The translations under genes and the position numbers were made by a program. Shown here one piece after another: positions 1 through 64,000 of a DNA stretch of 64,000 nt. Position 1 is the first letter of the stretch. The number at the start of each line of letters is the position of its first letter. The stretch is from an uncultured Rhodobacterales bacterium (lineage in GTDB: Bacteria > Pseudomonadota > Alphaproteobacteria > Rhodobacterales > CAZPXZ01), in the NCBI GenBank assembly GCA_964586735.1, contig CAZPIN010000089.1:1200-65199 (forward strand), in the 5' to 3' direction. The notes beneath the pieces are model-generated. The model did not search any database. It was not told the DNA's origin and saw nothing but the letters and a program-made list of their open reading frames with translations.

Positions 1-55
1 ACGGTGACGTCTTCCCAGTCATGGCTGGAATGCGCAGCGTCCTGTCGGACTTGCC

Positions 56-3000
56 TTGACTCTGGAATCAGCGCCGATAACGTACGCGCAGCAACAAGCC
101 TGGTGGGGAGAAAGCGGCATGAGTGAACACTCGCCGAGCAGTCAGGAAGTACTAGAGCTCGACGCCGTCACGGGAAGCGTAAGGCTTCCGGCGTCTTGGG
201 TGGAGATCGTCCAGACCCGTCGCGAGGGCGACGACCTCGTCGTGCAGCTTGTCGACGGGCGCACTTTGCTTGTGCCCGACTTTTTCTCCATCGCGCAGGC
301 TGTGGCCTTAGTGCGCGAGCCAACAGGTGTCATCCTTGCCTTGGACATCACTCCCCAAGGCGAATCGCAGGGAGTCCGCTCCGTCTCCCTGAGCTGGCTG
401 GAGGAGATGTTTGGCATCGAGCCCGAGGAGCAGGTCGCCGCTGAACTCGATGCAGTCGAAGATTCGGAGGAGGAACCAGCCGAAGAGTCCGCCGAAGATC
501 AGGCGGACGAGGCCGCTGCCGTTGCCGCCATCGAAGAGGAAGCCGAACCGGACCAGGTGGCGGCGCCTGAAACCCAGCCAGACTCCAGCGTTGCGGCCAC
601 ATCTTCAGACGAGGACAACGCGACATCCGACGCGCCCAGAGAGCCCAAAAGCGCTGGCAGCTATGTCGACGAGATCATGGTGGCAAGCGCCGTACTGGGA
701 GTCGCCGCCCTCGTCGGAGGTGACGAGGAATCAACGTCGCCGCTTGCGGTTGACCCCGCGTTGAAGCCAGCGCTGCCGGACAGCGAAGTGGTGGAGCGAG
801 GCATAACGAAGACTGAGCAGGCAAGAGTGTTCAATATCGCGGACTGGGCCATCCCTGACGCGGCCCGGATACCCAGCGAAGCGGATGTGGTCTGGACGCC
901 TGCCAGCGGCAGGGAAGGGACGACCCTGCAGGCCAACTTCGACCTCGACGGAGATGGCGCCGTCGACGCCCAGACGAGGATTCACTTCAACGCAGACTAT
1001 GTTGCGACCGGCGTTGACTTCGACGACAACTACGACGGGTCGACGGACCGAAGCGTGGCGTTCACGGTCAACGAAAGCGGCCAGCATACCCTGGCGCGGT
1101 ACGACGACGATGGCGACGGCTCATATGACAGAGCGGAAGCCTACGGAACGGACAGCGACGGCAACCGGGTGGTCCAACATGATGACGACTACCGCGGCGC
1201 CTTTCTGGCGGACAGAATCGAGACCATAACGCAGGATGCCGACGGCACCACCGTTGCGGAGATTGACGAGAACGGTGACGGCAGCCCAGACCGGATCGAA
1301 AGGCGGTTTCTCGACAGAAGCGAAACGCTCAGCGAAGTTTGGGTGTTCGACCTCTCTGACGGCAACCCTGAGGACATCGACGCGCGCAAGACCTATCACT
1401 ACAACGAAATCGGCTTATTGGAGCGCGTTGACCATGACGAGTACGTAGACGGTACTGTTGACAGGTCGGAGTTCTATTTCGGGGGAGACGGCGAAGCCAA
1501 CCGGAGCGAATCGTATTTCCTTGACAGTCAGGGACGCCTCGTCGCTATCTCGTACGACGACGACAACGACGGCAATCCGGACTGGACGGCCGTCCTGGGC
1601 TATGGAGATGCCGCTGGCGGCTCCGCCATAAGCGGCCGAGCCGTCAACCCCGACCCGCGCGAGCATGCGACCGGGCACAGGGCCACCAGCATCACAATCG
1701 ATGAGGATTACGACAGAATTATCGACCGATCTGAGCAGTACGAGTATGTCAGTACCGGCTACGCAAGGGGCCGCGTTGCCGCCATAACGTACGATAACGA
1801 CCACAGCAACGACGGCACCTTCGAGCTTAGGGAAACATTCGAGTATGATCGGAGCTCCCCGCAGCAGAGTCAGCCCCTGCGCAAGTACGTAGATCAGTTC
1901 GCAGATGGGACCTTCGAGCGAGTCGAGCAGTACCGCTACAGTGAAGGCCTTGCCGACAGGGTAGAGCGAATCGAATACGACGACAGCTATGATGGAACCA
2001 GCTTTCAGTCGGACCGGGCTGAGGACATTGAGTATAATAGCCGGGGGGCGGTGAGTAGAACTCGATACGACGACGACAATGACGGAGACGCTGATCGGAT
2101 CGAGGAATACCGCTATGGCCTGGACGCGCGTGTCTCCGAGGTCCGGTTTGACGGGAATGCCGATGGAATCTGGGACTCTATCGAGCGCCATAGATGGAAC
2201 GGCAATGGCAAGCGGGCCGGACGAGTTTATGACAGCGATGCGGATGGCACCCCGGACCGCGCCGAAGCATATCAGTACAACATTAAGGGCCGATTGGGCG
2301 CGATACAAATTGACGATGACGCGGACGGCACCGTCGATTCCTCTGTCGCCATTGCCTATAACGCGCGGGGGCAAGAATCAGCTAGGCTGCATGATGATGA
2401 CATCGACGGTACGGCCAACAGAATTGACACATACAGCTATAGCGGACAGGGCGTACTGGAGAGACTCACCACCCAGACAGATCACAATGACAACGGGTAT
2501 ACCAATTACGAGCGAATTGATACGTTTCTCTACAATGGCGGAATCCTGACCAGCCACCGCGTTCAATACGATCCAGACGAGGATGGCTCCTATGAACGGG
2601 ATGAAGTGACGCTGTACAGCGCGGAGGGCGTCCGTTATGACCGCACCATCAGGCGCGACACCAACGACGACGGAACCTTCAACAGCGTGGAGCGCACCGA
2701 GTGGAGCCTCAGCGATGACTCTTACCGGATCACCGTGAGCCTATATCCGGACTCAAGTCTGGTAGGTTCGCCAAACCGAATGGAAGTGCGCCAGTACGAC
2801 GAGCAGGGCACTATCGACACTGGCATTGAGTATTTCGACTACTCCAGAGACGGCGACTGGGACGAGGTGATCCGCACAACGTATGCCAATGGGCTGCCGC
2901 ACATACTGGAGATATTCGAGGACTTTGACGGCACGATGGCTGCGGATAGAATCATTGTGTACGAATACGACAGCGAAGGAAGCGTCGCGCGGGCAAAGTA

Positions 3001-6000
3001 CGATGATGACGCGGACGGCCAGGGTACTGGCGACTTTGAGAGAATTGAAACTTACACGGGCCGCAACAGCCGGGGAGACCTGACGAGTGTCAGCTACGAT
3101 GACAACGCCGACGGCGTTATCGACCGCACAGAAGTCCGCGAGTACAACGCCGATAATTTGCACGAGAGAAGCACGTTCCTGATTGACGAGAACAATGATC
3201 TTGTCAATGAGCGCCGAGAGACGCTAACTTACAACCAGCTCGGCCAGATTGTGCGCGCGGAATATGATGGCGCCAATGGACCCGATGGCTCGCCAGATGC
3301 CTTGGGGTGGGTTGACCCAACCGGCGCTTCCTATGGCACCGTTGACGGTACAACGGACTGGAGCGAGGAGACGGTGTGGTTTGGCAGCGCGGTAGGAAGG
3401 AAAACCCTCCATTTCCATGGATTCGTCAGTGGGGCAATTGAAAAGACGGAAGTGCATCATTTCGAGCAGGGGGCAATCGGCCGCATCGACCACTACGGGC
3501 GAACCTTGCTCGACGGCACCGCCGACTCTTTGGGCGAAATCGACCCGGACGGAACAGTCTATGGCACATCTGACGGCACGGCAGATGGCTCTCCCGACTG
3601 GACGGAGGACTTCGACTACGCGCCCATGCCGGGTGTCGCGCTTCGCACAACCTCCCGCTACTACGTGGCCGGAAACTCCAACCCAAAGGCAGAGGTGGTG
3701 CGGGAAGACTATACTGACGGAAGCTTCGTCCAGATAAACCGCTGGGATGACGAAGGCGGCACGGCGGATGGGACCATGGACCGCGCTCAGTCCCGGTATT
3801 TTGCGGCGGACGGCCAATTAGCTTATGTCCTTGACGACAGTAACAATGACGGCACCTGGGAATCCAGGGGACAATTTACCTTCAACGAGCAGAACGTCGC
3901 GACTGAATCATTTGTTACCGAATATGGCAGCGATGGCAGGGCCATAGTCCGAACTATAGCAAGCGTGTTTGAGGTGACTCCAAATTCCAGACAGCTGAGA
4001 GAGGAAACCGTAACGGACTACTCCGATGGTGGCACAAACGCCGACAGAATTGTAACTACGAGATACCTCACTTCAGGCGCCGACAGAGGCAAGCCAGAGC
4101 AGACGCTTGTTGACACCAACGGCGATGGTTTGTGGGAAACTGATACTGTTTCAAGCTATTCAGCCACAGGGCGTACGGATCTAGTTAGCTACCATCTCCA
4201 CCCCACGGACGATTCTATAGTTAACCGCGGTGAGCGCCAAACATTTAATGAAGTGGGCCATTTAACTGGCATTGAGCATGACATGGACTATAACGGCACT
4301 GAGGCCGATTTTTCCGCCGATGCGACAACCGAGCACGCTTATGAAGCCAATGGCAGGCGAACGGTTTCGAGATTTGACCTGAACGCGGATGGTACCGTGG
4401 ACATCGCCTACTCATACAGCTATGACGCAAGCGGCACCCGGGAGTCGGTTGGAATCCATAACGACGGAACCATTAGCGGCAGTGCTGACCGGTCAGAGAC
4501 GATGGTATACAACGACGATAGCGGGCTGCCGAGTCAGGTTGAGTACGACTATGACAATGACAGCACCGTCGACGCGCGGGCGATAAACCGCTATGACGAC
4601 TCTGGTCGCTTGATCGTGATTCGCCACAACGATGGCTCGTCCGAAAGGACCGAAACGCGAACCTTCAACGTAAGGGACCAAATCGCAAGCATTGCACGCG
4701 ATTTTGACGGAAATGGCACGGCTGACGCGCTTGAGGAGAACCGCTATGACAGTTCTGGCCGGCTGAGTCGCATCCTTTATGACGACAACCATAGTGATGA
4801 CGGTGTTTATGAGCGAATTGTGCGCATTGTCTACAGCAATGGCCAGATCGAGCGCATACAGTATGATATGGACGCTGACAGCGCGATCGACTTTGAAGTC
4901 GACGCATTCGGTTACGATTCTCTTGGCAGGAGGGTAAGTGAAACCACCAGCGAAAGCGGCGTTGCTACGCGCACCGATACTATTGAATACGAGGGAAACA
5001 GCCAGCGCCTTGCGAGGCGCACTATCTCCTGGCGCAATGTGGATGGTGACGGCGATGGAACGCCAGGCGTGATCGAAAGGCGGGAGTACGATGCATTCGG
5101 CAGAGTTACGCGCGTTGAATACTACGACAACATCGCTGCAATTGCCTCTAACGACGAGGATCGAATAGTCTCGTACACCTACAACGGCAGCACGAACCTT
5201 GTAGCAACGGCCAATTTCGACATCGACGGAGACGGCACCGTCTCCCGTCACGCAACCTACACGTACGGGACAAACAATCGACTCCAGTCCATTGCCGTTA
5301 ATCTCGACCTTGATGATGATGGCACCACTGATGAATCTGAAACCTACACCTATACCTCGGATCGTACTGTCACCATCGAATATGACGGGACAGACGATCG
5401 GGTTGAATATTTAACCTACGCTGGGGCCAGTATCCAATCTCCCTCACTGCCAGGAACAGATGTCGAAGTACCGCCAAGCGTGGCGGAGCTCGCTTCTTTA
5501 CGGAGTGTACTGGAGGGAGTTGCCAGAATTGCACACGGCCGCATCGAAAGACTGGCGACAAACCATATATCCAACAGCAACGACGTTACAATTGATGAAG
5601 TTGAGACGTATTACTACAACCAGGGCGGTGATTTGATTCGCACTGACATCGATATGGATAACGATGGCACAGTAGACAGGAGACAGCACATTAGTGAAGG
5701 CGATTTTAACTGGCTTGAAGTTGACCATAATGATGATGGAACCTTTGACGAAGTCTATCGAGATGTTGAATTCGATGAAGAGGGTCGCGCTAGCGTCCGC
5801 GAATATTCTGACATCGAATCCGCGCCCGATTTTGAAGTAAACATAACTGAGTTTCGACTGTACGAGAGTGCAAGCGATAGCCTCCCATGGGCCCATGTGC
5901 GCGACTTGGACGGTGATCCAGATTACGACACCATGTATGTGGAATTCTCCGGCGGGACTTTGGAGATTCTCCCGACAACAGGTTCACTGTTCCCGCATCT

Positions 6001-6307
6001 TGAAACGATTGATCTTGGAGGGCTGACCCTCGATGGCAGCAGTCCATCGGTAACTCTGGATATTGACTCGGAAACGGTTCGAAATCTTGCAGGGGGAGCT
6101 GATGGAACCATTGACAACCGATACAACGAAGAATCCCCCTATGTGCTGAGAATCATTTCCAACCGCGCGTCCGGACTCAACCTAGCCAGCAGCGAATTCG
6201 CAAGAGACGACAGCGCTGATTCCGGCGACCTGCAAGCCTATAGGGCTTCCAGCAATGACTTGCTGGTTGTTCTGGTGGACCCGGACATTACCGTTACACT
6301 GGCTTAA
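56..6307 (+). CDS. Giant polyacidic repeat protein, family member A (BapA-prefix-like N-terminal cassette, one hydrophobic helix, YD-like + DxDxDG repeats, conserved C-terminal cassette)
   Basis: Uninterrupted 2083-codon ORF. The track start at 56 is TTG; the ATG at 119, preceded by GGGGAGAAAG, is the more likely start. N-terminal cassette: RREGDDLVVQLVDGRTLLVPDFF...LSWLEEMFG. An E/A-rich linker and one hydrophobic helix follow (IMVASAVLGVAALVGG, ~nt 668-721). The body is dozens of ~45-55-aa units (Y-x-YD-x-x-G-x-L then DxDxDG-x-x-DR). The protein ends LLVVLVDPDITVTLA. Confidence 0.85.
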   Translation: MTLESAPITYAQQQAWWGESGMSEHSPSSQEVLELDAVTGSVRLPASWVEIVQTRREGDDLVVQLVDGRTLLVPDFFSIAQAVALVREPTGVILALDITPQGESQGVRSVSLSWLEEMFGIEPEEQVAAELDAVEDSEEEPAEESAEDQADEAAAVAAIEEEAEPDQVAAPETQPDSSVAATSSDEDNATSDAPREPKSAGSYVDEIMVASAVLGVAALVGGDEESTSPLAVDPALKPALPDSEVVERGITKTEQARVFNIADWAIPDAARIPSEADVVWTPASGREGTTLQANFDLDGDGAVDAQTRIHFNADYVATGVDFDDNYDGSTDRSVAFTVNESGQHTLARYDDDGDGSYDRAEAYGTDSDGNRVVQHDDDYRGAFLADRIETITQDADGTTVAEIDENGDGSPDRIERRFLDRSETLSEVWVFDLSDGNPEDIDARKTYHYNEIGLLERVDHDEYVDGTVDRSEFYFGGDGEANRSESYFLDSQGRLVAISYDDDNDGNPDWTAVLGYGDAAGGSAISGRAVNPDPREHATGHRATSITIDEDYDRIIDRSEQYEYVSTGYARGRVAAITYDNDHSNDGTFELRETFEYDRSSPQQSQPLRKYVDQFADGTFERVEQYRYSEGLADRVERIEYDDSYDGTSFQSDRAEDIEYNSRGAVSRTRYDDDNDGDADRIEEYRYGLDARVSEVRFDGNADGIWDSIERHRWNGNGKRAGRVYDSDADGTPDRAEAYQYNIKGRLGAIQIDDDADGTVDSSVAIAYNARGQESARLHDDDIDGTANRIDTYSYSGQGVLERLTTQTDHNDNGYTNYERIDTFLYNGGILTSHRVQYDPDEDGSYERDEVTLYSAEGVRYDRTIRRDTNDDGTFNSVERTEWSLSDDSYRITVSLYPDSSLVGSPNRMEVRQYDEQGTIDTGIEYFDYSRDGDWDEVIRTTYANGLPHILEIFEDFDGTMAADRIIVYEYDSEGSVARAKYDDDADGQGTGDFERIETYTGRNSRGDLTSVSYDDNADGVIDRTEVREYNADNLHERSTFLIDENNDLVNERRETLTYNQLGQIVRAEYDGANGPDGSPDALGWVDPTGASYGTVDGTTDWSEETVWFGSAVGRKTLHFHGFVSGAIEKTEVHHFEQGAIGRIDHYGRTLLDGTADSLGEIDPDGTVYGTSDGTADGSPDWTEDFDYAPMPGVALRTTSRYYVAGNSNPKAEVVREDYTDGSFVQINRWDDEGGTADGTMDRAQSRYFAADGQLAYVLDDSNNDGTWESRGQFTFNEQNVATESFVTEYGSDGRAIVRTIASVFEVTPNSRQLREETVTDYSDGGTNADRIVTTRYLTSGADRGKPEQTLVDTNGDGLWETDTVSSYSATGRTDLVSYHLHPTDDSIVNRGERQTFNEVGHLTGIEHDMDYNGTEADFSADATTEHAYEANGRRTVSRFDLNADGTVDIAYSYSYDASGTRESVGIHNDGTISGSADRSETMVYNDDSGLPSQVEYDYDNDSTVDARAINRYDDSGRLIVIRHNDGSSERTETRTFNVRDQIASIARDFDGNGTADALEENRYDSSGRLSRILYDDNHSDDGVYERIVRIVYSNGQIERIQYDMDADSAIDFEVDAFGYDSLGRRVSETTSESGVATRTDTIEYEGNSQRLARRTISWRNVDGDGDGTPGVIERREYDAFGRVTRVEYYDNIAAIASNDEDRIVSYTYNGSTNLVATANFDIDGDGTVSRHATYTYGTNNRLQSIAVNLDLDDDGTTDESETYTYTSDRTVTIEYDGTDDRVEYLTYAGASIQSPSLPGTDVEVPPSVAELASLRSVLEGVARIAHGRIERLATNHISNSNDVTIDEVETYYYNQGGDLIRTDIDMDNDGTVDRRQHISEGDFNWLEVDHNDDGTFDEVYRDVEFDEEGRASVREYSDIESAPDFEVNITEFRLYESASDSLPWAHVRDLDGDPDYDTMYVEFSGGTLEILPTTGSLFPHLETIDLGGLTLDGSSPSVTLDIDSETVRNLAGGADGTIDNRYNEESPYVLRIISNRASGLNLASSEFARDDSADSGDLQAYRASSNDLLVVLVDPDITVTLA

Positions 6308-6569
6308 TTAACAGCGCATCCATCAGTTGTCTTCCGGCAAAGTCGTGGCGAACAAGTACCGCAGCTTTGCCGAGTCAAGGGAACCCACGTCTCAGGAAGA
6401 CCAGCCGGCCATGTCACCAGATATTCCGCCAAATCAGCTCAAGGTAAGCCAGGTTCCGTTGCCCTTTGCTCCTGCTGCCTGTTCCCGCCGGTTGCCTGCC
6501 CGTCAGACGGCATCCCCGATTGCTTCTCTCTGTCATTGCGCCTTGCGGCAGCAGGAATCTGCGGCACTC

Positions 6570-6598
6570 TTGCACCAGTACCAGAGCTGCCTTAGTAT
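6570..6598 (+). promoter_or_regulatory. sigma70-like promoter candidate (TTGCAC-N17-TAGTAT) upstream of the TylF-like methyltransferase gene
   Basis: TTGCAC at 6570-6575, a 17-nt spacer, then TAGTAT at 6593-6598. It lies ~70 nt upstream of the ATG at 6669. Pattern match only. Confidence 0.3.
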
Positions 6599-6668
6599 AC
6601 CAGCATACTCAACCAGTGCACGTTGATACGGTACTGGCTTGTTGCTGCCATATCCCATTGGAGGAACT

Positions 6669-7442
6669 ATGTTCTACGCAAATTTTCGCCCGGGCGAGAG
6701 AGAACGCCTGCAGGAAGTTATCCGCTACCTGCAAAGCACATTCCATAGAGTCTTTGCTATGGACAACCTGATTGCACTGGGAAAGAGCGCAGGGTTCATG
6801 CAGGATAACCGCTTTACGGGCGCTGTAGAGCGCCACGCGAAAACCCAGCAGGAGCATTCGCTGCTCTGGCGGCTGCACACGCTTGTGTGGGCTGCCCAAA
6901 ATGCCCTGTCCGTCCAAGGCGACTTCGTGGAATGCGGAGTTTGGCGCGGATACAGCTGCGCCGTCATCACATCCTATCTGGATTTCGCCAAGATCGACAA
7001 AACCCTGTATCTGTATGACACGTTTCGCGGGATACCCGATTCTTACAATTCAGAGAACCGGCCCAATGCCATCTATGATCGAGAGAACAAGGATGACCCC
7101 GACACCATCCTCAATCATGTCCGCAGCGTTTTCGAACCTTTTCCCAATGTGCGCATTGTGCCAGGCGTAATTCCAGACACCTTCAAGAACGAATGCCCTG
7201 AGCACATTTCTTTTCTCCACATTGACATGAACTCCGCCGCTTCAGAAATGGCCGCTCTAGAGCACCTTTACGACCGCGTGACTCCTGGCGGCATAATAGT
7301 GTTTGACGATTATGGCTGGAACGCCTACATCGCTCAGAAGAAGGCGGAGGACAAGTTCATGTCCGCGCGCAATCAGCACATACTCGAACTGCCCACTGGG
7401 CAGGGTCTTCTCGTGAAGCAGGCACCGGCGAAATCCACCTAA
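6669..7442 (+). CDS. TylF/MycF-family SAM-dependent (sugar) O-methyltransferase
   Basis: ATG at 6669 preceded by GGAGGA; the track ORF begins at 6639. Family-typical motifs: ECGVWRGYSCAVI (SAM-binding E-x-G-V-x-x-G) and FLHIDMNSAASEMAALEHLYDRVTPGGIIVFDDYGW. Confidence 0.8.
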   Translation: MFYANFRPGERERLQEVIRYLQSTFHRVFAMDNLIALGKSAGFMQDNRFTGAVERHAKTQQEHSLLWRLHTLVWAAQNALSVQGDFVECGVWRGYSCAVITSYLDFAKIDKTLYLYDTFRGIPDSYNSENRPNAIYDRENKDDPDTILNHVRSVFEPFPNVRIVPGVIPDTFKNECPEHISFLHIDMNSAASEMAALEHLYDRVTPGGIIVFDDYGWNAYIAQKKAEDKFMSARNQHILELPTGQGLLVKQAPAKST

Positions 7443-7486
7443 CGCAACAAGGATAGCTTCCACACGGCGATGCAACGGAGGCAGTG

Positions 7487-8257
7487 CTACGCCACGCGCC
7501 TGAGATACCCATTGCGGGCTGCAGATATGGACAAGCGATCCGTAATTGCATGATCGCATTCATACTCGGGATGCGTCTGCAAAAAATCCCGAACGGCGGA
7601 CATCGGATTGTTGCCTGGTCCCCATGGCCGGTCTGGATAGGAGTCAGCTGGCATGTCCTCGATAAGGGTGTCAAACACCACGCAGTAGCTGCCCACCGAA
7701 ACTAACGGCGCATAGACTTCCAGCTCAGCCCGGACGTGTTCATGCGTGTGGTTGCTGTCCAAGCATACCAGAATCCGCTCATAGTCCTTGGAGAATTCAC
7801 GCACCCCGTCTAGTACTCCTTCGTCAGTACTTGGCCCTTCCACCATTTCGATCCGCGAGCGCATCGGATGTGCGTCCAGCGCAACGCGATTGTGCTCCCG
7901 AATGTCGATATCGATACCCAGCACCCGCCGATGGGATACTGCAGGATCCATCATCTTACCCGCTTCAATTGCCTCGCACATGTCCAGCATCGCCAGCATT
8001 GATGCGGACAAGACTAGGGAGCCGCCATGGGCAATCCCGGTCTCGATAACCAAGTCTGGCCGCAGCTCCCAGATTAGCTCCTGGATCGCGACAATGTCCT
8101 GCGGATACTGGATGATTGGCCTGTCTAGCCAGTGAAAGTTGTACGAATACCTTGGTCCTACGGACGCCCGCAGGAACTCCAGCGCAGCCTTCCTCAGCCT
8201 TTCATCATTCGCCAGGTCAGCGGTGCGACGCACAACCTCTTCCTTGAAACTGTTCAT
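7487..8257 (-). CDS. CmcI-family ('cephalosporin hydroxylase'-type) methyltransferase
   Basis: ATG at 8257 preceded by GGAGGCGGG; the track ORF extends to 8308. Motifs: RYSYNFHWLDRPIIQYPQDIVAIQELIW, VIETGIAHGGSLV and LDSNHTHEHVRAELEVYAPLVSVGSYCVVFDT, typical of CmcI-like methyltransferases found in glycan clusters. Confidence 0.8.
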   Translation of the reverse strand: MNSFKEEVVRRTADLANDERLRKAALEFLRASVGPRYSYNFHWLDRPIIQYPQDIVAIQELIWELRPDLVIETGIAHGGSLVLSASMLAMLDMCEAIEAGKMMDPAVSHRRVLGIDIDIREHNRVALDAHPMRSRIEMVEGPSTDEGVLDGVREFSKDYERILVCLDSNHTHEHVRAELEVYAPLVSVGSYCVVFDTLIEDMPADSYPDRPWGPGNNPMSAVRDFLQTHPEYECDHAITDRLSISAARNGYLRRVA

Positions 8258-8360
8258 GGACCCGCCTCCGGAAGTGTACAGGCGGCGCGCGTCTTGGCGC
8301 AAGCCCAACCATCTGGCTCCAGGCTGCCATGCTCATCCGCGCCGATTTCTGAATACACAC

Positions 8361-9194
8361 TCATTCTCCCTCCTCCGGGCGTACTCCCACCACGCGGGCA
8401 GGGTCGGTCAGATTGTCCGGACGCGCGCCGAACCTCAGCAGGTCCCGGCGGCCGTATCCATCGGCAATGCTCTCGGCCAGGCTTCGCACGGTGATTCCCT
8501 TGCCAGTCGAGATGTTGGTCGCTCCCTGCCGTGTTCCCAGCGCTTCCGAAACCATCAGTCTAGCGGCGTCCTTGACATCGATGAAGTCCCGCACCTGGCC
8601 TCCGCCGGAGAGTTCGGCCGGTTCCCCTCGCTGCATCTGCTGGTGCAGATAGGGTACCAGACGGCGTGGATCCTCTCCTTCACCGTACAGATAGAACAGC
8701 CTTGCCCACAGAAACGAGATGCTCTTCTCTGCAAAGTAGCTCCGCAGGGTTAAATAGGCCGCCGCTTTGGCCGCCGCGTAGGGTGTCTGCGGGTTCAGCT
8801 GAGTGTCTGCCGTCAGGTCTCCACCGATCAAATCATACTCGAAACAGGTACCAACGCCCACAAAGCGCGGCACACCCGCTTGCGCTGCTCCCTTCGCCAT
8901 AGCCAGAGTACCAGACAGGCAGTCAAGATTTTTGTCAGAAACAAGATACTTCCCCGGTTCGGCATACCAGGCCAGATGCAGTGCCAGGTCCACGCCAGAC
9001 AGCCGCTCCGCCCACCAGTCTGGGCATTCCGCGAACAGATCATCGCTTTCCGCGATGCTGGCGGATTCTGCCGGCAAGCGGCCGGCGGTTCCGGCGCGTA
9101 CCACGCACGCTACCTCGCACCCCTGCACAACCAATTCGGCCATGACTGCCCTGCCAACAAACCCCGTAGCCCCGGTCAATAGCACGCGCGCCAT
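8361..9194 (-). CDS. NAD-dependent epimerase/dehydratase family (extended SDR) sugar-nucleotide reductase/epimerase
   Basis: N-terminal Rossmann motif MARVLLTGATGFVGRAV and catalytic YAAAK (PYAAAKAAAY). Sits within the sugar cluster on the same strand. Confidence 0.8.
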   Translation of the reverse strand: MARVLLTGATGFVGRAVMAELVVQGCEVACVVRAGTAGRLPAESASIAESDDLFAECPDWWAERLSGVDLALHLAWYAEPGKYLVSDKNLDCLSGTLAMAKGAAQAGVPRFVGVGTCFEYDLIGGDLTADTQLNPQTPYAAAKAAAYLTLRSYFAEKSISFLWARLFYLYGEGEDPRRLVPYLHQQMQRGEPAELSGGGQVRDFIDVKDAARLMVSEALGTRQGATNISTGKGITVRSLAESIADGYGRRDLLRFGARPDNLTDPARVVGVRPEEGE

Positions 9195-9303
9195 CAGCGA
9201 CCTCCGCAGCTAAGCCCTTGAGTCGCGCACAATACCTCCGGCGGGTGCGTCAAGGCAGAGTTCGCCGCGAAACGATGTCCGGCGAGGCAACGCGACGGTC
9301 TGT

Positions 9304-9846
9304 TCACAGGGAGGACACTTCGGAGCACGGTGGCAGTTCCTGGTCACGCTGGGACCGTACGGTGACGGTCAGTGGCCACTGAATACCAAGTTCGGGATCA
9401 AGCGCCTGCACGCCGCCCTCGGCTTCCGGCGCGTATGGTGACGAGCAGAAGTACTGCAGCTCGCAATTGGCCGTTAGGGCCTGGTAGCCGTGGGCGAATC
9501 CCTCCGGTACATAGATCGCGTTGCGCGTCTCTGAGTCTAATTCCAGCGAAACGTGCTGGCCAAAACTCTCCGACCCGCTACGCAGGTCGACGATGACATC
9601 GTGCGCGCGGCCGTTCAGCGCCCGCACCAGCTTGCATTCGGCATACGGCGGACGCTGAAAATGCATGCCGCGCAGCGTCCCAGCCTGGACAGACAGGGCG
9701 ACGTTCATCTGCGGCCAGTCGACGTTGAGGCCGGAGTTGGTAAACTCCCTGCTGCAGAAGATTCGCGCGAACATCCCTCGCTCGTCAGCCTTGGGCTCGA
9801 TCAGCACCTCGTACGAGCCGGACAAGGCAAGCGGCCTGATAATCAT
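9304..9846 (-). CDS. RmlC-like cupin sugar-nucleotide 3,5-epimerase
   Basis: 180 aa with RmlC-family signatures (GTLRGMHFQ, AIYVPEGFAHGYQAL). The ATG overlaps the rfbG stop by 4 nt (ATGA at 9843-9846). Confidence 0.75.
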   Translation of the reverse strand: MIIRPLALSGSYEVLIEPKADERGMFARIFCSREFTNSGLNVDWPQMNVALSVQAGTLRGMHFQRPPYAECKLVRALNGRAHDVIVDLRSGSESFGQHVSLELDSETRNAIYVPEGFAHGYQALTANCELQYFCSSPYAPEAEGGVQALDPELGIQWPLTVTVRSQRDQELPPCSEVSSL

Positions 9847-10886
9847 GGGCTGCCAAATTCCTCAATCTGCTCCCGGGTCAAGGCAAGCGCGTTCTCGTTC
9901 CGATGCGCTCGGCGGTACCAGTCGACCGTTCGCTGCACGGCACTGTCGCTGTCCCAGCGGGGACTGTAGCCCAGATCGCTCCTCGCCGTCTCGATGTCTA
10001 GGCTAAGCAGTCCAGCCTCGTGCGGCGCGTTCGGATCCGCTGCCTCTTCCCACTCGCCCGGCCACAGCGCCAGTACAGCCTCGACAAGCTCGCCAACGCT
10101 CTTCCAGTCGCCCTTGTCAGGACCGAAATTGTAGGCATTTGCCAGTCCCTCTGGCGCTGTTGCCAGCCGCTCGGCCAGCCGCAGATAGCCGGACAGGGGC
10201 TCTAGCACGTGTTGAAAGGGACGGACGGCGGCACGGTGGCGCACATGCACGGGGCGGCCTGCCTGAAGCGCCCGCACGATGTCTGGCACAATGCGGTCCT
10301 TGGCCCTGTCGCCGCCGCCGATGACGTTGCCGGCGCGCGCCGAGGCGATGCGGACCGCGCCGTTTTTGAAAAACGCCCGGCGCCAGGACGAAATCGCCAC
10401 CTCCATTGCGGCCTTCGACGCGCTGTAGGGATCGTGTCCGCCCAGCCTGTCGGTCTCGCGGTAGGGCTTCTCCGTCTCGCGGTTCTCGTAGACCTTGTCC
10501 GTAGCTACCATCACCACCGTACATGGCGCGTCCAGTTGCCGCACCGCCTCCATCAGATGCAGGCTGCCCATGACATTGCTGCTCCACGTTTCCAGCGGAT
10601 CTTCGTAGGAAGCCAGTACCAGCGGCTGCGCGGCCAGATGAAACACGATATCGGGCCGCGTCTCGGTCAATCGGCGCGACACTACATCGGCATCCCGTAT
10701 GTCGCCTTCGGCGTGGTCCAGACGACCGGCCAACCCAAGCTGGCCAAACAGCGGCTGGTTGACCGTAGGAGCCAAAGCAAGCCCGAATGCCTTAGCCCCC
10801 AGCCTTAGTAGCCATTCGCTCAGCCAAGCACCCTTGAAGCCGGTGTGCCCGGTTACCAGCACCCGTTTTCCAGCCCAGAAACTCAA
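9843..10886 (-). CDS. rfbG: CDP-glucose 4,6-dehydratase
   Basis: FWAGKRVLVTGHTGFKGAWLSEWL and YSASKAA motifs. I prefer the TTG at 10886, which gives MSFWAGKRV as in known RfbG N-termini and overlaps the rfbF stop as TTGA. The track start is an upstream TTG at 10913. Confidence 0.85.
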   Translation of the reverse strand: MSFWAGKRVLVTGHTGFKGAWLSEWLLRLGAKAFGLALAPTVNQPLFGQLGLAGRLDHAEGDIRDADVVSRRLTETRPDIVFHLAAQPLVLASYEDPLETWSSNVMGSLHLMEAVRQLDAPCTVVMVATDKVYENRETEKPYRETDRLGGHDPYSASKAAMEVAISSWRRAFFKNGAVRIASARAGNVIGGGDRAKDRIVPDIVRALQAGRPVHVRHRAAVRPFQHVLEPLSGYLRLAERLATAPEGLANAYNFGPDKGDWKSVGELVEAVLALWPGEWEEAADPNAPHEAGLLSLDIETARSDLGYSPRWDSDSAVQRTVDWYRRAHRNENALALTREQIEEFGSP

Positions 10887-11671
10887 GTGCCCGATGCCTC
10901 CCAAACTCGCCAAGGCGCCCTGCCAGAGGACCAGAGACGCTCTAGGTACGTCTTGTCCCGCAACGTGTCCATGGCCTGCCAGAAGCCTCTGTGCTTCCAG
11001 ACTGCCAGCTGTCCGTCCTTGGCCAGTCCCTCAAGCGGCGTCTTCTCGAAGACAGTCTCGTCACCCTCGATCCGCTCCAACACTTCTGGCCTGCACACCA
11101 TGAAGCCGCCGTTCACCCACTGCCGGTCGCCTACGGGCTTTTCCTGAAACCGCGCCACGCGGTCTCCCTCGACCGCCAGTGCGCCAAAGCGGCCCGTGGG
11201 CTGCACCGCGGTCAGCGTTGCAAGGCAGTCCTGCTCCCGGTGAAACGCCACAAGCCCGCCGATGTCCACGTCGGACACCCCGTCGCCATACGTGAGGCAA
11301 AAATCACCGTCGATGTGATCGGCCACACGCAGAATGCGGCCACCAGTCATGGTCGCTTCGCCGGTATCCACCAGAGTCACTTTCCAAGGCTCGGCTTTGC
11401 GGTTGTGCACCTCCATGCCACTGCCCGCCATGTCAATGGTGACGTCCGACATGTGCAGGACGTAGTTGGCGAAGTACTCCTTGATGGCGTATCCCTTGTA
11501 GCCGCAGCAGATGACGAACTCGGTGATGCCGTGGTGGCTGTAGATTTTGAGGATATGCCAGAGTATCGGACGGCCGCCGATCTCGACCATTGGCTTGGGG
11601 CGGATATGGGTCTCCTCGCTGAGCCGCGAACCGTATCCCCCTGCCAAGATAACGGCTTTCAATGCGGTCAA
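10883..11671 (-). CDS. rfbF: Glucose-1-phosphate cytidylyltransferase
   Basis: KAVILAGGYGSRLSEETHIRPKPMVEIGGRPILWHILKIYSHHGITEFVICCGYKGYAIKEYF is near-canonical RfbF. The start is TTG at 11671 (TTGA overlap with the GT2 stop) or TTG at 11662 (giving MKAVILAGG). Confidence 0.9.
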   Translation of the reverse strand: MTALKAVILAGGYGSRLSEETHIRPKPMVEIGGRPILWHILKIYSHHGITEFVICCGYKGYAIKEYFANYVLHMSDVTIDMAGSGMEVHNRKAEPWKVTLVDTGEATMTGGRILRVADHIDGDFCLTYGDGVSDVDIGGLVAFHREQDCLATLTAVQPTGRFGALAVEGDRVARFQEKPVGDRQWVNGGFMVCRPEVLERIEGDETVFEKTPLEGLAKDGQLAVWKHRGFWQAMDTLRDKTYLERLWSSGRAPWRVWEASGT

Positions 11672-13374
11672 ACCCCCACGAGGCTGGCTTTGCGGGTGGC
11701 GATGTCCGACTTCAGCCGGGACTGCAGGGACTGAAGCTCCTCGTTTTCCCCGTCCTCTGACAGCCGGTCCTCGACGATGGCCTGCGCCATCTCCTCAAAC
11801 CCCAGCTGCACCAGCACATCGACGTAGCTTCCCAGCAGCCCGATGTTCTTGGAGCTTACCGAGAGTGCCTGCGAAAGGCTTGCCTCCGCATCGTCCCAGC
11901 GTCCCATCTGCGCCTGCGCCTCGGCCGCCAGCCTGAGCGTCGGTACGCTGTGGGGATGGTCCAGAAGAATTTGGTCCAGCTCCTTCAGGGCACCAGCCGG
12001 GTTGCCGCTTCGCAGATGCAGCTGCGCCCTCGCCAGACCCTTCTGTGCAACCATGCTGGAGTATTCTCCGGCATACTTGCGAATTGCCTGGCTGGGAGAC
12101 TGCTGAAGGGGCGGCTGCACCGACTCGGCGAACTTGATCGCGTCGAGGATGGTCTTGAATCCAAGCTTGTTGCCATTGACCACCAGACGGTCGAACAGAT
12201 ACTCCTCCCGCTTGTCTTTCTCTTCGCCTTTGGGAACGGGCCGCGGCGGAGGAGGCTTCGCCCCCTGCTCGTGCGTGAAGCCGGCGCTCAGCTTGCGCAT
12301 GTCCGGCATCTTCACCTTGTCCTTCAGGTCCCAACGCTCGGCCAGAGCCTCAAGCGCGGCGCGCGCCATCGGAAACGACACCGATTCGTATCCCCGCGAC
12401 ATTTCCTCGGCCATGTAGGACCAGGCCCTCTCGCGATGGATGTCAGCCTTGGGCTCGCCAAGAGCCTTTCGGATCTCGTCCATCATGCGCAGCTGGCACT
12501 GGACTATCACCGCCCGGTTGGCGCGCAGCCCCAGCTCGTCGGCCAGAAACACCTCGTCGCTCGTCGGGTTGTCCGGGATCATGTTGCGCATGCTCGTACG
12601 GAAAGAGATGGCTGTGCGGAACGACCCGGAATTGCTCTTCTTGCTGTGCCCCGACACGAACACGCAGCGCTCGGCGCGGGCGTACTTCCTGGCGTACATC
12701 AAGGTCGCGTAGCCGGAGTCGAAATCGGGGATGGGATCCACGATCCAGCGGCCCCGCAGTTTCTTGATCCTCTGCAGGTACTCCATGCGTACGAAGCCGT
12801 AGTAGAGGCCCGGTCCCGTGCCGATGCGGGGGTTGTAGTCGATCGCCCGACGCAGAATCTGCTTGGGATCCTGATAGATGAGAATCTCCTCGTTGAAGCG
12901 CATCTGAAGGTAGTTGCGCCTGCCGGGGAACGGATAGTCGTGCCACTTGAAGATCGAGTAGCCGCCTTGCAGCACGTCGACGTCAAGGCGGGGAAGAAGG
13001 TTTCTGGCCCAGCGAAAGCAGTCCGGCATCACGGCGTCGTCATCGCCGATGACGGTGACGTAGTCGCCGTTCGCCCGGTCAAGAGCGAACTCCCAGTTGT
13101 CGCGCATCGACAGAAACTCGTTCGTCTTCTGGTAGACCACGCGGCGGGTCCAGTTGCGTTCTTCGATCATGTCGCGCAGACGGTCGTCGTCGCTGTTGTC
13201 GGACACGACGATCTGCAGAAGCGGATCATCGCAGTTGATCGCAGACTCGACCGCCGCGATCGCCGTGTGCTGGCGATTGCGGGTCGGGATCAGCAGCGAG
13301 AAGGACAGCGGCTTCTCCTTCGGCTCCTGCTTCTTGTCCTGCTTGCTGTCCTGTTTCTTCTTCTCTTCGGCCAA
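11668..13374 (-). CDS. Family-2 glycosyltransferase with C-terminal TPR-like region
   Basis: GT2 signature FSLLIPTRNRQHTAIAAVESAI...VVSDNSDDD and DxD (VIGDDDAV). The C-terminal ~130 aa are helical-repeat-like (LARAQLHLRSGNPAGALKELDQILLDHPHS...AEAQAQMGRWDDAEASL). The N-terminus is Lys-rich. First gene of a translationally coupled run. Confidence 0.75.
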   Translation of the reverse strand: MAEEKKKQDSKQDKKQEPKEKPLSFSLLIPTRNRQHTAIAAVESAINCDDPLLQIVVSDNSDDDRLRDMIEERNWTRRVVYQKTNEFLSMRDNWEFALDRANGDYVTVIGDDDAVMPDCFRWARNLLPRLDVDVLQGGYSIFKWHDYPFPGRRNYLQMRFNEEILIYQDPKQILRRAIDYNPRIGTGPGLYYGFVRMEYLQRIKKLRGRWIVDPIPDFDSGYATLMYARKYARAERCVFVSGHSKKSNSGSFRTAISFRTSMRNMIPDNPTSDEVFLADELGLRANRAVIVQCQLRMMDEIRKALGEPKADIHRERAWSYMAEEMSRGYESVSFPMARAALEALAERWDLKDKVKMPDMRKLSAGFTHEQGAKPPPPRPVPKGEEKDKREEYLFDRLVVNGNKLGFKTILDAIKFAESVQPPLQQSPSQAIRKYAGEYSSMVAQKGLARAQLHLRSGNPAGALKELDQILLDHPHSVPTLRLAAEAQAQMGRWDDAEASLSQALSVSSKNIGLLGSYVDVLVQLGFEEMAQAIVEDRLSEDGENEELQSLQSRLKSDIATRKASLVGV

Positions 13375-13538
13375 GGCGTGTATCTCCCATGCTGTGGTTA
13401 GGGTTGCTGCTGCATCTGCCAGCTGCGGCGGCCTCGCCGGCCGCGGCAGCTAAAGATATAGGTTGGTGTGCGGCCCGCGCAACCGAGCCAGCCAGTCGAG
13501 CGGCCGGTCTGTCGCGAAGCGAGTTTACCGCTGGACGG

Positions 13539-13967
13539 TCAGAACGCCACGCAGACCTCTTCCGAGACCTTCAGGACAAACTCCTGCCCGAAGCGCTCCC
13601 TGTAGGCTCTGCCAATCTGCTTGACCCGGTTCCAGCCGTCAGCGCCCTTCGGAATGACCACGTTGATCACCTTCGTGCGCTCGCGTTCGATGACGCCAGA
13701 GTCGGTCTTCCACTGGCCCCGTGCATCGAACAGCGTAAACCCGTCGGGCAGCACCGTGGACACCGTGGTGGCGAGAAAGTCCTCCCAGTCGTACTCGCTG
13801 ATCACCTCTTTGCCGTCGCGGTTTCGCCCGAAGTAGAGCCAGTAGCCCTCCCACGCCTCCATCCCCTCCTGACAGCCATGGGACGACGCCGCGGCCGGTA
13901 TGGTCGGCGCGGCAAGCAGCAGCGCGGCAGCTAGAGCCACGCACGTCCTGAAGTTTCTTCGGTGCAT
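13539..13967 (-). CDS. Small secreted protein, DUF3574-like (recalled family, unverified)
   Basis: 142 aa with a signal peptide (MHRRNFRTCVALAAALLLAAPTIPAAA). The core WLYFGRNRDGKEVISEYDWEDFLATTVSTVLPDGFTLFDARGQW resembles what I recall of DUF3574. Confidence 0.55.
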   Translation of the reverse strand: MHRRNFRTCVALAAALLLAAPTIPAAASSHGCQEGMEAWEGYWLYFGRNRDGKEVISEYDWEDFLATTVSTVLPDGFTLFDARGQWKTDSGVIERERTKVINVVIPKGADGWNRVKQIGRAYRERFGQEFVLKVSEEVCVAF

Positions 13968-14379
13968 ACTAACACCCTCCTATAGGTTAGCCCATGCTCG
14001 GCAAGGTTGCGGGAGGCCAGACCATGCCCACTCCCGCCGGTTCCTCAGGATACCGAAACTCGGCACTGAAGTCCATCCTGCCACTACGTGAATCGCACTA
14101 TACATCAGTCTGCCTCCGCTAGGAAGCCTGTCTTCTTGCCGCGAGACTCCGCCAAGCAGCGCCTGCCCAGAACCAGCCATGCCTCCTTCAAAGCCCCCGC
14201 TTGGCCAGCATTCCCCTGTAGAAGGGCGAGTCGCAGGATACCTCCAACTGCCATCCCAAAGCACCTTCGCACTGCCCACAAGCTGCCCTTCTGACTTGCG
14301 GCGCATTCTGACAACAGGCTTTGCCGCGTGTTTCCAAAGCGATTCCAGGGCGCGGGGCAAGGTGCCGAAAGCTGCCCTG

Positions 14380-15220
14380 TCAGGCCACGGTAACTACGGT
14401 AAAGTCTGGATCAATATAGACTGTGCCAACGCTGCCTTGATAGCCCATGCGGCCATCTGAGTCCGCTGAGCCCTCACCAACAATACGGTCGATTCCCTCG
14501 CCAAAGATTCGCACTGTATCCGTGGTGCGGGTGCTGTCAATAGCCAATGAATATCCATCGCTGGTACCCGCCAGCACCGACAGCAACTCATCGGACATCG
14601 TAAAGGTAATCTCTGGAATATCCAACCCAGCCATGTTGACTCTGCGGATGCCTTGGATCGACTCCGCCTCAGAAGCGTCCTTTGCCCATGAACTGTAACT
14701 TCTTCCTCCCATCAATGTTAACTTGTCCCACGTACCGCCCGCGCCATCCGGCAGCCCTTCTCCATCATGCAGTAGATGTAAAGGTGTATCCGCGCTGCTG
14801 AAAATTCTGGAATCCACAACGTCCACCGTACCATTATCGTCATTTTCCCAGTTGCGAGTAAGGGATTTTCGAACTCTGCCTCCATCAGTGTATGTCCAGA
14901 TCTGGACACGGTTAAACACTCCGTCGTCATCATCATCCAATTCCAGTACGCTGGACACCAGCGCACCCTCCACATACGTATCCGTACCCCGATGCCACTG
15001 TGAAGGGCCACGTTCAGTATCAAAACGGACTCGGCCGGGCTGTCAGCAGCGAAAAACCCTTTGACCAGCAGCGCTTCTCCGCCAGCCACGACCACCACGA
15101 GATCGTCGCCGTCGCGGTAGGTGCGTTCAATCTGGCCGCGGGCGACGGGTATGCGGAAGCCTGCCCGCCACCGTCAAGGGGCATGGAACTGCCGGTTTCC
15201 CGTGCAGATTCGGTAGCCAT
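14380..15220 (-). pseudogene. Decayed family member B: N-terminal cassette and C-terminal cassette retained, core deleted, at least two frameshifts
   Basis: There are three overlapping fragments in different frames. The first is MATESARETGSSMPLDGGGQ (from ATG 15220). The second is IPVARGQIERTYRDGDDLVVVVAGGEALLVKGFFAADSPAESVLIL (open from a TGA at 15174-15176). The third is ORF 14380-14973 (ELDDDDDGVF...ENDDNGTVDVVD...), which ends with the family cassette GTVYIDPDFTVVTVA. No hydrophobic helix remains. Confidence 0.7.
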
Positions 15221-15261
15221 GGTTCGTCTCTTCAGGCCATACACCGCTTGCTCTCAAGCTA

Positions 15262-15289
15262 TTCATAGCATGGTTGGCCAAATTATCAA
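15262..15289 (-). promoter_or_regulatory. Family-type promoter candidate (TTGATA-N16-TATGAA) upstream of decayed member B
   Basis: On the minus strand, TTGATA lies at 15289-15284 and TATGAA at 15267-15262, with a 16-nt spacer. This is the same geometry as the promoters of members E, F and G. A GAGAGCAAGCGG leader motif follows. Confidence 0.3.
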
Positions 15290-15446
15290 ATGGTGAATCT
15301 GCTGGCGCTGCCGACAGCAGCAGCGGTGCATCCCGAAGGACCGCATTATTCTCGTCCCCTATGCCGCAGCGTAACGCAGCGGCTTGCCGGACAAGGTAAA
15401 ACCGGCACTCTCGTATCCGGCATGTCCACCGACAAAGAGACTCCCC

Positions 15447-15929
15447 ATGCGCACCAGCATCCACCTGCAGTTCGACGGCAACTGCCGCGAGGCGTTTGAG
15501 TTCTATCGCTCGGTCTTCGGCGGCGAGTTCGAGGTCATGGTGACCTTCCGCAGCCTGCTGCTCAGCGGCTATAGCCGCGAGGGACTTGAATTCTACCGCT
15601 CAGTCTTTGGCGGCGAATCCGAGGTCACCGACCTTCCCTCCGAGGACCTCGACAGGATCATGCACGTGGCCCTGCCCATCGGCGATGGCAGAGTCATGGG
15701 CGCGGACATTCCGGCAGCCTTCGGCGCTCCCAGGCAGACGGGCGGCAACTTCGCCTTCACCATCAATCCCGACAGCCGGGACGAGGCCAGGCGGATCTTC
15801 CATGCGCTCGCGGAAGGCGGCAGCGTGCTGATACCAATCGATGACACGTTCTGGGGAGGGTACTTTGGATACCTGAAGGACCGCTTTGGTATCCAGTGGA
15901 AGATTCTCTTCGAGGAATCGCCGAACTGA
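15447..15929 (+). CDS. VOC/PhnB-like (glyoxalase-fold) protein, copy 1, with an internal partial re-iteration
   Basis: ATG at 15447 (the track ORF starts at 15384). Paralog of 16429-16851. EFYRSVFGGE[FS]EV occurs twice, 30 codons apart (15498 and 15588), so copy 1 is ~20 aa longer than copy 2. Confidence 0.7.
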   Translation: MRTSIHLQFDGNCREAFEFYRSVFGGEFEVMVTFRSLLLSGYSREGLEFYRSVFGGESEVTDLPSEDLDRIMHVALPIGDGRVMGADIPAAFGAPRQTGGNFAFTINPDSRDEARRIFHALAEGGSVLIPIDDTFWGGYFGYLKDRFGIQWKILFEESPN

Positions 15930-15963
15930 CGGCGCGCTTCCCGCGGGCTGGCGCATTGGCCGC

Positions 15964-16023
15964 TCAGGTCTCCGAGCGCACCGCCCAGCCTGGCGTCCGC
16001 TCCAGCATCACCACTACGTAGCA
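15964..16023 (-). pseudogene. Relic of the 3' end of the ABC permease gene, carried along by the segmental duplication
   Basis: The minus-strand translation CYVVVMLERTPGWAVRSET* matches the true permease C-terminus YYVVVMLERTFAGWAERSET* encoded at 16889-16950. Confidence 0.7.
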
Positions 16024-16428
16024 GAGGAGGATTCCGAATCGAGTCGATCTACCGGAAAAACGGCCAGCTCTACGCTATACCACCCAAGCCCGGCGGGATA
16101 CCAAGACTGTGCACGTGGCTACGTACCTTTCGCTGAATACGGTTCCGTTCAAGGGTCTCCGAGACATCGGCTTCGCGGCAATGTAGTGCCTTGCCGCTGG
16201 GCGGATTACTGCAAAATAGGGCGTTTCTCAGAAAAACCGTCGAACTTCGGGGCCAATTCGCGCATCTTGACCATGTACATTGAGTACGCCGGAAACATGG
16301 CGCTGGTTGGCGACGCGCAGGCTGAGACCGAAGCGATGCAGCGAAACGCCAGCAGCGCACCCGCTTGCGGGACGGGGTAAAACCCGGCATTCTCATGCTA
16401 GACAAGTCCATCGACGAGGAGACTCCCC

Positions 16429-16851
16429 ATGCGTACCAGCACCTACCTGCTGTTCGACGGCAACTGCCGCGAGGCGTTTGACTTCTACCGCTCGGTCTTC
16501 GGCGGCGAGTTCGAGGTCATGGAGACGTTCCGCAGCGGCCCGGAGGGCATGGACATTCCGCCCGAGGATCTCGACAAGATCATGCACATGGCCTTGCCCA
16601 TAGGCGATGGCAGGATCATGGGCGCCGACATTCCGGCGGCCTTCGGCGACCCCAAGCCGGCGGGCGGTAATTTCGCCGTCTCCGTCAATCCCGACAGCCG
16701 CAGCGAGACCGATCGGATATTCCACGCGCTGGCGAAGGGCGGCAGCGTACTGATGCCCATCGAGGACATGTTCTGGGGCGGGTACTTTGGGCACCTGAAG
16801 GACCGCTTCGGCATCCAGTGGATGCTCCACTTCGAGGAGTCGCAGGGCTGA
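16429..16851 (+). CDS. VOC/PhnB-like (glyoxalase-fold) protein, copy 2
   Basis: 140 aa: MRTSTYLLFDGNCREAFDFYRSVFGG...MHMALPIGDGRIMGADIP...MFWGGYFGHLKDRFGIQWML, typical of PhnB/VOC-family proteins. Confidence 0.8.
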   Translation: MRTSTYLLFDGNCREAFDFYRSVFGGEFEVMETFRSGPEGMDIPPEDLDKIMHMALPIGDGRIMGADIPAAFGDPKPAGGNFAVSVNPDSRSETDRIFHALAKGGSVLMPIEDMFWGGYFGHLKDRFGIQWMLHFEESQG

Positions 16852-16888
16852 CGGCACCCTTTCCGCCGACTCCGCGGCAGCCTACCGC

Positions 16889-17653
16889 TCAGGTCTCCGA
16901 GCGCTCTGCCCAGCCCGCAAACGTCCGCTCCAGCATCACCACGACATAGTAAAGGACAATTCCGAGAATCGCCAAAGCGATCAGTACGGCGAACATCAGC
17001 GGATAGTCGGCGCTGATCTTGCCGCTGTCGAACAGGTGCCCCAGCCCCCTGCCGTGCGGCTCGACGATCTCCATCAGGTTGGTGCCGATGAACGCCAGCG
17101 TCACCGCCACCTTCATCGCGCCGAAAAACTCCGGCAGGGTCTTGGGAAGCGCGATCTTCCAGAACACCGTGAAGCGGCTTGCGCCCAGCGACCGCAGGAT
17201 GTCGCGGTACTCCGGCTCGAGGGTCGACAGGCCGATGGAGATGGACACGGCGATAGGAAAAAATGAGATCATGAAGGCGATCAGGACGGTGTTCATGTCG
17301 TGGGCGCCGACGAAAATCAGGGCGATGACCGGCACCACCGTCGCCTTGGGGATGGCGTTGAAGCCCACCAGCAGCGGATAGAGCGCCTCCCGCATGGTCC
17401 TAGAGTTGCCCATGACGACGCCGAGGCCGACGCCCACCACCACCGAGAGGCCGAGACCGGCCACCGTCCGCCACAGCGTGTCCCAGCTGTACTCCAGAAA
17501 CAGCCAGCGGAACTTCCAGAATGCCGGCCCAAGGTCGGAGGGCGATGCCATTTTGTAGTTCGGCCACTGGTTGAACCACACCAGCCACTCCCAGAACAAC
17601 AGAAACACCGCCATGGCGGCCAGCGGCACCATGCTCTCGCGCAGCAATTTCAT
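16889..17653 (-). CDS. ABC transporter permease (NitT/TauT-type, SsuC-like)
   Basis: 254 aa, polytopic and hydrophobic, with a BPD-transporter EAA-like region (MREALYPLLVGFNAIPKATVVPV). The start overlaps the ATPase stop by 4 nt. Confidence 0.85.
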   Translation of the reverse strand: MKLLRESMVPLAAMAVFLLFWEWLVWFNQWPNYKMASPSDLGPAFWKFRWLFLEYSWDTLWRTVAGLGLSVVVGVGLGVVMGNSRTMREALYPLLVGFNAIPKATVVPVIALIFVGAHDMNTVLIAFMISFFPIAVSISIGLSTLEPEYRDILRSLGASRFTVFWKIALPKTLPEFFGAMKVAVTLAFIGTNLMEIVEPHGRGLGHLFDSGKISADYPLMFAVLIALAILGIVLYYVVVMLERTFAGWAERSET

Positions 17654-18495
17654 GGCGTCACCTCCGCCGCCGCATCCGCCACCGCCCCGCCGACGCCCGC
17701 CGCCCCGTCGGGCGGCAGATGGCCTTGGGCAATTTCGATCTGGCGGCGCAGCTCGGCCAGCATCGCAGCCGATTCGGGCGTGTAGAGGTCGTCGAGGGAG
17801 CGCTCACGGCCCATCGGTACGTCCATGACGTACTGGGTGGTGCCGGGCCGCCCCGACATCACGACGATTCGGTCGGCAAGAAACAGGGCCTCGCGCAGGT
17901 CATGGGTGATGAACAAACACGTAAACCGCTCCTCGTGGCGCAGGTCGTGCATGATCTGCCAGAGGTCCTCGCGGGTGAAGGCGTCAAGCGCGCCAAACGG
18001 CTCGTCGAGAATCAGCACCTCGGGGCGGTGGGCAAGGGCGCGGCACAGCGAAGCTCTCTGCCGCATGCCGCCCGACAGCTCCGAGGGGCGCTTGTCCTCG
18101 AAGCCCGCCAGCCCCACCAGTCCAAGCAGCGTCCTGGCGCGCTCCTCGCGTTCGCGGCTTTTCATGCCGCTGGCGACGATCTCCAGGGGCAGGATGACGT
18201 TGCGCAGAATCGACCGCCACTCCAGCAGCACTGGATTCTGGAAAGCCATGCCCACCGTGGAGCGCGGCGACACCACCCGCTCGCCGTGCAGCCGCACCTC
18301 GCCGCGGTCCGGTATCAGCAGGCCCGACACCAGCCGGGTCAGGGTCGATTTACCGCAGCCCGACGGGCCGACCACCGCGGTGAAGGTCTCGGCCGCGCAG
18401 GCGAAGCTCAGGTCGTTGAGCACCGGAAGCGGGCCGTCCGCCATGGCGTAGGCGTGCCCGACTCCGTCGACCTCGATGTGGCGGGAAGGATCCAT
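17650..18495 (-). CDS. ABC transporter ATP-binding protein (NitT/TauT-type)
   Basis: Walker A GPSGCGKSTL, signature LSGGMRQR and Walker B LILDEPFGALD. The C-terminus is a low-complexity A/G tail. Confidence 0.85.
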   Translation of the reverse strand: MDPSRHIEVDGVGHAYAMADGPLPVLNDLSFACAAETFTAVVGPSGCGKSTLTRLVSGLLIPDRGEVRLHGERVVSPRSTVGMAFQNPVLLEWRSILRNVILPLEIVASGMKSREREERARTLLGLVGLAGFEDKRPSELSGGMRQRASLCRALAHRPEVLILDEPFGALDAFTREDLWQIMHDLRHEERFTCLFITHDLREALFLADRIVVMSGRPGTTQYVMDVPMGRERSLDDLYTPESAAMLAELRRQIEIAQGHLPPDGAAGVGGAVADAAAEVTP

Positions 18496-18547
18496 TGCAA
18501 CACCCGGCCCCGGGCACGGCGCGCCCGGGGCCGGGGCTGGCCTTGCC

Positions 18548-19549
18548 TCAGTACTTGAGGCTGCCGTCCTTCGGCAGGTACCGGTCGGTGTAGTACAGCG
18601 ACGCGTCCGGCGCCCTCTGCAGGTCCAAGTTGACCACCAGCTGCTTCAGGCTGCGTTCAAACCTCGCTGGATCGATGCTGCCGATTCCGTTGGCGCGGGT
18701 GTAGTCGGTAACCACGTTGGCCTCGATCGACATCTTGAGGCGGCGGGTCTCCAGTGCCAGATCGATGGCCGGATTGCGCTGCTGCACGCTTCTGGCGCCC
18801 GCCTCGGGATCGGCGATGACATCCTTCCAGCCTCTGGCGACGGCCCGGATGAAGCCGGTGACTGCATCGGGGTTGTCCCGGGCGAAGTCGGTGTTGACGA
18901 TGATCGCGTTGCCGTAGAGGTCCAGTCCGTGGTCAGCCATGAGCAGCACCGAGATGTCGCTCTCGGGCACGCCCAGCCTCACCAGGTTGAGGTAGCTCGA
19001 GAACCAGAAGCCGGTGATGGCATGCACATTGCCCTCGGCCAGAGACGGCTCGCGGGTGGGAAAGCCCACCGGCTCTATCGTGATCTTGCTGACGTCGAGT
19101 CCGTTGGCCTCGGCGAAGGCTTCAAACTGCGCCCAGGCACCGTCGGGCGGCGGCGCGCCCAGAATACGGCCTTCAAGGTCGGACGGCGCGCTGACGCCTA
19201 GCGAGTGGCGGCCGATGATGGCAAACGGCGGCTTGTCGTAGACCATCATGACCGCGGTAACGGGCGCACCGGGATTGGAGTCGAGAAATTTCACCAGACT
19301 GTTGATGTCGGCGAAGCCCACGGGAAAGGCTCCCGTGGCGACCTTGGGGATGGCGTCGAGCGATCCCTTGCCGGCGGAGATTTCCACGTCCAGGCCCTCG
19401 CGGGCGAAGTGGCCGTTGTCGATGGCGGCGAAGTACGCGGCGCTGGGGCCCTCGAACTTCCAGTCGAGAGCCATCGGCATCTTCATCTGGGCGTGGGCGG
19501 CGGAAAGCGGCAGGGCCAAGGCGGCGGCCGCGAAAAGGAGTTTGCGCAT
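18548..19549 (-). CDS. ABC transporter substrate-binding protein (NMT1/THI5-like)
   Basis: Signal peptide MRKLLFAAAALALPLSAAHA. Periplasmic-binding-protein length, directly upstream of its ATPase and permease on the same strand. Confidence 0.8.
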   Translation of the reverse strand: MRKLLFAAAALALPLSAAHAQMKMPMALDWKFEGPSAAYFAAIDNGHFAREGLDVEISAGKGSLDAIPKVATGAFPVGFADINSLVKFLDSNPGAPVTAVMMVYDKPPFAIIGRHSLGVSAPSDLEGRILGAPPPDGAWAQFEAFAEANGLDVSKITIEPVGFPTREPSLAEGNVHAITGFWFSSYLNLVRLGVPESDISVLLMADHGLDLYGNAIIVNTDFARDNPDAVTGFIRAVARGWKDVIADPEAGARSVQQRNPAIDLALETRRLKMSIEANVVTDYTRANGIGSIDPARFERSLKQLVVNLDLQRAPDASLYYTDRYLPKDGSLKY

Positions 19550-19701
19550 GGCGGGTCTCCATATGTGACCTGAGGGGATGGCTAGACTATCGCCGTACTT
19601 GCCGCTTCGCGCAACCCGTCGCTGACCGCCCCCTCAGCCGGGCCGCGGGAAACTGGCGATTGGGGTGTGGGAAGCGGGGCGCGCAGCGGGGAGACACGGA
19701 T

Positions 19702-20850
19702 ATGACCTGGACCGACATTGCAGCCCAAATCGGGCTGGATGGCCTTGCCTGGCAGCTGGCGCTGGCGGCGGCGCTGGCCCTGCTGGCCCCGGCGCTGCTG
19801 CGCCGTCCGCTCGCAAGCCTGGCGCTGTGGCCAGTGCGCGGCGTGCTGGCGCGCCTGACCCGCGCGTCCGACGAGAGTCTCCAGCGCGTGCTGCGCGACC
19901 CCCTGACGCTGGCGCCGGTGCTGGCGGGCCTGTGGGCGTCCGCGCGCATCCTTCGCCTCGAGGGCGACGGCGCCGATGTGGTGCGCCTTGTCGTGCTGTC
20001 ACTGGCGGTCGTCTCGGTGACCTGGATGCTGGCGCGGGCCGTGCAGGAGGTGGCCGACGCCAGCACGAAACTGCACGAAATGCTTGGCCGCGAGCTGGTC
20101 GACTGGGGCGCGCGGGCGCTCGTGATACTGGTGTGGATCATCGGCGCGGTGGCGGTGCTGGAGACCTGGGGCGTGCGCGTCGCCCCGCTTATCGCCAGCC
20201 TCGGCATCGTCGGCGTGGCCGTGGCCCTGGGGGCGCAGGACTTCTTCCGCAACCTCATATCCGGGCTGGTGGTGCTGTCGGAGAAACGCTACCGCATCGG
20301 CGACCGCATCCAGCTGGCCGGCGTGGTCGACGGCGGGGTCGAGGACATCGGCTTCCGCTCCACCCGGGTGCGGCTGTTCGACGGCGCGCCGGTGTCGGTG
20401 CCCAACGCCATGCTGGCGGACGGCGCCCTCGTCAACTACGGCGAGATTCCCTGGCGGCGAGTCCTGCTCCACATCGGTCTGGAGTATCGCACTACCGTCG
20501 GCCAGCTGCGCCAGGTGCGCGACCAGATCGCCGCCTATCTCGAGTCCAGCGGCGACTTCGTTACCGACGGCCAGGCGACTCTGGAGGTACGGGTTGACCG
20601 GTTCTCCGACTCCTCCATCGACGTCATGGTGTACGCCTTCGCCAACACCCGCGAGTGGGGACCATGGATAGCGGCCAAGGAGCGGCTGATGTTCAGGATT
20701 ATGGAGATCGTCGAGGAGACCGGCACCGGCTTCGCCTTCCCCAGCCGCTCCATCTACATGGAGCCTTCGACGCCGGCGGCGGCCCTTCCCCCGGCCTCGC
20801 CCTTCACGGCGGCGGCTCCAGCGGCGACGGCGGATTCGGCGCGGCCATGA
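19702..20850 (+). CDS. Mechanosensitive ion channel family protein (MscS-like)
   Basis: ATG at 19702 after GGAGA (the track ORF starts at 19660). Several TM helices, then the MscS core GAQDFFRNLISGLVVLSEKRYRIGDRIQL...GVEDIGFRSTRVRLFDGAPVSVPN. Confidence 0.8.
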   Translation: MTWTDIAAQIGLDGLAWQLALAAALALLAPALLRRPLASLALWPVRGVLARLTRASDESLQRVLRDPLTLAPVLAGLWASARILRLEGDGADVVRLVVLSLAVVSVTWMLARAVQEVADASTKLHEMLGRELVDWGARALVILVWIIGAVAVLETWGVRVAPLIASLGIVGVAVALGAQDFFRNLISGLVVLSEKRYRIGDRIQLAGVVDGGVEDIGFRSTRVRLFDGAPVSVPNAMLADGALVNYGEIPWRRVLLHIGLEYRTTVGQLRQVRDQIAAYLESSGDFVTDGQATLEVRVDRFSDSSIDVMVYAFANTREWGPWIAAKERLMFRIMEIVEETGTGFAFPSRSIYMEPSTPAAALPPASPFTAAAPAATADSARP

Positions 20851-21710
20851 CCCCGCGTATCATCAACCGCCTCGAGGAAGTGGCGGAGGGACGCGACGGA
20901 ATCCTCTGCGACGTCTGGGGGGTGTACCACAACGGCCGGGAGGTCCACCCGCCTGCCGCCGCCGCTCTGCGGCGGTTTCGCGACCGGGGCGGCACCGTCG
21001 TGATGCTGACCAACGCACCCAGCCCGCGCGAGATGGTGGCGGCGATGATCGACCGCCTTGGCGGCTCCGACGGCGACTACGACACCATCGTCACCTCGGG
21101 CGACGCGACGCGCGAAGCCCTGGCCAGCGGAGACTGGGGACGGCGCTGCCACTACATCGGCCCGGACCGCCATCTCGACGTCGTTGCGAGCGGCCATGTC
21201 GAGCGCGTCGGCATCGGCGAGGCGGAGTTCGTGCTGTGCGCGGGTCTCGTCGACGACTCCACGGAGACGCCCGACGACTACGCGGCCCTTCTGGCGCGAC
21301 TGCGGAAGGCGAACCTGCCCATGCTGTGCTCCAATCCCGACCTTCAAGTGGACCGGGGCAGCGACCGGGTCTACTGCGCCGGCGCCCTGGCGCTGGCCTA
21401 CGAGCGCATGGGCGGATCCGTCACCTACTACGGCAAGCCGCATCCACCGGTGTACCAGTCGGCGCTGCGGCGGCTTGCCGAGTCCGCCGGCCGCGACCTC
21501 GACCCCGGCCGGATCCTCGCCATCGGCGACGGCGTGCGCACCGACGTCAAGGGTGCCGCGGCGATGGGCATCGACTGCCTGTTCGTCACCGGCGGACTCG
21601 CCAGCCCCGAGGTGGGCCACCGCGACGGCCGCCCGGTCGAATCAGATCTCGCCGCATACCTGGAGCGCTGCGGCGCCCGGCCCATGGCGGCGATGTCCCG
21701 CCTGGCATGA
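20847..21710 (+). CDS. HAD-superfamily subfamily IIA hydrolase
   Basis: The ATG at 20847 overlaps the MscS stop (ATGA). Motif I is ILCDVWGV; YYGKPHPPVY and IGDGVRTDVKGA are also present. The track ORF extends spuriously upstream to 20655. Confidence 0.75.
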   Translation: MTPRIINRLEEVAEGRDGILCDVWGVYHNGREVHPPAAAALRRFRDRGGTVVMLTNAPSPREMVAAMIDRLGGSDGDYDTIVTSGDATREALASGDWGRRCHYIGPDRHLDVVASGHVERVGIGEAEFVLCAGLVDDSTETPDDYAALLARLRKANLPMLCSNPDLQVDRGSDRVYCAGALALAYERMGGSVTYYGKPHPPVYQSALRRLAESAGRDLDPGRILAIGDGVRTDVKGAAAMGIDCLFVTGGLASPEVGHRDGRPVESDLAAYLERCGARPMAAMSRLA

Positions 21711-21777
21711 GGCGGAGGCGTTTGCGCTTGCCACCGCCCTTGGCTACACAGCGCCAACCGCAAAGAAGGAGGCCCGC

Positions 21778-22203
21778 ATGGCCGACCAGCTGTATCTGGA
21801 AGACATGGAGCCGGGGCTGACCCGCAGTTTTTCGCGGGTCGTCGGCGACAAGGAGATCGAGCAGTTCGGCGCGCTCTCCGGCGACCGCAACCCCATCCAT
21901 TTCGACGACGCCTACGCCGCCGGCACGCGGTTCGGCGGGCGAATCGCCCACGGCATGCTGTGCGCTGCCTTCATCTCCAAGCTGCTGGGCATGCACCTGC
22001 CCGGCATCGGCGCGGTGTATCTGGGCCAGACCCTCAAGTTTCGCGCGCCAGTGCGGCCGGGCGACGAGGTGACGGTTACTGGCACGGTCCGCGAGGTGCA
22101 CCGCGACAGGGGTCGCGTCACCATTGACTGCGAGTGCCGGGTCGGCGACACGGTGGTGGTGGCAGGCGAGGCCACGGTGCTCGTGCCGTCGCGGTCCGCC
22201 TGA
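21778..22203 (+). CDS. MaoC-like (R)-specific enoyl-CoA hydratase/dehydratase
   Basis: ATG at 21778 after AGGAGG. Hot-dog-fold motif GDRNPIHFDDAYAAGTRFGGRIAHGML. 141 aa. Confidence 0.85.
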   Translation: MADQLYLEDMEPGLTRSFSRVVGDKEIEQFGALSGDRNPIHFDDAYAAGTRFGGRIAHGMLCAAFISKLLGMHLPGIGAVYLGQTLKFRAPVRPGDEVTVTGTVREVHRDRGRVTIDCECRVGDTVVVAGEATVLVPSRSA

Positions 22204-22225
22204 TCCGAAGAGGGCGCGGCGCGGC

Positions 22226-23170
22226 ATGCGCATCATCCGCGGCTGGGAGGCGGTCGAGGAAGCGGACCGCGGGGCGTACGCCGCCATCGGCAATTTCGAC
22301 GGCGTCCACCGGGGGCACCAGACCGTCATCGCCCAGGCCGGCGGGACGCGGGGCAAGCGCGCGGTGATTACCTTCGAGCCGCATCCGCGAAGCTACTTTG
22401 GACGCGGCGGTGACCCCTTCCAGCTGACCCCGTCTCCCGCCCGCGAGCGCCGCCTGGCCATGGCCGGTGTGGAGCTGCTGTTTCTGTTTCCCTTCGACGC
22501 TGCGCTGGCGGAGATGCCGGCGGAGAGGTTTGCCGCCGATATCCTTGGCGACCGACTGGGCCTGCGCGGAGTGACCGCCGGCTCGGATTTTCGCTTCGGC
22601 CACAAGCGGACCGGGGACCTGGCGCTGCTGCGCCGCGTGGGCGAGACGCGGGGCTACGAGGTGCGGGAGGTGGCGATGGCCGGCGACGGCGAGGCGTATT
22701 CCTCCTCCGCAATCCGCGCCGCGCTGCGCGTCGGCAATCCTGAAGAGGCTGCCAGGCAGCTGGGCCACTGGCACAGCATCGAGGGCACGGTGCAGCGCGG
22801 CGAGGGCCGCGGCGCCAAGGACCTTGGCATGCCCACCGCCAACCTGCCGCTGGGCGAGGCCCTGCGGCCCGCGCCGGGCGTCTACGCGGTGGAAGTCGAG
22901 GTGCTGGAGGGGGACGGAGCGGGGCGCCACGACGGAGTCGCCAGCCTCGGCTACAACCCGACCTTCGGTCTGGCCGAGATGCGTCTGGAGGCGCATCTGT
23001 TCGGCTTCGCGGGTGACCTGTACGGACGGCGGGTGGCGGTGGGCCTGCGGGCGCTGCTGCGCGATGAGCGGAAGTTCGACAGCCTCGACAGCCTTGCCGG
23101 GCAGATGCACCGCGACGCCGAGCAGTCGCGCGAGACCATCGCCCGCCAGCAGCTCCCCTGGGAGTCCTGA
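22226..23170 (+). CDS. ribF: Bifunctional riboflavin kinase / FMN adenylyltransferase
   Basis: ATG at 22226. GNFDGVHRGHQ motif, SSSAIR, and the C-terminal kinase region GRGAKDLGMPTANL...PTFG...EAHLF. Confidence 0.9.
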   Translation: MRIIRGWEAVEEADRGAYAAIGNFDGVHRGHQTVIAQAGGTRGKRAVITFEPHPRSYFGRGGDPFQLTPSPARERRLAMAGVELLFLFPFDAALAEMPAERFAADILGDRLGLRGVTAGSDFRFGHKRTGDLALLRRVGETRGYEVREVAMAGDGEAYSSSAIRAALRVGNPEEAARQLGHWHSIEGTVQRGEGRGAKDLGMPTANLPLGEALRPAPGVYAVEVEVLEGDGAGRHDGVASLGYNPTFGLAEMRLEAHLFGFAGDLYGRRVAVGLRALLRDERKFDSLDSLAGQMHRDAEQSRETIARQQLPWES

Positions 23171-23172
23171 CC

Positions 23173-23463
23173 ATGGCCGCCAAGCCCGGCTCTCCATCCA
23201 GCGGCAAAGGCGAGGACGAGCGGGCGCGGGACGCCCAGGCCGCTCTCGACGCGATGCGCCACGAGGCTGGCGGCACCCTGACGCCCGAGGAGCTGCGCGA
23301 ACGGCACGGCATCGAAGACCCCGGCGAAGAAGTGCCGCTCGACTGGCGGCTCACGCCGGCCAACGTCATCCTCCAGGTGCTGGCGGCGGCGGCGTTTCTG
23401 GCGGTGGTAGGGTTTCTTGGCTGGCTGGTGTGGGACGGCGTGCGGGCGATCTTCCTCCGGTAG
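23173..23463 (+). CDS. Small hypothetical membrane protein
   Basis: 96 aa. The ATG lies 2 nt after the ribF stop. Charged N-terminal half, then one C-terminal TM helix (VILQVLAAAAFLAVVGFLGWLVW). No recognisable family. Confidence 0.4.
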   Translation: MAAKPGSPSSGKGEDERARDAQAALDAMRHEAGGTLTPEELRERHGIEDPGEEVPLDWRLTPANVILQVLAAAAFLAVVGFLGWLVWDGVRAIFLR

Positions 23464-23695
23464 AACGGCCCCGACGCGGGACGGCCGCCAAGAGACGCAG
23501 CCCGCCGACTGCATCGAATCGCGACTGGCGATGGCGGTCTTGGGACGGTGGCCGCCCCGTGAATCCTGGGATTCTGGCGGTGCAAACGCCTTGCATCTAA
23601 AGCATCTATTACGTGGCGTGCAATTTTTCGAACCGCTGTTTGTATGCTAAATTTCCGCCCGATTTTGCCGAATTACGGGCGATCTAAGCGGCGAT

Positions 23696-23724
23696 TTGAC
23701 ACTTCGGGACGATGCTTCTAGTAT
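23696..23724 (+). promoter_or_regulatory. sigma70-like promoter candidate (TTGACA-N17-TAGTAT) upstream of the Rpn-type nuclease gene
   Basis: Consensus -35 TTGACA at 23696-23701 and TAGTAT at 23719-23724, ~55 nt upstream of the ATG at 23779, in an AT-richer intergenic stretch. Confidence 0.35.
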
Positions 23725-23778
23725 GCATCGTCGCATCCACAACAGCAACAGCCAAGGCATCCCATAGGGAGAATCAGC

Positions 23779-24789
23779 ATGTCCGTTCCGCCTCAACTTC
23801 AGGACACCACCTTTCACCTGATCGTTGCGCACCCTAAGTGCAGGGGCGAACTGATTCGCTTTATCCTGTCGGACGAGTGTCTGGAAGAAGTCGATACGAG
23901 CTACGAGCCTCGGCCCCTCAACCCACGCGTGGAGGGAGAGGACGGCTTACGAAGCGTAGGCGATGGCGACCTACTTCTGCGACTCAACACCAAGCGATTC
24001 GGCCTCGTTTCGTGTGAGGCAAAGTCCTACTTTGACTCTGATGCGGTGTGGCAGGCACTCTCCCACGGGCTGCGCCAGGCCCTTCACGTAGCGAGGCACG
24101 ATAAGGAAGCCTGCGGGCAGATACCGGGCCTCGTCGTCGCGCTGGTGATGCACGGAAAGGGGGCGAAGACCAAGATCAAGAGTCTGGCCGAGATTTCCAA
24201 CATGACCGGTGCGTGGAGGAAGGCAGTGGTGGATGTAGATCTAAAGTCGATACGGATCATCAACTGCTCCGACTTCTCCCGCGAAGACCTCAGCGACTAC
24301 CCCGAGGCTGGGGGATTGCTGCTTCTGCTGATTCTCAGCGACGGTCGCAAGATTGAGGGCGGAGACATCGACTATCTGGCCAGAGCCTGGGCCCTTTACC
24401 CAGATGACATGAGGTGGTATACTACCGCGTACGTCACCGACGAGCTGAGAGTGCATCGGCAACGATGGTGCTCTGAGCTGCTGAAGGTAGCCCGTCCAGA
24501 AGAGGTGGAGTTACACATGAACGGGGTCGAAGCGGTACAGGCCAACTCCGAGGCCAAGGGCTTGGCCAAGGGCTTGGCCAAAGGAAGGGCCGTGGGAGAG
24601 GCCAAGGGCTTGGCCAAGGCGTTTCTCACCATGGCGGAACAGCGGTTCCCTGATGTTCCCAAGCATCTCGCGGCCCGAGTGCGCCGTGCGCCAGCGAGGC
24701 GGATTCACGCTTGGGTCAAGCAGCTGCCAGATGCCCCTGACCTCGAGTCTTTGCTCAACGGAGGCATCAATGGCAAGCCTCGCAGCTAG
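23779..24789 (+). CDS. Rpn-family recombination-promoting nuclease / YhgA-like putative transposase (PD-(D/E)XK) with DUF4351-like C-terminus
   Basis: PD-(D/E)XK-like D...E-x-K (GDGDLLLRL...GLVSCEAKS). C-terminus: EAKGLAKGLAKGRAVGEAKGLAKAFLTMAEQRFPDVPKHLAARVRRAPARRIHAWVKQL, like the DUF4351 tails of Rpn proteins. Lies in an AT-richer islet. Confidence 0.65.
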   Translation: MSVPPQLQDTTFHLIVAHPKCRGELIRFILSDECLEEVDTSYEPRPLNPRVEGEDGLRSVGDGDLLLRLNTKRFGLVSCEAKSYFDSDAVWQALSHGLRQALHVARHDKEACGQIPGLVVALVMHGKGAKTKIKSLAEISNMTGAWRKAVVDVDLKSIRIINCSDFSREDLSDYPEAGGLLLLLILSDGRKIEGGDIDYLARAWALYPDDMRWYTTAYVTDELRVHRQRWCSELLKVARPEEVELHMNGVEAVQANSEAKGLAKGLAKGRAVGEAKGLAKAFLTMAEQRFPDVPKHLAARVRRAPARRIHAWVKQLPDAPDLESLLNGGINGKPRS

Positions 24790-24900
24790 CCTGGCTGACT
24801 GACGCGAGGCGATGTCGCCAGAGCCTTCCGCTTGCGGCGGAGCGCGGTTTCTGGAAAGATTGGAGACAGCCACAAACACACTTGTCGACCTTCGCGACGA

Positions 24901-25053
24901 TTGCTTGGCCAAGGGGAGGGCAGAGGTTTGCTCACAATCGCGGAACAGCGGTTAAATGAAGTTCCAGAGCACCTCGTGGCTCGCGTATACAACGCGTCAG
25001 CGAAGCGGATTCACGCGTGGGTCGAGGAAATGCAATATGCCTCTGACCTAGAG
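24901..25053 (+). pseudogene. Relic of a second DUF4351/Rpn C-terminus
   Basis: LLGQGEGRGLLTIAEQRLNEVPEHLVARVYNASAKRIHAWVEEMQYASDLE parallels the C-terminus of the adjacent Rpn protein. No nuclease domain lies upstream of it. Confidence 0.5.
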
Positions 25054-25302
25054 CCTCCTTACCGCTACATGCAGCGGCGTGAAACCATAAAAATCCATCG
25101 CTTCGAAGCTGGTGCCAAGGTCAATCAGCGTCAAGATCGCGTCTTTCGCATCGTTCATCATAGTTCATCGCCGCCCAATGCAGCGGGTAACGTTATCGTC
25201 GCCCTTCGATTCAATGCTTACCCTGAGTCGAGCAGAGCTTTGAGCGCGGCAGCCGCATTCCTCCTTGCCGCCCAATGCTGCGGACTGAATCCATTCCAGT
25301 CT

Positions 25303-25764
25303 TTAATCCATAAGCGGGCACCGACATTGAGTAAAGCGCGAATTGCGTCCATCGGAGTCGTCCGCTGTCACCCTATACACCGCGGTGAGACCATAATTTT
25401 CCGCAACTTCAAGTTTGGCACCCACTTCGAGTGGTACCTGAAGCATATTTATCCTGTTTTTCAATACCGCCAAATGCAGCGAAGTGTTACCGTCACTGTT
25501 TCTTGTCTCGATGTTGGCAGCAGAGTCGACCAGCGACCGAGCCGCATCCACGGCACCCCATCATGCCGCCCTCTGCAGCGAAGCATTGCACCCATAATCC
25601 CTTGCTTCAAGATATTCGCCCTCTTTGACCAATGTCAGTATCGCCTCTGCGTCATTTTTGCCGCTGCGGCATGAAGGGCTGATTCCTGAGCGTTTCCTAT
25701 GCATCGAAGCAAGAAGCATTGCGATTCCCGCGGCTGGAAGCGAGAGGAGCCCAGACCTCAGCAT
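25303..25764 (-). pseudogene. Ankyrin-repeat gene remnant interrupted by an in-frame TGA
   Basis: ORFs 25561-25764 and 25303-25551 are in the same frame, separated by a TGA at 25561-25563. ANK-like units are present (NDAEAILTLVKEGEYLEARDYGCNASLQRAA*WGAVDAARSLVDSAANIETRNSDGNTSLHLAVLKN). ANK-like text continues in other frames downstream. Confidence 0.5.
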
Positions 25765-26024
25765 CTTGGCTAAGCCGCCGTTTCAGCATGCGACAAAGAA
25801 GGTGCTGGCGATCATTCGGGATGGCATCGGAATACCAGTTGCAATGCGGTAGCCCAACGCACGAATCGGAACCTTGCCAGCGATATCGCCTGCCCCACCC
25901 GTATGCAAACTCCATGCACGATAGGCCAAGCACTCTAGCGGCACCCCATCAAGCAGGTTGACCTTTCCTTACCATTCTGGGTAATATGGCATCCCCACTG
26001 AAGAAGTATGGAGATATTCCATCC

Positions 26025-26618
26025 ATGACCCCCTTCAAGCTGCTTACGCGGCTGGCTGCCCTTGCAGTCACCGTGCTTCTGGCCTCATGCGGGAAGATGA
26101 TGACGGCGGCCGCCGTCGCTGCCACCGTGCTTTTGGCCTCCTGCGCAAACCTGATGACAACCCCAAAGACCTATCTGTTCGAGGTCACCAACGAGCTCTC
26201 TGACGAGTTTTTGGCGCCCATTCTCGTGGCGCCGCTTGCGCAGGACGGCATGATATTCGTTGGCTCCTATGTGTCGGACGAGGCTGAGGTACAGATTCTC
26301 ACGGGAGACCCCAGCCAGCTGGCGGATGCTATTGGTTACTGGGCCACGGTCGCGCACGGCAACGACGGCCCTCCGGGCATCCTACTGGCGTCGGGCAAGT
26401 CCCTGACCTTTCGCGTTGTCACCGACGCTCCCTCGGTACGGGTGCTGGCGATGGTTGCGCCAACCAAAGTACCCGACAACTACGTGTCTACCGTCGTCTC
26501 TCTAGGCGATTCCGTCAGCACGACACTGGACCGGTTTGACATAGGCCACAACGAGGGCACCCGGACAGTCTCTCGGGTGTCCACGGGCGTAGTCAGCCTC
26601 TCCGTTAGAGGGATGTAG
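26025..26618 (+). CDS. Hypothetical lipoprotein with a tandemly duplicated lipobox
   Basis: ATG at 26025 (MTPFKLLTRLAALAVTVLLASCGKMMTAAAVAATVLLASCANLMT). Two LLASC lipoboxes lie 15 codons apart. No family is recognisable for the mature part. Confidence 0.55.
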   Translation: MTPFKLLTRLAALAVTVLLASCGKMMTAAAVAATVLLASCANLMTTPKTYLFEVTNELSDEFLAPILVAPLAQDGMIFVGSYVSDEAEVQILTGDPSQLADAIGYWATVAHGNDGPPGILLASGKSLTFRVVTDAPSVRVLAMVAPTKVPDNYVSTVVSLGDSVSTTLDRFDIGHNEGTRTVSRVSTGVVSLSVRGM

Positions 26619-26678
26619 CTGTTATACAAGGGCTTCCGCCTTCGGGCGATCGCCCGGCCCCCGCCGCCTTCGGACGAC

Positions 26679-27605
26679 CTAGGACAGCAGGCTGCGCAGC
26701 AGAATCGCCTTTTGAATGTGGAGGCGGTTTTCCGCCTGGTCGAGGACTCGCGACTGACTGCCATCGATCACATCTGCCGCCACTTCTTGGCCACGGTAGG
26801 CCGGCATGCAGTGCAGGAAGATGGCGCCCGAAGCGGCGCGGGCCATTAGCTCTGCATCCACCTGGTATGCCCGAAACACCTCCTCGCCGCTTTCGCCGCC
26901 ACTGTCCATCGACCGCCACGTGTCGGTCATCACGCAATCGGCGTCCTGCCCTGCATCAGCCGCAGTGCTGAATAGCTCGATGCTGGCACCCGCTTCCCGC
27001 GCCCGTTCCAGGTCCTTGGAGTCAGGGCCTTGCTCCGGGGGGCAGGCTATGGCGAGATCGAAGGAAAACTTCCCTGACGCTTCGATAAACGAGCGCAGTA
27101 CGTTGTTGCCGTCGCCGCACCAGGCAAGCCGCTTCCCATCGATACCGCCGCAGTGCTCTTCAATAGTCAGAAGGTCTCCCAGCACCTGGCAGGGATGGGT
27201 ACGATCAGTCAGACCATTGATCACTGGTACGCTGGCCGCCTCGGCGAGCTCTTTCATTCTGGCATGGTGCCCCGTACGAATCATCACCGCGTCCACCATG
27301 CGCGAAAGCACTCGGGCGGTGTCGCCAATCTCCTCACCCCGCTGGAGATGCGTCTCCTGCGCGCTGAGCAAAAGAGTCGTGCCTCCGAGCTGGCGCATGG
27401 CTATGTCGAAGGAAACCCGGGTGCGCAGCGAAGGCCGCTCGAAGAGCATCGCCAGGATGCGCCCCTCGAGGCATGGATCTGGGTCGCGTTGGCCAGCGAA
27501 AAAACCGGCCCGGTCCCGCTTGCGGGCGCGGGCCACATCCAGCAGATCGCGCAGGCTGTCCGCGGCGACGCTGGCGATGTCGAGAAAGTGTACGGGCATC
27601 GTCAT
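26679..27605 (-). CDS. argF: Ornithine carbamoyltransferase
   Basis: SLRTR, HPCQ and DGNNV motifs, 308 aa. The start overlaps the argD stop by 4 nt. Confidence 0.9.
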
Positions 27606-28783
27606 GCTGCCTCCGCGGCGAGCTCCGCAAATACCTTGTCAAGGATATCCACAGCACTGCCAAGGTCGTCGTCCGTAGCGATGAGCGGGGGGAGAATTCG
27701 CAGTGTGTCTTCCGCCGCAGCCACTGCCAGCAGGCGATGGTTCGCGGCGCGTTTCACGACATCGCCCACCGGCACCTTACAGCGCAGTCCCAGCATCAGT
27801 CCCTCGCCGCGCAGCTCGGCAACCACGCCGGGGTAGGCGTCAACCAGCGCCGCCAAACGCTGCTGCAGACCGCCGGAGACGCGGCGTACGCGTTCCAGAA
27901 AACCCTCATCCAGAACCACGTCCAGCACGGCGTTGCCGACCGCCATCGCAAGAGGATTGCCGCCAAACGTAGAGCCATGGGTGCCGGCGGTCATGCCAGC
28001 GGCGGCGCGCTCCGTTGCAAGGCAGGCGCCCAGCGGAAAGCCGCCGCCGATTCCCTTGGCGATTGTCATGATGTCGGGAACGACGCCGGACCACTCGTGG
28101 GCGAACAGCTTGCCGGTGCGCCCCATCCCGCACTGCACCTCGTCGAACAGCAGAAGCAGTCCGTGCCTGTCGCATAGATCGCGAATGGCGCGCAGCGTGG
28201 AGTCGGAAAACTTGCGGATGCCACCCTCGCCCTGAATGGGCTCCAGCAGCACCCCCGCAGTTTCGGGGCTGATGGCCTCCTCCACTGCCGCGGCACTGTC
28301 GAAGGCCACCACGTCGAAACCGTCGAGCATCGGCCCGAAGCCGTCCACCAGCTTGGGCTTGCCGGCGGCTGCGATGGTGGCAAGCGTGCGGCCGTGGAAA
28401 GCGCCGTCCATGGTGACCAAGCGGAAGCGCTCTGGGGCGCCGGACTGGCTGTGGTAGCGGCGGGCCATCTTGATGGCGGCCTCCACCGCCTCGGCACCCG
28501 AGTTGCTAAAGAACACCGTATCGGCAAAGGTGGTCTCGACCAGCCGTCTGGCCAACCGCTCCTGGCCGGGAATGCGGTAGAGGTTGGAGGTATGCCAGAG
28601 CCTGCCAGCCTGCTCCGTCAGTGCCTCGATGAGGCGGGGATGGGAATGGCCCAGCAGCGAAACGGCGATACCGGCCCCGAAGTCGAGGTACCGCTCACCG
28701 TCTTCGTCGAAAAGCCAGGAGCCCTCGCCCCTGATGAATGCGAAAGGAGTGCGCTGGTAGGTTGGCAGGACAGGATCGATCAT
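27602..28783 (-). CDS. argD: Acetylornithine aminotransferase (class III PLP aminotransferase)
   Basis: [35 protein letters not shown] and the PLP-lysine context [14 protein letters not shown]. Directly upstream of argF. Confidence 0.9.
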
Positions 28784-28912
28784 GCTGGGGCCTCGTGCTG
28801 GAATTCAATGCGCCCGCCACGGAACGCGACGGGCGCACATCGCCACTCTTTCCAAAAACCGCGGCATTGTCAATCGCCGCCGGGCGGACGGCGCGACTGC
28901 TGCCGCATGCAC

Positions 28913-28997
28913 TGGTGCCCGCTGCCGGACTCGAACCGGCACTCCCTAAGGAAACGGATTTTAAGTCCGTCGCGTCTGCCTGTTCCGCCAAGCGGGC
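28913..28997 (-). tRNA. tRNA-Leu (anticodon UAA), CCA encoded
   Basis: The minus strand reads GCCCGCT TG GCGG...ACGGA CTTAAAA TCCGT + long variable arm (TCCTTAGGGA) + GCCGG TTCGAGT CCGGC + AGCGGGC ACCA. It has a perfect 7-bp acceptor stem, a 5-bp anticodon stem, a T-loop TTCGAGT and anticodon TAA. Confidence 0.9.
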
Positions 28998-29236
28998 CAA
29001 GTACCGCAAGCTTACCGCACTAGGACCGGAATGTCATCATCAGGTACCTGCCGCTTGCGTCGGCCTATGGTCACCAGCCGCGAGATGGCTCCCCTTGGAC
29101 AGAGCCGGCGGCGCGCGGCCGGGCGCTGCTTGCCGTTCTCCCAACCAAGGCGTCCTGAGACATGGGCCTTGCGGGCTGGAGACGCTATGCCCGTCCCGCC
29201 GCCAGTGGGCTACCGGGTCAAGTCATCTACCGCCAG

Positions 29237-30607
29237 TCAAGCAACGCCAGTTACCGTAATGTCAGAATCGAAGAGCACAATCCCGCTGTCGCTTCGGTAG
29301 GTCGCCGTGTATGCCGCGTATCCAAATTCATCAGAGCCTGCTGCGCGGACTACACCGCCTCCGACTATGTCAATAGCGTCGTTGTTTTCGCCTTCAAACC
29401 TGATGGCGATTCCCTCCTCTTCCAGGCCGCCCTGCAAGATCAGGATCTGCTTAGCGGTGAGAGAAAGCGTTGTGCTGGCGGAGCCCTCTAGCGAGACTTC
29501 ATCGATTCCTTTGACAACTCTCGCAACACGGTCTGTCAGGGTGTATGAACTGGTGCCCTCGTCGCTGTCGACATCCAGCGCCATCCGATCAAACACAAGA
29601 TCCGGATCGCTATCCTCGTCCCCATCGTATGCCGTCGCCCCCGGCTCGCTGCCCGCTGTGCCGCCGAGATCGAATTTGGCAGCAATTCCATGCTCATACT
29701 CGTCGAGTGGAAAGGAAAATTCTATATCTGAGGTACCGTCAGCGTCGGTGTCCATTTCCACATCGATTCGGTTTCGAGTATTAAATGAATGAATGCTCCA
29801 GATATGCCTTTCGTTCACTTCAGCAAAGTCCTCCGGGGCATGGTCAATCTCCACGACCACATTCTCGTCTTGGAAAACGAAAGTTGCCTCGTCTCCTGCG
29901 TTCCTGTATGCTGTGACAAGAAAAAGCAGCCCCTGTATCCGGAATTGCTGAAAATCCTTCACGCTGTCCTTGCCAACCGCTTCCATGAGTTCGTTTCTGG
30001 CCAAGGGTCCATAGATGGTTTCGTAGGCATCCAAGGTGTTTCTGGCATCTTCCGCATTTGCCGTCTCGGCGCCGCGCATGCCCTCAATTGACCTGAGCAA
30101 TGAGAGTTCGGCGCCCGCTTTCTCCTCCTCGTCATCACCGAAAAGGAACACCGCTCCCGCCACCAGTATAGCCAGTCCGCCCAGAATGACCCAAGCCGAA
30201 CCCGGCTCGCCGCCCCCCGACGTCCTATTCTGGGCCAGTACCGACTCGATGTCGACAGGGGCGGCTCCGAACATCTCTTCCAGCCGTCCCAGCGCCATTC
30301 GCTCGACGTAGACAATTTCTCCATCGGCGGAGACGTGGATGGCGGACACTTCGCCTGACAAACCGCCCTGCAAGAGCAGCACAGGTTCTTCTTCTTTCGA
30401 GCGGGAGAAATACCCCTCCAGCACAAGCTCGCTTCCGTCCAGCAGCACGACTGCCAAATCGTCGCCCTCGCGGCACGTCAGCGCTACATCATCCCAGTAC
30501 GCTGGCAGAATCACCCCCTGGACGCCTTCGGGCGCCTGCGTTCGCGAACGGCCGTCCCCCGCTGCCGCCTTGGCATGAACACTCCCACAGTCCATCATTC
30601 CCTCCAT
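29237..30607 (-). CDS. Polyacidic family member C (one ~285-aa module)
   Basis: 456 aa. N cassette: CREGDDLAVVLLDGSELVLEGYF...ALGRLEEMFG. Hydrophobic helix: WVILGGLAILVAGAVFLFG. One helical + DxDxDG + C-cassette module follows. Ends GIVLFDSDITVTGVA. The start could be one of the ATGs at 30607-30595. Confidence 0.8.
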   Translation of the reverse strand: MEGMMDCGSVHAKAAAGDGRSRTQAPEGVQGVILPAYWDDVALTCREGDDLAVVLLDGSELVLEGYFSRSKEEEPVLLLQGGLSGEVSAIHVSADGEIVYVERMALGRLEEMFGAAPVDIESVLAQNRTSGGGEPGSAWVILGGLAILVAGAVFLFGDDEEEKAGAELSLLRSIEGMRGAETANAEDARNTLDAYETIYGPLARNELMEAVGKDSVKDFQQFRIQGLLFLVTAYRNAGDEATFVFQDENVVVEIDHAPEDFAEVNERHIWSIHSFNTRNRIDVEMDTDADGTSDIEFSFPLDEYEHGIAAKFDLGGTAGSEPGATAYDGDEDSDPDLVFDRMALDVDSDEGTSSYTLTDRVARVVKGIDEVSLEGSASTTLSLTAKQILILQGGLEEEGIAIRFEGENNDAIDIVGGGVVRAAGSDEFGYAAYTATYRSDSGIVLFDSDITVTGVA

Positions 30608-30744
30608 TGGGCGCGCGCGTCCCGGAAACTCCTTAAGTACATCTGCACTGGAGATATGGTGTCCCCGTGCAGTCGCACTGTCAAACGTATGTCGCCCTCG
30701 CGGTCCAGTACCTGCCGTCGAATGACCATCACCCGCTCGGAGGG

Positions 30745-33700
30745 CTAAATGGTTATGTCCGGGTCTACGTAAATCGTACCGTCTGTCCCCTCATAGATGA
30801 TGAGACCTCGGTCATCCATATCAGCGCCCGCTGTGCCGTCGATGTCTACGGCCTCAATGCCGATGCCGGGCGTAAAGATGGAGCCGCTGGGCCCCCTCAG
30901 GACAAGTTCGTAGTCCTGGTCCGGCGAGCCGTCGCCGTTGCCATCCGCAAGCAGCGTAAGCTGGGCGTCGGTGATTGCTAGTGTCGTCCCCGACGTTGAG
31001 TCGCCGTCCATCTGAATATCCCGTATCCCAGCGAGAAACCTTGCCTGCTCGTCGGTTAGCGTCAGCTGGAGCTCTTCGCTCAGCGACATGCTATCAATCA
31101 CGAGGTTGCCGGGGGCAATTGGGCTTCCATCAGTTAGCGTCACATCGTTGACGCCGTTACCGCTCCAGTCCATCTTCAGCTCCAGCTGCGGGCCGGTTTG
31201 ACCGGGCAGGGAAACGAAGAGCGTCTGGTCCGTCGTGGTATCCGCGTCCTGGTCCACTGCAATCTCGATGATGCCCTGGCCATCGGCATCGAGCGTCCAT
31301 GTGTGAATGGCTTCCACCGTACCATCGTCTTCGCGATCAAGCCTGAAAACCACCACGTTGAGATCCGGCGTACCATCGTCATCCATGTCGACGCCAAATG
31401 TCGGCTCCTTGCCCTGATACTCGGACTGCAGGTAGGTGTTGACCAGAGGCACCATCCCCTGGATTGCGGCGAGATGGGCAGGCTCCAGCGCGTCCGGACT
31501 CTCACGCAGGCTGGCCATGGCTTCCGCGCCATACAGCGCACCGTACGATTCCAGCAGCCAGCCGGCGTTGCGCTGATTGGCGCCCTGCACCGCCGCCTGG
31601 CGCAGCACCGCCATCTCCCGCCAAGCCCCTTCGCCAATGGCAAGCGTAACGTCCCTGTCCAGAAGCAGCGTTGCGCCCATCAGCGAAAACGCGCGATGCG
31701 TCGTTGTGTCCTGGCTGGTATCGGGGGATATGGAAAGGGCGGGCAATGCCAGCACATCGCCAATGTCGGCCTCTACGGTAAGCGTGTAGCCATGATCCAC
31801 GCTCCCGTCGCGGTCACCGTCAGCCAGCAGCGACAGCGTCTCGGGCGAGATGGAGATATCCGTGACTCCGTTCGTCGCCATCTGCACCTCCTTGATCCCG
31901 CCCAGCAGCCTCGCGTGGTCTGTGGCAAGCACAACCGTCTGGTTTCCCGTGAACTCGATGCGATCAATTACCAGATCAGCGCTTCCCCAGTCGCCTCCAC
32001 CATCGATCACTGCCGTTTCCGCCGTACCGTCTCCATCGAAATCCACCTGCCCCCGAAGCGCTGTCCCGTCCTGATCAGCAATCACAAGAACAACAACCGC
32101 ATCCACCGTGTCGTCGGCGTTGTTGTCAACGCTCAGCTCGAGCGCTCCCTCGACGTCCCCGCTAAGCGACCAGTGATGTACCGCATCAGTGGAGCCGTCG
32201 TCATCGGCGTCAAGGTCCAGCGTAACCCGGTCTTGCCGCTCCGTCAGGGCTAGATTGTACCCCGAGGTCAGATAGGCGCCGTACAGGCGGGCTAGTCCCT
32301 GCAGCCCCGCAAGTTGCTCCGCCTCCGCGCTGCTCGGATCTTCCCGCAGACCATCGATTATCTCCGTGCCAAACAGAACCCCGTAGGCCATCAGCACCTG
32401 CTCGGCTGTCTTCACGGCAGCCTGCTGGGAGCTGCCCGGAGGGGCAACGTCAATGGACAGCTGCCGCAGCAGCGAAAGGTCCCGCCACGCGCCTTCGCCG
32501 ATGCCAAAAGTTATGTCCTTGTCCACCTCAATCGTCACGCCCGGCACCGAGTAGGCGCGGTATGTTTCTCTGTCCTGACGGGGCAGTCGCTCCAATGTAC
32601 CGTCGCTGACCAGTACAATGTCGGAGCTGTCACCATTGATTCTCAGCGTGTAGCCGTCTTCCTGTCCCGATCCCAGTGCTTCCAGCTGCGGCACGGTAAT
32701 GGAAATTTCGGTTACCCCGTTGTCGGCGAGGGAAACCTCCCTCACACCAGCCAAATACGCCGCGTCCACGTCGCGAACCTCAATCGCGTCGTCCATGTCG
32801 AACACCAGCCGGTCAAAACTGATGCCGTCGCCGTACAGGGTAGCGTCGCCCGTACCGTCCCGCTCGAAATCCACCTCCGCCACAATTATCGCCGCCGTCT
32901 GCTGCGCTGGCTCCAAGAGAAACACCGCGTCGATGGTTTCCGACGCTTCGACATCGACATTCACCGCCAGCAGTTTTTCTTCGGCGCCGCCCGGCATCCA
33001 GGTGTGGGTCACGTCCGCCGAGCCATCGCCGGTCAGGTCAAGGCCGAGCACCACCTCGCCATCCCCGTAGGTGATCCGGTCCTCAGTCACGGTCTGCTCC
33101 CCCAACGCGTTTTGGGAGTTTAGGTAGGCATTGACGATATTCAGCAGACCCTGAATCTGAGCCTTGGCCTCGTCGTCGACCTCTTCGGGATTCCCCGTGA
33201 GCGCCGCCAGCGCCTCCTCTCCGAACACCGTCTCGAAGGACTTAACGGCAATTTCCGCGCTTGTTTCGTCAGCCCCCTCTAGCCCCAGGTCCTGGACGAT
33301 CTGCTGCTCACGTGGAAGGCCGCCGCCGCCGTCGTCGCCGCCGCCGAAAACGCTCGTGCGCTCGTAAAGGTAGCCGATGATCAGGACGATGAGGCCCAGC
33401 TCCTGGTCAGACAGGCCCAACCAATCGGCGATGAACGGCATGTCGCCACTGGAGTGGCTTTCGCGTCTGGCAAACATTTCGTCCAGCCGCCCCAAGGCCA
33501 CGGGTTCGCCATCGGCTATCGCGCTATCGGCTGACGGCAACGCCGTCTCCGGCCAGTCTCCGGCGCTGACTGCTACCGCGCAGGCATCTGCCCCAGCATC
33601 CAGCGAAACCAGATTGGCAAAGCAGCCGACGACCCGCAGCTGCCTTCCGTCGACCAGCACAACCACAAGGTCATTGCCCTCGCGAAACACCCCCTCCACC

Positions 33701-33807
33701 TCATGGCGACGGCCAGGAGGCAGATATCTCCAGACGCTTTCGTCCAAGACATTCTGGCCGCGGGCGGCGACGGCAGCCATCGTCGGGGGATCGTCTTGGA
33801 AGACCAT
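30745..33807 (-). CDS. Polyacidic family member D (three tandem ~285-aa modules)
   Basis: The track ORF begins at TTG 33930, which is the TTG of a TTGACA box, so I prefer ATG 33807 (MVFQDDPP...). N cassette: FREGNDLVVVLVDGRQLRVVGCF...ALGRLDEMF. Helix: LGLIVLIIGYLY. Three modules are delimited by GIGEGAWR[DE][LM].[LV]LRQ at ~32500 and ~31640. Ends GTIYVDPDITI. Confidence 0.8.
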   Translation of the reverse strand: MVFQDDPPTMAAVAARGQNVLDESVWRYLPPGRRHEVEGVFREGNDLVVVLVDGRQLRVVGCFANLVSLDAGADACAVAVSAGDWPETALPSADSAIADGEPVALGRLDEMFARRESHSSGDMPFIADWLGLSDQELGLIVLIIGYLYERTSVFGGGDDGGGGLPREQQIVQDLGLEGADETSAEIAVKSFETVFGEEALAALTGNPEEVDDEAKAQIQGLLNIVNAYLNSQNALGEQTVTEDRITYGDGEVVLGLDLTGDGSADVTHTWMPGGAEEKLLAVNVDVEASETIDAVFLLEPAQQTAAIIVAEVDFERDGTGDATLYGDGISFDRLVFDMDDAIEVRDVDAAYLAGVREVSLADNGVTEISITVPQLEALGSGQEDGYTLRINGDSSDIVLVSDGTLERLPRQDRETYRAYSVPGVTIEVDKDITFGIGEGAWRDLSLLRQLSIDVAPPGSSQQAAVKTAEQVLMAYGVLFGTEIIDGLREDPSSAEAEQLAGLQGLARLYGAYLTSGYNLALTERQDRVTLDLDADDDGSTDAVHHWSLSGDVEGALELSVDNNADDTVDAVVVLVIADQDGTALRGQVDFDGDGTAETAVIDGGGDWGSADLVIDRIEFTGNQTVVLATDHARLLGGIKEVQMATNGVTDISISPETLSLLADGDRDGSVDHGYTLTVEADIGDVLALPALSISPDTSQDTTTHRAFSLMGATLLLDRDVTLAIGEGAWREMAVLRQAAVQGANQRNAGWLLESYGALYGAEAMASLRESPDALEPAHLAAIQGMVPLVNTYLQSEYQGKEPTFGVDMDDDGTPDLNVVVFRLDREDDGTVEAIHTWTLDADGQGIIEIAVDQDADTTTDQTLFVSLPGQTGPQLELKMDWSGNGVNDVTLTDGSPIAPGNLVIDSMSLSEELQLTLTDEQARFLAGIRDIQMDGDSTSGTTLAITDAQLTLLADGNGDGSPDQDYELVLRGPSGSIFTPGIGIEAVDIDGTAGADMDDRGLIIYEGTDGTIYVDPDITI

Positions 33808-34340
33808 GGAGAGCGCTCTCGAAACGGCGTACAGACCAACCGCCCCGGCGGTGCCGCTTGCCAGCGGCTCCGGGATGCTGCGGCGCAGTCCATCACACCG
33901 GAGTCTTGGAGCTATCGGGCGGAATGTCAAATCCGCGATTTCTGGCGCACCTTGCGACCCAGTCCGTCACTGCCGCGGCTTGGCACACGCCCGCAGGACG
34001 CTGGTGCAGGAGTCCATCCGCACAGCACTCCCATGCTCCACGCTCCATGACGGCGAGCGGCGCGAAGCAGACACGGCTCCCAAGGTCGAAGCGGCGCGCC
34101 GTCTCGCGGCAGCAAGACGCGGCGGCGGCAGGCCTCCGCGGTACAGGGAGCTCAGGACGGAAGGCTCCGCCTGGGCGGCTGTGCTGCCTGGCGCCTGCCC
34201 GCACGCGTCCGTCACGATGGCTTGTCCCGACGGGCCTGCGGAGTCTGAAACTGGCGTCCGCAAGCCTCTCCGGCGCCGGACTGCAGCTGGCCGCCCCTAT
34301 CCACGCCTTCGTGCCCGGCACTTCGCGGGGCGTGCTGCCG

Positions 34341-36500
34341 TCAAGCTACAGCTATCTCCGGGTCTACGTAGAACGTAACCACCACCGCCGCGCTGTCGCT
34401 GGGGTCAACAACTTCAAAGGGCGTGAACGTCTCGCCATCGATCATCACGTCAGCACCAGCCTCAACGCCCTCGATGGCGACGCTGTCGTTGCCGTCTCCG
34501 TAGATTTTGATCCCGTGGCCCGGTTCGCCTGCCGCGCTCTCCGCCCACTCGAGCAGGCTTTCCAGCGAGATCGTGATGCTCGTTGCCTCCTCGTGCAGCG
34601 TGATGCTCTCAAGCTCGCCCAAGTCGAAGATTTCCCCCAGATTCAACGAAGACGACGGGAGCGAGTCCATGTTGTATGTCCCCCCAGCCAAAATCTCGGC
34701 CGACACCAAATCGTAGTTGCCGTCACCATCGTCTTCGCTGTATTCGCCGATGTATCTGACATCATACGCGCCATCGGCGTCGAAGTCGATACTTGCCGAT
34801 ATCTGGCGGAACCCGAGCATGCGGCTAAAGTCCAGCTCATACCTTTTCTCGGGCACCAGCTGGGACGGGAACTGGTCGCTGTCTCCAGTGGCGACTGCAA
34901 ACTCCGCCCTGTTGTTCGCCAGATTGTCGAAGCTCCACTCCTCATAATGCCATTCATCCGCGTCCCCCAGAGCCGCGAAGCCAATCTGGTCCACGCCCTT
35001 TATCTCGTTGGTCACAGTGTTGATTTCCAACTCTGTGTTGCGCAGGGCGTAATTGTAGTGCAAGAGGGAAACGATGCCCTGCACCTGAAGCAGGGTCAGG
35101 TTCTGTCCTCCGTTTCCCGCCTCCTTCGCGATAGCCAGCACATCCAGCAAATCCTGCAGGATCGCGTTCGACGGGGCGCTTAGGTCGTCTACGTCGACGC
35201 CCGCCGTGCGAAAGTCATTCCAGATGGCGCTTCCGGCGTTGATTCTCGCCATCGCCGCCACTTGCGCGGGGTTGTTCGGGTCAATGAACTCCATTCTGCT
35301 GACCGTGCCGTCGTCGTTGTCGGACACCGCCACACTGTCCGCCCTTCCGTCGCCGTCGGTGTCGCGCTCGATGCGGTCGACGGTGCCGTTCGCGTCGCCA
35401 GTGCCGTCACCATCGATATCAGCCCTGACCGCCAGCTCGTTCTCGTCGCGGTAATGGTACTGGTGCTCCTCGTCGTGGGTGCCGTTGTCCTCGGTCCCAC
35501 CGAAGAACCTGGCTCCGACGGGTCTGTAGCCGTTCCCCGTATCGAAACTTGCTGTCTGGTCGGCTGTGCCATCGCCATCGGTATCGACGCCAAAGTCCAG
35601 CGAATCATGGTCGTCGTCCGTGTTGCGCGGGCTGCCCAGCGACCGCGCGGCTGGGCCGGCTGGGGCAGTCGGATCAAAGTCGACGGACACGACCCGAGCG
35701 TAGCCCTGGTCTACGTTCACCGTAGAGGCTCTTTCCACCGCGTAGGCGATCCTCTCCACCTCGGTACTGCTGAGACTCTGGCCACCGCCAAGCTCCGCCA
35801 CCGTGTCCATCAGATTGTGCAGCAGGTTTTCCCTGTCGGCGGCGCTGGCTCCTGCTGCCACCTCGACGCCGAAGCGTCCCCAGTCATCGAGACTGGCGCT
35901 GCCGCTGTTGATCCTGCCCAGCGCGGCTGCGTCCGGGTTGCTGCCGTCGCGGTCGCTGTCGCTGCTTGAAGTCAGCGCTACGGCCGCCAGGGTAATCGTG
36001 CCTCCGACGAGCAGCGGTCCAATGAGTGCCGAGCTGCTCTCCTGCAGCGCTTGTACACCAGGCTCCAGCAGGGGCTCCTCAGCGAAATCGCCATCGACGC
36101 TGAACATCTCGTCGAGACGCCCAAGCGCTGTTGGCTGCGCGGCGGCGGCCATGCCGTCGGCGTTTACATCCAGAACGGCCATCTGCCCATCCGGTCCCTC
36201 GGTGGTGAGCAGCACGGGACGATCCGCTATGGGAATGGGAAGTGGGGTGGACGTGAGCGGGATATCGTCACCGTCGGAGCCATCCGCCATCGAGAAGCCC
36301 GCAAAGTACCCCTCGACAAGCAGCAGCCGTCCGTCGGCCACTTCGACCACAAGGTCGTCTCCCTGGCGGAAAGTGCGAATCACCTCCGCCCGCGAAATGG
36401 GAAGGTGAACCTCCCTGGTCTCGATGGAAACGGCGAAGCGCTCATGCACGGCGAACTCTGCGTTGGGCCGGGCGAGCGTACTGCATCCGATGGCGCTCAT
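34341..36500 (-). CDS. Polyacidic family member E (two modules)
   Basis: 719 aa. N cassette: FRQGDDLVVEVADGRLLLVEGYF...ALGRLDEMF. Helix: LIGPLLVGGTITLAAVALT. Two helical segments of the type ARINAGSA.W.DF...GV.V, each followed by DxDxDG loops. Ends VVVTFYVDPEIAVA. Confidence 0.8.
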   Translation of the reverse strand: MSAIGCSTLARPNAEFAVHERFAVSIETREVHLPISRAEVIRTFRQGDDLVVEVADGRLLLVEGYFAGFSMADGSDGDDIPLTSTPLPIPIADRPVLLTTEGPDGQMAVLDVNADGMAAAAQPTALGRLDEMFSVDGDFAEEPLLEPGVQALQESSSALIGPLLVGGTITLAAVALTSSSDSDRDGSNPDAAALGRINSGSASLDDWGRFGVEVAAGASAADRENLLHNLMDTVAELGGGQSLSSTEVERIAYAVERASTVNVDQGYARVVSVDFDPTAPAGPAARSLGSPRNTDDDHDSLDFGVDTDGDGTADQTASFDTGNGYRPVGARFFGGTEDNGTHDEEHQYHYRDENELAVRADIDGDGTGDANGTVDRIERDTDGDGRADSVAVSDNDDGTVSRMEFIDPNNPAQVAAMARINAGSAIWNDFRTAGVDVDDLSAPSNAILQDLLDVLAIAKEAGNGGQNLTLLQVQGIVSLLHYNYALRNTELEINTVTNEIKGVDQIGFAALGDADEWHYEEWSFDNLANNRAEFAVATGDSDQFPSQLVPEKRYELDFSRMLGFRQISASIDFDADGAYDVRYIGEYSEDDGDGNYDLVSAEILAGGTYNMDSLPSSSLNLGEIFDLGELESITLHEEATSITISLESLLEWAESAAGEPGHGIKIYGDGNDSVAIEGVEAGADVMIDGETFTPFEVVDPSDSAAVVVTFYVDPEIAVA

Positions 36501-36603
36501 GGTAAGGACTCCTGTTCCTCAGGTTGCTGCGTTGGCCCGTTCGCAGTTCCCATCTACAGCTTGGCCGCTGCGGGTACGTACAAGTGGACCATCTTGCCTC
36601 CAA

Positions 36604-36631
36604 CTGATACAGATTTCTCTCGGCCTGTCAA
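36604..36631 (-). promoter_or_regulatory. Family-type promoter candidate (TTGACA-N16-TATCAG) upstream of member E
   Basis: On the minus strand, TTGACA lies at 36631-36626 and TATCAG at 36609-36604, with a 16-nt spacer. The leader contains GGAGGCAAGATGG and ACCCGCAGCGGCC, echoing the F/G leaders. Confidence 0.35.
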
Positions 36632-36700
36632 GTCACAATTCCGCGCCCGGCGAGACGCGCCGCCAGACGCCGGCGAGGGCGGCTTCTGGCAGTTGGCTCT

Positions 36701-37549
36701 CTAGTCCTTGATGCGGAAGCCGATGCGAAGCAGCCAGTAGGTGGTGGCCCACAGCGCCGCACCCAGTGCAAGGGACACCGCCAGCCCAATGCGGGGGTCG
36801 GCATCCGAGACCCCCAGCACGCCGTATCGGAATCCGTCGATGAGGTAGAAGAACGGATTGAACCGCGAGACAGTTTCCCATGGCTCGGGCAGGTAGCGAA
36901 TCGAGTAGAAGGTGCCCGACAGAAACGACAGCGGGACAATCAGGAAATTGGTGACCGTCGCCATATGGTCGAATTTCTCCGCCCACATGCCAGTGAGGAT
37001 ACCCACCGAGGCAAGCAGGCTGGAAGCCGCCAGCACGAAGTACATGGCCCAAAACGGATTGGCTACGGTCAGCCCGAACAGCGGAAAGAGCACTGCGGAA
37101 ATGGCCGCCGCCACCAGCGCGCCGCGTATGATTCCCCCCATCGCATAGCCGAGGTTGAGCTCCCCCGGCGACAGAGGCGCAACAAGGGTGTCGTACAAGC
37201 TGCCGAGAATCTTGGCGTGAAGGATCGAGGAGCCGGTGTTCTGGAAGGCGTTCTGGATCACGGCCATCATCACGATTCCCGGGACCAGAAAGGAGAGAAA
37301 CGGCACGTCGCCGATCTCGGGACGGCCCGAGGCGAAGGCGAAAGTGAAGACAGTTACGAACAGCAGCGACGTGAACACCGGAGCCAGCACGGTCTGCTGC
37401 CAGATCTTCGCGAAGCGCAGCACCTCCCGCGCGACCAGGGTCCAGAGTCCCAGCCAGTTGACGCGCCCGAACCGGCGGCGGCTGACCGGCGGCGGCAGCA
37501 TGGTGTTCCCGAGCATTTCTGACACTCCCTCTAGCGGTGGCACAAGCAT
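36701..37549 (-). CDS. ABC-2-type transporter permease (NodJ/YadH-like), no cognate ATPase adjacent
   Basis: 282 aa with six predicted TM stretches and an ABC-2-like N-terminus (WLGLWTLVAREVLRFAKIWQQTVLAPV). The upstream neighbour is divergent gcrA, so no ATPase gene is contiguous. Confidence 0.75.
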   Translation of the reverse strand: MLVPPLEGVSEMLGNTMLPPPVSRRRFGRVNWLGLWTLVAREVLRFAKIWQQTVLAPVFTSLLFVTVFTFAFASGRPEIGDVPFLSFLVPGIVMMAVIQNAFQNTGSSILHAKILGSLYDTLVAPLSPGELNLGYAMGGIIRGALVAAAISAVLFPLFGLTVANPFWAMYFVLAASSLLASVGILTGMWAEKFDHMATVTNFLIVPLSFLSGTFYSIRYLPEPWETVSRFNPFFYLIDGFRYGVLGVSDADPRIGLAVSLALGAALWATTYWLLRIGFRIKD

Positions 37550-37642
37550 ACACCGCTAACCGCGGGCACTGGAACATCGGGGGTACGGTTCCTATCTATT
37601 GGGCGGAGCCACCATCGCCCCAGGTCAGCGCGAGTCGACGAC

Positions 37643-39043
37643 ATGTCCGGATACGAATGGACCTTCAAGAGCGTATCTCTGCTCAAGAAAATGCATGCCA
37701 AAGGCGCCGCCGCATCCGCCATTGCCAAGGCGATTGGCGGGAACATCTCGCGGAACGCCGTCATCGGCAAGATCCACAGGCTGGGGCTCTCCATGCCCAA
37801 AGCACAGCAGGAGAAACCGAAGGACGACTCCGGGAAGAAGGGAGACCCGTCTGCCAAGGTCGCATCTGCCACGTCCAAGAGGACAGTGCCTGCGACGCCG
37901 CTGAGTGCCTATGTCAAAGCCAAGGTCAAGGCCAAGGCCAAAACCGCGGCTGAAGGCAGCGGCGCGAAGGCCGAGTCCGGAAAGCCGACCGCCGCCAGAA
38001 AGAACCGCCCGGCAAGCGACGCGGCCGCTGCGAAGCAGACCGTCAAGCCAACCGCAGCCAAGACTCCCATCGCCAGCTTGAAACCGCCCGCGGCCAAGCA
38101 ATCCAACACCAAGCCATCCGCAGCCAAGCCCGCCAGCGCCAAGCCACCCGCAGCCAAACCTGCCAGCGCCAAGAAGCCGCTTGCCAAGAGCGCACTCAAG
38201 ATCGACCCCAAGACGGCAAAGCCATCCGCAAAGCCCGCAGCCCCTGCGGCCAAGGCAGCCACCAGCCCCAAGGCAAAAGCAGCAGACAAGGCCGATGCCA
38301 AACCAGCGGCCATGGCCAAGGCCGCCGCGGCAAAGCCGACCGAAATCACTAAGGCGCCCGCCGCTGCGAAAGCACCTGTCAAGAAGGCCAAGACTGTCGC
38401 AGCCACCAAAACATCGCCTGAGAAAAAAAACCTGGCGATGCCAACACCCGCTACCAGCGGCAAGACCGCTGCCAAGCGAAAGCCCTTGGCGGTGCCGGCG
38501 CCCGCCGCGAAAGCACCCGCAAAGATGGCAAAGGCTGCCGCAGCCGCATCAGCCAGGAAGTCGGCTGGAGCAAAAAAGGCAGCCAGAACACCGACTGGGA
38601 AAAAGCCGCTGGCAATGCCAACCGTCGCCGCCAGTGGCAAAACCGCAGCCAAAGGGAAACCCCGGGCGATGCCGGCGCCTGTTGCCAGCGGCAGAAAGCC
38701 CGTCAAGGCTAAGCCCGACGCGAAGTCAACCGCAGTCGCCGCGAGAAGCAGCAATGCCCCGGCCAAGCCGGCAGCCTCCGCCAAACCGAAGTCCAAGGAA
38801 GCGCAGTCGACCGCAGCGGCGGCGAGCCGCGACAGCGCTCCCGACAAGCCGCCGATTCTGGTGTCTCTGGTAGATCTCACCGAGCGCATCTGTCGCTGGC
38901 CCTACGGCGACCCGAAAACTGACGACTTCGGCTTCTGCGGCCGCCCGGCCATGGCCGGCAAGCCGTACTGCGAACAGCACGCCGCAGCGGCGTTTCAGCC
39001 GCCTAGCGCGCGCAGAGAGCGCGGAAGAGTCCGCAACCGCTGA
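37643..39043 (+). CDS. gcrA: GcrA cell-cycle regulator with a ~300-aa Ala/Lys/Pro-rich insertion
   Basis: GcrA N-terminal DNA-binding domain: WTFKSVSLLKKMHAKGAAASAIAKAIGGNISRNAVIGKIHRLGL. C-terminal domain: LVDLTERICRWPYGDPKTDDFGFCGRPAMAGKPYCEQH. A long AKP-rich repeat linker separates the two domains. Confidence 0.85.
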   Translation: MSGYEWTFKSVSLLKKMHAKGAAASAIAKAIGGNISRNAVIGKIHRLGLSMPKAQQEKPKDDSGKKGDPSAKVASATSKRTVPATPLSAYVKAKVKAKAKTAAEGSGAKAESGKPTAARKNRPASDAAAAKQTVKPTAAKTPIASLKPPAAKQSNTKPSAAKPASAKPPAAKPASAKKPLAKSALKIDPKTAKPSAKPAAPAAKAATSPKAKAADKADAKPAAMAKAAAAKPTEITKAPAAAKAPVKKAKTVAATKTSPEKKNLAMPTPATSGKTAAKRKPLAVPAPAAKAPAKMAKAAAAASARKSAGAKKAARTPTGKKPLAMPTVAASGKTAAKGKPRAMPAPVASGRKPVKAKPDAKSTAVAARSSNAPAKPAASAKPKSKEAQSTAAAASRDSAPDKPPILVSLVDLTERICRWPYGDPKTDDFGFCGRPAMAGKPYCEQHAAAAFQPPSARRERGRVRNR

Positions 39044-39344
39044 TTTTCTGCAGGCCGCGCCGTCAGCGCTCCACAGACGATACCGCACCGTGCGCCCTGT
39101 CTGGCCTCCCGCTTTCGGCAAGCGACGGAACGGGTCGCCCGCCTGGAGACTCTTGGCAGCTGATGCCGCCCGTCGACTCGGTGCTTGGACTACCCGCGCT
39201 TCGGGGTTTCGCTGGCCTCGCCAGACCGATTCGCCGCCGAATGCAAGCACCCCACCACATGCCCACGGTGCCCCGCGTCCGGTCGACCGGATGCCGCCTC
39301 TCCCCGACAGAGCCGACAACGGCGCTGCCGACCCGGGACAGGAC

Positions 39345-40343
39345 ATGCGCCTGGTGGAAGGCTTCCCGTTCCCCGTCATGGTGGTTGATGCCAACGGCTA
39401 CATCCGCGCCACCAACGAGCCTGCCCGGCGGCTGTTCGGCGCCGACCTGCTTGGTGCGCATTTCACCGCCGTGCTGCGCGACCTTGGTTTCCGCGAGACT
39501 GTGCGGCGCGCCCTGAACGAGGGCGTCTCTAGCTCCACCGACTTCGACCTCCAGCGCAGCACCGACCTGCATTTCCGCGCCACCGCGCAGCCGGTCAATA
39601 TCGCGGGTATGGGCCGCTGCGCCTGCGTGTGCCTCGTCAACCGCACGGCCGAGCAGCGGCAGGTCAGCCTTCACCGCGACTTCGTGGCCAACGCCAGCCA
39701 TGAGCTGCGAACACCGCTCGCCACCGTGACAGCCTGCATTGAGACGCTGCGCGGCCCGGCGCGCGCGGACCGGGTGGCGATGGACCGGTTTCTCGAGGTT
39801 CTGCGGCGCGAGGCCGTGCGGATGCGGTCGGTGGTCGACGACCTGCTGTCGCTCAACCAGATTGAGCAGTACGAACATGTGCGGCCCGCCGACTGGCTGG
39901 ACCTGGCGCAGGTCGCCCGCGAGGCCATGGCGCGTAGGCCGCCAGAAGGACAGGTGGCGGTGGAAGGCGAGGCCGAGGCCAGGGTGGCCGGCGACCGCAC
40001 CGAGCTGCTGCACGCGCTGGCCAACCTCCTCGACAACGCCGACCGGCACGCCGGCGGTGCCCGGAGGGTGAGGGTGCTGGCAGAGGACGAGCGGGTCGGG
40101 GTGGCAATCGAGGATGACGGTCCGGGGGTTGCCCGCGAGCACTTGCCGCGGCTAACGGAACGGTTCTACCGGGTGGAACCAGCCAGCGGAGGGCAGCAGC
40201 AAGGCACCGGCCTAGGCCTCGCCATCGTCAAGCACGTGGCGGCGCATCACGGCGGCACTCTGGACATCGACAGCAAGCCTGGCCGCGGCAGCCGCTTCAC
40301 CCTGTGGGTAGCCCGCGAATCCATCTCACGGACATCCATATGA
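39345..40343 (+). CDS. phoR: Phosphate-regulon sensor histidine kinase (PAS + HisKA + HATPase), start uncertain
   Basis: H-box FVANASHELRTPL and G2 box GTGLGLAIVKHVAAHHGGTLDIDSKPGRGSRF. The PAS-like N-terminus starts at MRLVEGFPFPVMVVDANGYI (ATG 39345). The ORF is open from 39090, with an alternative ATG at 39291. No TM segment appears under any start choice. Confidence 0.8.
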   Translation: MRLVEGFPFPVMVVDANGYIRATNEPARRLFGADLLGAHFTAVLRDLGFRETVRRALNEGVSSSTDFDLQRSTDLHFRATAQPVNIAGMGRCACVCLVNRTAEQRQVSLHRDFVANASHELRTPLATVTACIETLRGPARADRVAMDRFLEVLRREAVRMRSVVDDLLSLNQIEQYEHVRPADWLDLAQVAREAMARRPPEGQVAVEGEAEARVAGDRTELLHALANLLDNADRHAGGARRVRVLAEDERVGVAIEDDGPGVAREHLPRLTERFYRVEPASGGQQQGTGLGLAIVKHVAAHHGGTLDIDSKPGRGSRFTLWVARESISRTSI

Positions 40344-40599
40344 ATCATTTTGCAGCCGCCGTCTCAGCGTCTCCTTCGTTCCACCACATCATGTACAACC
40401 CTAGATGGACGATCAGGCGCAGGGCTGGACTCATCCACGCCTCTCCGCAAACACCGCTGCGTTACCGCCGTATCCTGACCCGGACGCCCGATTCTGCAAT
40501 TGAGACTGTTTCCCACTTCCGGGACTTTGACACAAAGCGCCCCCAACTGCCCCGATTGGAATGGACTCCCGTTTGGAACAGCATGCGCTCTTCTTGATG

Positions 40600-41079
40600 T
40601 CACTCCAAGTGAGGTGACAACTTGTCTCCGTTGAAATATATTACATGGCTTGGTGAATCTGCGCACCACACCACTGTTTCCCAAGAAATTTCCTGCAAGT
40701 GCCTTCCCATCACCGATCTATCAGGGAACGCGGATACCAGCACCAGTTTTGACTGGCATGGCTCAAACAGCCGCATGAGCTCCCCAAATCGCTTCGCGTC
40801 GGCTGGACCATGACTGACCACGCATTCTACCAAAAGGAGCCAATCCTTCTTTTCGTAATGCAATACCACATCTGGCATCTTGCCGTGCTTATCCAGTGTA
40901 ATACCCGCATTAGCCAGCCAAATTTTGTCCATATACTTGTTCTTTGTCTGTGTGTCGCCAACATATATTGCTTTTGCGCCCGGCGTGAACCTTGGTGCAA
41001 ATTCCTCAATTGCATCCTTTGCCAGATTGTTATGGTCTCCTGGCGAAAGACTCAATTTCTTTCCGCCTTGAAATACCAC
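40600..41079 (-). CDS. BsuBI/PstI-family restriction endonuclease, C-terminal (catalytic) portion only
   Basis: LSPGDHNNLAKDAIEEFAPRFTPGAKAIYVGDT...MPDVVLHYEKKDWLLLVECVVSHGP...ISWETVVWCADSPSHVIYFNGDKL matches the family C-terminal domain as I recall it. The track start is a GTG. The ORF is in the same frame as 41092-43233, separated by a TAG plus 4 codons. Confidence 0.6.
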   Translation of the reverse strand: MVFQGGKKLSLSPGDHNNLAKDAIEEFAPRFTPGAKAIYVGDTQTKNKYMDKIWLANAGITLDKHGKMPDVVLHYEKKDWLLLVECVVSHGPADAKRFGELMRLFEPCQSKLVLVSAFPDRSVMGRHLQEISWETVVWCADSPSHVIYFNGDKLSPHLE

Positions 41080-41091
41080 ATCGACCTTGCA

Positions 41092-43233
41092 CTATTCACG
41101 CTCCCTAGACCACTTTCTTGCAAGGCTGTTCTTTAATTTCAAAACGGTGTTTGTCGCTTCTGCCCACCCATCTGTGCCGTATGTCACCAGTACATCCGCC
41201 GCATCCTGACTCAATTGATAGCACGCATGCGGACTATTCACCGGGCGATCTGGTTGATCGGGGTTGTACAACGCAATACCTGCCTCGACAAATTGATGCA
41301 TGGTTTGCCTTCTAAATGTTTCTCTGGTGTTTGGGGCATAATTTCGCCCGTACATCTCTAAAGCAAACTTCATAATTGGCGTAATTCCAATCAAAGGAAG
41401 TGAAATTTCGCTCCACGATCCATCCGGCTTTAGATCTGCCAGTGCCAGCAAAGTGAGAGCCGATCTCTCATTCTGCTGGGCCCGCGGCAAACCGAGGGAT
41501 CTCAGTATTTCTGTTGCTTGCTCGACTTTTTTCTGTGCAAGCAATGGGTTTTCATCCCCGAAGAGCTCAGCCATTTTTTCCTCCAGGATTTGATCCACGG
41601 TACGTTGTGAGAATACAGAATCTTCGAACTTCCTTCCCATTGAAAGCAGGGCTTCCTTCTCCGGGTAGCGCAGCGCTCGAAGATCTGTTGCATTCACCTG
41701 TGTATGCCCATTGAACTGACGAAAGTATCTGTCAACCAAGCTGCTGTTGAGGAATGCGCATATTCCATGCGCAAGCCGTTTCTGCATTCCTCGCTGATTG
41801 ACGTGAAATACGTTGAGGTGGTTCTCGAACCCAACAAGATCGCCTGGCAGCCCGGAATCATACACGCTTGCAACGATTCTCCGTCGGTCTTCCTTTGCGG
41901 AGAGTCTTCGAACCACAACGTAATATCCCTTATTTTTCCACAGCCACTTTCTGCTGCTGTTCGTTACCGTTATGGCGTTTGGCTTTTTCATATCCTTGGG
42001 CCATTCCAGCCGGCATAATGGAAAGTGCGCCGGATAGAGCAGAGGAGCAGACGACCGGCATGGACGCTTGCGCAATTGCCCCTTGTGCCGATATTCCACT
42101 ATTGGCCCCGTGGACACTTCAACGCCCAGATCTCCAAGCGACACCGGAAGAAGCGCCATTCGGCCCGCGACCACTTCGTCAATTTTGTTGGTCAGAATGT
42201 TGATAAACTTGTTTGGATCGGCCGGGCGCACAATCTTCTCATATGGCAACGCCTGCATTGTTTCCGCCTGTATACTGCACGTCAATGCACCCGTCTCTTT
42301 AGCGTGCTCGGCAATTCCGCCTGCAGACACGAACACGGTCTTTACGCCCGCACCCTTTACAGCGTGAACAATCACATTCTCCTGAAGCACTCCATAATCC
42401 CGAAACGCCGTGTTGCGCTGATCAAATACATGTATTTGCCGAATGGACATCATTGACAGAAACTGCTGCCTGAATGACCTGAAGTACGGGCCATTACAGA
42501 AAGAGCGGGGTACGATAGCCACAAGCTCGCCGCCAGACTCCAGTTTCATGGCGGCAAGATGCATAAAGCCGGTATACAAATTTGTCGCATCTATGCCCAA
42601 AGCCGCCAGCGCTTGCCGATGCGCCGATGATGAATGAATCTTCTTGTACGGAGGATTCATAATAACATGGGTGAAGCACTCATCATGCCGCGCATTGGCG
42701 CAAAGATACTCAGACTGGCACAGAATAAAATCCTGCTCGCGAACGTCAAAGCGCGCTTCAATGCGTGAATCCGTGCATTGCTGCATGGCGTCCTGAAGCA
42801 CGCGCTGAAGATAGTTGATCATAAGGTGCTCAATTTCATAGCAGGTTAGATCGACTGAACATGGCTTCGGGGCTCCGTTGCAGATTCTCTCAACAAAAGC
42901 GGCGGAAAGCGATCCGACGCCTGCGCCGGGGTCCAAGACACGAACTTCGCCATCGACCCTGTCAAACATACTGGCCAGGAATCGCGCAAGCGGAGCCGCC
43001 GTAAGAAATTGCCCAAGCTCCGCCTTTCGCTTCTGGTCGACTCGACAGGAAGCGTCGGCGCGATAGTAGTCTACCATCTCAATGGGAGCGACGGTCTGCA
43101 TGATGTGTCTAGCCTCGAACATAACCCTTCGAGACAGTGTCGCGCTTTGCTCTGCCGCGGCAGCGCGCAAACGACGGAACACGCCAAAGAGGTCATTACA
43201 GGCGCATAGTACAGTGTCCCCTGTCGATGTCAA
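41092..43233 (-). CDS. N6-adenine DNA methyltransferase (Eco57I/PstI-methylase-like) fused to the N-terminal domain of a BsuBI/PstI-family endonuclease
   Basis: SAM motif VLDPGAGVGSL and catalytic VIMNPPYKK. The C-terminal ~190 aa (ILRSLGLPRAQQNERSALTLLALADL...ITPIMKFALEMYGRNYAPNTRETFRRQTMHQFVEAG) look like the endonuclease N-domain. Terminates at a TAG at 41092-41094. The start is uncertain (43233, or ATGs ~110-130 nt downstream). Confidence 0.8.
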   Translation of the reverse strand: MTSTGDTVLCACNDLFGVFRRLRAAAAEQSATLSRRVMFEARHIMQTVAPIEMVDYYRADASCRVDQKRKAELGQFLTAAPLARFLASMFDRVDGEVRVLDPGAGVGSLSAAFVERICNGAPKPCSVDLTCYEIEHLMINYLQRVLQDAMQQCTDSRIEARFDVREQDFILCQSEYLCANARHDECFTHVIMNPPYKKIHSSSAHRQALAALGIDATNLYTGFMHLAAMKLESGGELVAIVPRSFCNGPYFRSFRQQFLSMMSIRQIHVFDQRNTAFRDYGVLQENVIVHAVKGAGVKTVFVSAGGIAEHAKETGALTCSIQAETMQALPYEKIVRPADPNKFINILTNKIDEVVAGRMALLPVSLGDLGVEVSTGPIVEYRHKGQLRKRPCRSSAPLLYPAHFPLCRLEWPKDMKKPNAITVTNSSRKWLWKNKGYYVVVRRLSAKEDRRRIVASVYDSGLPGDLVGFENHLNVFHVNQRGMQKRLAHGICAFLNSSLVDRYFRQFNGHTQVNATDLRALRYPEKEALLSMGRKFEDSVFSQRTVDQILEEKMAELFGDENPLLAQKKVEQATEILRSLGLPRAQQNERSALTLLALADLKPDGSWSEISLPLIGITPIMKFALEMYGRNYAPNTRETFRRQTMHQFVEAGIALYNPDQPDRPVNSPHACYQLSQDAADVLVTYGTDGWAEATNTVLKLKNSLARKWSRERE

Positions 43234-43752
43234 GTTACAGTACCAGCGTGCATGAAGCTTCGAGTACGGCCCGGAAGGCTACACAGCCCACGCCAGCCGC
43301 CTGTCCGGACATCGCTCCCAGCTCACCCGCGGTCGTACTTGGCATTCCCGACACTCTCCCCAGCCAGCCGAAGCCAGCAGTAGTGTTCCAGCAGCTCCTC
43401 CGCCGGCATGTCCCGCAGGTTGGCAACCGCCCTGCTAGTCCGTCCCATCACTTCTCCCCGGCAGTCTTCTCCACATCTATCACCAGCCGCACCGCCAACC
43501 CACGGCGAGAGTTCGTGGGATGCCGCTGTCCGAAACCTTCTCCTTGAGGCTTCTGCTCCTCTCCATCTTCAGTCGCTTCACTCTGTGTACCGCCCGCGAA
43601 TCTGCCTGCAGTACGGCTTTGATACCACGGCCAGAAGCGCTGCCGACTGCAACATTTCCGCAACATAATTGCCCGCCCTTCCATCGCCCAACATGCCAGA
43701 CTAGCGGCAACGGCATCGACCAGAGATGCCATCCATATAATTGGAGCATCCC

Positions 43753-44781
43753 ATGCCCTTCTCTCGCATCCTCGCGGCCGCCGCGCTTGCGCTGCTGGCT
43801 TTCGGCGTACAGCCTTCCGAGGCGCGCGACCGGATCACAATTGTCGGCTCCTCGACGGTTTTCCCGTTCGCCGCAGCTGCGGCAGAGCGGTTCGGCCACG
43901 AGAGCGACTTCCCCACGCCGGTGATCGAGGCGACGGGCTCCGGCGGCGGTCTCAAACTGTTCTGCGCGGGCGTCGGCTCGGAGCATCCCGACATCGCCAA
44001 CGCCTCGCGGCGGATCAAGGCCAAGGAACTGAAGACCTGCTGGGACAATGGCGTAGACGAAGTGGTCGAGGCGATCATCGGCTTCGACGGCATTGTCATC
44101 GCCAACGCCCGCTCCGCCACGCCGTTCGACCTGACTCTGGAGCACATGTACATGGCGCTGGCCGCCGAGGTTCCGCATGACGGCAAAGCCGTGGCCAACC
44201 CCTATAGCCGCTGGTCCGACATCGACCCGTCGCTTCCCCGCCAGGCCATCGAAGTGCTTGGGCCGCCGCCTACATCGGGCACCCGCGACGCCTTCGACGA
44301 GCTGGCCATGCGGGCCGGCTGCGAAGCGTCCGATGCCGAGGCGGCCGGCATCGACTGCAGGAGAATCGAGATGCGCCGCGATGGTCCGTGGGTGGACGCC
44401 GGCGAGAACGACAACCTGATCGTCTCCAAGCTGGAGGCCAACACCAGCGCACTTGGCGTATTCGGGTTTTCGTTCCTTGACCAGAACTGGTCCAAGCTGC
44501 AGGGCAGCGCCGTCGACGGCGTCGAGCCTACGTTCGAGAACATCGCCGACGGCGCCTATCCGGTGTCGCGGTCCCTCTACTTCTACGTCAAGAAGGCGCA
44601 CGTGGGAGTCGTGCCGGGCATTCTAGAGTACGTCGAGGCGTTCCTCTCGCCCTCGTCCGTCGGCGACGATGGCCATCTGGTTGACAAGGGCCTGATTCCC
44701 CTGCCGGCGGACGAGTACAGCAGCAGCTCGAAGCGGACTCTCTCGCTGACCCCGATGACGGGCCAGGAGAATCTGTCCTAG
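43753..44781 (+). CDS. pstS: Phosphate ABC transporter substrate-binding protein
   Basis: ATG at 43753 after TTGGAG (the track start at 43741 is TTG). Signal peptide MPFSRILAAAALALLAFGVQPSEA. GSSTVFPF and TGSGGG motifs. First gene of the pst operon. Confidence 0.9.
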   Translation: MPFSRILAAAALALLAFGVQPSEARDRITIVGSSTVFPFAAAAAERFGHESDFPTPVIEATGSGGGLKLFCAGVGSEHPDIANASRRIKAKELKTCWDNGVDEVVEAIIGFDGIVIANARSATPFDLTLEHMYMALAAEVPHDGKAVANPYSRWSDIDPSLPRQAIEVLGPPPTSGTRDAFDELAMRAGCEASDAEAAGIDCRRIEMRRDGPWVDAGENDNLIVSKLEANTSALGVFGFSFLDQNWSKLQGSAVDGVEPTFENIADGAYPVSRSLYFYVKKAHVGVVPGILEYVEAFLSPSSVGDDGHLVDKGLIPLPADEYSSSSKRTLSLTPMTGQENLS

Positions 44782-44793
44782 GCGGCCCTCTCC

Positions 44794-46167
44794 ATGTACA
44801 TGTGGATCGCCGCAGCGCTGGCGACGGTCGCCCTGGTCTCCTTCGAGGCCGGCAGGCGGCGCGCTTTTGCCCTGAGCGGCGGCAACCCGCGCGCCCTTCA
44901 TTCCCGTCCGCGCCACCACGGCGCCCTTGTCGGGCTTGTGGCGCTGCTGGCCGGAAGCGCCGTACTTGTACTGTCGGCCACCGGCTTTGAACTCTGGCTC
45001 GTCCGCGACCTCTCGTCCATCGCCCGCGCCTCCTACGGTGTGGAGCTCCATGCCATCCAGATCGAGCAGGCGGTCCACGAGGGCATTGCCCTCGCCCGCG
45101 GGGAGGCGGTGGCAACTGTGGACGCCGCACGGACGGCTGTCGCCGAGCGCTACCTTGCCCTGTCGGGACCGAGGCTTTGGGTCGAGGGACTCCTTCCCCT
45201 GCTGGCGGCCGCGGTCGCCGGCGCCGCCATGGCGCTGCGCGTCCATCCTGGCCTGCGCGCCCGCAGCCATCTGGAAACGCTGCTGCGCATCTGCCTGCTG
45301 TGCTGCGCCGGCGTGGCGGTGCTGGCCACCGTCGGCATCGTCATGTCGCTGGCGGGAGAGACGCTGCGGTTCTTCTCGCAGGTGCCGCCGCATAAATTTC
45401 TCTTTGGCTTCGAGTGGGCGCCGCTGTCCGGCGTTTTCGAGGGCAGCCTCAACATCGACCGCCTCGGCGCCCTGCCCCTGTTTCTGGGCACCGCCATGAT
45501 CACCCTCATCGCCATACTGGTGGCGGCGCCGGTGGGCCTGCTGGCGGCCATCTACCTTGCGGAGTTCGCCAGCAGCCGCACCCGCGGGTGGGCCAAACCC
45601 CTGCTGGAGATTCTGGCCGGCATTCCAACTGTGGTGTACGGCTTCTTCGCCGCCCTGACCGTAGCCCCGGCCCTGCGCGGCTTCGGCGGCCATCTGGGCA
45701 TTCCCGTCGCCTCCGAGAGCGCCCTAGCGGCCGGACTGGTGATGGGGATCATGATCATCCCCTTCGTCTCCTCTCTCTCCGACGACGTCATCAACGCCGT
45801 GCCGCAGTCGCTGCGCGACGGGTCGATGGCCCTGGGCGCCACCAGCGCCGAGACCGTCCGCCGCGTGGTGCTGCCGGCGGCCCTGCCCGGCATCGTCTCG
45901 GCCATCCTGCTCGGCGTGTCGCGGGCGGTGGGCGAGACCATGATCGTGGTGATGGCGGCGGGACAGGGCGCCAATCTGACGGCCAATCCGCTGCAGGCGG
46001 TAACCACCGTAACCGTACAGATTGTGGCCCTGATCACCGGCGACACCGAGGCCGAGACCGCCGCCGGCCCGGCCTTCGCCCTGGGCTTCACTTTGTTTTG
46101 CGTGACTCTCGCCCTCAACGTCGTGGCGCTGCGCATCGTCCGGCGCTACCGCGAGGTCTACGAGTGA
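44794..46167 (+). CDS. pstC: Phosphate ABC transporter permease PstC (long form)
   Basis: 457 aa, polytopic. The conserved PstC region is LLEILAGIPTVVYGFF...ALGATSAETVRRVVLPAALPGI. Followed by pstA with an ATGA-type overlap. Confidence 0.9.
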   Translation: MYMWIAAALATVALVSFEAGRRRAFALSGGNPRALHSRPRHHGALVGLVALLAGSAVLVLSATGFELWLVRDLSSIARASYGVELHAIQIEQAVHEGIALARGEAVATVDAARTAVAERYLALSGPRLWVEGLLPLLAAAVAGAAMALRVHPGLRARSHLETLLRICLLCCAGVAVLATVGIVMSLAGETLRFFSQVPPHKFLFGFEWAPLSGVFEGSLNIDRLGALPLFLGTAMITLIAILVAAPVGLLAAIYLAEFASSRTRGWAKPLLEILAGIPTVVYGFFAALTVAPALRGFGGHLGIPVASESALAAGLVMGIMIIPFVSSLSDDVINAVPQSLRDGSMALGATSAETVRRVVLPAALPGIVSAILLGVSRAVGETMIVVMAAGQGANLTANPLQAVTTVTVQIVALITGDTEAETAAGPAFALGFTLFCVTLALNVVALRIVRRYREVYE

Positions 46168-47846
46168 TGGCCATCCTACCTGACGATGGCAGCGCGGCCC
46201 GCCGCCTGCGGCGACGCCACCGGCAGGGGGCCAGGCTGCGGCTCTACGGGATTCTCGCCATCGCCCTTTCGGTACTGGCCCTGGCGGCGCTGCTGGGCTC
46301 CGTAGCGTCGCGGGCGCACCTCGCCATCACCGAAACCCATCTGGCCATCGACGTTGGCGAGGCTGGCGCGCGTACTGCGGAGGCGTGGCACCAGGCGCTG
46401 CGGCAGGGACTGCGGGACGCCTTCCCCGGCGCCGCCGACCGGCGGCAGCGGCGCGAGCTCGCCGCCCTGATCAGCGACGGCGCATCATGGGACCTCGCCG
46501 AGAGTGGCGCAACGGCGGAGGGCGGCGTGGCGATGGCGCTCGCCTCGGACCATGCGGACCTGTACTACAAGGGGCAGATCGCCAGGACCGAGCGCATGGA
46601 AGATGAGCATCCGGTACGGCTGGAGCGCCACGACGGCGGCTACGCGCTGCTGGCGGAGGGCGGCGGAGATTTCATGCTGGCATCCGCGGCGGTACGCGAA
46701 GCCCTGCGCCGCCAGGCGGAGGCGGCCCGGCAGGAGGCTGGACGGCTTATGGAAGGCGCGCGGGAGGCCGCCGGCAATCCCGAATTCGAGGAGGACCGGA
46801 AGCAGTGGCTGGCCAAGGCCGAGACGCTGATGGAGGAGGCCGCCGAGCTCGACCGCAGAAGCCGAGCCGACGCCATTGACGTTGACGGCAGCCTGCCAAG
46901 CGTGATGGTGCAGGCGGCGGGCGGCGTGCTGCTGGCCACCCGGCTCGACGAACGGCGGATGAATCTCGATGCGCTGGTGGAGCCCGCCGAGACGGGCGCG
47001 ATGGCCGCCGGGTCGTGGCGGATCCTGGCCACCGAACAGCCGCCGGAGTGGCGGTCGCTGTCGGACCGCCAGATCGCCTGGCTGGAGACGCTGGCGGAGC
47101 GGGGCCGGGTGGAGCGGACGGTGGCCTGGCGGCTGCTGACCGCCGACAACAGCCGCGAGCCGGAGCTGGCCGGGCTGCGCGACGCCGCGCTGGGATCGTT
47201 CTGGACGCTGCTGGTGTGCCTGCTGGTGGCCGTTCCGGTCGGCGTGCTGGCGGCGCTGTATCTGGAGGAGTTCGCCCCGCGCAACCGGCTCACCGATATC
47301 ATCGAGATCAACATCAACAACCTCGCGGCAGTGCCCTCGATCATCTTCGGCCTGCTGGGGCTGGCGGCCTTCATCCAGTTCTTCGGCCTGCCCCGCTCGG
47401 TGCCGCTGGTGGGCGGCCTGGTGCTGGCGCTGATGACGCTGCCCACCGTCATCATCGCCGCCCGCGCCGCCATCCACGCCGTCCCCCCGTCGATTCGCGA
47501 CGCCGCCCTGGGCGTCGGCGCGTCGCGGATGCAGACCACCCTGCACCATGTGCTGCCGTTGGCCATGCCGGGCATCCTCACCGGCGCCATCATCGGCATG
47601 GCCCGGGCGCTGGGCGAGACCGCGCCGCTGCTGCTGATTGGCATGGTGGCCTTCATCGTCGGCGGCAGGAGCGGGATTCTCGAGCCGGCCTCGGCGCTGC
47701 CGGTGCAGATCTTCCAGTGGGCTGACCTGCCGGAGCAGGCGTTCGCCAACCGGGCGGCGGCGGCCATCGCCGTCCTCGTCCTGTTTCTCGTGGCGATGAA
47801 CCTGCTGGCGGTGGTACTGCGTCGGCGCTTCGAGCGGCGCTGGTAG
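46167..47846 (+). CDS. pstA: Phosphate ABC transporter permease PstA (long form)
   Basis: The ATG at 46167 overlaps the pstC TGA (the track ORF runs spuriously from 45414 in the same frame). One N-terminal TM helix, a ~280-aa soluble loop, then the PstA core ([17 protein letters not shown]...[29 protein letters not shown]). Confidence 0.85.
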
Positions 47847-47859
47847 GAGGGGACTCACC

Positions 47860-48684
47860 ATGGACCTGATACTCACTCCGGACACCGCGCCGAATCCGGC
47901 GGACGGGGCGGGCCGGGAGGAAGCGCCCGCCGTCAAGATGGCCGCCCGCGGCGTCTCGGTGCGCTACGGAAGGAAGGTCGGCATCGCCAACGTCACCACC
48001 GATATTTGCGAGCGCAGCGTCACCGCCTTCATCGGCCCGTCGGGATGCGGCAAGACCACCTTCCTGCGGTGCCTCAACCGCATGAACGACCCCATCCCCG
48101 GCTGCCGCGTCGACGGCCAGGTGCTGCTCGACGGCGTCGACATTTACGGCGCGGAGGTCGACCCGGTGCTGGTGCGAGCGCGGGTGGGGATGGTGTTCCA
48201 GAAGCCCAACCCATTTCCCAAGTCGATCTACGAGAACGTCGCCTACGGGCCGCGCATCCACGGCCTTGCGGCGGACCACGCCGACCTGGACGGCATCGTC
48301 GAGAAGTCGCTGCGCCGGGCCTCGCTATGGGACGAGGTCAAGGACCGGCTGCGGGACCCCGCCACCGGCCTGTCGGGCGGCCAGCAGCAGCGGCTGTGCA
48401 TCGCCCGCGCCATCGCCACCTCGCCGGAGGTGCTGCTGATGGACGAACCGTGCTCGGCACTGGATCCGGTGGCGACGGCGCGCATCGAGGACCTGATCGC
48501 CGAGATCCGCCGCAAGTACGCCATCGTCATCGTGACCCACTCCATGCAGCAGGCGGCGCGGGTGTCGCAGCAGGCGGCGTTTTTCCATCTGGGATCGCTG
48601 GTCGAGCAGGGCGAGACGGGGAGGATGTTCACCAACCCCTCCGACCCGCGCACGCTCGACTACATCACGGGCCGGGTCGGCTGA
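47860..48684 (+). CDS. pstB: Phosphate ABC transporter ATP-binding protein
   Basis: Walker [10 protein letters not shown], signature [14 protein letters not shown] and Walker [22 protein letters not shown]. Confidence 0.95.
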
Positions 48685-48710
48685 GCGCCGCCCCCGCCAG
48701 GGAGACATCC

Positions 48711-49454
48711 ATGGCCGCAGGAAGCGACCTCAACCCGCACATCGTCTCGGGCTTCGACGACGACCTGCGCGCGCTGACCCGCCAGGTGCTGGAGATGGGC
48801 AGCCTCGCCGAGCACCAGCTGAAGACGGCGCTGGACGCGCTGCAGCAGCGCGACCCGGCCCTCGCCGAGAGCGTTGTGAAGGCGGACGCGCGAATCGACG
48901 CGGCCGAGGTCGAGCTGGAGGAGAAGGCCATCCAGACCCTGGTGCTGCGCCAGCCGCTGGCCCTGGACCTGCGCGAGACCATCGCCGCCCTCAAGACGGC
49001 GTCGACGCTGGAGCGAATCGGCGACCTGGCCAAGAGCGTCGCCCGCTGCGTGCCGGCCATCGCCGCCCGCCCGCCGGTGCGCCTGGCGCGGCCGCTGGTG
49101 CAGATGGGCCACGACGCGCGGAGGCTGTTTGGCGACGTCCTCGACGCCTACGGCACCCGCGACGCCGAGAAGGCGGTGGAGGTGTGGAACCGCGACATCC
49201 AGATTGACGAAACCTACAACAGCCTGTTCCGCGAGATCACTACGTACATGATGGAAGACCCGCGCACCATCGGCAGCTGCGCCCTGCTCATGGCGATCGC
49301 CAAGAACCTCGAGCGCGTCGGCGACCACGCCACCTTCGTCGCCGAAATGACGTACTTTATCGTCGAGGGCGAGCGTCTCGGCGACGACCGGCCGAAGGGA
49401 CAGCCGGCCGGCCTGTTTCTGGACCCAGCCAACGGCAGAAGCGCGGACGCGTAG
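48711..49454 (+). CDS. phoU: Phosphate signalling complex protein PhoU
   Basis: ATG at 48711. Two PhoU repeats with E/D-x-x-x-D motifs (ADARIDAAEVELEE..., IQIDETYNSLFREI..., NLERVGDHATFVAE). Confidence 0.9.
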   Translation: MAAGSDLNPHIVSGFDDDLRALTRQVLEMGSLAEHQLKTALDALQQRDPALAESVVKADARIDAAEVELEEKAIQTLVLRQPLALDLRETIAALKTASTLERIGDLAKSVARCVPAIAARPPVRLARPLVQMGHDARRLFGDVLDAYGTRDAEKAVEVWNRDIQIDETYNSLFREITTYMMEDPRTIGSCALLMAIAKNLERVGDHATFVAEMTYFIVEGERLGDDRPKGQPAGLFLDPANGRSADA

Positions 49455-49481
49455 GAAGCGGCAGAACGGCGGGAGGCGAGC

Positions 49482-50183
49482 ATGCCCGAAGACGTGCGAA
49501 TACTGGTGGCGGAGGACGATTCGGCGCTGGCCGAGCTGCTGCGCTTCAACCTGGAGCACGAGGGCTACGAGACGGTCCTCTGCGCCGACGGCGAGGAAGC
49601 GGCCAGGATGCTGCGCGACTCCCCTCCACGCCTGGCGATACTGGACTGGATGCTGCCGGCCCGGTCGGGGCTGAAACTGTGCCGCGACATACGGGCCAAT
49701 CCGGTGACAGCGGGTATGCCAGTGATGATCCTGACCGCCCGCACCACGGTGGAGGACAGGCTGCGGGGTTTCGACGCGGGTGCCGACGACTACCTGGGCA
49801 AGCCGTTCGAGATGGCGGAACTCGTGTCGCGGGTGAAGGCGCTGCTGAGGCGGGCCGAGGGCTATCCGGCTGGAACGCAGATGGAGGTGGGAGCGGTCAC
49901 GCTCGACCCGGTGCGGCGGCGGGTGCGCAGCGGAGAACGGACCGTGCCTCTGGGGCCGAAGGAGTACGGCATCCTGGAGTGCCTGATGCGCGAGCCGGGC
50001 CGGGTGTACTCGCGGGAGGAGCTGCTCGACGCGGTGTGGGGACCGGACTCGTACGTCGACCCCAGAACGGTGGACGTCAATGTCAACCGCCTGCGGCAGG
50101 CGCTGGTGAAAGGCGGAGGAGGTGGACTGATACGCACCGTGCGGCTGGGCGGCTATGCCATCGATGACCTTGACGCCGGCTAG
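49482..50183 (+). CDS. phoB: Phosphate-regulon response regulator (OmpR family)
   Basis: Receiver domain (ILVAEDD...ILDWMLP...ILTARTT) plus winged-helix domain (LGPKEYGILECLMREPGRVYSREELLDAVWG...RTVDVNVNRLRQAL). Last gene of the pst-pho operon. Confidence 0.9.
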   Translation: MPEDVRILVAEDDSALAELLRFNLEHEGYETVLCADGEEAARMLRDSPPRLAILDWMLPARSGLKLCRDIRANPVTAGMPVMILTARTTVEDRLRGFDAGADDYLGKPFEMAELVSRVKALLRRAEGYPAGTQMEVGAVTLDPVRRRVRSGERTVPLGPKEYGILECLMREPGRVYSREELLDAVWGPDSYVDPRTVDVNVNRLRQALVKGGGGGLIRTVRLGGYAIDDLDAG

Positions 50184-50253
50184 CTTGGCGGTCTCCACTG
50201 AATCCAGATGGACCGTCGAAGAAGCGTGCGCTTCGATGTACATGACTCGGGGC

Positions 50254-50401
50254 TTGACACCTCTGATAGCGCCACTATGATGTGCGCGCTTGCCAGCGGG
50301 CAACCGATTCGGTACCCGCACTGGTGGCAGCAAGGCAAACTGCGGGATGCCGCTGGCGGATGCTTTGATTCGGCAGCCGGCGCCTGAAACAGGAGAACAC
50401 C
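50254..50401 (+). promoter_or_regulatory. Family promoter (TTGACA-N16-TATGAT) plus conserved ~115-nt leader of member F
   Basis: GGGCTTGACAC (TTGACA at 50254-50259) and ACTATGATGTGCGC (TATGAT at 50276-50281). The 16-mer GGTGGCAGCAAGGCAA at 50323-50338 sits in the loop of a CCCGCA/TGCGGG stem. RBS and start context: AGGAGAACACCATG. Confidence 0.5.
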
Positions 50402-53400
50402 ATGACCTTCGCCCAACTCGACGCGAGAGCGTCCATCACCCTTTCCGACAACATGGAAGCTGTACTTTTGCCAGTGCAGCCGAACCAGATTGAGCGCACC
50501 TACAGGGATGGCGACCATCTGGTGGTAGCGCTGGTCGACGGCAGGGAACTGCTGCTGGAGGGGTGGTTTAGCAGGCTGGAGGAAGGAAGCGAGGTCGCGC
50601 TGCTGGCGCGTGACGGAAGTACCGGCGAAATCGTAGCGGTAACCATCACCGAGACCGGTGAGTATGCCAGGACGCAGCCCGTCGCCCTGGGCCGTCTGGA
50701 GGAAATGTTTGACGCCGATGCCAACGCCATCGAGGAGGCGCTGCAGAAGGTCGGGGTGTCCGCGCAAGCCAGAACCGCGGCTGAGGTATTCACCCCTGAA
50801 CTCACCGCGGCGGCGATTGTAGGGGGCGTGGTCCTGGTAGCGGCCGTGGCGTTTATCGAAGAGTCCGAGGGGGAGCCCGAGCAAGCCGGGGCCGACAGGC
50901 CCGCAGTCACCGTTACTGCCGTTGACGATGATGGAGACGGAACCCCGGACGACAGCAACAACGACGGCACTCCGGATTTTGTAGACATCGACCCAGGCTC
51001 GGACGGCACCACGGACTTCAGGGTGGAGACAGCAGCCGAGCGGGTGGAAGTTTTTGGGACAAGCTACGAGCTGGATGGTAGCGGGGTGCAGCAGATAAGG
51101 TCAATCGCGCAGCCGGTGGCAGGCATCGAGACCATTCAAGAGGTCGATCTGGGCACGGACGGCAGGCCAGTTGCTATGAGCGTCCACAGCTCGGCGCTGG
51201 ACGAACTGGCGGGTACCGCCAGCGATGCCTACAGCCTGACCGTCGTGGGGGGCAGCGACGACCAGATAGCGTTTCTGGATGGCATCGTGTTCCAGGTGGA
51301 TTCCGGTACGACCGGCTTCAATGTCTACCAGGACCATCGCGGAGCGCGGTACGTCGTCGATGAGGATATCGACGTTGCGGGTGCTGGCTTCTACGAGTCC
51401 CCTCTTGCCGCGATCGTCGGCAAAGTGGAAGATGGCATAGTGGAAGACATCAATCTGGTCATGGTCGGAGCAACCGACGTTGGCGATGCTATCTCGGACA
51501 ATAACCTTGAGCATTTTCACACGCTGCTGGAAGCCATTCGGGACGCATCGGCCAGCGCAGCGGGAGCGGCGGTGAGCAGAAGCATCGCCGTGCCCGCGAA
51601 TGTACCGGCGCTGGACGACCTGACAGAAGGTGATCTGGTGAAGCTGGCCGGGTACGTCAACGACTACGTGCAGGGCAGCGACGACAGCGGCGACATCAGC
51701 ATGACCGCGTCCATCACCGGGCGCACGCTGACCATGACCGTCGAGGACGGGGATGGAACCGACGACAAGGATGTGGAGATCGTGTTCGCCACTGCGGGCG
51801 CGGGGCAAACAAGCCTGGACGCGGCGGTGATCACCCAAAAACGGGACACGGACGGCGATGGCAGCGTAGACCGCGTCAGCATCGACGGGACCACCGGCGA
51901 GGCTGCTGACGGCACTGCAGACCAGCACGAGGATTTCGAGTACGACTCCGATGGTAGCGTAACATCGAAAAGGCTGGATACGGATGCGGACGGCACACCC
52001 GATGGCAGTGAAACCTTCGCGTATACGAACGGGGCCACCCGAGCGGAGCGAGACTCCGACAACGACGGCACTCCTGATCGAATCTCGCATGATGCTGACA
52101 GCGACGGCAATGCCGAGCTCATCGAGCATGACGACGATGACAATGGCACCATCGACCGCACCGAGCATGATGCTGACAGTGACGGCACGCCGGAGCGGAT
52201 CGTACACAACGCCGATGCGGCTGGCGTCAACGTGCGCACCGAGGATGACGCCAACGACAATGGCACCATCGAACGCACCCGGCACGACGCCAATGGCGAT
52301 GGTACGCCGGAACGGATCGAATACGACCAGGATGAAAACGGCACCATAGACTTGACGACGTCCGATTCCGATGGAGACGGATATGCCGATCTGTGGGAAT
52401 GGGACACGGATGAGGATGGCACCGCTGACTTTAGAGGCTACGACACGGACAACAACGGCACCGTGAACTACTACGAGAATAGATTTGATCGGGGCGGCGC
52501 GCAGCTCCGATTCGACTACGACCGGGACGAAAACGGCACCATCGACCTGACTGCATTCGACTCAGATGGAGACAGGCGAGCGGAACTGCTGCATTTCGAC
52601 ACGGACGAGGACGGGACGCCGGAAGCCACGGGATACGACACGGACGATGACGGCAGAGTGAACTACTACGAGATCGACTCCAATCAAGATGGTACTCTGG
52701 ACGGCTACATCCTGGACGAGGACGACAACGGCTCACCGGACTTCTCGCAGGTTGACAGCGACCAGAATGGAGTGTTCGAGTCTGCCACACGTTCCCCCGA
52801 CGCCACGGGGAGCAGGGTTATCCGAGTCGACAATCTGCTGGTCACTCAGCCCTCCGAAGTAATCAGCTATGACCGGCTTGGAAGAATTTCCGCCATTAGC
52901 GTCGACTCGGACCAGAATGGCACCGCCGAAGAGCACCAGACCTATATCTACAACTCCTTTGACCCTCTGGGAAGGGTGGTGGAGGATGCGGCCGATTCAG
53001 CGTTGGATGAAGGGGGAATAGACGGCTCCCTCGACGACATTCACTACTATTTCCATGGTGCCTATATCCCAACTTCTGCAGACGGGCAGGTGCGCGTTGT
53101 GACGGCGGCTAACCCGCAGAGCGAGGGGGGGCTTCCCACGGGCATTGCGATCGACTTTAACGGCGACGGCACAGTGGATGCAGAGGGAGCGCCAGCTGTA
53201 AACGTTGAATCAGTTAGCGAGGACGTCAACGGAACCACTACGGATCTGCTCAATCAGCCGTCAATACAGACCGTGTTCTTCGAGCCGGACGACACGGTAC
53301 GGGACCCGGAAAACCCGTACTGGGTTGAACACTTGGTACACGGCTATACCGGCAACCTCCTTCATGCAACGGTCATTGCGGGCGACTCCATCTATATGCA

Positions 53401-54244
53401 TGGCAGTTTCGCCGCGATCAATATGGCGTACACGTATGGGACCATCGACAGCCAGCCGGACAGCGATCTGCACGTGTCCCGAATCCAGTACGACGTAACC
53501 CATGGTATAGGGGAGGACGCGACAGTGGACCGCGAGTGGGGCGAGGCGTACTCCTATACGCTGACGACAGGTCCCGATGAAGTCACCCAGATCATCGACA
53601 CGATCAGGAAGGATGTCTTCTCAACGGACCATGACGGCACGGCGGATCCCGACCGGACCGAGCTGTATCATTACGACGAGAACGGCATGATCGAAAGCGT
53701 CGAGATTGACAGCGTCGGCACCGACGGAACCGGTACTGCCGACGGCACGTATGACAGCACCGAGACGTATTTCTACGGCCCCGGCGCTTTCTATGACAGC
53801 TATCGCGATACCGGAAAGATGTTCGTCTACAAGACCGTGGACGATGACCGCGACGGGACGGCGGACAGCCTGGATTTTGCCAACGGCGTCACCTACAGCT
53901 TTGCGCCTGGCGCGGATGAGTTGGACGCTCTGGTTGGCATTGCCAGTATCAACCTGTCCGGCACCGCTGACGACCCCGCCTATCCAGCCATTCTGATCGA
54001 CGGCGTGACCACGTTGACCATAACCGACGAGGTGCTGTCAGCGCTTGCGGACCGCGATGGCGACGGCACCGCTGACACCGGCTACACCCTTACCATCGAC
54101 AGCGACGGAACGAACGATGTCGTACGGATCGGAGCCGGCATTGAAATGGTGGCAGGTAGCGACGATGGCGAGGGCCGCGTTTACCATCAGGGAACCGACG
54201 GAGTCATCTACATCGACCCGGATATCACCGTGGAAGCGGTATAG
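50402..54244 (+). CDS. Polyacidic family member F
   Basis: 1280 aa. N cassette: IERTYRDGDHLVVALVDGRELLLEGWF...ALGRLEEMF. Helix: AAIVGGVVLVAAVAFI. An internal C-cassette-like copy lies at ~51135-51385. A 13-residue-period DxDxDG array spans ~51843-52785. Ends GVIYIDPDITVEAV. Confidence 0.85.
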   Translation: MTFAQLDARASITLSDNMEAVLLPVQPNQIERTYRDGDHLVVALVDGRELLLEGWFSRLEEGSEVALLARDGSTGEIVAVTITETGEYARTQPVALGRLEEMFDADANAIEEALQKVGVSAQARTAAEVFTPELTAAAIVGGVVLVAAVAFIEESEGEPEQAGADRPAVTVTAVDDDGDGTPDDSNNDGTPDFVDIDPGSDGTTDFRVETAAERVEVFGTSYELDGSGVQQIRSIAQPVAGIETIQEVDLGTDGRPVAMSVHSSALDELAGTASDAYSLTVVGGSDDQIAFLDGIVFQVDSGTTGFNVYQDHRGARYVVDEDIDVAGAGFYESPLAAIVGKVEDGIVEDINLVMVGATDVGDAISDNNLEHFHTLLEAIRDASASAAGAAVSRSIAVPANVPALDDLTEGDLVKLAGYVNDYVQGSDDSGDISMTASITGRTLTMTVEDGDGTDDKDVEIVFATAGAGQTSLDAAVITQKRDTDGDGSVDRVSIDGTTGEAADGTADQHEDFEYDSDGSVTSKRLDTDADGTPDGSETFAYTNGATRAERDSDNDGTPDRISHDADSDGNAELIEHDDDDNGTIDRTEHDADSDGTPERIVHNADAAGVNVRTEDDANDNGTIERTRHDANGDGTPERIEYDQDENGTIDLTTSDSDGDGYADLWEWDTDEDGTADFRGYDTDNNGTVNYYENRFDRGGAQLRFDYDRDENGTIDLTAFDSDGDRRAELLHFDTDEDGTPEATGYDTDDDGRVNYYEIDSNQDGTLDGYILDEDDNGSPDFSQVDSDQNGVFESATRSPDATGSRVIRVDNLLVTQPSEVISYDRLGRISAISVDSDQNGTAEEHQTYIYNSFDPLGRVVEDAADSALDEGGIDGSLDDIHYYFHGAYIPTSADGQVRVVTAANPQSEGGLPTGIAIDFNGDGTVDAEGAPAVNVESVSEDVNGTTTDLLNQPSIQTVFFEPDDTVRDPENPYWVEHLVHGYTGNLLHATVIAGDSIYMHGSFAAINMAYTYGTIDSQPDSDLHVSRIQYDVTHGIGEDATVDREWGEAYSYTLTTGPDEVTQIIDTIRKDVFSTDHDGTADPDRTELYHYDENGMIESVEIDSVGTDGTGTADGTYDSTETYFYGPGAFYDSYRDTGKMFVYKTVDDDRDGTADSLDFANGVTYSFAPGADELDALVGIASINLSGTADDPAYPAILIDGVTTLTITDEVLSALADRDGDGTADTGYTLTIDSDGTNDVVRIGAGIEMVAGSDDGEGRVYHQGTDGVIYIDPDITVEAV
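51843..52785 (+). repeat. Coding array of DxDxDG loops with ~13-residue spacing in member F
   Basis: Example: DSDNDGTPDRISHDADSDGNAELIEHDDDDNGTIDRTEHDADSDGTPERIVHNADAAGVNVRTEDDANDNGTIERTRHDANGDGTPERIEYDQDENGTIDL... About 20 or more loops can be read off the translation. Confidence 0.8.
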
Positions 54245-55406
54245 CGGCAGGCCGATCCAGTCACCGCTTGGGTCACCGCCCCGTCCGGGGCCGTAGCTGT
54301 CCAAGGCCCGCCACGCGGAAACCGCCCGGCATTTGCGGCAAGGTTTCTCGCCAGCTATGGCGCACCTCGGGCAATATTCGGAAGCTTGCTGCAGGCGCGG
54401 GTTGGCATAGGTGAGGAAATCTGCCTCTCCCGAGTAGCTGCCTCGCGGCGGCCAGACCGTCGTTCAAGTGGGGGAGCGCGGCGTACGCCGTTTCTGCCGG
54501 AACCAGCAACGCCGCCTGCCGCAGGCGGTGACAGAAAGGATGCTGGCCACTGTGCCTGCAGGCCGCGAAACGGGAGCGGGCGAGCGGCGCAGGTCGGCAT
54601 AGGTACCGCAGCCTGATCGTCTCCCGGATGCCCAACGCATGGGCAAGAACACCCTATAGCCACCGCGGGAAGTTCAGCGTCTCCATCGACAGATGAAGTG
54701 GAGCGAAAGCCGGGATGCCTGGCTTCGCTGCTGCGCAGAGTGCGCTCTCTGCACCCTGCGCATCGAGGGAAACGCGCGCCTTGTTCTGGTCGGGGAAGAT
54801 GTCGGCTGGAGCAAGCGCAGGGATGGCCTGTCTCGGATGTTCCCATATCTCACCGCGGGCCGTGGCCGAGAGTCGCTGGCGCACTGTCGGGGACAGCGGA
54901 AGGCAGAGGAGGGGTTCCCTTCCATACGCGCCCCGCACGCCTTCGGGCGCGGCGGGTACTCGCCGGACGGCATTGCGGACCGACGCCCGCATCGCGACTT
55001 CCTTCTTTACCAGCTACCTGAGTCTGGCATCTGGCGCATCGAGTGTCGATTCAAAGTCAGCGCAGGGGACACAGTACAACCCACACGGCCCTTACGAATC
55101 GGTGCCTGATCGTACTGCACCGCTCAGCTGGCATCTGTCCGTACACCACGCCGTTCAGGCATGAGGCGGATGCGAAGTCCTTGTGCGGGGCGATGCTGTT
55201 GCCGCAGGCTTACGCTCCGGTCAGTGGGCCCCTTGAGGCATCGGCCCTGCGGCGCGGTGGCGTCTTGGCCCGGTCTAGTTGCTTGTGGAATATGGCATTA
55301 TTGAGAAAGCCGTCGGAGTCAGTTGGTGCCAGATAGCATCGAGTCGATCGGCAGGGCCAGCTGGACAGACGAGGAAGCGAACGCTATGGTATCTCGTCAG
55401 ATGGGC

Positions 55407-55556
55407 TTGACACGCCCATGTGCGTTACTATGATGCGCACACTCACAAGCGAATCGCCGACGCGGCCCTAGCGTCGGTGGCAGCAAGACAACCCGCAGGG
55501 GCCCGTTCGCGGGTCCATACATCTGGCCCCTCCAGTGCCAGAATAAGGAGAACACT
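55407..55556 (+). promoter_or_regulatory. Family promoter (TTGACA-N16-TATGAT) plus conserved ~115-nt leader of member G
   Basis: GGGCTTGACAC (TTGACA at 55407-55412) and ACTATGATGCGC (TATGAT at 55429-55434). The 16-mer GGTGGCAGCAAGACAA lies at 55476-55491, 42 nt after the -10 box exactly as in F. Followed by an ACCCGC...GCGGGT hairpin. RBS and start context: AGGAGAACACTATG. Confidence 0.5.
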
Positions 55557-58500
55557 ATGTCCTTGTCACAACTCGACTCCCAGCTCGACATGAGAGTGCC
55601 CACCGCCCTTCCCGACGGCTTGGATGCCGTGCTTCTGCCAGTGCATCTCGACCAGGTCGGGCGAACCTACAGGGACGGCAACCACTTGGTGGTAGTGCTG
55701 GCCGATGGTAGGGAACTGCTTCTAGAAGGGTGGTTTGTCAGGCTGGAAGAAGGGAACGGGGTCGCGCTGCTGGTACGGGACGGAAATACCGGCGAAATCG
55801 TTGCGCTCACCATCTCCGAGACCGGCAAGTATGCGGGCGCGCAGCCCGTCGCGCTGGGTCGCCTGGAGGAGATGTTTGGCGCCGACGCTGACGCCATCGA
55901 GGAGGCCGTGCAGAAGGCCGGGGTCCATGCGCTTGTGGCAACCACCCCTGAACTCACCCAGGCGATAATAGTCGGAGGCGTAGTCTTGACCGCGTCCGTG
56001 GCCTTTATCACACAGTCCGAGCGTGAGACCGGTACGGGAGTGACTGTCACTACCGTTGACGATGACGAAGATGGCACCTTCGAGCAAATCATGTATGACA
56101 ACGACAGCGACGGCACCATAGACCGTACCGAGTACGACGACAACGATGACGGCTCCATCGACCGCACCGAGCACGACTCAGACGACAACGGTACGGCCGA
56201 TCGCACAGAGTACGATGCCAACAACAACGGCAATCCAGAAAGAATCGTGTACAACGCAGACGGGGCTGGCGTCAACGTACGAAGAGCGTTTGACACCGAC
56301 GACAACGGCTCCGTCGATCGCACTGAACACGACGCCGACGGCGATGGCACACCGGATCGAATTGTGCACAACGCAGACGCGGCGGGCATCAACGTACGCA
56401 CTGAGCATGACGCCGATGAAGACGGCACCTTCGAACGCACCGAGTACGACGCCGATGGCGACGGTGCGCCGGAGCGGATCGCGCATGACGCCGACGAGGA
56501 CGGTACTGCCGAACGCACCGAGTATGATACGAACGACAACGGTTCCATCGACCGTACCGAGCATGACGACAACGGCGACGGCACGCCGGAGCGGACTGTG
56601 CACAACGCAGACGCGGCTGGAGTCAACGTGCGAACTGAGCACGACACCAACAGCGACGGGACGCCAAACCGCACCGAGTACGACGCCGATGGCGACGGCA
56701 CCCCAGAGCGCACCGTTTACGACGACGATGACGATGGCATAGCCAACAGCACCGAGTACGACGACAATGACGACGGCACCGTCGAGCGCACCGAATACGA
56801 CGACGACGCAGACGGCACCCCAGACCGCACCGAGGATGGTCCCAGAAGTGTCGTTCTCAGAGGCCCGGAGCTCAGCACTGAGCAGGCCGAGGCGGCGCTG
56901 CTGGAAGCCGCCGGCACAAGCGTTGACGGGACGCAGGAGGCAGCGATTCGGGCGCTGGCTCGGGCGATAACGCCCCGCGGTCTCGACAGCGTGCATGCCG
57001 CCGAAATTGGCACCACGGGCGGATATGTGGAGTTCGACATCGACGGCGACGGTACCGCCGACCAGCGCTCCGAACTCGAGTGGGCGCAGGATTCGTACGT
57101 TCTGCGCACGGAGAGAGTGGACCTCGACTACGACGGAACGTTCGAAGCGGACCTCGTCAGGGAATGGTCGTCTTTCGACAGCGAGGGACGCCCAGCGGTG
57201 GAGACAGTCGACGAAAACGCCGACGGCAGCGCGAACCGCCATATGCAGCATGTCTATGACGATCAGGGACGCGTGGTAGAGACGAGGATATCGACCTATC
57301 AGGCTGCAGGCTTCGACGGAGCGGCGGTGGACCCCGAGTCCTTTGTCAGCGCAATGTTTCAGGTCGAGATTGACACCAACGGCGACGGTACGGCCGAGAC
57401 CTTCCAGGTGACGAATCCCAGAGGGAGCATCGCCGTGGCAGATGGCGTAATTGTGGTCAACCTGCAGGCGCGCGTTCCCAAATCAGATCCCCAAGGCAGC
57501 GCGTTCACGGAAAACCGGGGGCCGGACTATTCAGCCGTTGACACGGACGATCTGGAAAGCGTCGTGCTGGTGGACACCAACGACGATAGTACGCCGGACA
57601 GGGTCTATCCAGTCATACAGGCCATAGAGATCGATGGCACCAGCCACGCCCTGTATTATGACTTTAGGCGTGACAACGGGCTGGTCGGCGTACACAGGCA
57701 TCAGGAGCAAACCCTGCACATTGACACTGACGGAGATGACACTCCGGACAAAGTCTACACTGCCAGGAATGGCAGGATCGTGGTTGAAAATGTCTACACG
57801 GACAATGACGGTACGATTGTAACGGAAGAAGTGGAGTACACGCCGTTTAACGCCATAGACTATGACGGCACCGTGGTCAGGGTTTCCGAGTATTCCGGCG
57901 ACCTCGCCGTGGAGGGTGCGGTACTGACCTTTGTTGACGGAACCATGACCGCTGCGGCCATTGACGGCGCGGCAACGCAGGTTGCCAGCGGCACCATTGA
58001 AAGCATAGCCGTTGACGCCACTGCCGAGGAAATCGTGAAGTATGCATACGGGACCGCGGGCGGAAGCCAGGAAGCGGCCGACAGCGAGGACATGGCGGAG
58101 CATCTCATATCGACCAGCTACGACTACGACGCGGACGGTACCGCCGAGCGGGTCGACAGGTACGAGCGCAACGACCGGGGCCACATCATCAAGGTCGGGT
58201 ACGACTTAAACGGCGACGGCACGGCCGAGCGCAGCGAATCCTATCTCCTGCGGGATGACTGGATGCGGGGTACGGAAAACAATGTCGCCCGGGAATTCGT
58301 GAGCGCGCGGCGGGGCGATATCGACGCCCTGGACATTATTGATCAGTCCGAGCACCGGGAAGTTGCCGCGGCGCTGCAGCGCAACCTATTTTCGGGTGCG
58401 CAGATCGCCGCCATACAGTACGACGACAACGATGACGGGACAACGGATCGAGTCGAGCGCGTAAGCTATGACGACGCCGGCCGTCCAGCTGCAGTCCAGG

Positions 58501-61500
58501 TGGATCTCGGCTTTAACGGCACCGTGGACCGCACCGAAGCCTACGGCTACAACGACAAGAATCAGATTGTCAGCGCCCGGTTTCACGAGGGCGACAATAC
58601 GGACGATGCGCATTATCTCGAGCAGATCTACGCATATGACGAATATGGCCGCATGTACCGGATCGAGAGCCATACCAATGGCGACGGCACGGCGGAGGAA
58701 GTCCGCAGTTTCGAATTTGACGACCAGGGCCGTATCAGCGCGTACAGGCTGCAGTCCGGCCTTGAGATTCAGTCAGAGACTGACGGAGCTGGATTCACGC
58801 GGGTTGCCGTTTATGGCGTAGACCACACGGAGGAGTTCGAGCGCAACGAGCTTGGCCAGATCGTCAGATCCCAGACCCGCGTGGAGGACGCGGACCCCGA
58901 TGGATACAGGCCGTTCATCGAGTATGAGTGGGACGGTCAGGGACGGTTGGTAACGGAGCGCCACGACATATTTGATCTGTCACAGCTTGATATCCCGCTC
59001 CTCCCAGGCCTTCCTCCCCCACCGCCATCGCCGCAGGCTTTCGAGCTGGGTTTTGAATACGAATACAACGCCGCAGGGCAGGTCGCCAGACGCGTCGAAC
59101 TTGTGAGCGTGGACGGCACGCTTGAAGAAAAGGCGGCGACCAGATTCGAGTATGACGATCTTGGCAGGCTTTACCTGAAGACTGTCGAGGGGGAAGCCGA
59201 ATTCGGCAACGGCAGGCCGACCACCACCAGCTTCTATGCCAGCGGGAGCTACTTTGCCTTTCGGAAGTCGCTGGCCAGCGAAGTCGCGTACCTTGAGGAC
59301 TATCTGGGAGCCGACGTTGGAGGCGACCGTCTGTCGGACACCGCGGGAACCGACGGCAGCGCGGGCGCCGACGGTACGGCGGACGACTTGTGGGGAGTTG
59401 GCGACCGGTTCGCCGACGCGAACAGCGACGGGAGGCCAGACGACGTCTGGCACGACCGCGACGGCGACGGAACGGCAGACGATTTCTGGAGAGACAACGG
59501 CTACCTGCATAGTGATGGCTGGGTGGAATTCAGCGACAGATTCGCGGACGGCACGCCGGACGATTTCTGGTCCGATGTCAACGGCGACGGCAATTATGAC
59601 GATTTCCTGCCAAATCTTGTAACGTTCAATCCTGGCGACAGAATTGCGTACAACCACCGCGGGGTAACCATCATTCATCCCGGTGACGCGATTGTTGATA
59701 TTGGAGGTACCACTGATACGGGCATGATTGGATCTGACGACAGGCACGTCATCGACGAAAGCAATGTGATTGCGGTTGCCTCCGGCTTCGTGAGGGTCAC
59801 CGATTCCGATGGCATCCGTACGATTTACGGCGGCGGCACATCGTTTACCGTCGGCGAGGGCGACTGGCTCGCCATATCCAATGGCGCCAGATTTACCGTC
59901 GACGGCGGCAGCGACATAACCGTTTGGCAGGCGAGCTCGATGGTCATCAGGGCCGATGGCACAATTTCCGTCAATCCCGACGGAACCAATGACATCAGGC
60001 CAGACGGCGTTCCAGATGAAAATCCGGACGGCACTCCCGACATGTTCCCTGACGGCACGCCGGACATCAACCCCGACGGCACGCCGGATGACTTTCTTGG
60101 AGCATATGACCTGGACGGCAACGCGATCGGCGACGGCATTCCGGACCTGGTCCCCGGCGTATCCGATGGTACGGCAGATCCGGTTTCCGACGGAACGGTG
60201 GACGATTTCTTTGACGCTGACGGCACTCCGGGAGCGGACGGCACTCCCGATGACGCGGCTCCCGACGGAACCCCCGACCGCGGCTCCGACGGAACGCCAG
60301 AGAGGCTGGTGTTCAGCCATGCTGGGGACCTCACGGTCGACTCGGATTTTTTCGATCCGGCGCGGATCGCCGGCATCAGGGAGATCCATCTGGCGGGAGA
60401 ACGCCTGACGCACTCCATAGGCACAAGATTCGAGATCGCCGACGGGTTTCTGATCGACCTTGCGGAAGCCGGCTCCGCCGACGGTCCGGTGGAAATCGCC
60501 ATCCATGGCCACCGCGCATACTTTGACGCGGACGACGCCATCGCGTTCGAGGGAGATGGATTCCGGCGGGTCCGCTACGACCATGGCGGAAACAGCCTCT
60601 ATGTCGATTCGGACGGCAACAGGCTTCTCGTTGAGCGGGAAGACGTCGCAGTTTCGACGACGTTCACCAGAATGGTTCCGGAGCTTGTCGCGGCGGCCAC
60701 CAGCGGCGCGCTTACGGCGGCGCTTCTCAGAAGCGCAGGGATTGACGTCGCTGCCGAAACGGCCGTCAACAACGCCGAAAAGGTCATTGCCGCTTACGGC
60801 ACGGCCGTGGCAGACATCGATGACCCGGATGCGCGGAGCCTGCTTGAGCTCATCATGACGGACTCGCTGCCCGAGTATGTGAGGCCGTACGCCGCCCTTA
60901 CCGGCGCAAGATACGACGCTTCAGGAGAATTTCTGACGCTGTACATCAACGACGGCGGAGACGCCTCGGGGACGGCTGACCGGACCGCCAGGATCACCTA
61001 CGATGCCGACAGGGGCGGTCTTGCGGTATCGGCTGGATTCTTCCTTGGCGACGACGAGGATGGCGTTCAGCTCTATGGGGACTGGGTGGAAACCTATGCC
61101 TACAACCCCGACAGGAGCATGGTTACTACGATAGAGGCAGGCGGCGAGACTATTGGCCATCTGACATACAGCCTAGACGCTTTCGGCAACACCCTTAGCG
61201 ACGGCACTCCGGACGGTCTGGCGTTGCATGGCGACCTTGTGCTGGACGCGCACTTCGCGCAGATTCTCTCCGGCAACGGCATCAGCGTTATCGATATGGA
61301 CCGGCATATCCCCGAGCGCCCGTTCCAGGCTGCGGAAACTGGGGGGGTCTACACGGACGACGAGGGGACGGAGCAAACCTACGAGGGGCGCCCCGAGGTT
61401 TCCGCCCGGGACGAAGTTGAAGGAACCGCCGCGCATCTTCATCTCTCCGTCGAGTCGCTGGCCGTGCTGGCGGACGAAGACGGTGACGGTACGCCCGACC

Positions 61501-63173
61501 CCGACTACACGCTCGCCATTCATGGCGACCAGTCCGACACGCTGACTCTTTCGGGAGACTTTGTCAGGGCATGGGAGCTTGACAGCCTTCTGCCGTCGTT
61601 TGACGGCTTGAACGAGCGTTTCCACGCCTATCGAAGCGCGTCCGGCGTTGTTCTGGTGGATCCCAGCGTGTCAACCCGGATGGAAAGCCTTCTGGCCACC
61701 ATTTTTTCAAATGAGATAACGCTTCCTCCAGTCGGAGGGGGCGACGCCGTAACCCGCATTGACACCCCCGTTACCGACACCAATGGCGACGGTACGCCCG
61801 ACGCAGGAGACGGCACGGTCGACCGCTTCGAGTATGGCAGCGTAGCAGTGCAGATTGATGACGTAGTTGGCAGCAATCCGGTTCAGTTCAGAGCATACAC
61901 GGACGCCAACAATGATGGCGTATACGATATCTTTGGCCTCGACGGCACGCTCGATACGGACACCAACGGCGACGGCACGCTCAACGCCGATGTCTTTGGC
62001 TCCCGCGACGGCACGCTCGATACGGATACCAACGCCGACGGCACGCTCAACGGCGATCTCTTTTTCGGCGGCGACGGCACGCTTGATTCCGACACCAACG
62101 GCGACGGTACAAACAACGCCGATATCTTTGACCATCGCCCAGACGGTACGCTTGATACGGATACCAATGGCGACGGTGCGCTTGACGCCGACGTCTATGG
62201 CGGCGAAAGCGACGGCACGCTCGATACGGACACCAACGGCGACGGCACGCTCAACGCCGATGTCTTTGGCAGTGCCGATGTCTTTGGCAGTAGCGACGGC
62301 ACTTCGCGCGATGGCAACGATGGCATGCGGGACATAGATACCAACGGTGACGGCAGGCGCGACGTCGATCTCTTCATCGGCAAAATCGGCGACGGTACGC
62401 TCGATACGGATCTCAACCACGACGGTACGCTCGACTTCGACAATCAGGGTATCCCGGTACTCACGGATTGGATGTCTTCCAGATATCACTTTCAAGATGA
62501 GACGCCTGGTTCCGACGGCATAATTGACCGCGTGGAGCTGCGGCCTGCCCGCGTGGTACAACTGACCGACACCGACGGCGACGGCACCTTCGACCGCGTG
62601 ACCGAGGAAAGGGACACTGACCGGGACGGTACCTTCGACCGCATCGAGCACGCCGTTTACGACCAGGCGACGTTTGACGGCAACCTTGACGGTACGCTTG
62701 AAAGCGAATTCAGGGTCGTTTACCGGGAATACGACGACGACGCCAATGACGACCTTGACCGGGTGGTGTTCGAAAGCGGCCTTACCTATTCCCTGGACCT
62801 GACAGTGGCCAAGGCCGCTGACTGGGCGGGAGTCAATCGCATCACGCTGTCCCGCGGAGACACGGGCGAGACAACCCTCACGCTACCGCCGGACGCGTAT
62901 GTCGCAACCAGAGGGGATGTCCTCTCCGCTACCAGCGCTATGGCCTCAGAAAGGCGGCTGTGGATTGACGGCGATGAAAACGACACTGTCCAGATAGAGT
63001 TGGGGAGCGGCACGAACGAGTTCACGGCCGTAGACAACGACAATGACGGCACAGTGGATAACGTCAACGGCTATCACCGTTACTCCGCCACAATTGCCAA
63101 CAGCGGCGGAATGCAAATAGCCTATGACCTCAGGATTGACGCGGACATCACCGTCGTGGACATAACGCCCTAG
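55557..63173 (+). CDS. Polyacidic family member G (largest copy)
   Basis: 2538 aa. N cassette: VGRTYRDGNHLVVVLADGRELLLEGWF...ALGRLEEMFG. Helix: AIIVGGVVLTASVAFI. Several distinct repeat arrays are present, and two internal C-cassette-like copies lie at ~60373-60655 and ~61428-61683. Ends AYDLRIDADITVVDITP. Confidence 0.85.
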   Translation: MSLSQLDSQLDMRVPTALPDGLDAVLLPVHLDQVGRTYRDGNHLVVVLADGRELLLEGWFVRLEEGNGVALLVRDGNTGEIVALTISETGKYAGAQPVALGRLEEMFGADADAIEEAVQKAGVHALVATTPELTQAIIVGGVVLTASVAFITQSERETGTGVTVTTVDDDEDGTFEQIMYDNDSDGTIDRTEYDDNDDGSIDRTEHDSDDNGTADRTEYDANNNGNPERIVYNADGAGVNVRRAFDTDDNGSVDRTEHDADGDGTPDRIVHNADAAGINVRTEHDADEDGTFERTEYDADGDGAPERIAHDADEDGTAERTEYDTNDNGSIDRTEHDDNGDGTPERTVHNADAAGVNVRTEHDTNSDGTPNRTEYDADGDGTPERTVYDDDDDGIANSTEYDDNDDGTVERTEYDDDADGTPDRTEDGPRSVVLRGPELSTEQAEAALLEAAGTSVDGTQEAAIRALARAITPRGLDSVHAAEIGTTGGYVEFDIDGDGTADQRSELEWAQDSYVLRTERVDLDYDGTFEADLVREWSSFDSEGRPAVETVDENADGSANRHMQHVYDDQGRVVETRISTYQAAGFDGAAVDPESFVSAMFQVEIDTNGDGTAETFQVTNPRGSIAVADGVIVVNLQARVPKSDPQGSAFTENRGPDYSAVDTDDLESVVLVDTNDDSTPDRVYPVIQAIEIDGTSHALYYDFRRDNGLVGVHRHQEQTLHIDTDGDDTPDKVYTARNGRIVVENVYTDNDGTIVTEEVEYTPFNAIDYDGTVVRVSEYSGDLAVEGAVLTFVDGTMTAAAIDGAATQVASGTIESIAVDATAEEIVKYAYGTAGGSQEAADSEDMAEHLISTSYDYDADGTAERVDRYERNDRGHIIKVGYDLNGDGTAERSESYLLRDDWMRGTENNVAREFVSARRGDIDALDIIDQSEHREVAAALQRNLFSGAQIAAIQYDDNDDGTTDRVERVSYDDAGRPAAVQVDLGFNGTVDRTEAYGYNDKNQIVSARFHEGDNTDDAHYLEQIYAYDEYGRMYRIESHTNGDGTAEEVRSFEFDDQGRISAYRLQSGLEIQSETDGAGFTRVAVYGVDHTEEFERNELGQIVRSQTRVEDADPDGYRPFIEYEWDGQGRLVTERHDIFDLSQLDIPLLPGLPPPPPSPQAFELGFEYEYNAAGQVARRVELVSVDGTLEEKAATRFEYDDLGRLYLKTVEGEAEFGNGRPTTTSFYASGSYFAFRKSLASEVAYLEDYLGADVGGDRLSDTAGTDGSAGADGTADDLWGVGDRFADANSDGRPDDVWHDRDGDGTADDFWRDNGYLHSDGWVEFSDRFADGTPDDFWSDVNGDGNYDDFLPNLVTFNPGDRIAYNHRGVTIIHPGDAIVDIGGTTDTGMIGSDDRHVIDESNVIAVASGFVRVTDSDGIRTIYGGGTSFTVGEGDWLAISNGARFTVDGGSDITVWQASSMVIRADGTISVNPDGTNDIRPDGVPDENPDGTPDMFPDGTPDINPDGTPDDFLGAYDLDGNAIGDGIPDLVPGVSDGTADPVSDGTVDDFFDADGTPGADGTPDDAAPDGTPDRGSDGTPERLVFSHAGDLTVDSDFFDPARIAGIREIHLAGERLTHSIGTRFEIADGFLIDLAEAGSADGPVEIAIHGHRAYFDADDAIAFEGDGFRRVRYDHGGNSLYVDSDGNRLLVEREDVAVSTTFTRMVPELVAAATSGALTAALLRSAGIDVAAETAVNNAEKVIAAYGTAVADIDDPDARSLLELIMTDSLPEYVRPYAALTGARYDASGEFLTLYINDGGDASGTADRTARITYDADRGGLAVSAGFFLGDDEDGVQLYGDWVETYAYNPDRSMVTTIEAGGETIGHLTYSLDAFGNTLSDGTPDGLALHGDLVLDAHFAQILSGNGISVIDMDRHIPERPFQAAETGGVYTDDEGTEQTYEGRPEVSARDEVEGTAAHLHLSVESLAVLADEDGDGTPDPDYTLAIHGDQSDTLTLSGDFVRAWELDSLLPSFDGLNERFHAYRSASGVVLVDPSVSTRMESLLATIFSNEITLPPVGGGDAVTRIDTPVTDTNGDGTPDAGDGTVDRFEYGSVAVQIDDVVGSNPVQFRAYTDANNDGVYDIFGLDGTLDTDTNGDGTLNADVFGSRDGTLDTDTNADGTLNGDLFFGGDGTLDSDTNGDGTNNADIFDHRPDGTLDTDTNGDGALDADVYGGESDGTLDTDTNGDGTLNADVFGSADVFGSSDGTSRDGNDGMRDIDTNGDGRRDVDLFIGKIGDGTLDTDLNHDGTLDFDNQGIPVLTDWMSSRYHFQDETPGSDGIIDRVELRPARVVQLTDTDGDGTFDRVTEERDTDRDGTFDRIEHAVYDQATFDGNLDGTLESEFRVVYREYDDDANDDLDRVVFESGLTYSLDLTVAKAADWAGVNRITLSRGDTGETTLTLPPDAYVATRGDVLSATSAMASERRLWIDGDENDTVQIELGSGTNEFTAVDNDNDGTVDNVNGYHRYSATIANSGGMQIAYDLRIDADITVVDITP
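56050..56840 (+). repeat. Coding array of DxDxDG loops with 13-residue period in member G
   Basis: The unit [TE(Y/H)D(A/D)(D/N)(G/D)DGT(P/I)(E/D)R] is iterated ~20 times. It is interspersed with the variant ERIVHNADAAGVNVRTEHD, which is also present in F. Confidence 0.85.
59973..60305 (+). repeat. Pro/Asp 'PDGTPD' micro-repeat array in member G
   Basis: NPDGTNDIRPDGVPDENPDGTPDMFPDGTPDINPDGTPDDF...VSDGTADPVSDGTVDDFFDADGTPGADGTPDDAAPDGTPDRGSDGTPE, with units of 6-9 residues. Confidence 0.8.
61941..62294 (+). repeat. Five tandem 66-69-nt coding repeats plus a perfect 18-nt micro-duplication in member G
   Basis: Units start at 61941, 62007, 62073, 62142 and 62211 (DGTLDTDTNGDGTLNADVFGS...). The first 60 nt of units 1 and 5 are identical. 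GCCGATGTCTTTGGCAGT occurs twice in tandem (62256-62273 and 62274-62291). Confidence 0.9.
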
Positions 63174-64000
63174 CTGGTGTGAGCAATGCATAGGGGCATG
63201 CCGCCATATTGCCGAAATTGGCTCACTGGCGGTGTGCCTCTATATCATTCAGCTGCATGGCGGCTGGAGGCAGAAAGTTCAGACCGGTCGTTTTCGCTGC
63301 ATGCCCCTAAACGGAGTGAGGCATCGTCAGGCACGCTGTCGCACACAGGTCCACGGGCAGCCGCGCAAAAGCTGAAAGCGCATTTCAGATGCCGTAGCTA
63401 TCCGTCCTGAAGCGAACGTCTTCTTGTACCCGCCATACTGCCGCTTGCCATCCCCCAAGCATCGTTCCTGATTCAGTCGCGGACACGGAAACGTCGCGTT
63501 CTGCAGCCTGTGGCCACAGACGCCGAAAGTACAAGTCCCCACGCCAAGTACCCCCGCTTCCTGCTGCTAGCAATTTGCGAGAATACCGTGCTCTTGCATT
63601 AGGCAGCAGTTTAGGGCTTCGACAGCAGCCCTTGGCCATCTTCCCGGCTACCTGCGGAGCATTCCAGAGCTGATACCCGCCACTCGGCGTCCGCTCGACT
63701 GGGCTGCCCTCCAGCCCTGGCTCCTTTCCCCAGTCTCCCATGGCCGCTGCCGAGTTGTTTCGCCATGATCGCCTGACAAGCTATCTTCCTCGTAGACGCA
63801 GTGTCCGCTGCTTTTCGCTGCAGGACCGGTTCTGGTAGCCGCGAGACCGCCCAGCCGTACTTTGCTTGCGCAATTCGCGCAATAATCGCCCGACTGGCCC
63901 GTCAGATGCCCCTGCGTCATGGCGTCTCCGCTGACTAGCGCCACTGCGCACTTCCCGTTCGCTAGCCCTCAGGCTCGTGCCTGGCGATGCGCGACCAGTG

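Follow-up and report, generated by a model that had tools for sequence, protein, structure and literature searches.

Genes of the locus and the 5' ends of F and G

The window analyzed here is a 64-kb stretch of DNA with a GC content of 62%. It carries gcrA, argF/argD, and the pstSCAB-phoU-phoB operon, and was therefore assigned to an alphaproteobacterial chromosome. Encoded across it is a family of large Asp-rich proteins, A to G. On the plus strand lie the family genes A (119-6307), F (50402-54244), and G (55557-63173). The minus strand carries C (29237-30607), D (30745-33807), and E (34341-36500), together with B (near 15220), a frameshifted remnant of the family. C was included on the strength of its N terminus and of P0126, its ortholog. 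The product of A, a protein of 2062 amino acids (aa), is P0151. Its gene starts with the ATG at position 119 and is thus preceded in the window by 118 nucleotides (nt), not by the 60 nt given in the initial annotation of this DNA. F and G are paralogous giant Asp-rich genes of 3.8 kb and 7.6 kb, respectively, each with a BapA-prefix-like N terminus.

BapA_N-type matches (PF22783, NF033677) were detected in A, D, E, F, and G with E values of 1e-3 to 6e-6, at scores below the curated cutoffs (19.7 to 26.4 bits versus 27 for Pfam; 20 to 26 versus 35 for NCBIfam). None of these five proteins had an RTX Pfam match; HemolysinCabind is present in one distant relative, P0136. Components of a type I secretion system (T1SS; ABC/MFP/TolC) were not found among the scanned ORFs of the window. 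A profile of the F/G N terminus retrieved only 46 clusters from 1.84 billion representative proteins, F, A, and D included. By this measure, the family, with its giant adhesin-like members F and G, is rare and lineage-restricted.

Directly upstream of F lies phoB (49482-50183, plus strand), the last gene of the pst operon, which belongs to the context of F and is outside the cassette described below. Its product has the Pfam domains Response_reg and Trans_reg_C, and PhoB homologs were found for it. It ends 218 nt before F, and no terminator-like site was found in this interval. A phoB remnant was also sought upstream of G and rejected. The same holds for a pseudogene within the 1.3-kb spacer between F and G, where a Pfam scan gave no match.

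The promoter of F (50254-50281, plus strand) consists of a -35 box TTGACA (50254-50259), a 16-nt spacer, and a -10 box TATGAT (50276-50281). The same elements, again 16 nt apart, are found upstream of G (55407-55412 and 55429-55434; promoter 55407-55434, plus strand). With 11 of 12 positions matching, these are the sole two sigma70-like matches of this quality in 64 kb. They look strong, in line with the initial annotation, which had located both correctly. Its accompanying pattern, GGGCTTGACAC and CTATGATG separated by N15, matches nowhere; the true gap is N14. Further upstream, a short dyad is present in both genes. In F it reads GAAGCG-TG-CGCTTC with the core AGCG-N2-CGCT (50221-50234, plus strand) and is centered approximately 60 nt upstream of the predicted transcription start site (TSS). 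In G it reads AGCG-AA-CGCT (55376-55385, plus strand). The functional role we assign to the dyad of F is putative.

Assuming a TSS approximately 7 nt past the -10 box, the 5' untranslated region (UTR) of F is predicted to comprise approximately 114 nt (50288-50401, plus strand). The same promoter geometry gives approximately 116 nt for G (55441-55556, plus strand). The most conspicuous element of both predicted leaders is a 16-mer, GGTGGCAGCAAGRCAA, with the pattern GGTGGCAGCAAG[GA]CAA and the 12-mer core GGTGGCAGCAAG. It is located at 50323-50338 in F (GGTGGCAGCAAGGCAA) and, as an exact match to the pattern, at 55476-55491 in G (GGTGGCAGCAAGACAA), both on the plus strand. As had been noted initially, it begins 42 nt downstream of where the -10 box ends. 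It is predicted to lie within the transcribed leader. Its distance to the AUG is 63 to 79 nt. F and G harbor the only copies in the window with fewer than three mismatches; when up to three mismatches were allowed, five copies were found versus 1.1 expected. The leaders end in a Shine-Dalgarno (SD) and start context recognized by its sequence pattern, AGGAGAACACCATG in F (50391-50404, plus strand) and AGGAGAACACTATG in G (55546-55559, plus strand). Both contain AGGAGAACACYATG and follow the pattern AGGAGAACAC[CT]ATG, so the reported identity of the two start contexts holds. The coding part of the cassette is an N-terminal module composed in F of the BapA-prefix-like domain and a hydrophobic helix (50402-50879, plus strand). 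Its counterpart in G (55557-56031, plus strand) is homologous according to blastn and aa identity.

Shared ancestry of F and G and the other family leaders

Comparison of F and G by blastn yielded a single collinear high-scoring segment pair (HSP; 50250-50879 versus 55403-56031) with 72.5% identity. It extends from the -35 box across the leader into the coding region up to codon ~160 and confirms that the two genes carry the same promoter-leader cassette. Beyond ~160 codons, only internal Asp-rich repeats are shared. An additional ungapped match of 23/29 positions (50204-50232 versus 55357-55385) lies 20 to 50 nt upstream of the -35 box and contains the AGCG-N2-CGCT dyad. The whole homologous block thus extends from about -85 to codon ~160. 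Since it is contiguous, paralogy accounts for the resemblance between F and G. The N-terminal modules share 71% aa identity, and their third codon positions are only 68% identical, indicating that the duplication is old. In summary, the F/G cassette is the 5' part of a single ancient duplication, and most of the resemblance is explained by paralogy.

A promoter and leader common to paralogs are ordinary. The housekeeping promoter consensus of alphaproteobacteria, as established for Sinorhizobium meliloti, is CTTGAC-N17-CTATAT. F and G, with GCTTGACA...CTATGAT and a 16-nt spacer between the hexamers, are close to it, and a well-kept -35 box is typical. Other genes of the family likewise have TTGAC(A/G/T) boxes. 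The F/G promoter therefore fits the usual consensus and is ordinary rather than "private."

The initial annotation went further and proposed a private cassette of the whole family, with related elements in E, B, D, and A. The strings quoted for these genes do exist, and so does the TTGACA of D (at 33930-33925 on the minus strand, not at 33929-33924), but they resemble F/G no more than expected by chance. When the regions upstream of E, B, D, and A were compared with F, G, and the F ortholog on contig L004 (see below) by blastn-short, all E values were at least 0.16. Local-alignment shuffles for the same four regions gave p values of 0.03 to 0.87 in 12 tests. By chance, any stretch of 120 nt contains the string GGCAAG with a probability of 6.7%. 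Moreover, the quoted strings are found at +3 in E, +9 in B, and approximately +55 in D relative to the -10 box, versus +42 in F/G. We then used 11 other family leaders, those of A, C, D, and E and seven from related metagenome contigs (L010, L012-L016, L018), and compared the best ungapped matches with dinucleotide shuffles. Neither the 12-mer nor the 16-mer nor GGCAGCAAG was enriched (Fisher combined p of 0.66, 0.91, and 0.99, respectively).

E and C have promoters of their own lineages. The promoter of E, TTGACA-N16-TATCAG (36604-36631, minus strand), is outside the F/G cassette and is kept in E-lineage orthologs as GTGACTTGACA-N16-TATCA, with GTGACTTGACA...GTATC..TTG conserved in L014 and L010. 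The E string GGAGGCAAGATGG is not kept in these orthologs; L014 has GAGTGCAATATGG and L010 has GCGT-CATGGAG at this place. In the C lineage, too, a separate promoter and leader are conserved. As a side observation, two blocks, GG[AT]GGCA(GCA)AGA and ACCCGCAG[CG]GGCC, are collinear between E and G. Chaining of these blocks gave p values of 0.005 to 0.18, varying with the gap costs, and they are a weak hint compatible with very old leader homology.

A leader motif GGCA(GC)AAG with the core GCAGCAA that coordinates the paralogs A to G is, in our view, very improbable. Some observations do point to it. The leaders of A (-31), E (-30), F, and G all contain GCAGCAA, which is the top intergenic-enriched word among 1075 7-mers of similar count, with 8 of its 17 copies in the intergenic 12% of the window. 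Furthermore, of the 12 window copies of G[GC][AT]GGCA(GCA)AG, 4 are in leaders, namely, those of D, E, F, and G. However, these motif definitions were picked post hoc from the data, the copies of GCAGCAA are on both strands, and the positions are at least 45 nt apart. The combined p values for the other 11 leaders (0.66 to 0.99) and the E orthologs argue against such a motif as well; the latter keep neither string (GTAGCAA and CAGCAGC instead of one; GAGTGCAAT and GCGT-CAT instead of the other). The apparent family-wide motif thus vanishes upon inspection of orthologous leaders, and the 16-mer is restricted to the F/G lineage. F and G can serve as a calibration case, in which a seeming private regulatory cassette is mostly co-inheritance by duplication.

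Conservation of the leader 16-mer in a related species

Orthologs of F were reached by synteny, from PhoB homologs to Logan metagenome contigs. Contigs L002 and L003 are identical to the window. L004 and L005 represent a related species with a PhoB that is 89% identical; here, an F ortholog with a 77% identical N terminus follows 217 nt after phoB. In this ortholog, the 16-mer is identical to that of F at 16 of 16 positions and shows the same 42-nt spacing from the -10 box, and G differs from both at one purine position. Conservation outside the window, the check set beforehand for this motif, was therefore passed. In contigs with more distant phoB genes (L006, 79%; L007, 76%), no family gene follows phoB.

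The three-way alignment of F, G, and L004 comprises 222 upstream columns, 44% of which are invariant. Four islands remain in the leader region: the two promoter boxes (-35 and -10), the 16-mer, and the SD/start context. Outside these islands, pairwise identity is 0.43 to 0.59, which is nearly saturated; for the predicted 5' UTR of F it is 0.51 to 0.59, and the leader background is approximately 55%. The 12-mer GGTGGCAGCAAG is the longest invariant run (12 columns), followed by GGGCTTGACA (10), AGGAGAA and TATGATG (7 each), and the dyad halves AGCG and CGCT (4 each). GGGCTTGACA and TATGATG comprise both promoter boxes, which are thus unchanged in L004, and a GGGC upstream of the -35 box of F is likewise invariant. 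In permutations of the invariant columns, the probability of a run of at least 12 was 0.015, and that of a 16-column window with at least 15 invariant columns was 0.012; these values (P of ~0.01 to 0.02) are modest, as they come from three independent sequences, namely F, G, and one ortholog. The 12-mer being the longest invariant run, and the 16-mer being preserved at 16/16 positions and equal spacing in L004, the alignment indicates purifying selection on the 16-mer, that is, a phylogenetic footprint. The unchanged motif is probably a regulatory site. It appears to be a real, undescribed, and selectively maintained leader motif of one uncultured lineage.

Other searches for relatives were negative. 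A scan of GTDB genomes with the F/G N terminus gave one weak planctomycete match only, and no relatives were found in JGI metagenome proteins, in PLSDB by tblastn, or in word-indexed protein searches with the F N terminus and the family alignment. A pattern search of metagenome DNA returned two chance matches, one of which was the 3' end of a galE gene encoding WRWQQGNPQG.

Possible functions of the 16-mer and comparison with known systems

Not being palindromic, and having neither a constant hairpin context nor a stable fold common to the three leaders, the 16-mer is most likely read as sequence. The reading we lean toward, well supported as to the element itself and tentative as to its mechanism, is a cis-element of the F/G lineage that would be recognized by a trans-acting factor after initiation and would place F and G under common control. 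The strong promoters would provide constitutive initiation at both genes, and the factor would then act on the nascent leader RNA or on the elongation complex. If the target is the leader RNA, an sRNA or an RNA-binding protein could control translation or stability. A point that does not fit ideally is that GGUGG in the 5' half of the motif, although the local hairpins differ, is predicted to be mostly base paired in all three leaders; this is not what is expected of an accessible binding site. A protein- or sRNA-binding site had also been proposed in the initial annotation. It remains the best reading, whereas the proposed coordination of the whole family does not stand, the motif being absent from the 11 other leaders.

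No antisense partner and no candidate trans-acting factor was identified. The string GGCAGCAAGAC at 34109 in the spacer between E and D was considered as an antisense partner and rejected: its 11-mer match is at chance level and is located inside a hairpin stem, in a region without a structural signal. The sequence GCAACAT-N4-GCAACAT upstream of pstS, which we infer to be the Pho box of this genome, was absent near F/G with up to three mismatches. GANTC (CcrM) sites were not enriched in the leaders (window density, 4.4/kb), and the consensus sequences of sigma54, CtrA, EcfG, and RpoH, compared by eye, did not fit.

The initial annotation had also named an RNA structure. One form of this idea is a structural hub or translational switch, in which the 5' half GGUGGC would pair with the very start of the transcript, and GCAAGRCA with AUG(A/U)CCUUG, hiding the start codon until a signal is received. 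RNAalifold proposes exactly these helices, with 88.6% of the cells paired and five compensatory pairs, a result reached by 9 of 500 shuffles; in slid controls, 34 to 44% were paired. The C-to-U and A-to-G changes in F preserve the 5' helix as wobble pairs, R, at the sole variable position of the 16-mer, could covary with position 1 of codon 2 (A/U), and the motif window ranks first, second, and fourth of ~90 as a partner of the start region. Nevertheless, we regard such a switch as unlikely. The structure was derived from and tested on the same three sequences, and its covariation term is only -0.09 kcal/mol. The consensus folds (-30.1, -12.1, and -23.0 kcal/mol) are 15 to 37 kcal/mol worse than the minimum free energies (MFEs) of -51.4, -49.3, and -37.8 kcal/mol, and the MFE z-scores are inconsistent (-1.2, -2.6, and, for L004, +1.8). 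Sequestration of the start codon by the 16-mer was rejected, since the duplex was no better than those of shuffled 16-mers (p of 0.52, 0.05, and 0.21). Rfam matched only a tRNA in the window; the leaders, searched at an E value of up to 10, yielded noise (4 to 18 bits versus cutoffs of 38 to 70). The RNA-structure option is thus not supported as it stands, although the paired cells and compensatory pairs of the RNAalifold consensus leave it some probability.

Recognition at the DNA level is rather improbable. A factor bound to the double-stranded 16-mer at approximately +35 to +50 could repress as a roadblock or modulate the promoter, and the 42-nt distance would then reflect helical phasing. 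In its favor, conservation is in sequence only, and the interval between promoter and motif is free of indels in three lineages, with indels occurring downstream. The conserved dyad AGCG-N2-3-CGCT approximately 60 nt upstream of the TSS might be a partner site. However, an indel-free interval of 42 nt is weak evidence, there is no adjacent regulator gene, and this genome's putative Pho box is absent. The 16-mer has neither a dyad nor a clear direct-repeat symmetry, and its nonpalindromic nature argues against a classical dimeric operator. There is little likelihood, in turn, that the 16-mer lacks any function of its own, with only the promoter and the SD being of importance and the islands being chance survivors of the old duplication or short gene-conversion tracts. 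The comparison comprises just three sequences with P values of ~0.01 to 0.02, and the 5-kb distance between F and G would permit conversion. On the other side, the motif is intact in the ortholog of another species with flanks that are ~57% identical, it is the longest invariant run and exceeds even the -35 box, and a 16-nt conversion tract is unlikely to have been confined to precisely this site in both genomes. Finally, the motif could be part of an upstream ORF or leader peptide, read as GTG GCA GCA AGR CAA (V-A-A-R-Q) or as TGG CAG CAA (W-Q-Q). In the GTG frame, three isolated substitutions in or near the motif (AGG/AGA, GCG/GCA, and GGA/GGG) are all at synonymous third positions. But no SD precedes the GTG, and stop codons are reached after 9, 14, and more than 39 codons. 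In an ATGATG frame, the sequence of G is interrupted by a TAG, and the candidate ATG codons fall within the -10 box. The aa identity between F and L004 is 56% in both frames, favoring neither. We consider a leader peptide extremely improbable.

Elements of the F/G cassette can be compared with three further known systems. In multigene surface-protein families, such as the mycoplasma vlp-type families, a conserved promoter, 5' UTR, and N-terminal leader are fused to divergent passengers. F and G resemble them in that the promoter, the UTR, and an N-terminal export/anchor module are homologous and are followed by divergent sequences. In contrast to the vlp-type families, the block is common to just two members, ongoing conversion is not apparent at 72% identity, and the F/G promoters are without phase-variable repeats. 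The second system comprises the target sites of sRNAs or RNA-binding proteins in 5' UTRs and is exemplified by the sRNA GcvB, which binds C/A-rich sites located 45 to 57 nt upstream of the AUG that double as translational enhancers. The 16-mer shares with them a short, conserved, partly unpaired stretch containing A and C (CAGCAAGRCAA) far upstream of the SD, and one site occurring in several coregulated mRNAs would be a further likeness. It differs in the G-rich and predictedly paired nature of its 5' half and in its distance of 63 to 79 nt to the AUG.

The third system is ops/JUMPstart with its factor RfaH, known from Escherichia coli and Salmonella. By analogy, the 16-mer could be an elongation signal that, on the nontemplate strand, pauses RNA polymerase and recruits an antiterminator of the NusG family, allowing full-length transcripts of 3.8 kb and 7.6 kb; we consider this improbable. 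Targets of RfaH are typically without a strong SD, and F and G differ from them in this respect and in their alphaproteobacterial host. Among the ORFs scanned in 64 kb, no NGN/KOW protein (NusG paralog) was found. RfaH needs T6, which is flipped out and specifically read, a C3:G8 pair, and a pyrimidine at position 11 (PMC5995543). All three are changed here: F, G, and L004 have a C in place of T6, C3:G8 would be T.G, and the pause position 11 is A, although G12 and G5, the latter invariant in ops along with T6, are kept. We therefore do not class the 16-mer as a member of the ops family. What suggests the analogy is that GGTGGCAGCAAG agrees with the E. coli ops12 sequence GGCGGTAGCGTG (PMC5995543) at 7 of the 10 specified positions of GGCGGTAGnnTG, namely G1, G2, G4, G5, A7, G8, and G12. 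This agreement is weak, as it emerged only after comparison with several known motifs. In both cases, however, a single nonpalindromic element of ~12 nt, conserved as sequence and not as fold, forms part of the 5' leader of very long genes with surface or secretion functions. There is also a precedent for a giant adhesin, since the SPI-4 operon (siiA-F) of the T1SS adhesin SiiE has an ops element and uses RfaH (PMC6272769).

Outside the enterobacterial ops/RfaH system, full-length expression of multi-kilobase repetitive adhesin genes is little understood. The 16-mer could be a concrete, mutable handle on postinitiation control in an uncultured alphaproteobacterial lineage. Quite improbably, it might be a leader signal of a new type by which giant adhesin genes are earmarked for their own postinitiation factor, for example through an ops-like code with GGTGGCAG in place of GGCGGTAG that recruits an undescribed NusG-family antiterminator.

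The GCAGCAA 7-mer and the surroundings of gene A

GCAGCAA, a part of the leader 16-mer shared by the paralogous adhesin-like genes F and G, ranks first of 1075 similarly frequent 7-mers in the window for intergenic enrichment. It is present in 17 copies, 8 of which are intergenic (the intergenic share of the window is ~12%). Examples of its copies are found at positions 88 (+), 6648 (-), 13410 (-), 34109 (+), 36530 (-), 50327 (+), 54392 (-), and 55480 (+). The intergenic copies are located mostly beside family genes, on both strands. When ortholog leaders were compared, the 7-mer was found not to be kept in orthologs of family gene E.

In the leader of family gene A, a copy of GCAGCAA is extended to the 13-mer GCAGCAACAAGCC (88-100, +). 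An exact inverted second copy of this 13-mer was detected at 6636-6648 (-), 330 nt past the A stop codon, in the leader of a TylF-like methyltransferase gene (ATG at ~6671). Thus, gene A is bracketed by the two GCAGCAACAAGCC copies. The chance probability of an extended match of this kind among the GCAGCAA copies is ~0.03. Gene A is adjoined by a rhamnose/deoxysugar cluster (6639-13374), whose genes include those for a dTDP-sugar epimerase, NAD-dependent epimerases/dehydratases, a nucleotidyl transferase, TylF-like and CmcI-like O-methyltransferases, and a GT2-TPR glycosyltransferase. The cluster could provide modifications of a surface polymer or of the adhesins.

The pst-pho operon and its junction with F

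Approximately 80 nt upstream of pstS, we found the direct repeat GCAACAT-TTCC-GCAACAT (43649-43666), which has an 11-bp period and occurs once in the window. This repeat is a candidate for the Pho box of this lineage. At the other end of the operon, transcriptional read-through from pst-pho into F is possible. Hairpin prediction gave no terminator-like structure between phoB and the F promoter (50184-50253). The adjacency of phoB and F is kept in the relative with an 89% identical PhoB, and it is not kept in the relatives with 79% and 76% identity.

The spacer between F and G (54245-55556) is 1.3 kb long, has a GC content of 64%, and contains neither a Pfam match nor an ORF with coding-like GC3. 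At 54513-54529, it harbors a perfect inverted 17-nt copy of 50086-50102 from the 3' part of phoB. The latter sequence is near-palindromic.

Family members B and C and the GcrA homolog

An additional family member, C (29237-30607, -; 456 aa), is located directly downstream of D. Its N terminus reads ...LDGSELVLEGYFS...LGRLEEMFG, and its promoter and leader are kept in the C ortholog L015. The E-D-C arrangement has a syntenic counterpart on Logan contig SRR26493823_80429, where P0122, a 1044-aa gene, and P0129 are found. B (15045-15220, -) is a decayed family copy. Its ATG at 15220 is out of frame with the family motif QIERTYRDGDDLVVVV (from 15134), and stop codons occur further on.

The window also encodes a GcrA homolog of 466 aa (37643-39043, +). 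The GcrA Pfam model, which has 155 positions, is stretched across residues 5-459 of this protein, indicating a very long insertion between its conserved ends.

Pattern matches and repeats on metagenome contigs

On contig L008, the extended-motif pattern matched at 842-865 (-), which is the 3' end of galE, encoding ...AWRWQQGNPQGYV*. Read in the frame of this match, the F and G leaders give (H/R)WWQQGK and RRWQQDNPQG. In our judgment, this resemblance is coincidental and arises from the search pattern itself.

On contig L018, a perfect (AAAGCCTG)x10 octanucleotide array (809-890) is located ~110 nt upstream of the gene for P0136, a family relative of 2327 aa (ENA ERZ25067590). The array has the look of a simple sequence repeat of the phase-variation type within the promoter region of an adhesin.

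Follow-up and report, generated by a model that had tools for sequence, protein, structure and literature searches.

The 64,000-nucleotide stretch of DNA analyzed here (the window) encodes at least six paralogous, highly acidic proteins that differ in repeat content, two of which are examined in detail for their tandem arrays of a 13-residue repeat. ORF G (55557..63173, plus strand) encodes an acidic protein of 2538 aa (21% D+E, net charge -373) with 49 DxDxDG motifs. Its 1280-aa paralog, ORF F (50402..54244, plus strand), is of similar composition (22% D+E, 24 DxDxDG motifs), and in NCBI its protein, recorded on a contig of 69,941 bp, is the sole member of its own cluster. Over their whole length, neither protein contains a cysteine or a match to the RTX pattern GG.G.D. 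A third paralog, ORF A (56..6307, plus strand; 2083 aa), shares its N- and C-terminal modules with F and G, and is built on repeats of about 27-29 aa in which a DxDxDG loop alternates with a YD-type turn. The paralog A repeat is a longer relative of the 13-residue unit.

The G array extends over positions 56049..56828 of the plus strand (residues 165-424) and comprises 20 units of exactly 13 residues in a single register, without indels, essentially as the earlier note had described it (about 20 units at 56050-56840). The unit consensus given in that note is also matched by the column profile, which reads T15/I4, E12/V4, Y10/H8, D17/N3, A9/D6 and D14/N6 in columns 1 to 6, and x, D13/N4, G20, T11, P7/I3/A3, E8/D7 and R18 in columns 7 to 13. 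Self-identity of the array is 0.45 at lag 13, 0.47 at lag 26 and 0.52 at lag 39, against a lag-13 identity of 0.11 ± 0.019 (maximum 0.19) under residue shuffling (n = 1000), and Tandem Repeats Finder independently reported periods of 39, 117 and 234 nt at 56242-56834. One third of the residues in the array are acidic, for a net charge of -67 over 260 residues. Strongly hydrophobic residues account for 9.6% of the array, a proportion that is atypical for a stable fold.

Array units share a mean nucleotide identity of 62%, and 48% of the positions occupied by the same residue use different codons, indicating that the period is kept by selection at the protein level. The array is hence not the product of recent slippage. 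Non-coding tandem DNA was likewise ruled out by the long intact ORFs, by the conservation of the peptide while its codons diverge and by the existence of homologs; long antisense ORFs overlying the array (e.g. 55667-56713, minus strand) are by-products of the repeat.

The F array (52043..52783, plus strand; aa 548-794) contains 19 in-register units of 13 aa, and in its second half the strand positions are enriched in W, F, Y and L. The earlier note correctly recognized it as an array of the same type as that of G, but set its start at 51843, some 200 nt too early, because it included about five irregular or 27-mer-like units. These units form a lead-in directly 5' of the 13-mer array (51833..52042, plus strand), and they join a DxDxDG loop with a YD-type hairpin. 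Hairpins of the YxYDxxGR type occur elsewhere in both proteins, outside the arrays. As previously proposed, the two arrays also have a variant unit in common, with one copy in F (IVHNADAAGVNVR) and three close variants in G.

Each unit consists of a 4-residue strand segment (R-T-E-Y type) followed by a 9-residue DxDxDG-x-x-[DE] loop. Loops of the form DxDxDG-x-x-[DE] coordinate one Ca2+ in EF-hands, in integrin beta-hairpins and in thrombospondin type 3 (TSP3) repeats. The loop core requires D/N in positions 1, 3 and 5, G6, and an acidic or other polar residue in position 9; it is complete in 17 of the 20 G units and in 16 of the 19 F units. The remaining three G units carry the N-A-D-A-A-G variant; in the variant units IVYNADGAGVNVR, IVHNADAAGINVR and TVHNADAAGVNVR of G, neither loop position 1 nor loop position 5 is Asp. 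Glycine at loop position 6 is invariant in the G array (20/20), while position 12 is occupied by Glu or Asp in only 11/20 G and 6/19 F units, and the strict PROSITE PS00018 expression matches two of 20 and one of 19 units, respectively. The strand positions are conserved and alternate, with T/I at position 1 and Y/H/F/W at position 3, a feature overlooked in the earlier description of the array as having almost no hydrophobic core.

Among solved structures, the best matches to the array profile are the EF loops of calmodulin (E of about 7e-5 against the unit profile) and lanmodulin (E 0.014), and two small proteins with 13-mer arrays (P0158 and P0123) pass the Pfam EF-hand_5 model, on loop positions only. 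Together with the loop census, these matches uphold the initial assignment of the units to the EF-hand/DxDxDG loop type. At E ≤ 10, no Pfam EF-hand model matched G, F or the G array taken alone, and a canonical EF-hand protein was rejected on the lack of helices, given the single residue between loops and the strands seen in both structural models described below.

Pfam and NCBIfam scans of G, F and the isolated array revealed no repeat family that claims the 13-mer array. There was no match to TSP_3 in F or G, to RHS_repeat (PF05593) in any of the three paralogs A, F and G or in the arrays scanned separately, or to the RTX (hemolysin-type calcium-binding) models in G and F; an RTX repeat was also rejected on the absence of its motif. 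As had been anticipated, the array is therefore no ordinary representative of a known family. The design is nonetheless not the uncommon one that it was taken for, as an exhaustive search with the unit profile returned 1888 protein clusters at E ≤ 1e-3 and, at the stricter threshold of E ≤ 1e-10, 272. The latter include adhesin-like giants, metalloproteases and small proteins. Pure 13-mer arrays are present in only part of the inspected top matches, the rest being TSP3-like, Cys-containing or mixed in period, and long Cys-free 13-mer arrays are found in some, but not all, of the matching clusters, in unrelated architectures. Some related arrays adjoin cadherin-like and FG-GAP adhesin domains. 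The array is not unusually dense either. With its sites 13 residues apart, it does not exceed the site density of the RTX beta-roll (about one calcium site per 9 residues) or the TSP3 wire (about one per 10). Homolog searches with the G N-terminal domain alone and with a 4-unit profile gave no matches, a search of GTDB species representatives for related loci with a 4-sequence N-terminal alignment found no relative, and exact-sequence look-ups of F and G returned no contig encoding them. Literature searches on DxDxDG repeats, calcium YD repeats and EF-hand type 1 secretion adhesins yielded no account of the array. The 13-residue repeat type appears to be widespread in metagenomes, and it has neither a family name nor a solved structure.

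The profile comparisons place the array next to the RHS/YD repeats, a connection that the first reading had missed. A phmmer search with G residues 1-460 matched mostly proteins with a 27-aa period annotated as RHS_repeat, and two of the 27-mer proteins (P0001 and P0002) exceed the Pfam RHS_repeat cutoff. Alignment of a 4x13 profile with a 2x27 profile by hhalign yielded a probability of 97.2% (E 3e-11), each 27-mer being aligned with a gap of one residue, although profile similarity among low-complexity Asp/Gly repeats such as these may be inflated.

Structure prediction led to the same repeats. AlphaFold2 was run on F residues 478-830 with a 22-row alignment, and the resulting ion-free model, of only moderate confidence on average (mean pLDDT 64, pTM 0.48), contains 10-residue blocks at pLDDT 75-90, with its best-predicted part falling within the 13-mer array. 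The model presents strands of 4-6 residues at 13-residue spacing, one per unit. A single-sequence AlphaFold model of the G array, at pLDDT 44 too unconfident to be used otherwise, shows the same strand spacing, and DSSP assigned strands and no helices within the array in both models. The top Foldseek matches of the model were Rhs cores (1.3e-7), teneurin YD shells, Tc BC components and engineered OspA single-layer sheets. For Rhs, teneurin and Tc, E values ranged from 1e-7 to 1e-4 but TM-scores were 0.2 or below, and TM-scores were low overall (0.1-0.33), which indicates that the likeness lies in local hairpin geometry and not in overall shape. With one predicted strand per unit, the model is compatible with the calcium-dependent rod suggested by the earlier note.

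These matches, and the RHS_repeat annotation of related proteins, are what could be cited for the array being part of an Rhs-type toxin-encapsulating shell. We consider such a role hardly credible, since the DPxG[LW] cleavage motif of Rhs proteins is absent from every paralog and 4-residue strands are too short for a shell wall, on which grounds the shell was rejected; the lack of Pfam RHS_repeat matches in F, G and A and the low TM-scores to Rhs cores also speak against it.

The composition of the array could alternatively reflect a permanently disordered polyanion, acting without any fold as a high-capacity, low-affinity buffer for Ca2+ or other cations, or as a nucleator or inhibitor of minerals. 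The abundance of acidic residues, the scarcity of strongly hydrophobic ones, the low pLDDT of the single-sequence model and the strong acidity of the whole protein family are all in line with this explanation. Disorder does not, however, account for 20 units without an indel, for an invariant Gly6 or for conserved strand positions alternating aromatic and beta-branched residues, and codons that diverge while the peptide is conserved suggest that a precise geometry is under selection. Further evidence against disorder comes from the alignment-based model, in which several units reach pLDDT 75-90, and from the resemblance of the array to structured YD hairpins in profile and fold. On balance, we regard a disordered array as unlikely, and found no specific support for the buffer or nucleator previously suggested.

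Another alternative is a calcium wire of the TSP3 kind, a chain wound about a line of Ca2+ ions and almost or entirely devoid of beta structure, resembling successive 13-residue N-type T3 motifs that lack disulfides. TSP3 repeats and the array coincide in their 13-residue spacing and in the DxDxDGxxDxx[DE] pattern, and the unit profile retrieves both bacterial TSP3-like arrays and Cys-containing 13-mer arrays (CEPDCDNDGTPDD; e.g. P0044, P0048 and P0080). TSP3 repeats are disulfide-stabilized, lack regular beta strands and have a calcium-dependent structure. The absence of cysteine from F and G led us to reject TSP3 membership as such, and no Pfam TSP_3 match was obtained. A disulfide-free wire also appears quite unlikely, because both AlphaFold runs predict a strand in each unit and because the hhalign and Foldseek links lead to YD hairpins and not to TSP.

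At the N-terminus, a BapA prefix-like domain was matched below the Pfam cutoff in G (55629..55805, plus strand; aa 25-83) through PF22783 (E 1.4e-4, 22 bits versus a cutoff of 27) and NF033677, and in F (50456..50653, plus strand; aa 19-84) with E 6.2e-6 and 26.4 bits, just under the cutoff of 27. PF22783 and NF033677 match paralogs A, B, D, F and G and the homologs P0037, P0039 and P0049, in all cases below cutoff (19-27 bits versus 27/35). By these matches, five of the six paralogs have a candidate prefix-like N-terminus, and paralog C, which has no Pfam match, was grouped with them by alignment alone. In the alignment, the conserved N-terminal core of G extends to an 'ALGRLEEMF' motif at about aa 98-107. 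It is followed by a hydrophobic, Gly/Ala/Val-rich segment (LTQAIIVGGVVLTASVAFI; 55953..56009, plus strand; aa 133-151), the counterpart of which in F is LTAAAIVGGVVLVAAVAFI (50801..50857, plus strand; aa 134-152), and the position of this segment is conserved across all paralogs and homologs.

No Sec-type signal peptide was seen in the proteins on inspection by eye, no NCBIfam model matched the last 120 aa of the six paralogs, and the 64-kb window contains no type 1 secretion genes (ABC, MFP or TolC). The C-termini share a conserved '...VDPDITV..' stretch, which is only suggestive of a secretion signal. F and G are probably secreted.

We propose that the array is a calcium-folded beta-hairpin ribbon that serves as a stalk in BapA/LapA-like surface proteins, a reading to which we give about even chances. 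Each unit would form a short beta strand (R-[TI]-[EV]-[YH]) and then a 9-residue DxDxDG-x-x-[DE] loop, and successive units would pair as an antiparallel beta-meander into a narrow single-layer ribbon in which each hairpin turn, on both edges, would constitute a metal site, which makes about 17 sites along the G array and 16 along that of F. The 13-mer may represent a contracted form of the widespread 27-residue RHS/YD-type hairpin repeat, which has its DxDxDG loop in every second turn only. Without Ca2+, the charge of the array would prevent folding, and at extracellular Ca2+ levels the array would become, on folding, a rigid spacer about 10 nm long, acting as a calcium-rigidified stalk in giant proteins devoid of cysteine and RTX repeats. 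It might also substitute for the RTX repeats of type 1 secretion substrates in bringing about folding upon exit.

If the array does form such a ribbon, it would display rows of bound cations on both edges and could itself be adhesive or ligand-binding, for instance by attaching to anionic polysaccharides, mineral surfaces or neighboring cells through Ca2+ bridges. The occurrence of six paralogs with differing repeats within 64 kb suggests surface diversification, and the cadherin-like and FG-GAP adhesin domains found beside related arrays fit an adhesive function as well. The G array, however, sits beside the N-terminal anchor-like module. In RTX adhesins, the stalk lies at the N-terminal anchor end and the ligand-binding domains are distal (see also PMC7493085). 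The location of the array thus corresponds to the stalk end, and we deem a directly adhesive array very unlikely.

Taken as a whole, the proposed stalk would amount to an undescribed architecture: a calcium-folded single-layer antiparallel ribbon with a DxDxDG metal site in every turn of both edges, derived by contraction of a YD repeat and replacing RTX as the calcium-driven folding and stiffening element of giant secreted proteins free of RTX and cysteine. In this full form the proposal is tentative, and on present evidence somewhat doubtful. The array type in itself is a variant on known kinds of repeat and involves no new principle. Should the model hold, it would join the RTX beta-roll and the TSP3 wire as a third calcium-switched repeat design, in a 13-residue repeat that is very small, disulfide-free and strictly modular. 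A family model would allow annotation of many 'hypothetical' acidic repeat proteins, and the unit may be of interest in protein engineering as a calcium- or lanthanide-responsive scaffold. In this genome, the arrays point to a family of six or more paralogs, highly acidic putative surface proteins whose secretion and anchoring depart from the standard RTX adhesin pattern.

Among known systems, the RHS/YD repeats (PF05593; Rhs, teneurin, Tc BC) have in common with the array, as modelled, a beta-hairpin meander, and the nearest subclass is that of the DxDxDG-bearing 27-residue repeats in lipoprotein-like proteins P0001-P0032. The array differs from them in its period of 13 instead of 20-27 residues, in its strands of about 4 residues, in forming no shell and in placing a DxDxDG loop at every turn instead of every other turn. 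OspA and its engineered extensions gave the best global TM-scores to the model (0.30-0.34) and likewise consist of an antiparallel meander that is exposed to solvent and has no hydrophobic core, but OspA has longer strands and no metal sites. EF-hands resemble the units in the 12-residue D1-x-D3-x-D5-G6-x-x-[DE]9-x-x-E12 pattern after an aromatic residue, whereas the array carries Glu12 in only about half of its units and has no flanking helices, because a single residue separates successive loops. TSP3 repeats (N-type 13-residue motif) and bacterial TSP3-like arrays, which are retrieved by the same profile, have the same 13-residue, Asp-rich tandem units, and the DxDxDGxxDxxD motif of TSP3 is present in the array in both pattern and spacing; F and G differ in containing no cysteine and in the strand predicted for each unit. 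The likeness to the RTX beta-roll lies in the behavior proposed for the array, that of an acidic repeat unfolded at cytosolic Ca2+ that folds and stiffens outside the cell, but GGxGxDxUx is absent and an antiparallel hairpin ribbon is predicted in place of a parallel beta-roll. Finally, BapA/LapA-type adhesins have an N-terminus that the prefix-like domain of F and G resembles, by sub-cutoff matches, and in contrast to the standard RTX adhesin F and G combine this BapA-like N-terminus with a conserved hydrophobic segment and no RTX repeats.

Two giant acidic ORFs, G (55557-63173, +; 2538 aa) and F (50402-54244, +; 1280 aa), bear arrays of 13-residue units. The array that the earlier note had described in G is borne out. 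Cut from residue 165, it comprises 20 units (aa 165-424; DNA 56049-56828, +) in a single register with zero indels, and its self-identity of 0.45 at lag 13 (0.52 at lag 39) compares with 0.11 ± 0.019 (maximum 0.19) in 1000 residue shuffles. Tandem Repeats Finder detected DNA periods of 39, 117 and 234 nt, and the column profile reads [TI]-[EV]-[YH]-D-x-[DN]-x-[DN]-G-[TS]-x-[ED]-R, with the Gly invariant and the Arg present in 18 units. The same array type does occur in F, as 19 in-register units (aa 548-794; DNA 52043-52783, +), but the start originally assigned to it takes in about 200 nt of irregular, 27-mer-like units upstream of the 13-mer array. The variant unit IVHNADAAGVNVR is found in F, and G has three close variants of it. 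The units are old: their mean nucleotide identity is 62% and differing codons are used at 48% of same-residue positions, which argues that the period is kept by selection on the peptide and not by recent slippage.

G also contains a second array (61936-62277, +) with a 22-residue period and about five copies (DGTLDTDTNGDGTLNADVFGSR), again with DxDxDG loops and with a spacer different from that of the 13-mer, and a short 8-residue Pro/Asp repeat, PDGTPDxx (NPDGTPDMFPDGTPDINPDGTPDD; 60027-60088, +), within a longer Asp/Gly/Pro-rich stretch. Antisense or off-frame ORFs of up to 394 aa lie over the 13-mer arrays (55667-56713, 56178-57251 and 51101-52285, all -). Ser/Val/Arg-rich and periodic, they could be mis-called as genes; we rejected them as by-products of the GAC/GGC-rich repeat.

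With the first Asp taken as position 1, it reads D1-x-[DN]3-x-[DN]5-G6-[TS]7-x8-[DE]9-R10-[TI]11-[EV]12-[YH]13, in which we recognize a DxDxDG loop followed by a predicted acidic ligand; Glu at position 12 would complete an EF-hand-type 12-residue loop. Of the units, 17/20 in G and 16/19 in F have the loop core together with a polar residue at position 9, and only 11/20 and 6/19, respectively, have Glu/Asp at position 12; the conserved predicted ligand set is therefore 1, 3, 5, (7) and 9, with 12 optional. The strict PROSITE EF-hand pattern is satisfied by 2/20 and 1/19 units. Units reading N-A-D-A-A-G (three in G, one in F) are without Asp ligands and probably bind nothing. In each array a third of the residues are acidic, and the net charges are -67 (G) and -62 (F); no cysteine or GGxGxD motif was found anywhere in either whole protein. 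That such arrays are simply a disordered cation buffer or nucleator is unlikely; the four residues between loops (R-T-E-Y and, in the second half of F, R/L-W-E-W, F-R-G-Y or L-L-H-F) are by turns polar and beta-branched or aromatic, the pattern expected of a beta strand. The array is strictly periodic and selected, a strand-like segment of four residues lying between successive loops of the DxDxDG type.

Even with the threshold relaxed to E<=10, searches of Pfam and NCBIfam returned no repeat family for G, F, the paralogous ORF A or the array in isolation. The best PDB-sequence match of the array was lanmodulin (E 0.014), and the matches of a four-unit profile (A2) to PDB sequences were confined to individual EF loops in calmodulin and lanmodulin (E about 1e-4), the contiguous 13-mer array being absent from solved chains. 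Scored against 1.84 billion representative proteins, the A2 profile matched 1888 clusters at E<=1e-3, of which 272 reached E<=1e-10 and 29 reached E<=1e-30. The best 150 of the 1888 clusters fall into five classes: the F/G family, with the same N- and C-termini (P0037, P0039, P0049, P0055, P0064 and P0043, which is F itself); cadherin-like and FG-GAP adhesin-like giants in which periods of 13, 27 and 29 residues are mixed (P0038, P0040-42, P0056, P0059); Cys-containing 13-mers (CEPDCDNDGTPDD; P0044, P0048, P0080 and others); bacterial TSP3-like arrays with 11+15/17 spacing; and proteins, small or unrelated, whose arrays consist purely of 13-mers without Cys (P0050, P0060, P0066, P0070, P0117, P0126, P0158 and others). 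The last class includes P0050, with 19 units, and P0060, in which 15 units adjoin a matrixin-type peptidase domain; in a Pfam scan two of the small proteins passed EF-hand_5, at loop positions only, and most matched nothing. Given these counts and classes, the design is not rare, contrary to its first description as uncommon, yet it is unnamed and, though widespread, structurally uncharacterised; no description of the 13-mer array was found in open-access literature text. Adhesin-like giants being among its carriers, the array could itself be the adhesive element, which we regard as improbable.

When G aa 1-460 served as the query, a phmmer-type search yielded 36 proteins, the majority of them lipoprotein-like, about 550 aa long and with a strict 27-residue period, DxDxDGTxDxxxxYxYDxxGNxxRxEx. 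Many bear precomputed RHS_repeat matches, and two (P0001, P0002) scored above the Pfam RHS_repeat cutoff in a direct scan. A profile of 2x27-residue blocks from the lipoprotein-like proteins (A6) aligned by hhalign with the 4x13 profile at 97.2% probability (E 3e-11); each 27-mer takes a gap of a single residue, and the YDxxGN turn coincides with every second 13-mer loop. This match, the 27-29-residue form of paralog A (56-6307, +), the few such units directly before the 13-mer array of F, and the mixture of both forms in P0009 and its relatives suggest that the 13-mer arose by contraction of a YD-type hairpin repeat, both of its turns now being DxDxDG loops and its strands having shortened from 6-7 to 4 residues.

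For G aa 150-448, single-sequence AlphaFold2 gave a low-confidence model (pLDDT 44, pTM 0.23) that nonetheless placed one strand in each unit. With a 22-row alignment (A3) of F aa 478-830 as target, G, paralog A and repeat regions of matches from the phmmer-type search, mean pLDDT rose to 64 and pTM to 0.48, with ten-residue blocks of 75-90 over roughly eight units; this model has strands of 4-6 residues every 13 residues and an array free of helices. A TSP3-like wire without beta structure, a reading prompted by the TSP3-like arrays among the profile matches, is distinctly unlikely in view of these predicted strands. Foldseek of the A3 model against the PDB returned Rhs cores first (8qjc, 1.3e-7), followed by teneurin YD shells and Tc BC components; the highest TM-scores (0.30-0.34) were to engineered OspA single-layer beta sheets. 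Because TM-scores to YD shells were <=0.2, the resemblance is one of local hairpin geometry, with an elongated and not a closed shape, and it is exceedingly improbable that the array forms an Rhs shell. At the profile and fold levels, the array is related to YD hairpins.

The window encodes at least six paralogous acidic proteins of 456 to 2538 aa in 64 kb, the others being B (29237-30607, -), C (30745-33930, -) and D (34341-36500, -). Alignment of the six revealed a common N-terminal domain, about 105 aa long, that closes with ALGRLEEMF. In A, B, D, F and G it matches the BapA prefix-like domain at scores slightly under the cutoff; Pfam matched nothing in C, which is grouped by alignment alone. 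All six share a C-terminal module ending ...VDPDITV..., recognised by no model, and their central regions diverge widely (some with no repeats, others with 27-29-mers or with 13-mers). Some 25-90 residues past the N-terminal domain, five of the six carry a conserved Gly/Ala/Val-rich hydrophobic segment of about 19 aa (e.g. LTAAAIVGGVVLVAAVAFI; G 55953-56009, F 50801-50857, B 30140-30196, D 35973-36029, A 665-721), also found in the homologs P0011, P0037, P0039, P0055 and P0064; the best hydropathy window of C is weaker and sits before its ALGRLDEMF motif. The segment looks like a transmembrane helix, which would be unexpected in a type 1 secreted adhesin and raises a signal-anchor topology as an alternative. 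No Sec-type signal peptide was seen by eye in the paralogs, and no type 1 secretion genes lie within the 64-kb window.

Neighbouring genes include pstSCAB-phoU-phoB, GcrA, an ABC-2 permease, a restriction-modification gene and glycosyltransferases. No close relative of the organism, an alphaproteobacterium, was found among GTDB representatives, and its ArgD is at most 64-67% identical to those of MAGs of Hyphomicrobiales and other groups. A related organism (L081 1-11562 and L082; SRA assemblies SRR26493823, SRR26493825) keeps the order of window positions 29-39 kb (GcrA, ABC-2 permease, a 1044-aa C homolog and a 439-aa B homolog, P0011), with a further BapA_N-like protein upstream. The GcrA homolog (37643-39043, +) is unusually long (466 aa), the 155-position Pfam model being split over residues 5-459 by a repetitive, Ala-, Lys- and Pro-rich central insert of about 300 residues (tandem repeats at 38087-38173). 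The restriction-modification gene (41092-43233, -) fuses an Eco57I-type methylase to a BsuBI/PstI endonuclease HTH domain; its region, of GC 0.53-0.57 versus 0.60-0.71 around it, may be an acquired island. Between F and G, 1.3 kb (54245-55556) hold only overlapping, implausible ORFs and a strong sigma-70-like site (55407-55434; TTGACA, 16 nt, TATGAT; 11/12 matches) about 120 nt 5' of the G start; no terminator-like site was found downstream of F.

The host protein is very acidic, Cys-free and RTX-free, and its N-terminus resembles the BapA prefix at a level below cutoff. We propose, with about even confidence for and against the whole, that the array is a Ca2+-folded beta ribbon serving as a stiff spacer. 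Each intact loop would bind one Ca2+, and units would pair as antiparallel strands of a single-layer ribbon, both edges of which would be lined with metal sites. At cytosolic Ca2+ levels charge repulsion would hold the array unfolded; in extracellular Ca2+ it would fold and form a stiff spacer, whose length would come to about 10 nm if each of the 20 strands adds about 0.48 nm, and which would hold the remaining protein away from the cell. The array may also help draw the chain out in secretion, as RTX repeats do.

Membership of known families was rejected on four counts: the modelled array is without helices (EF-hand), F and G are without cysteines (TSP3), the nonapeptide is absent (RTX), and there is neither a Pfam RHS_repeat match nor any Rhs core feature (RHS). 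The unusual density once ascribed to the array is overstated, since one predicted site per 13 residues is not above the density of RTX or TSP3. The loops nonetheless look like those of EF-hands, the array is built like a YD hairpin sheet, and the proposed calcium switch would work as in RTX and TSP3 repeats.
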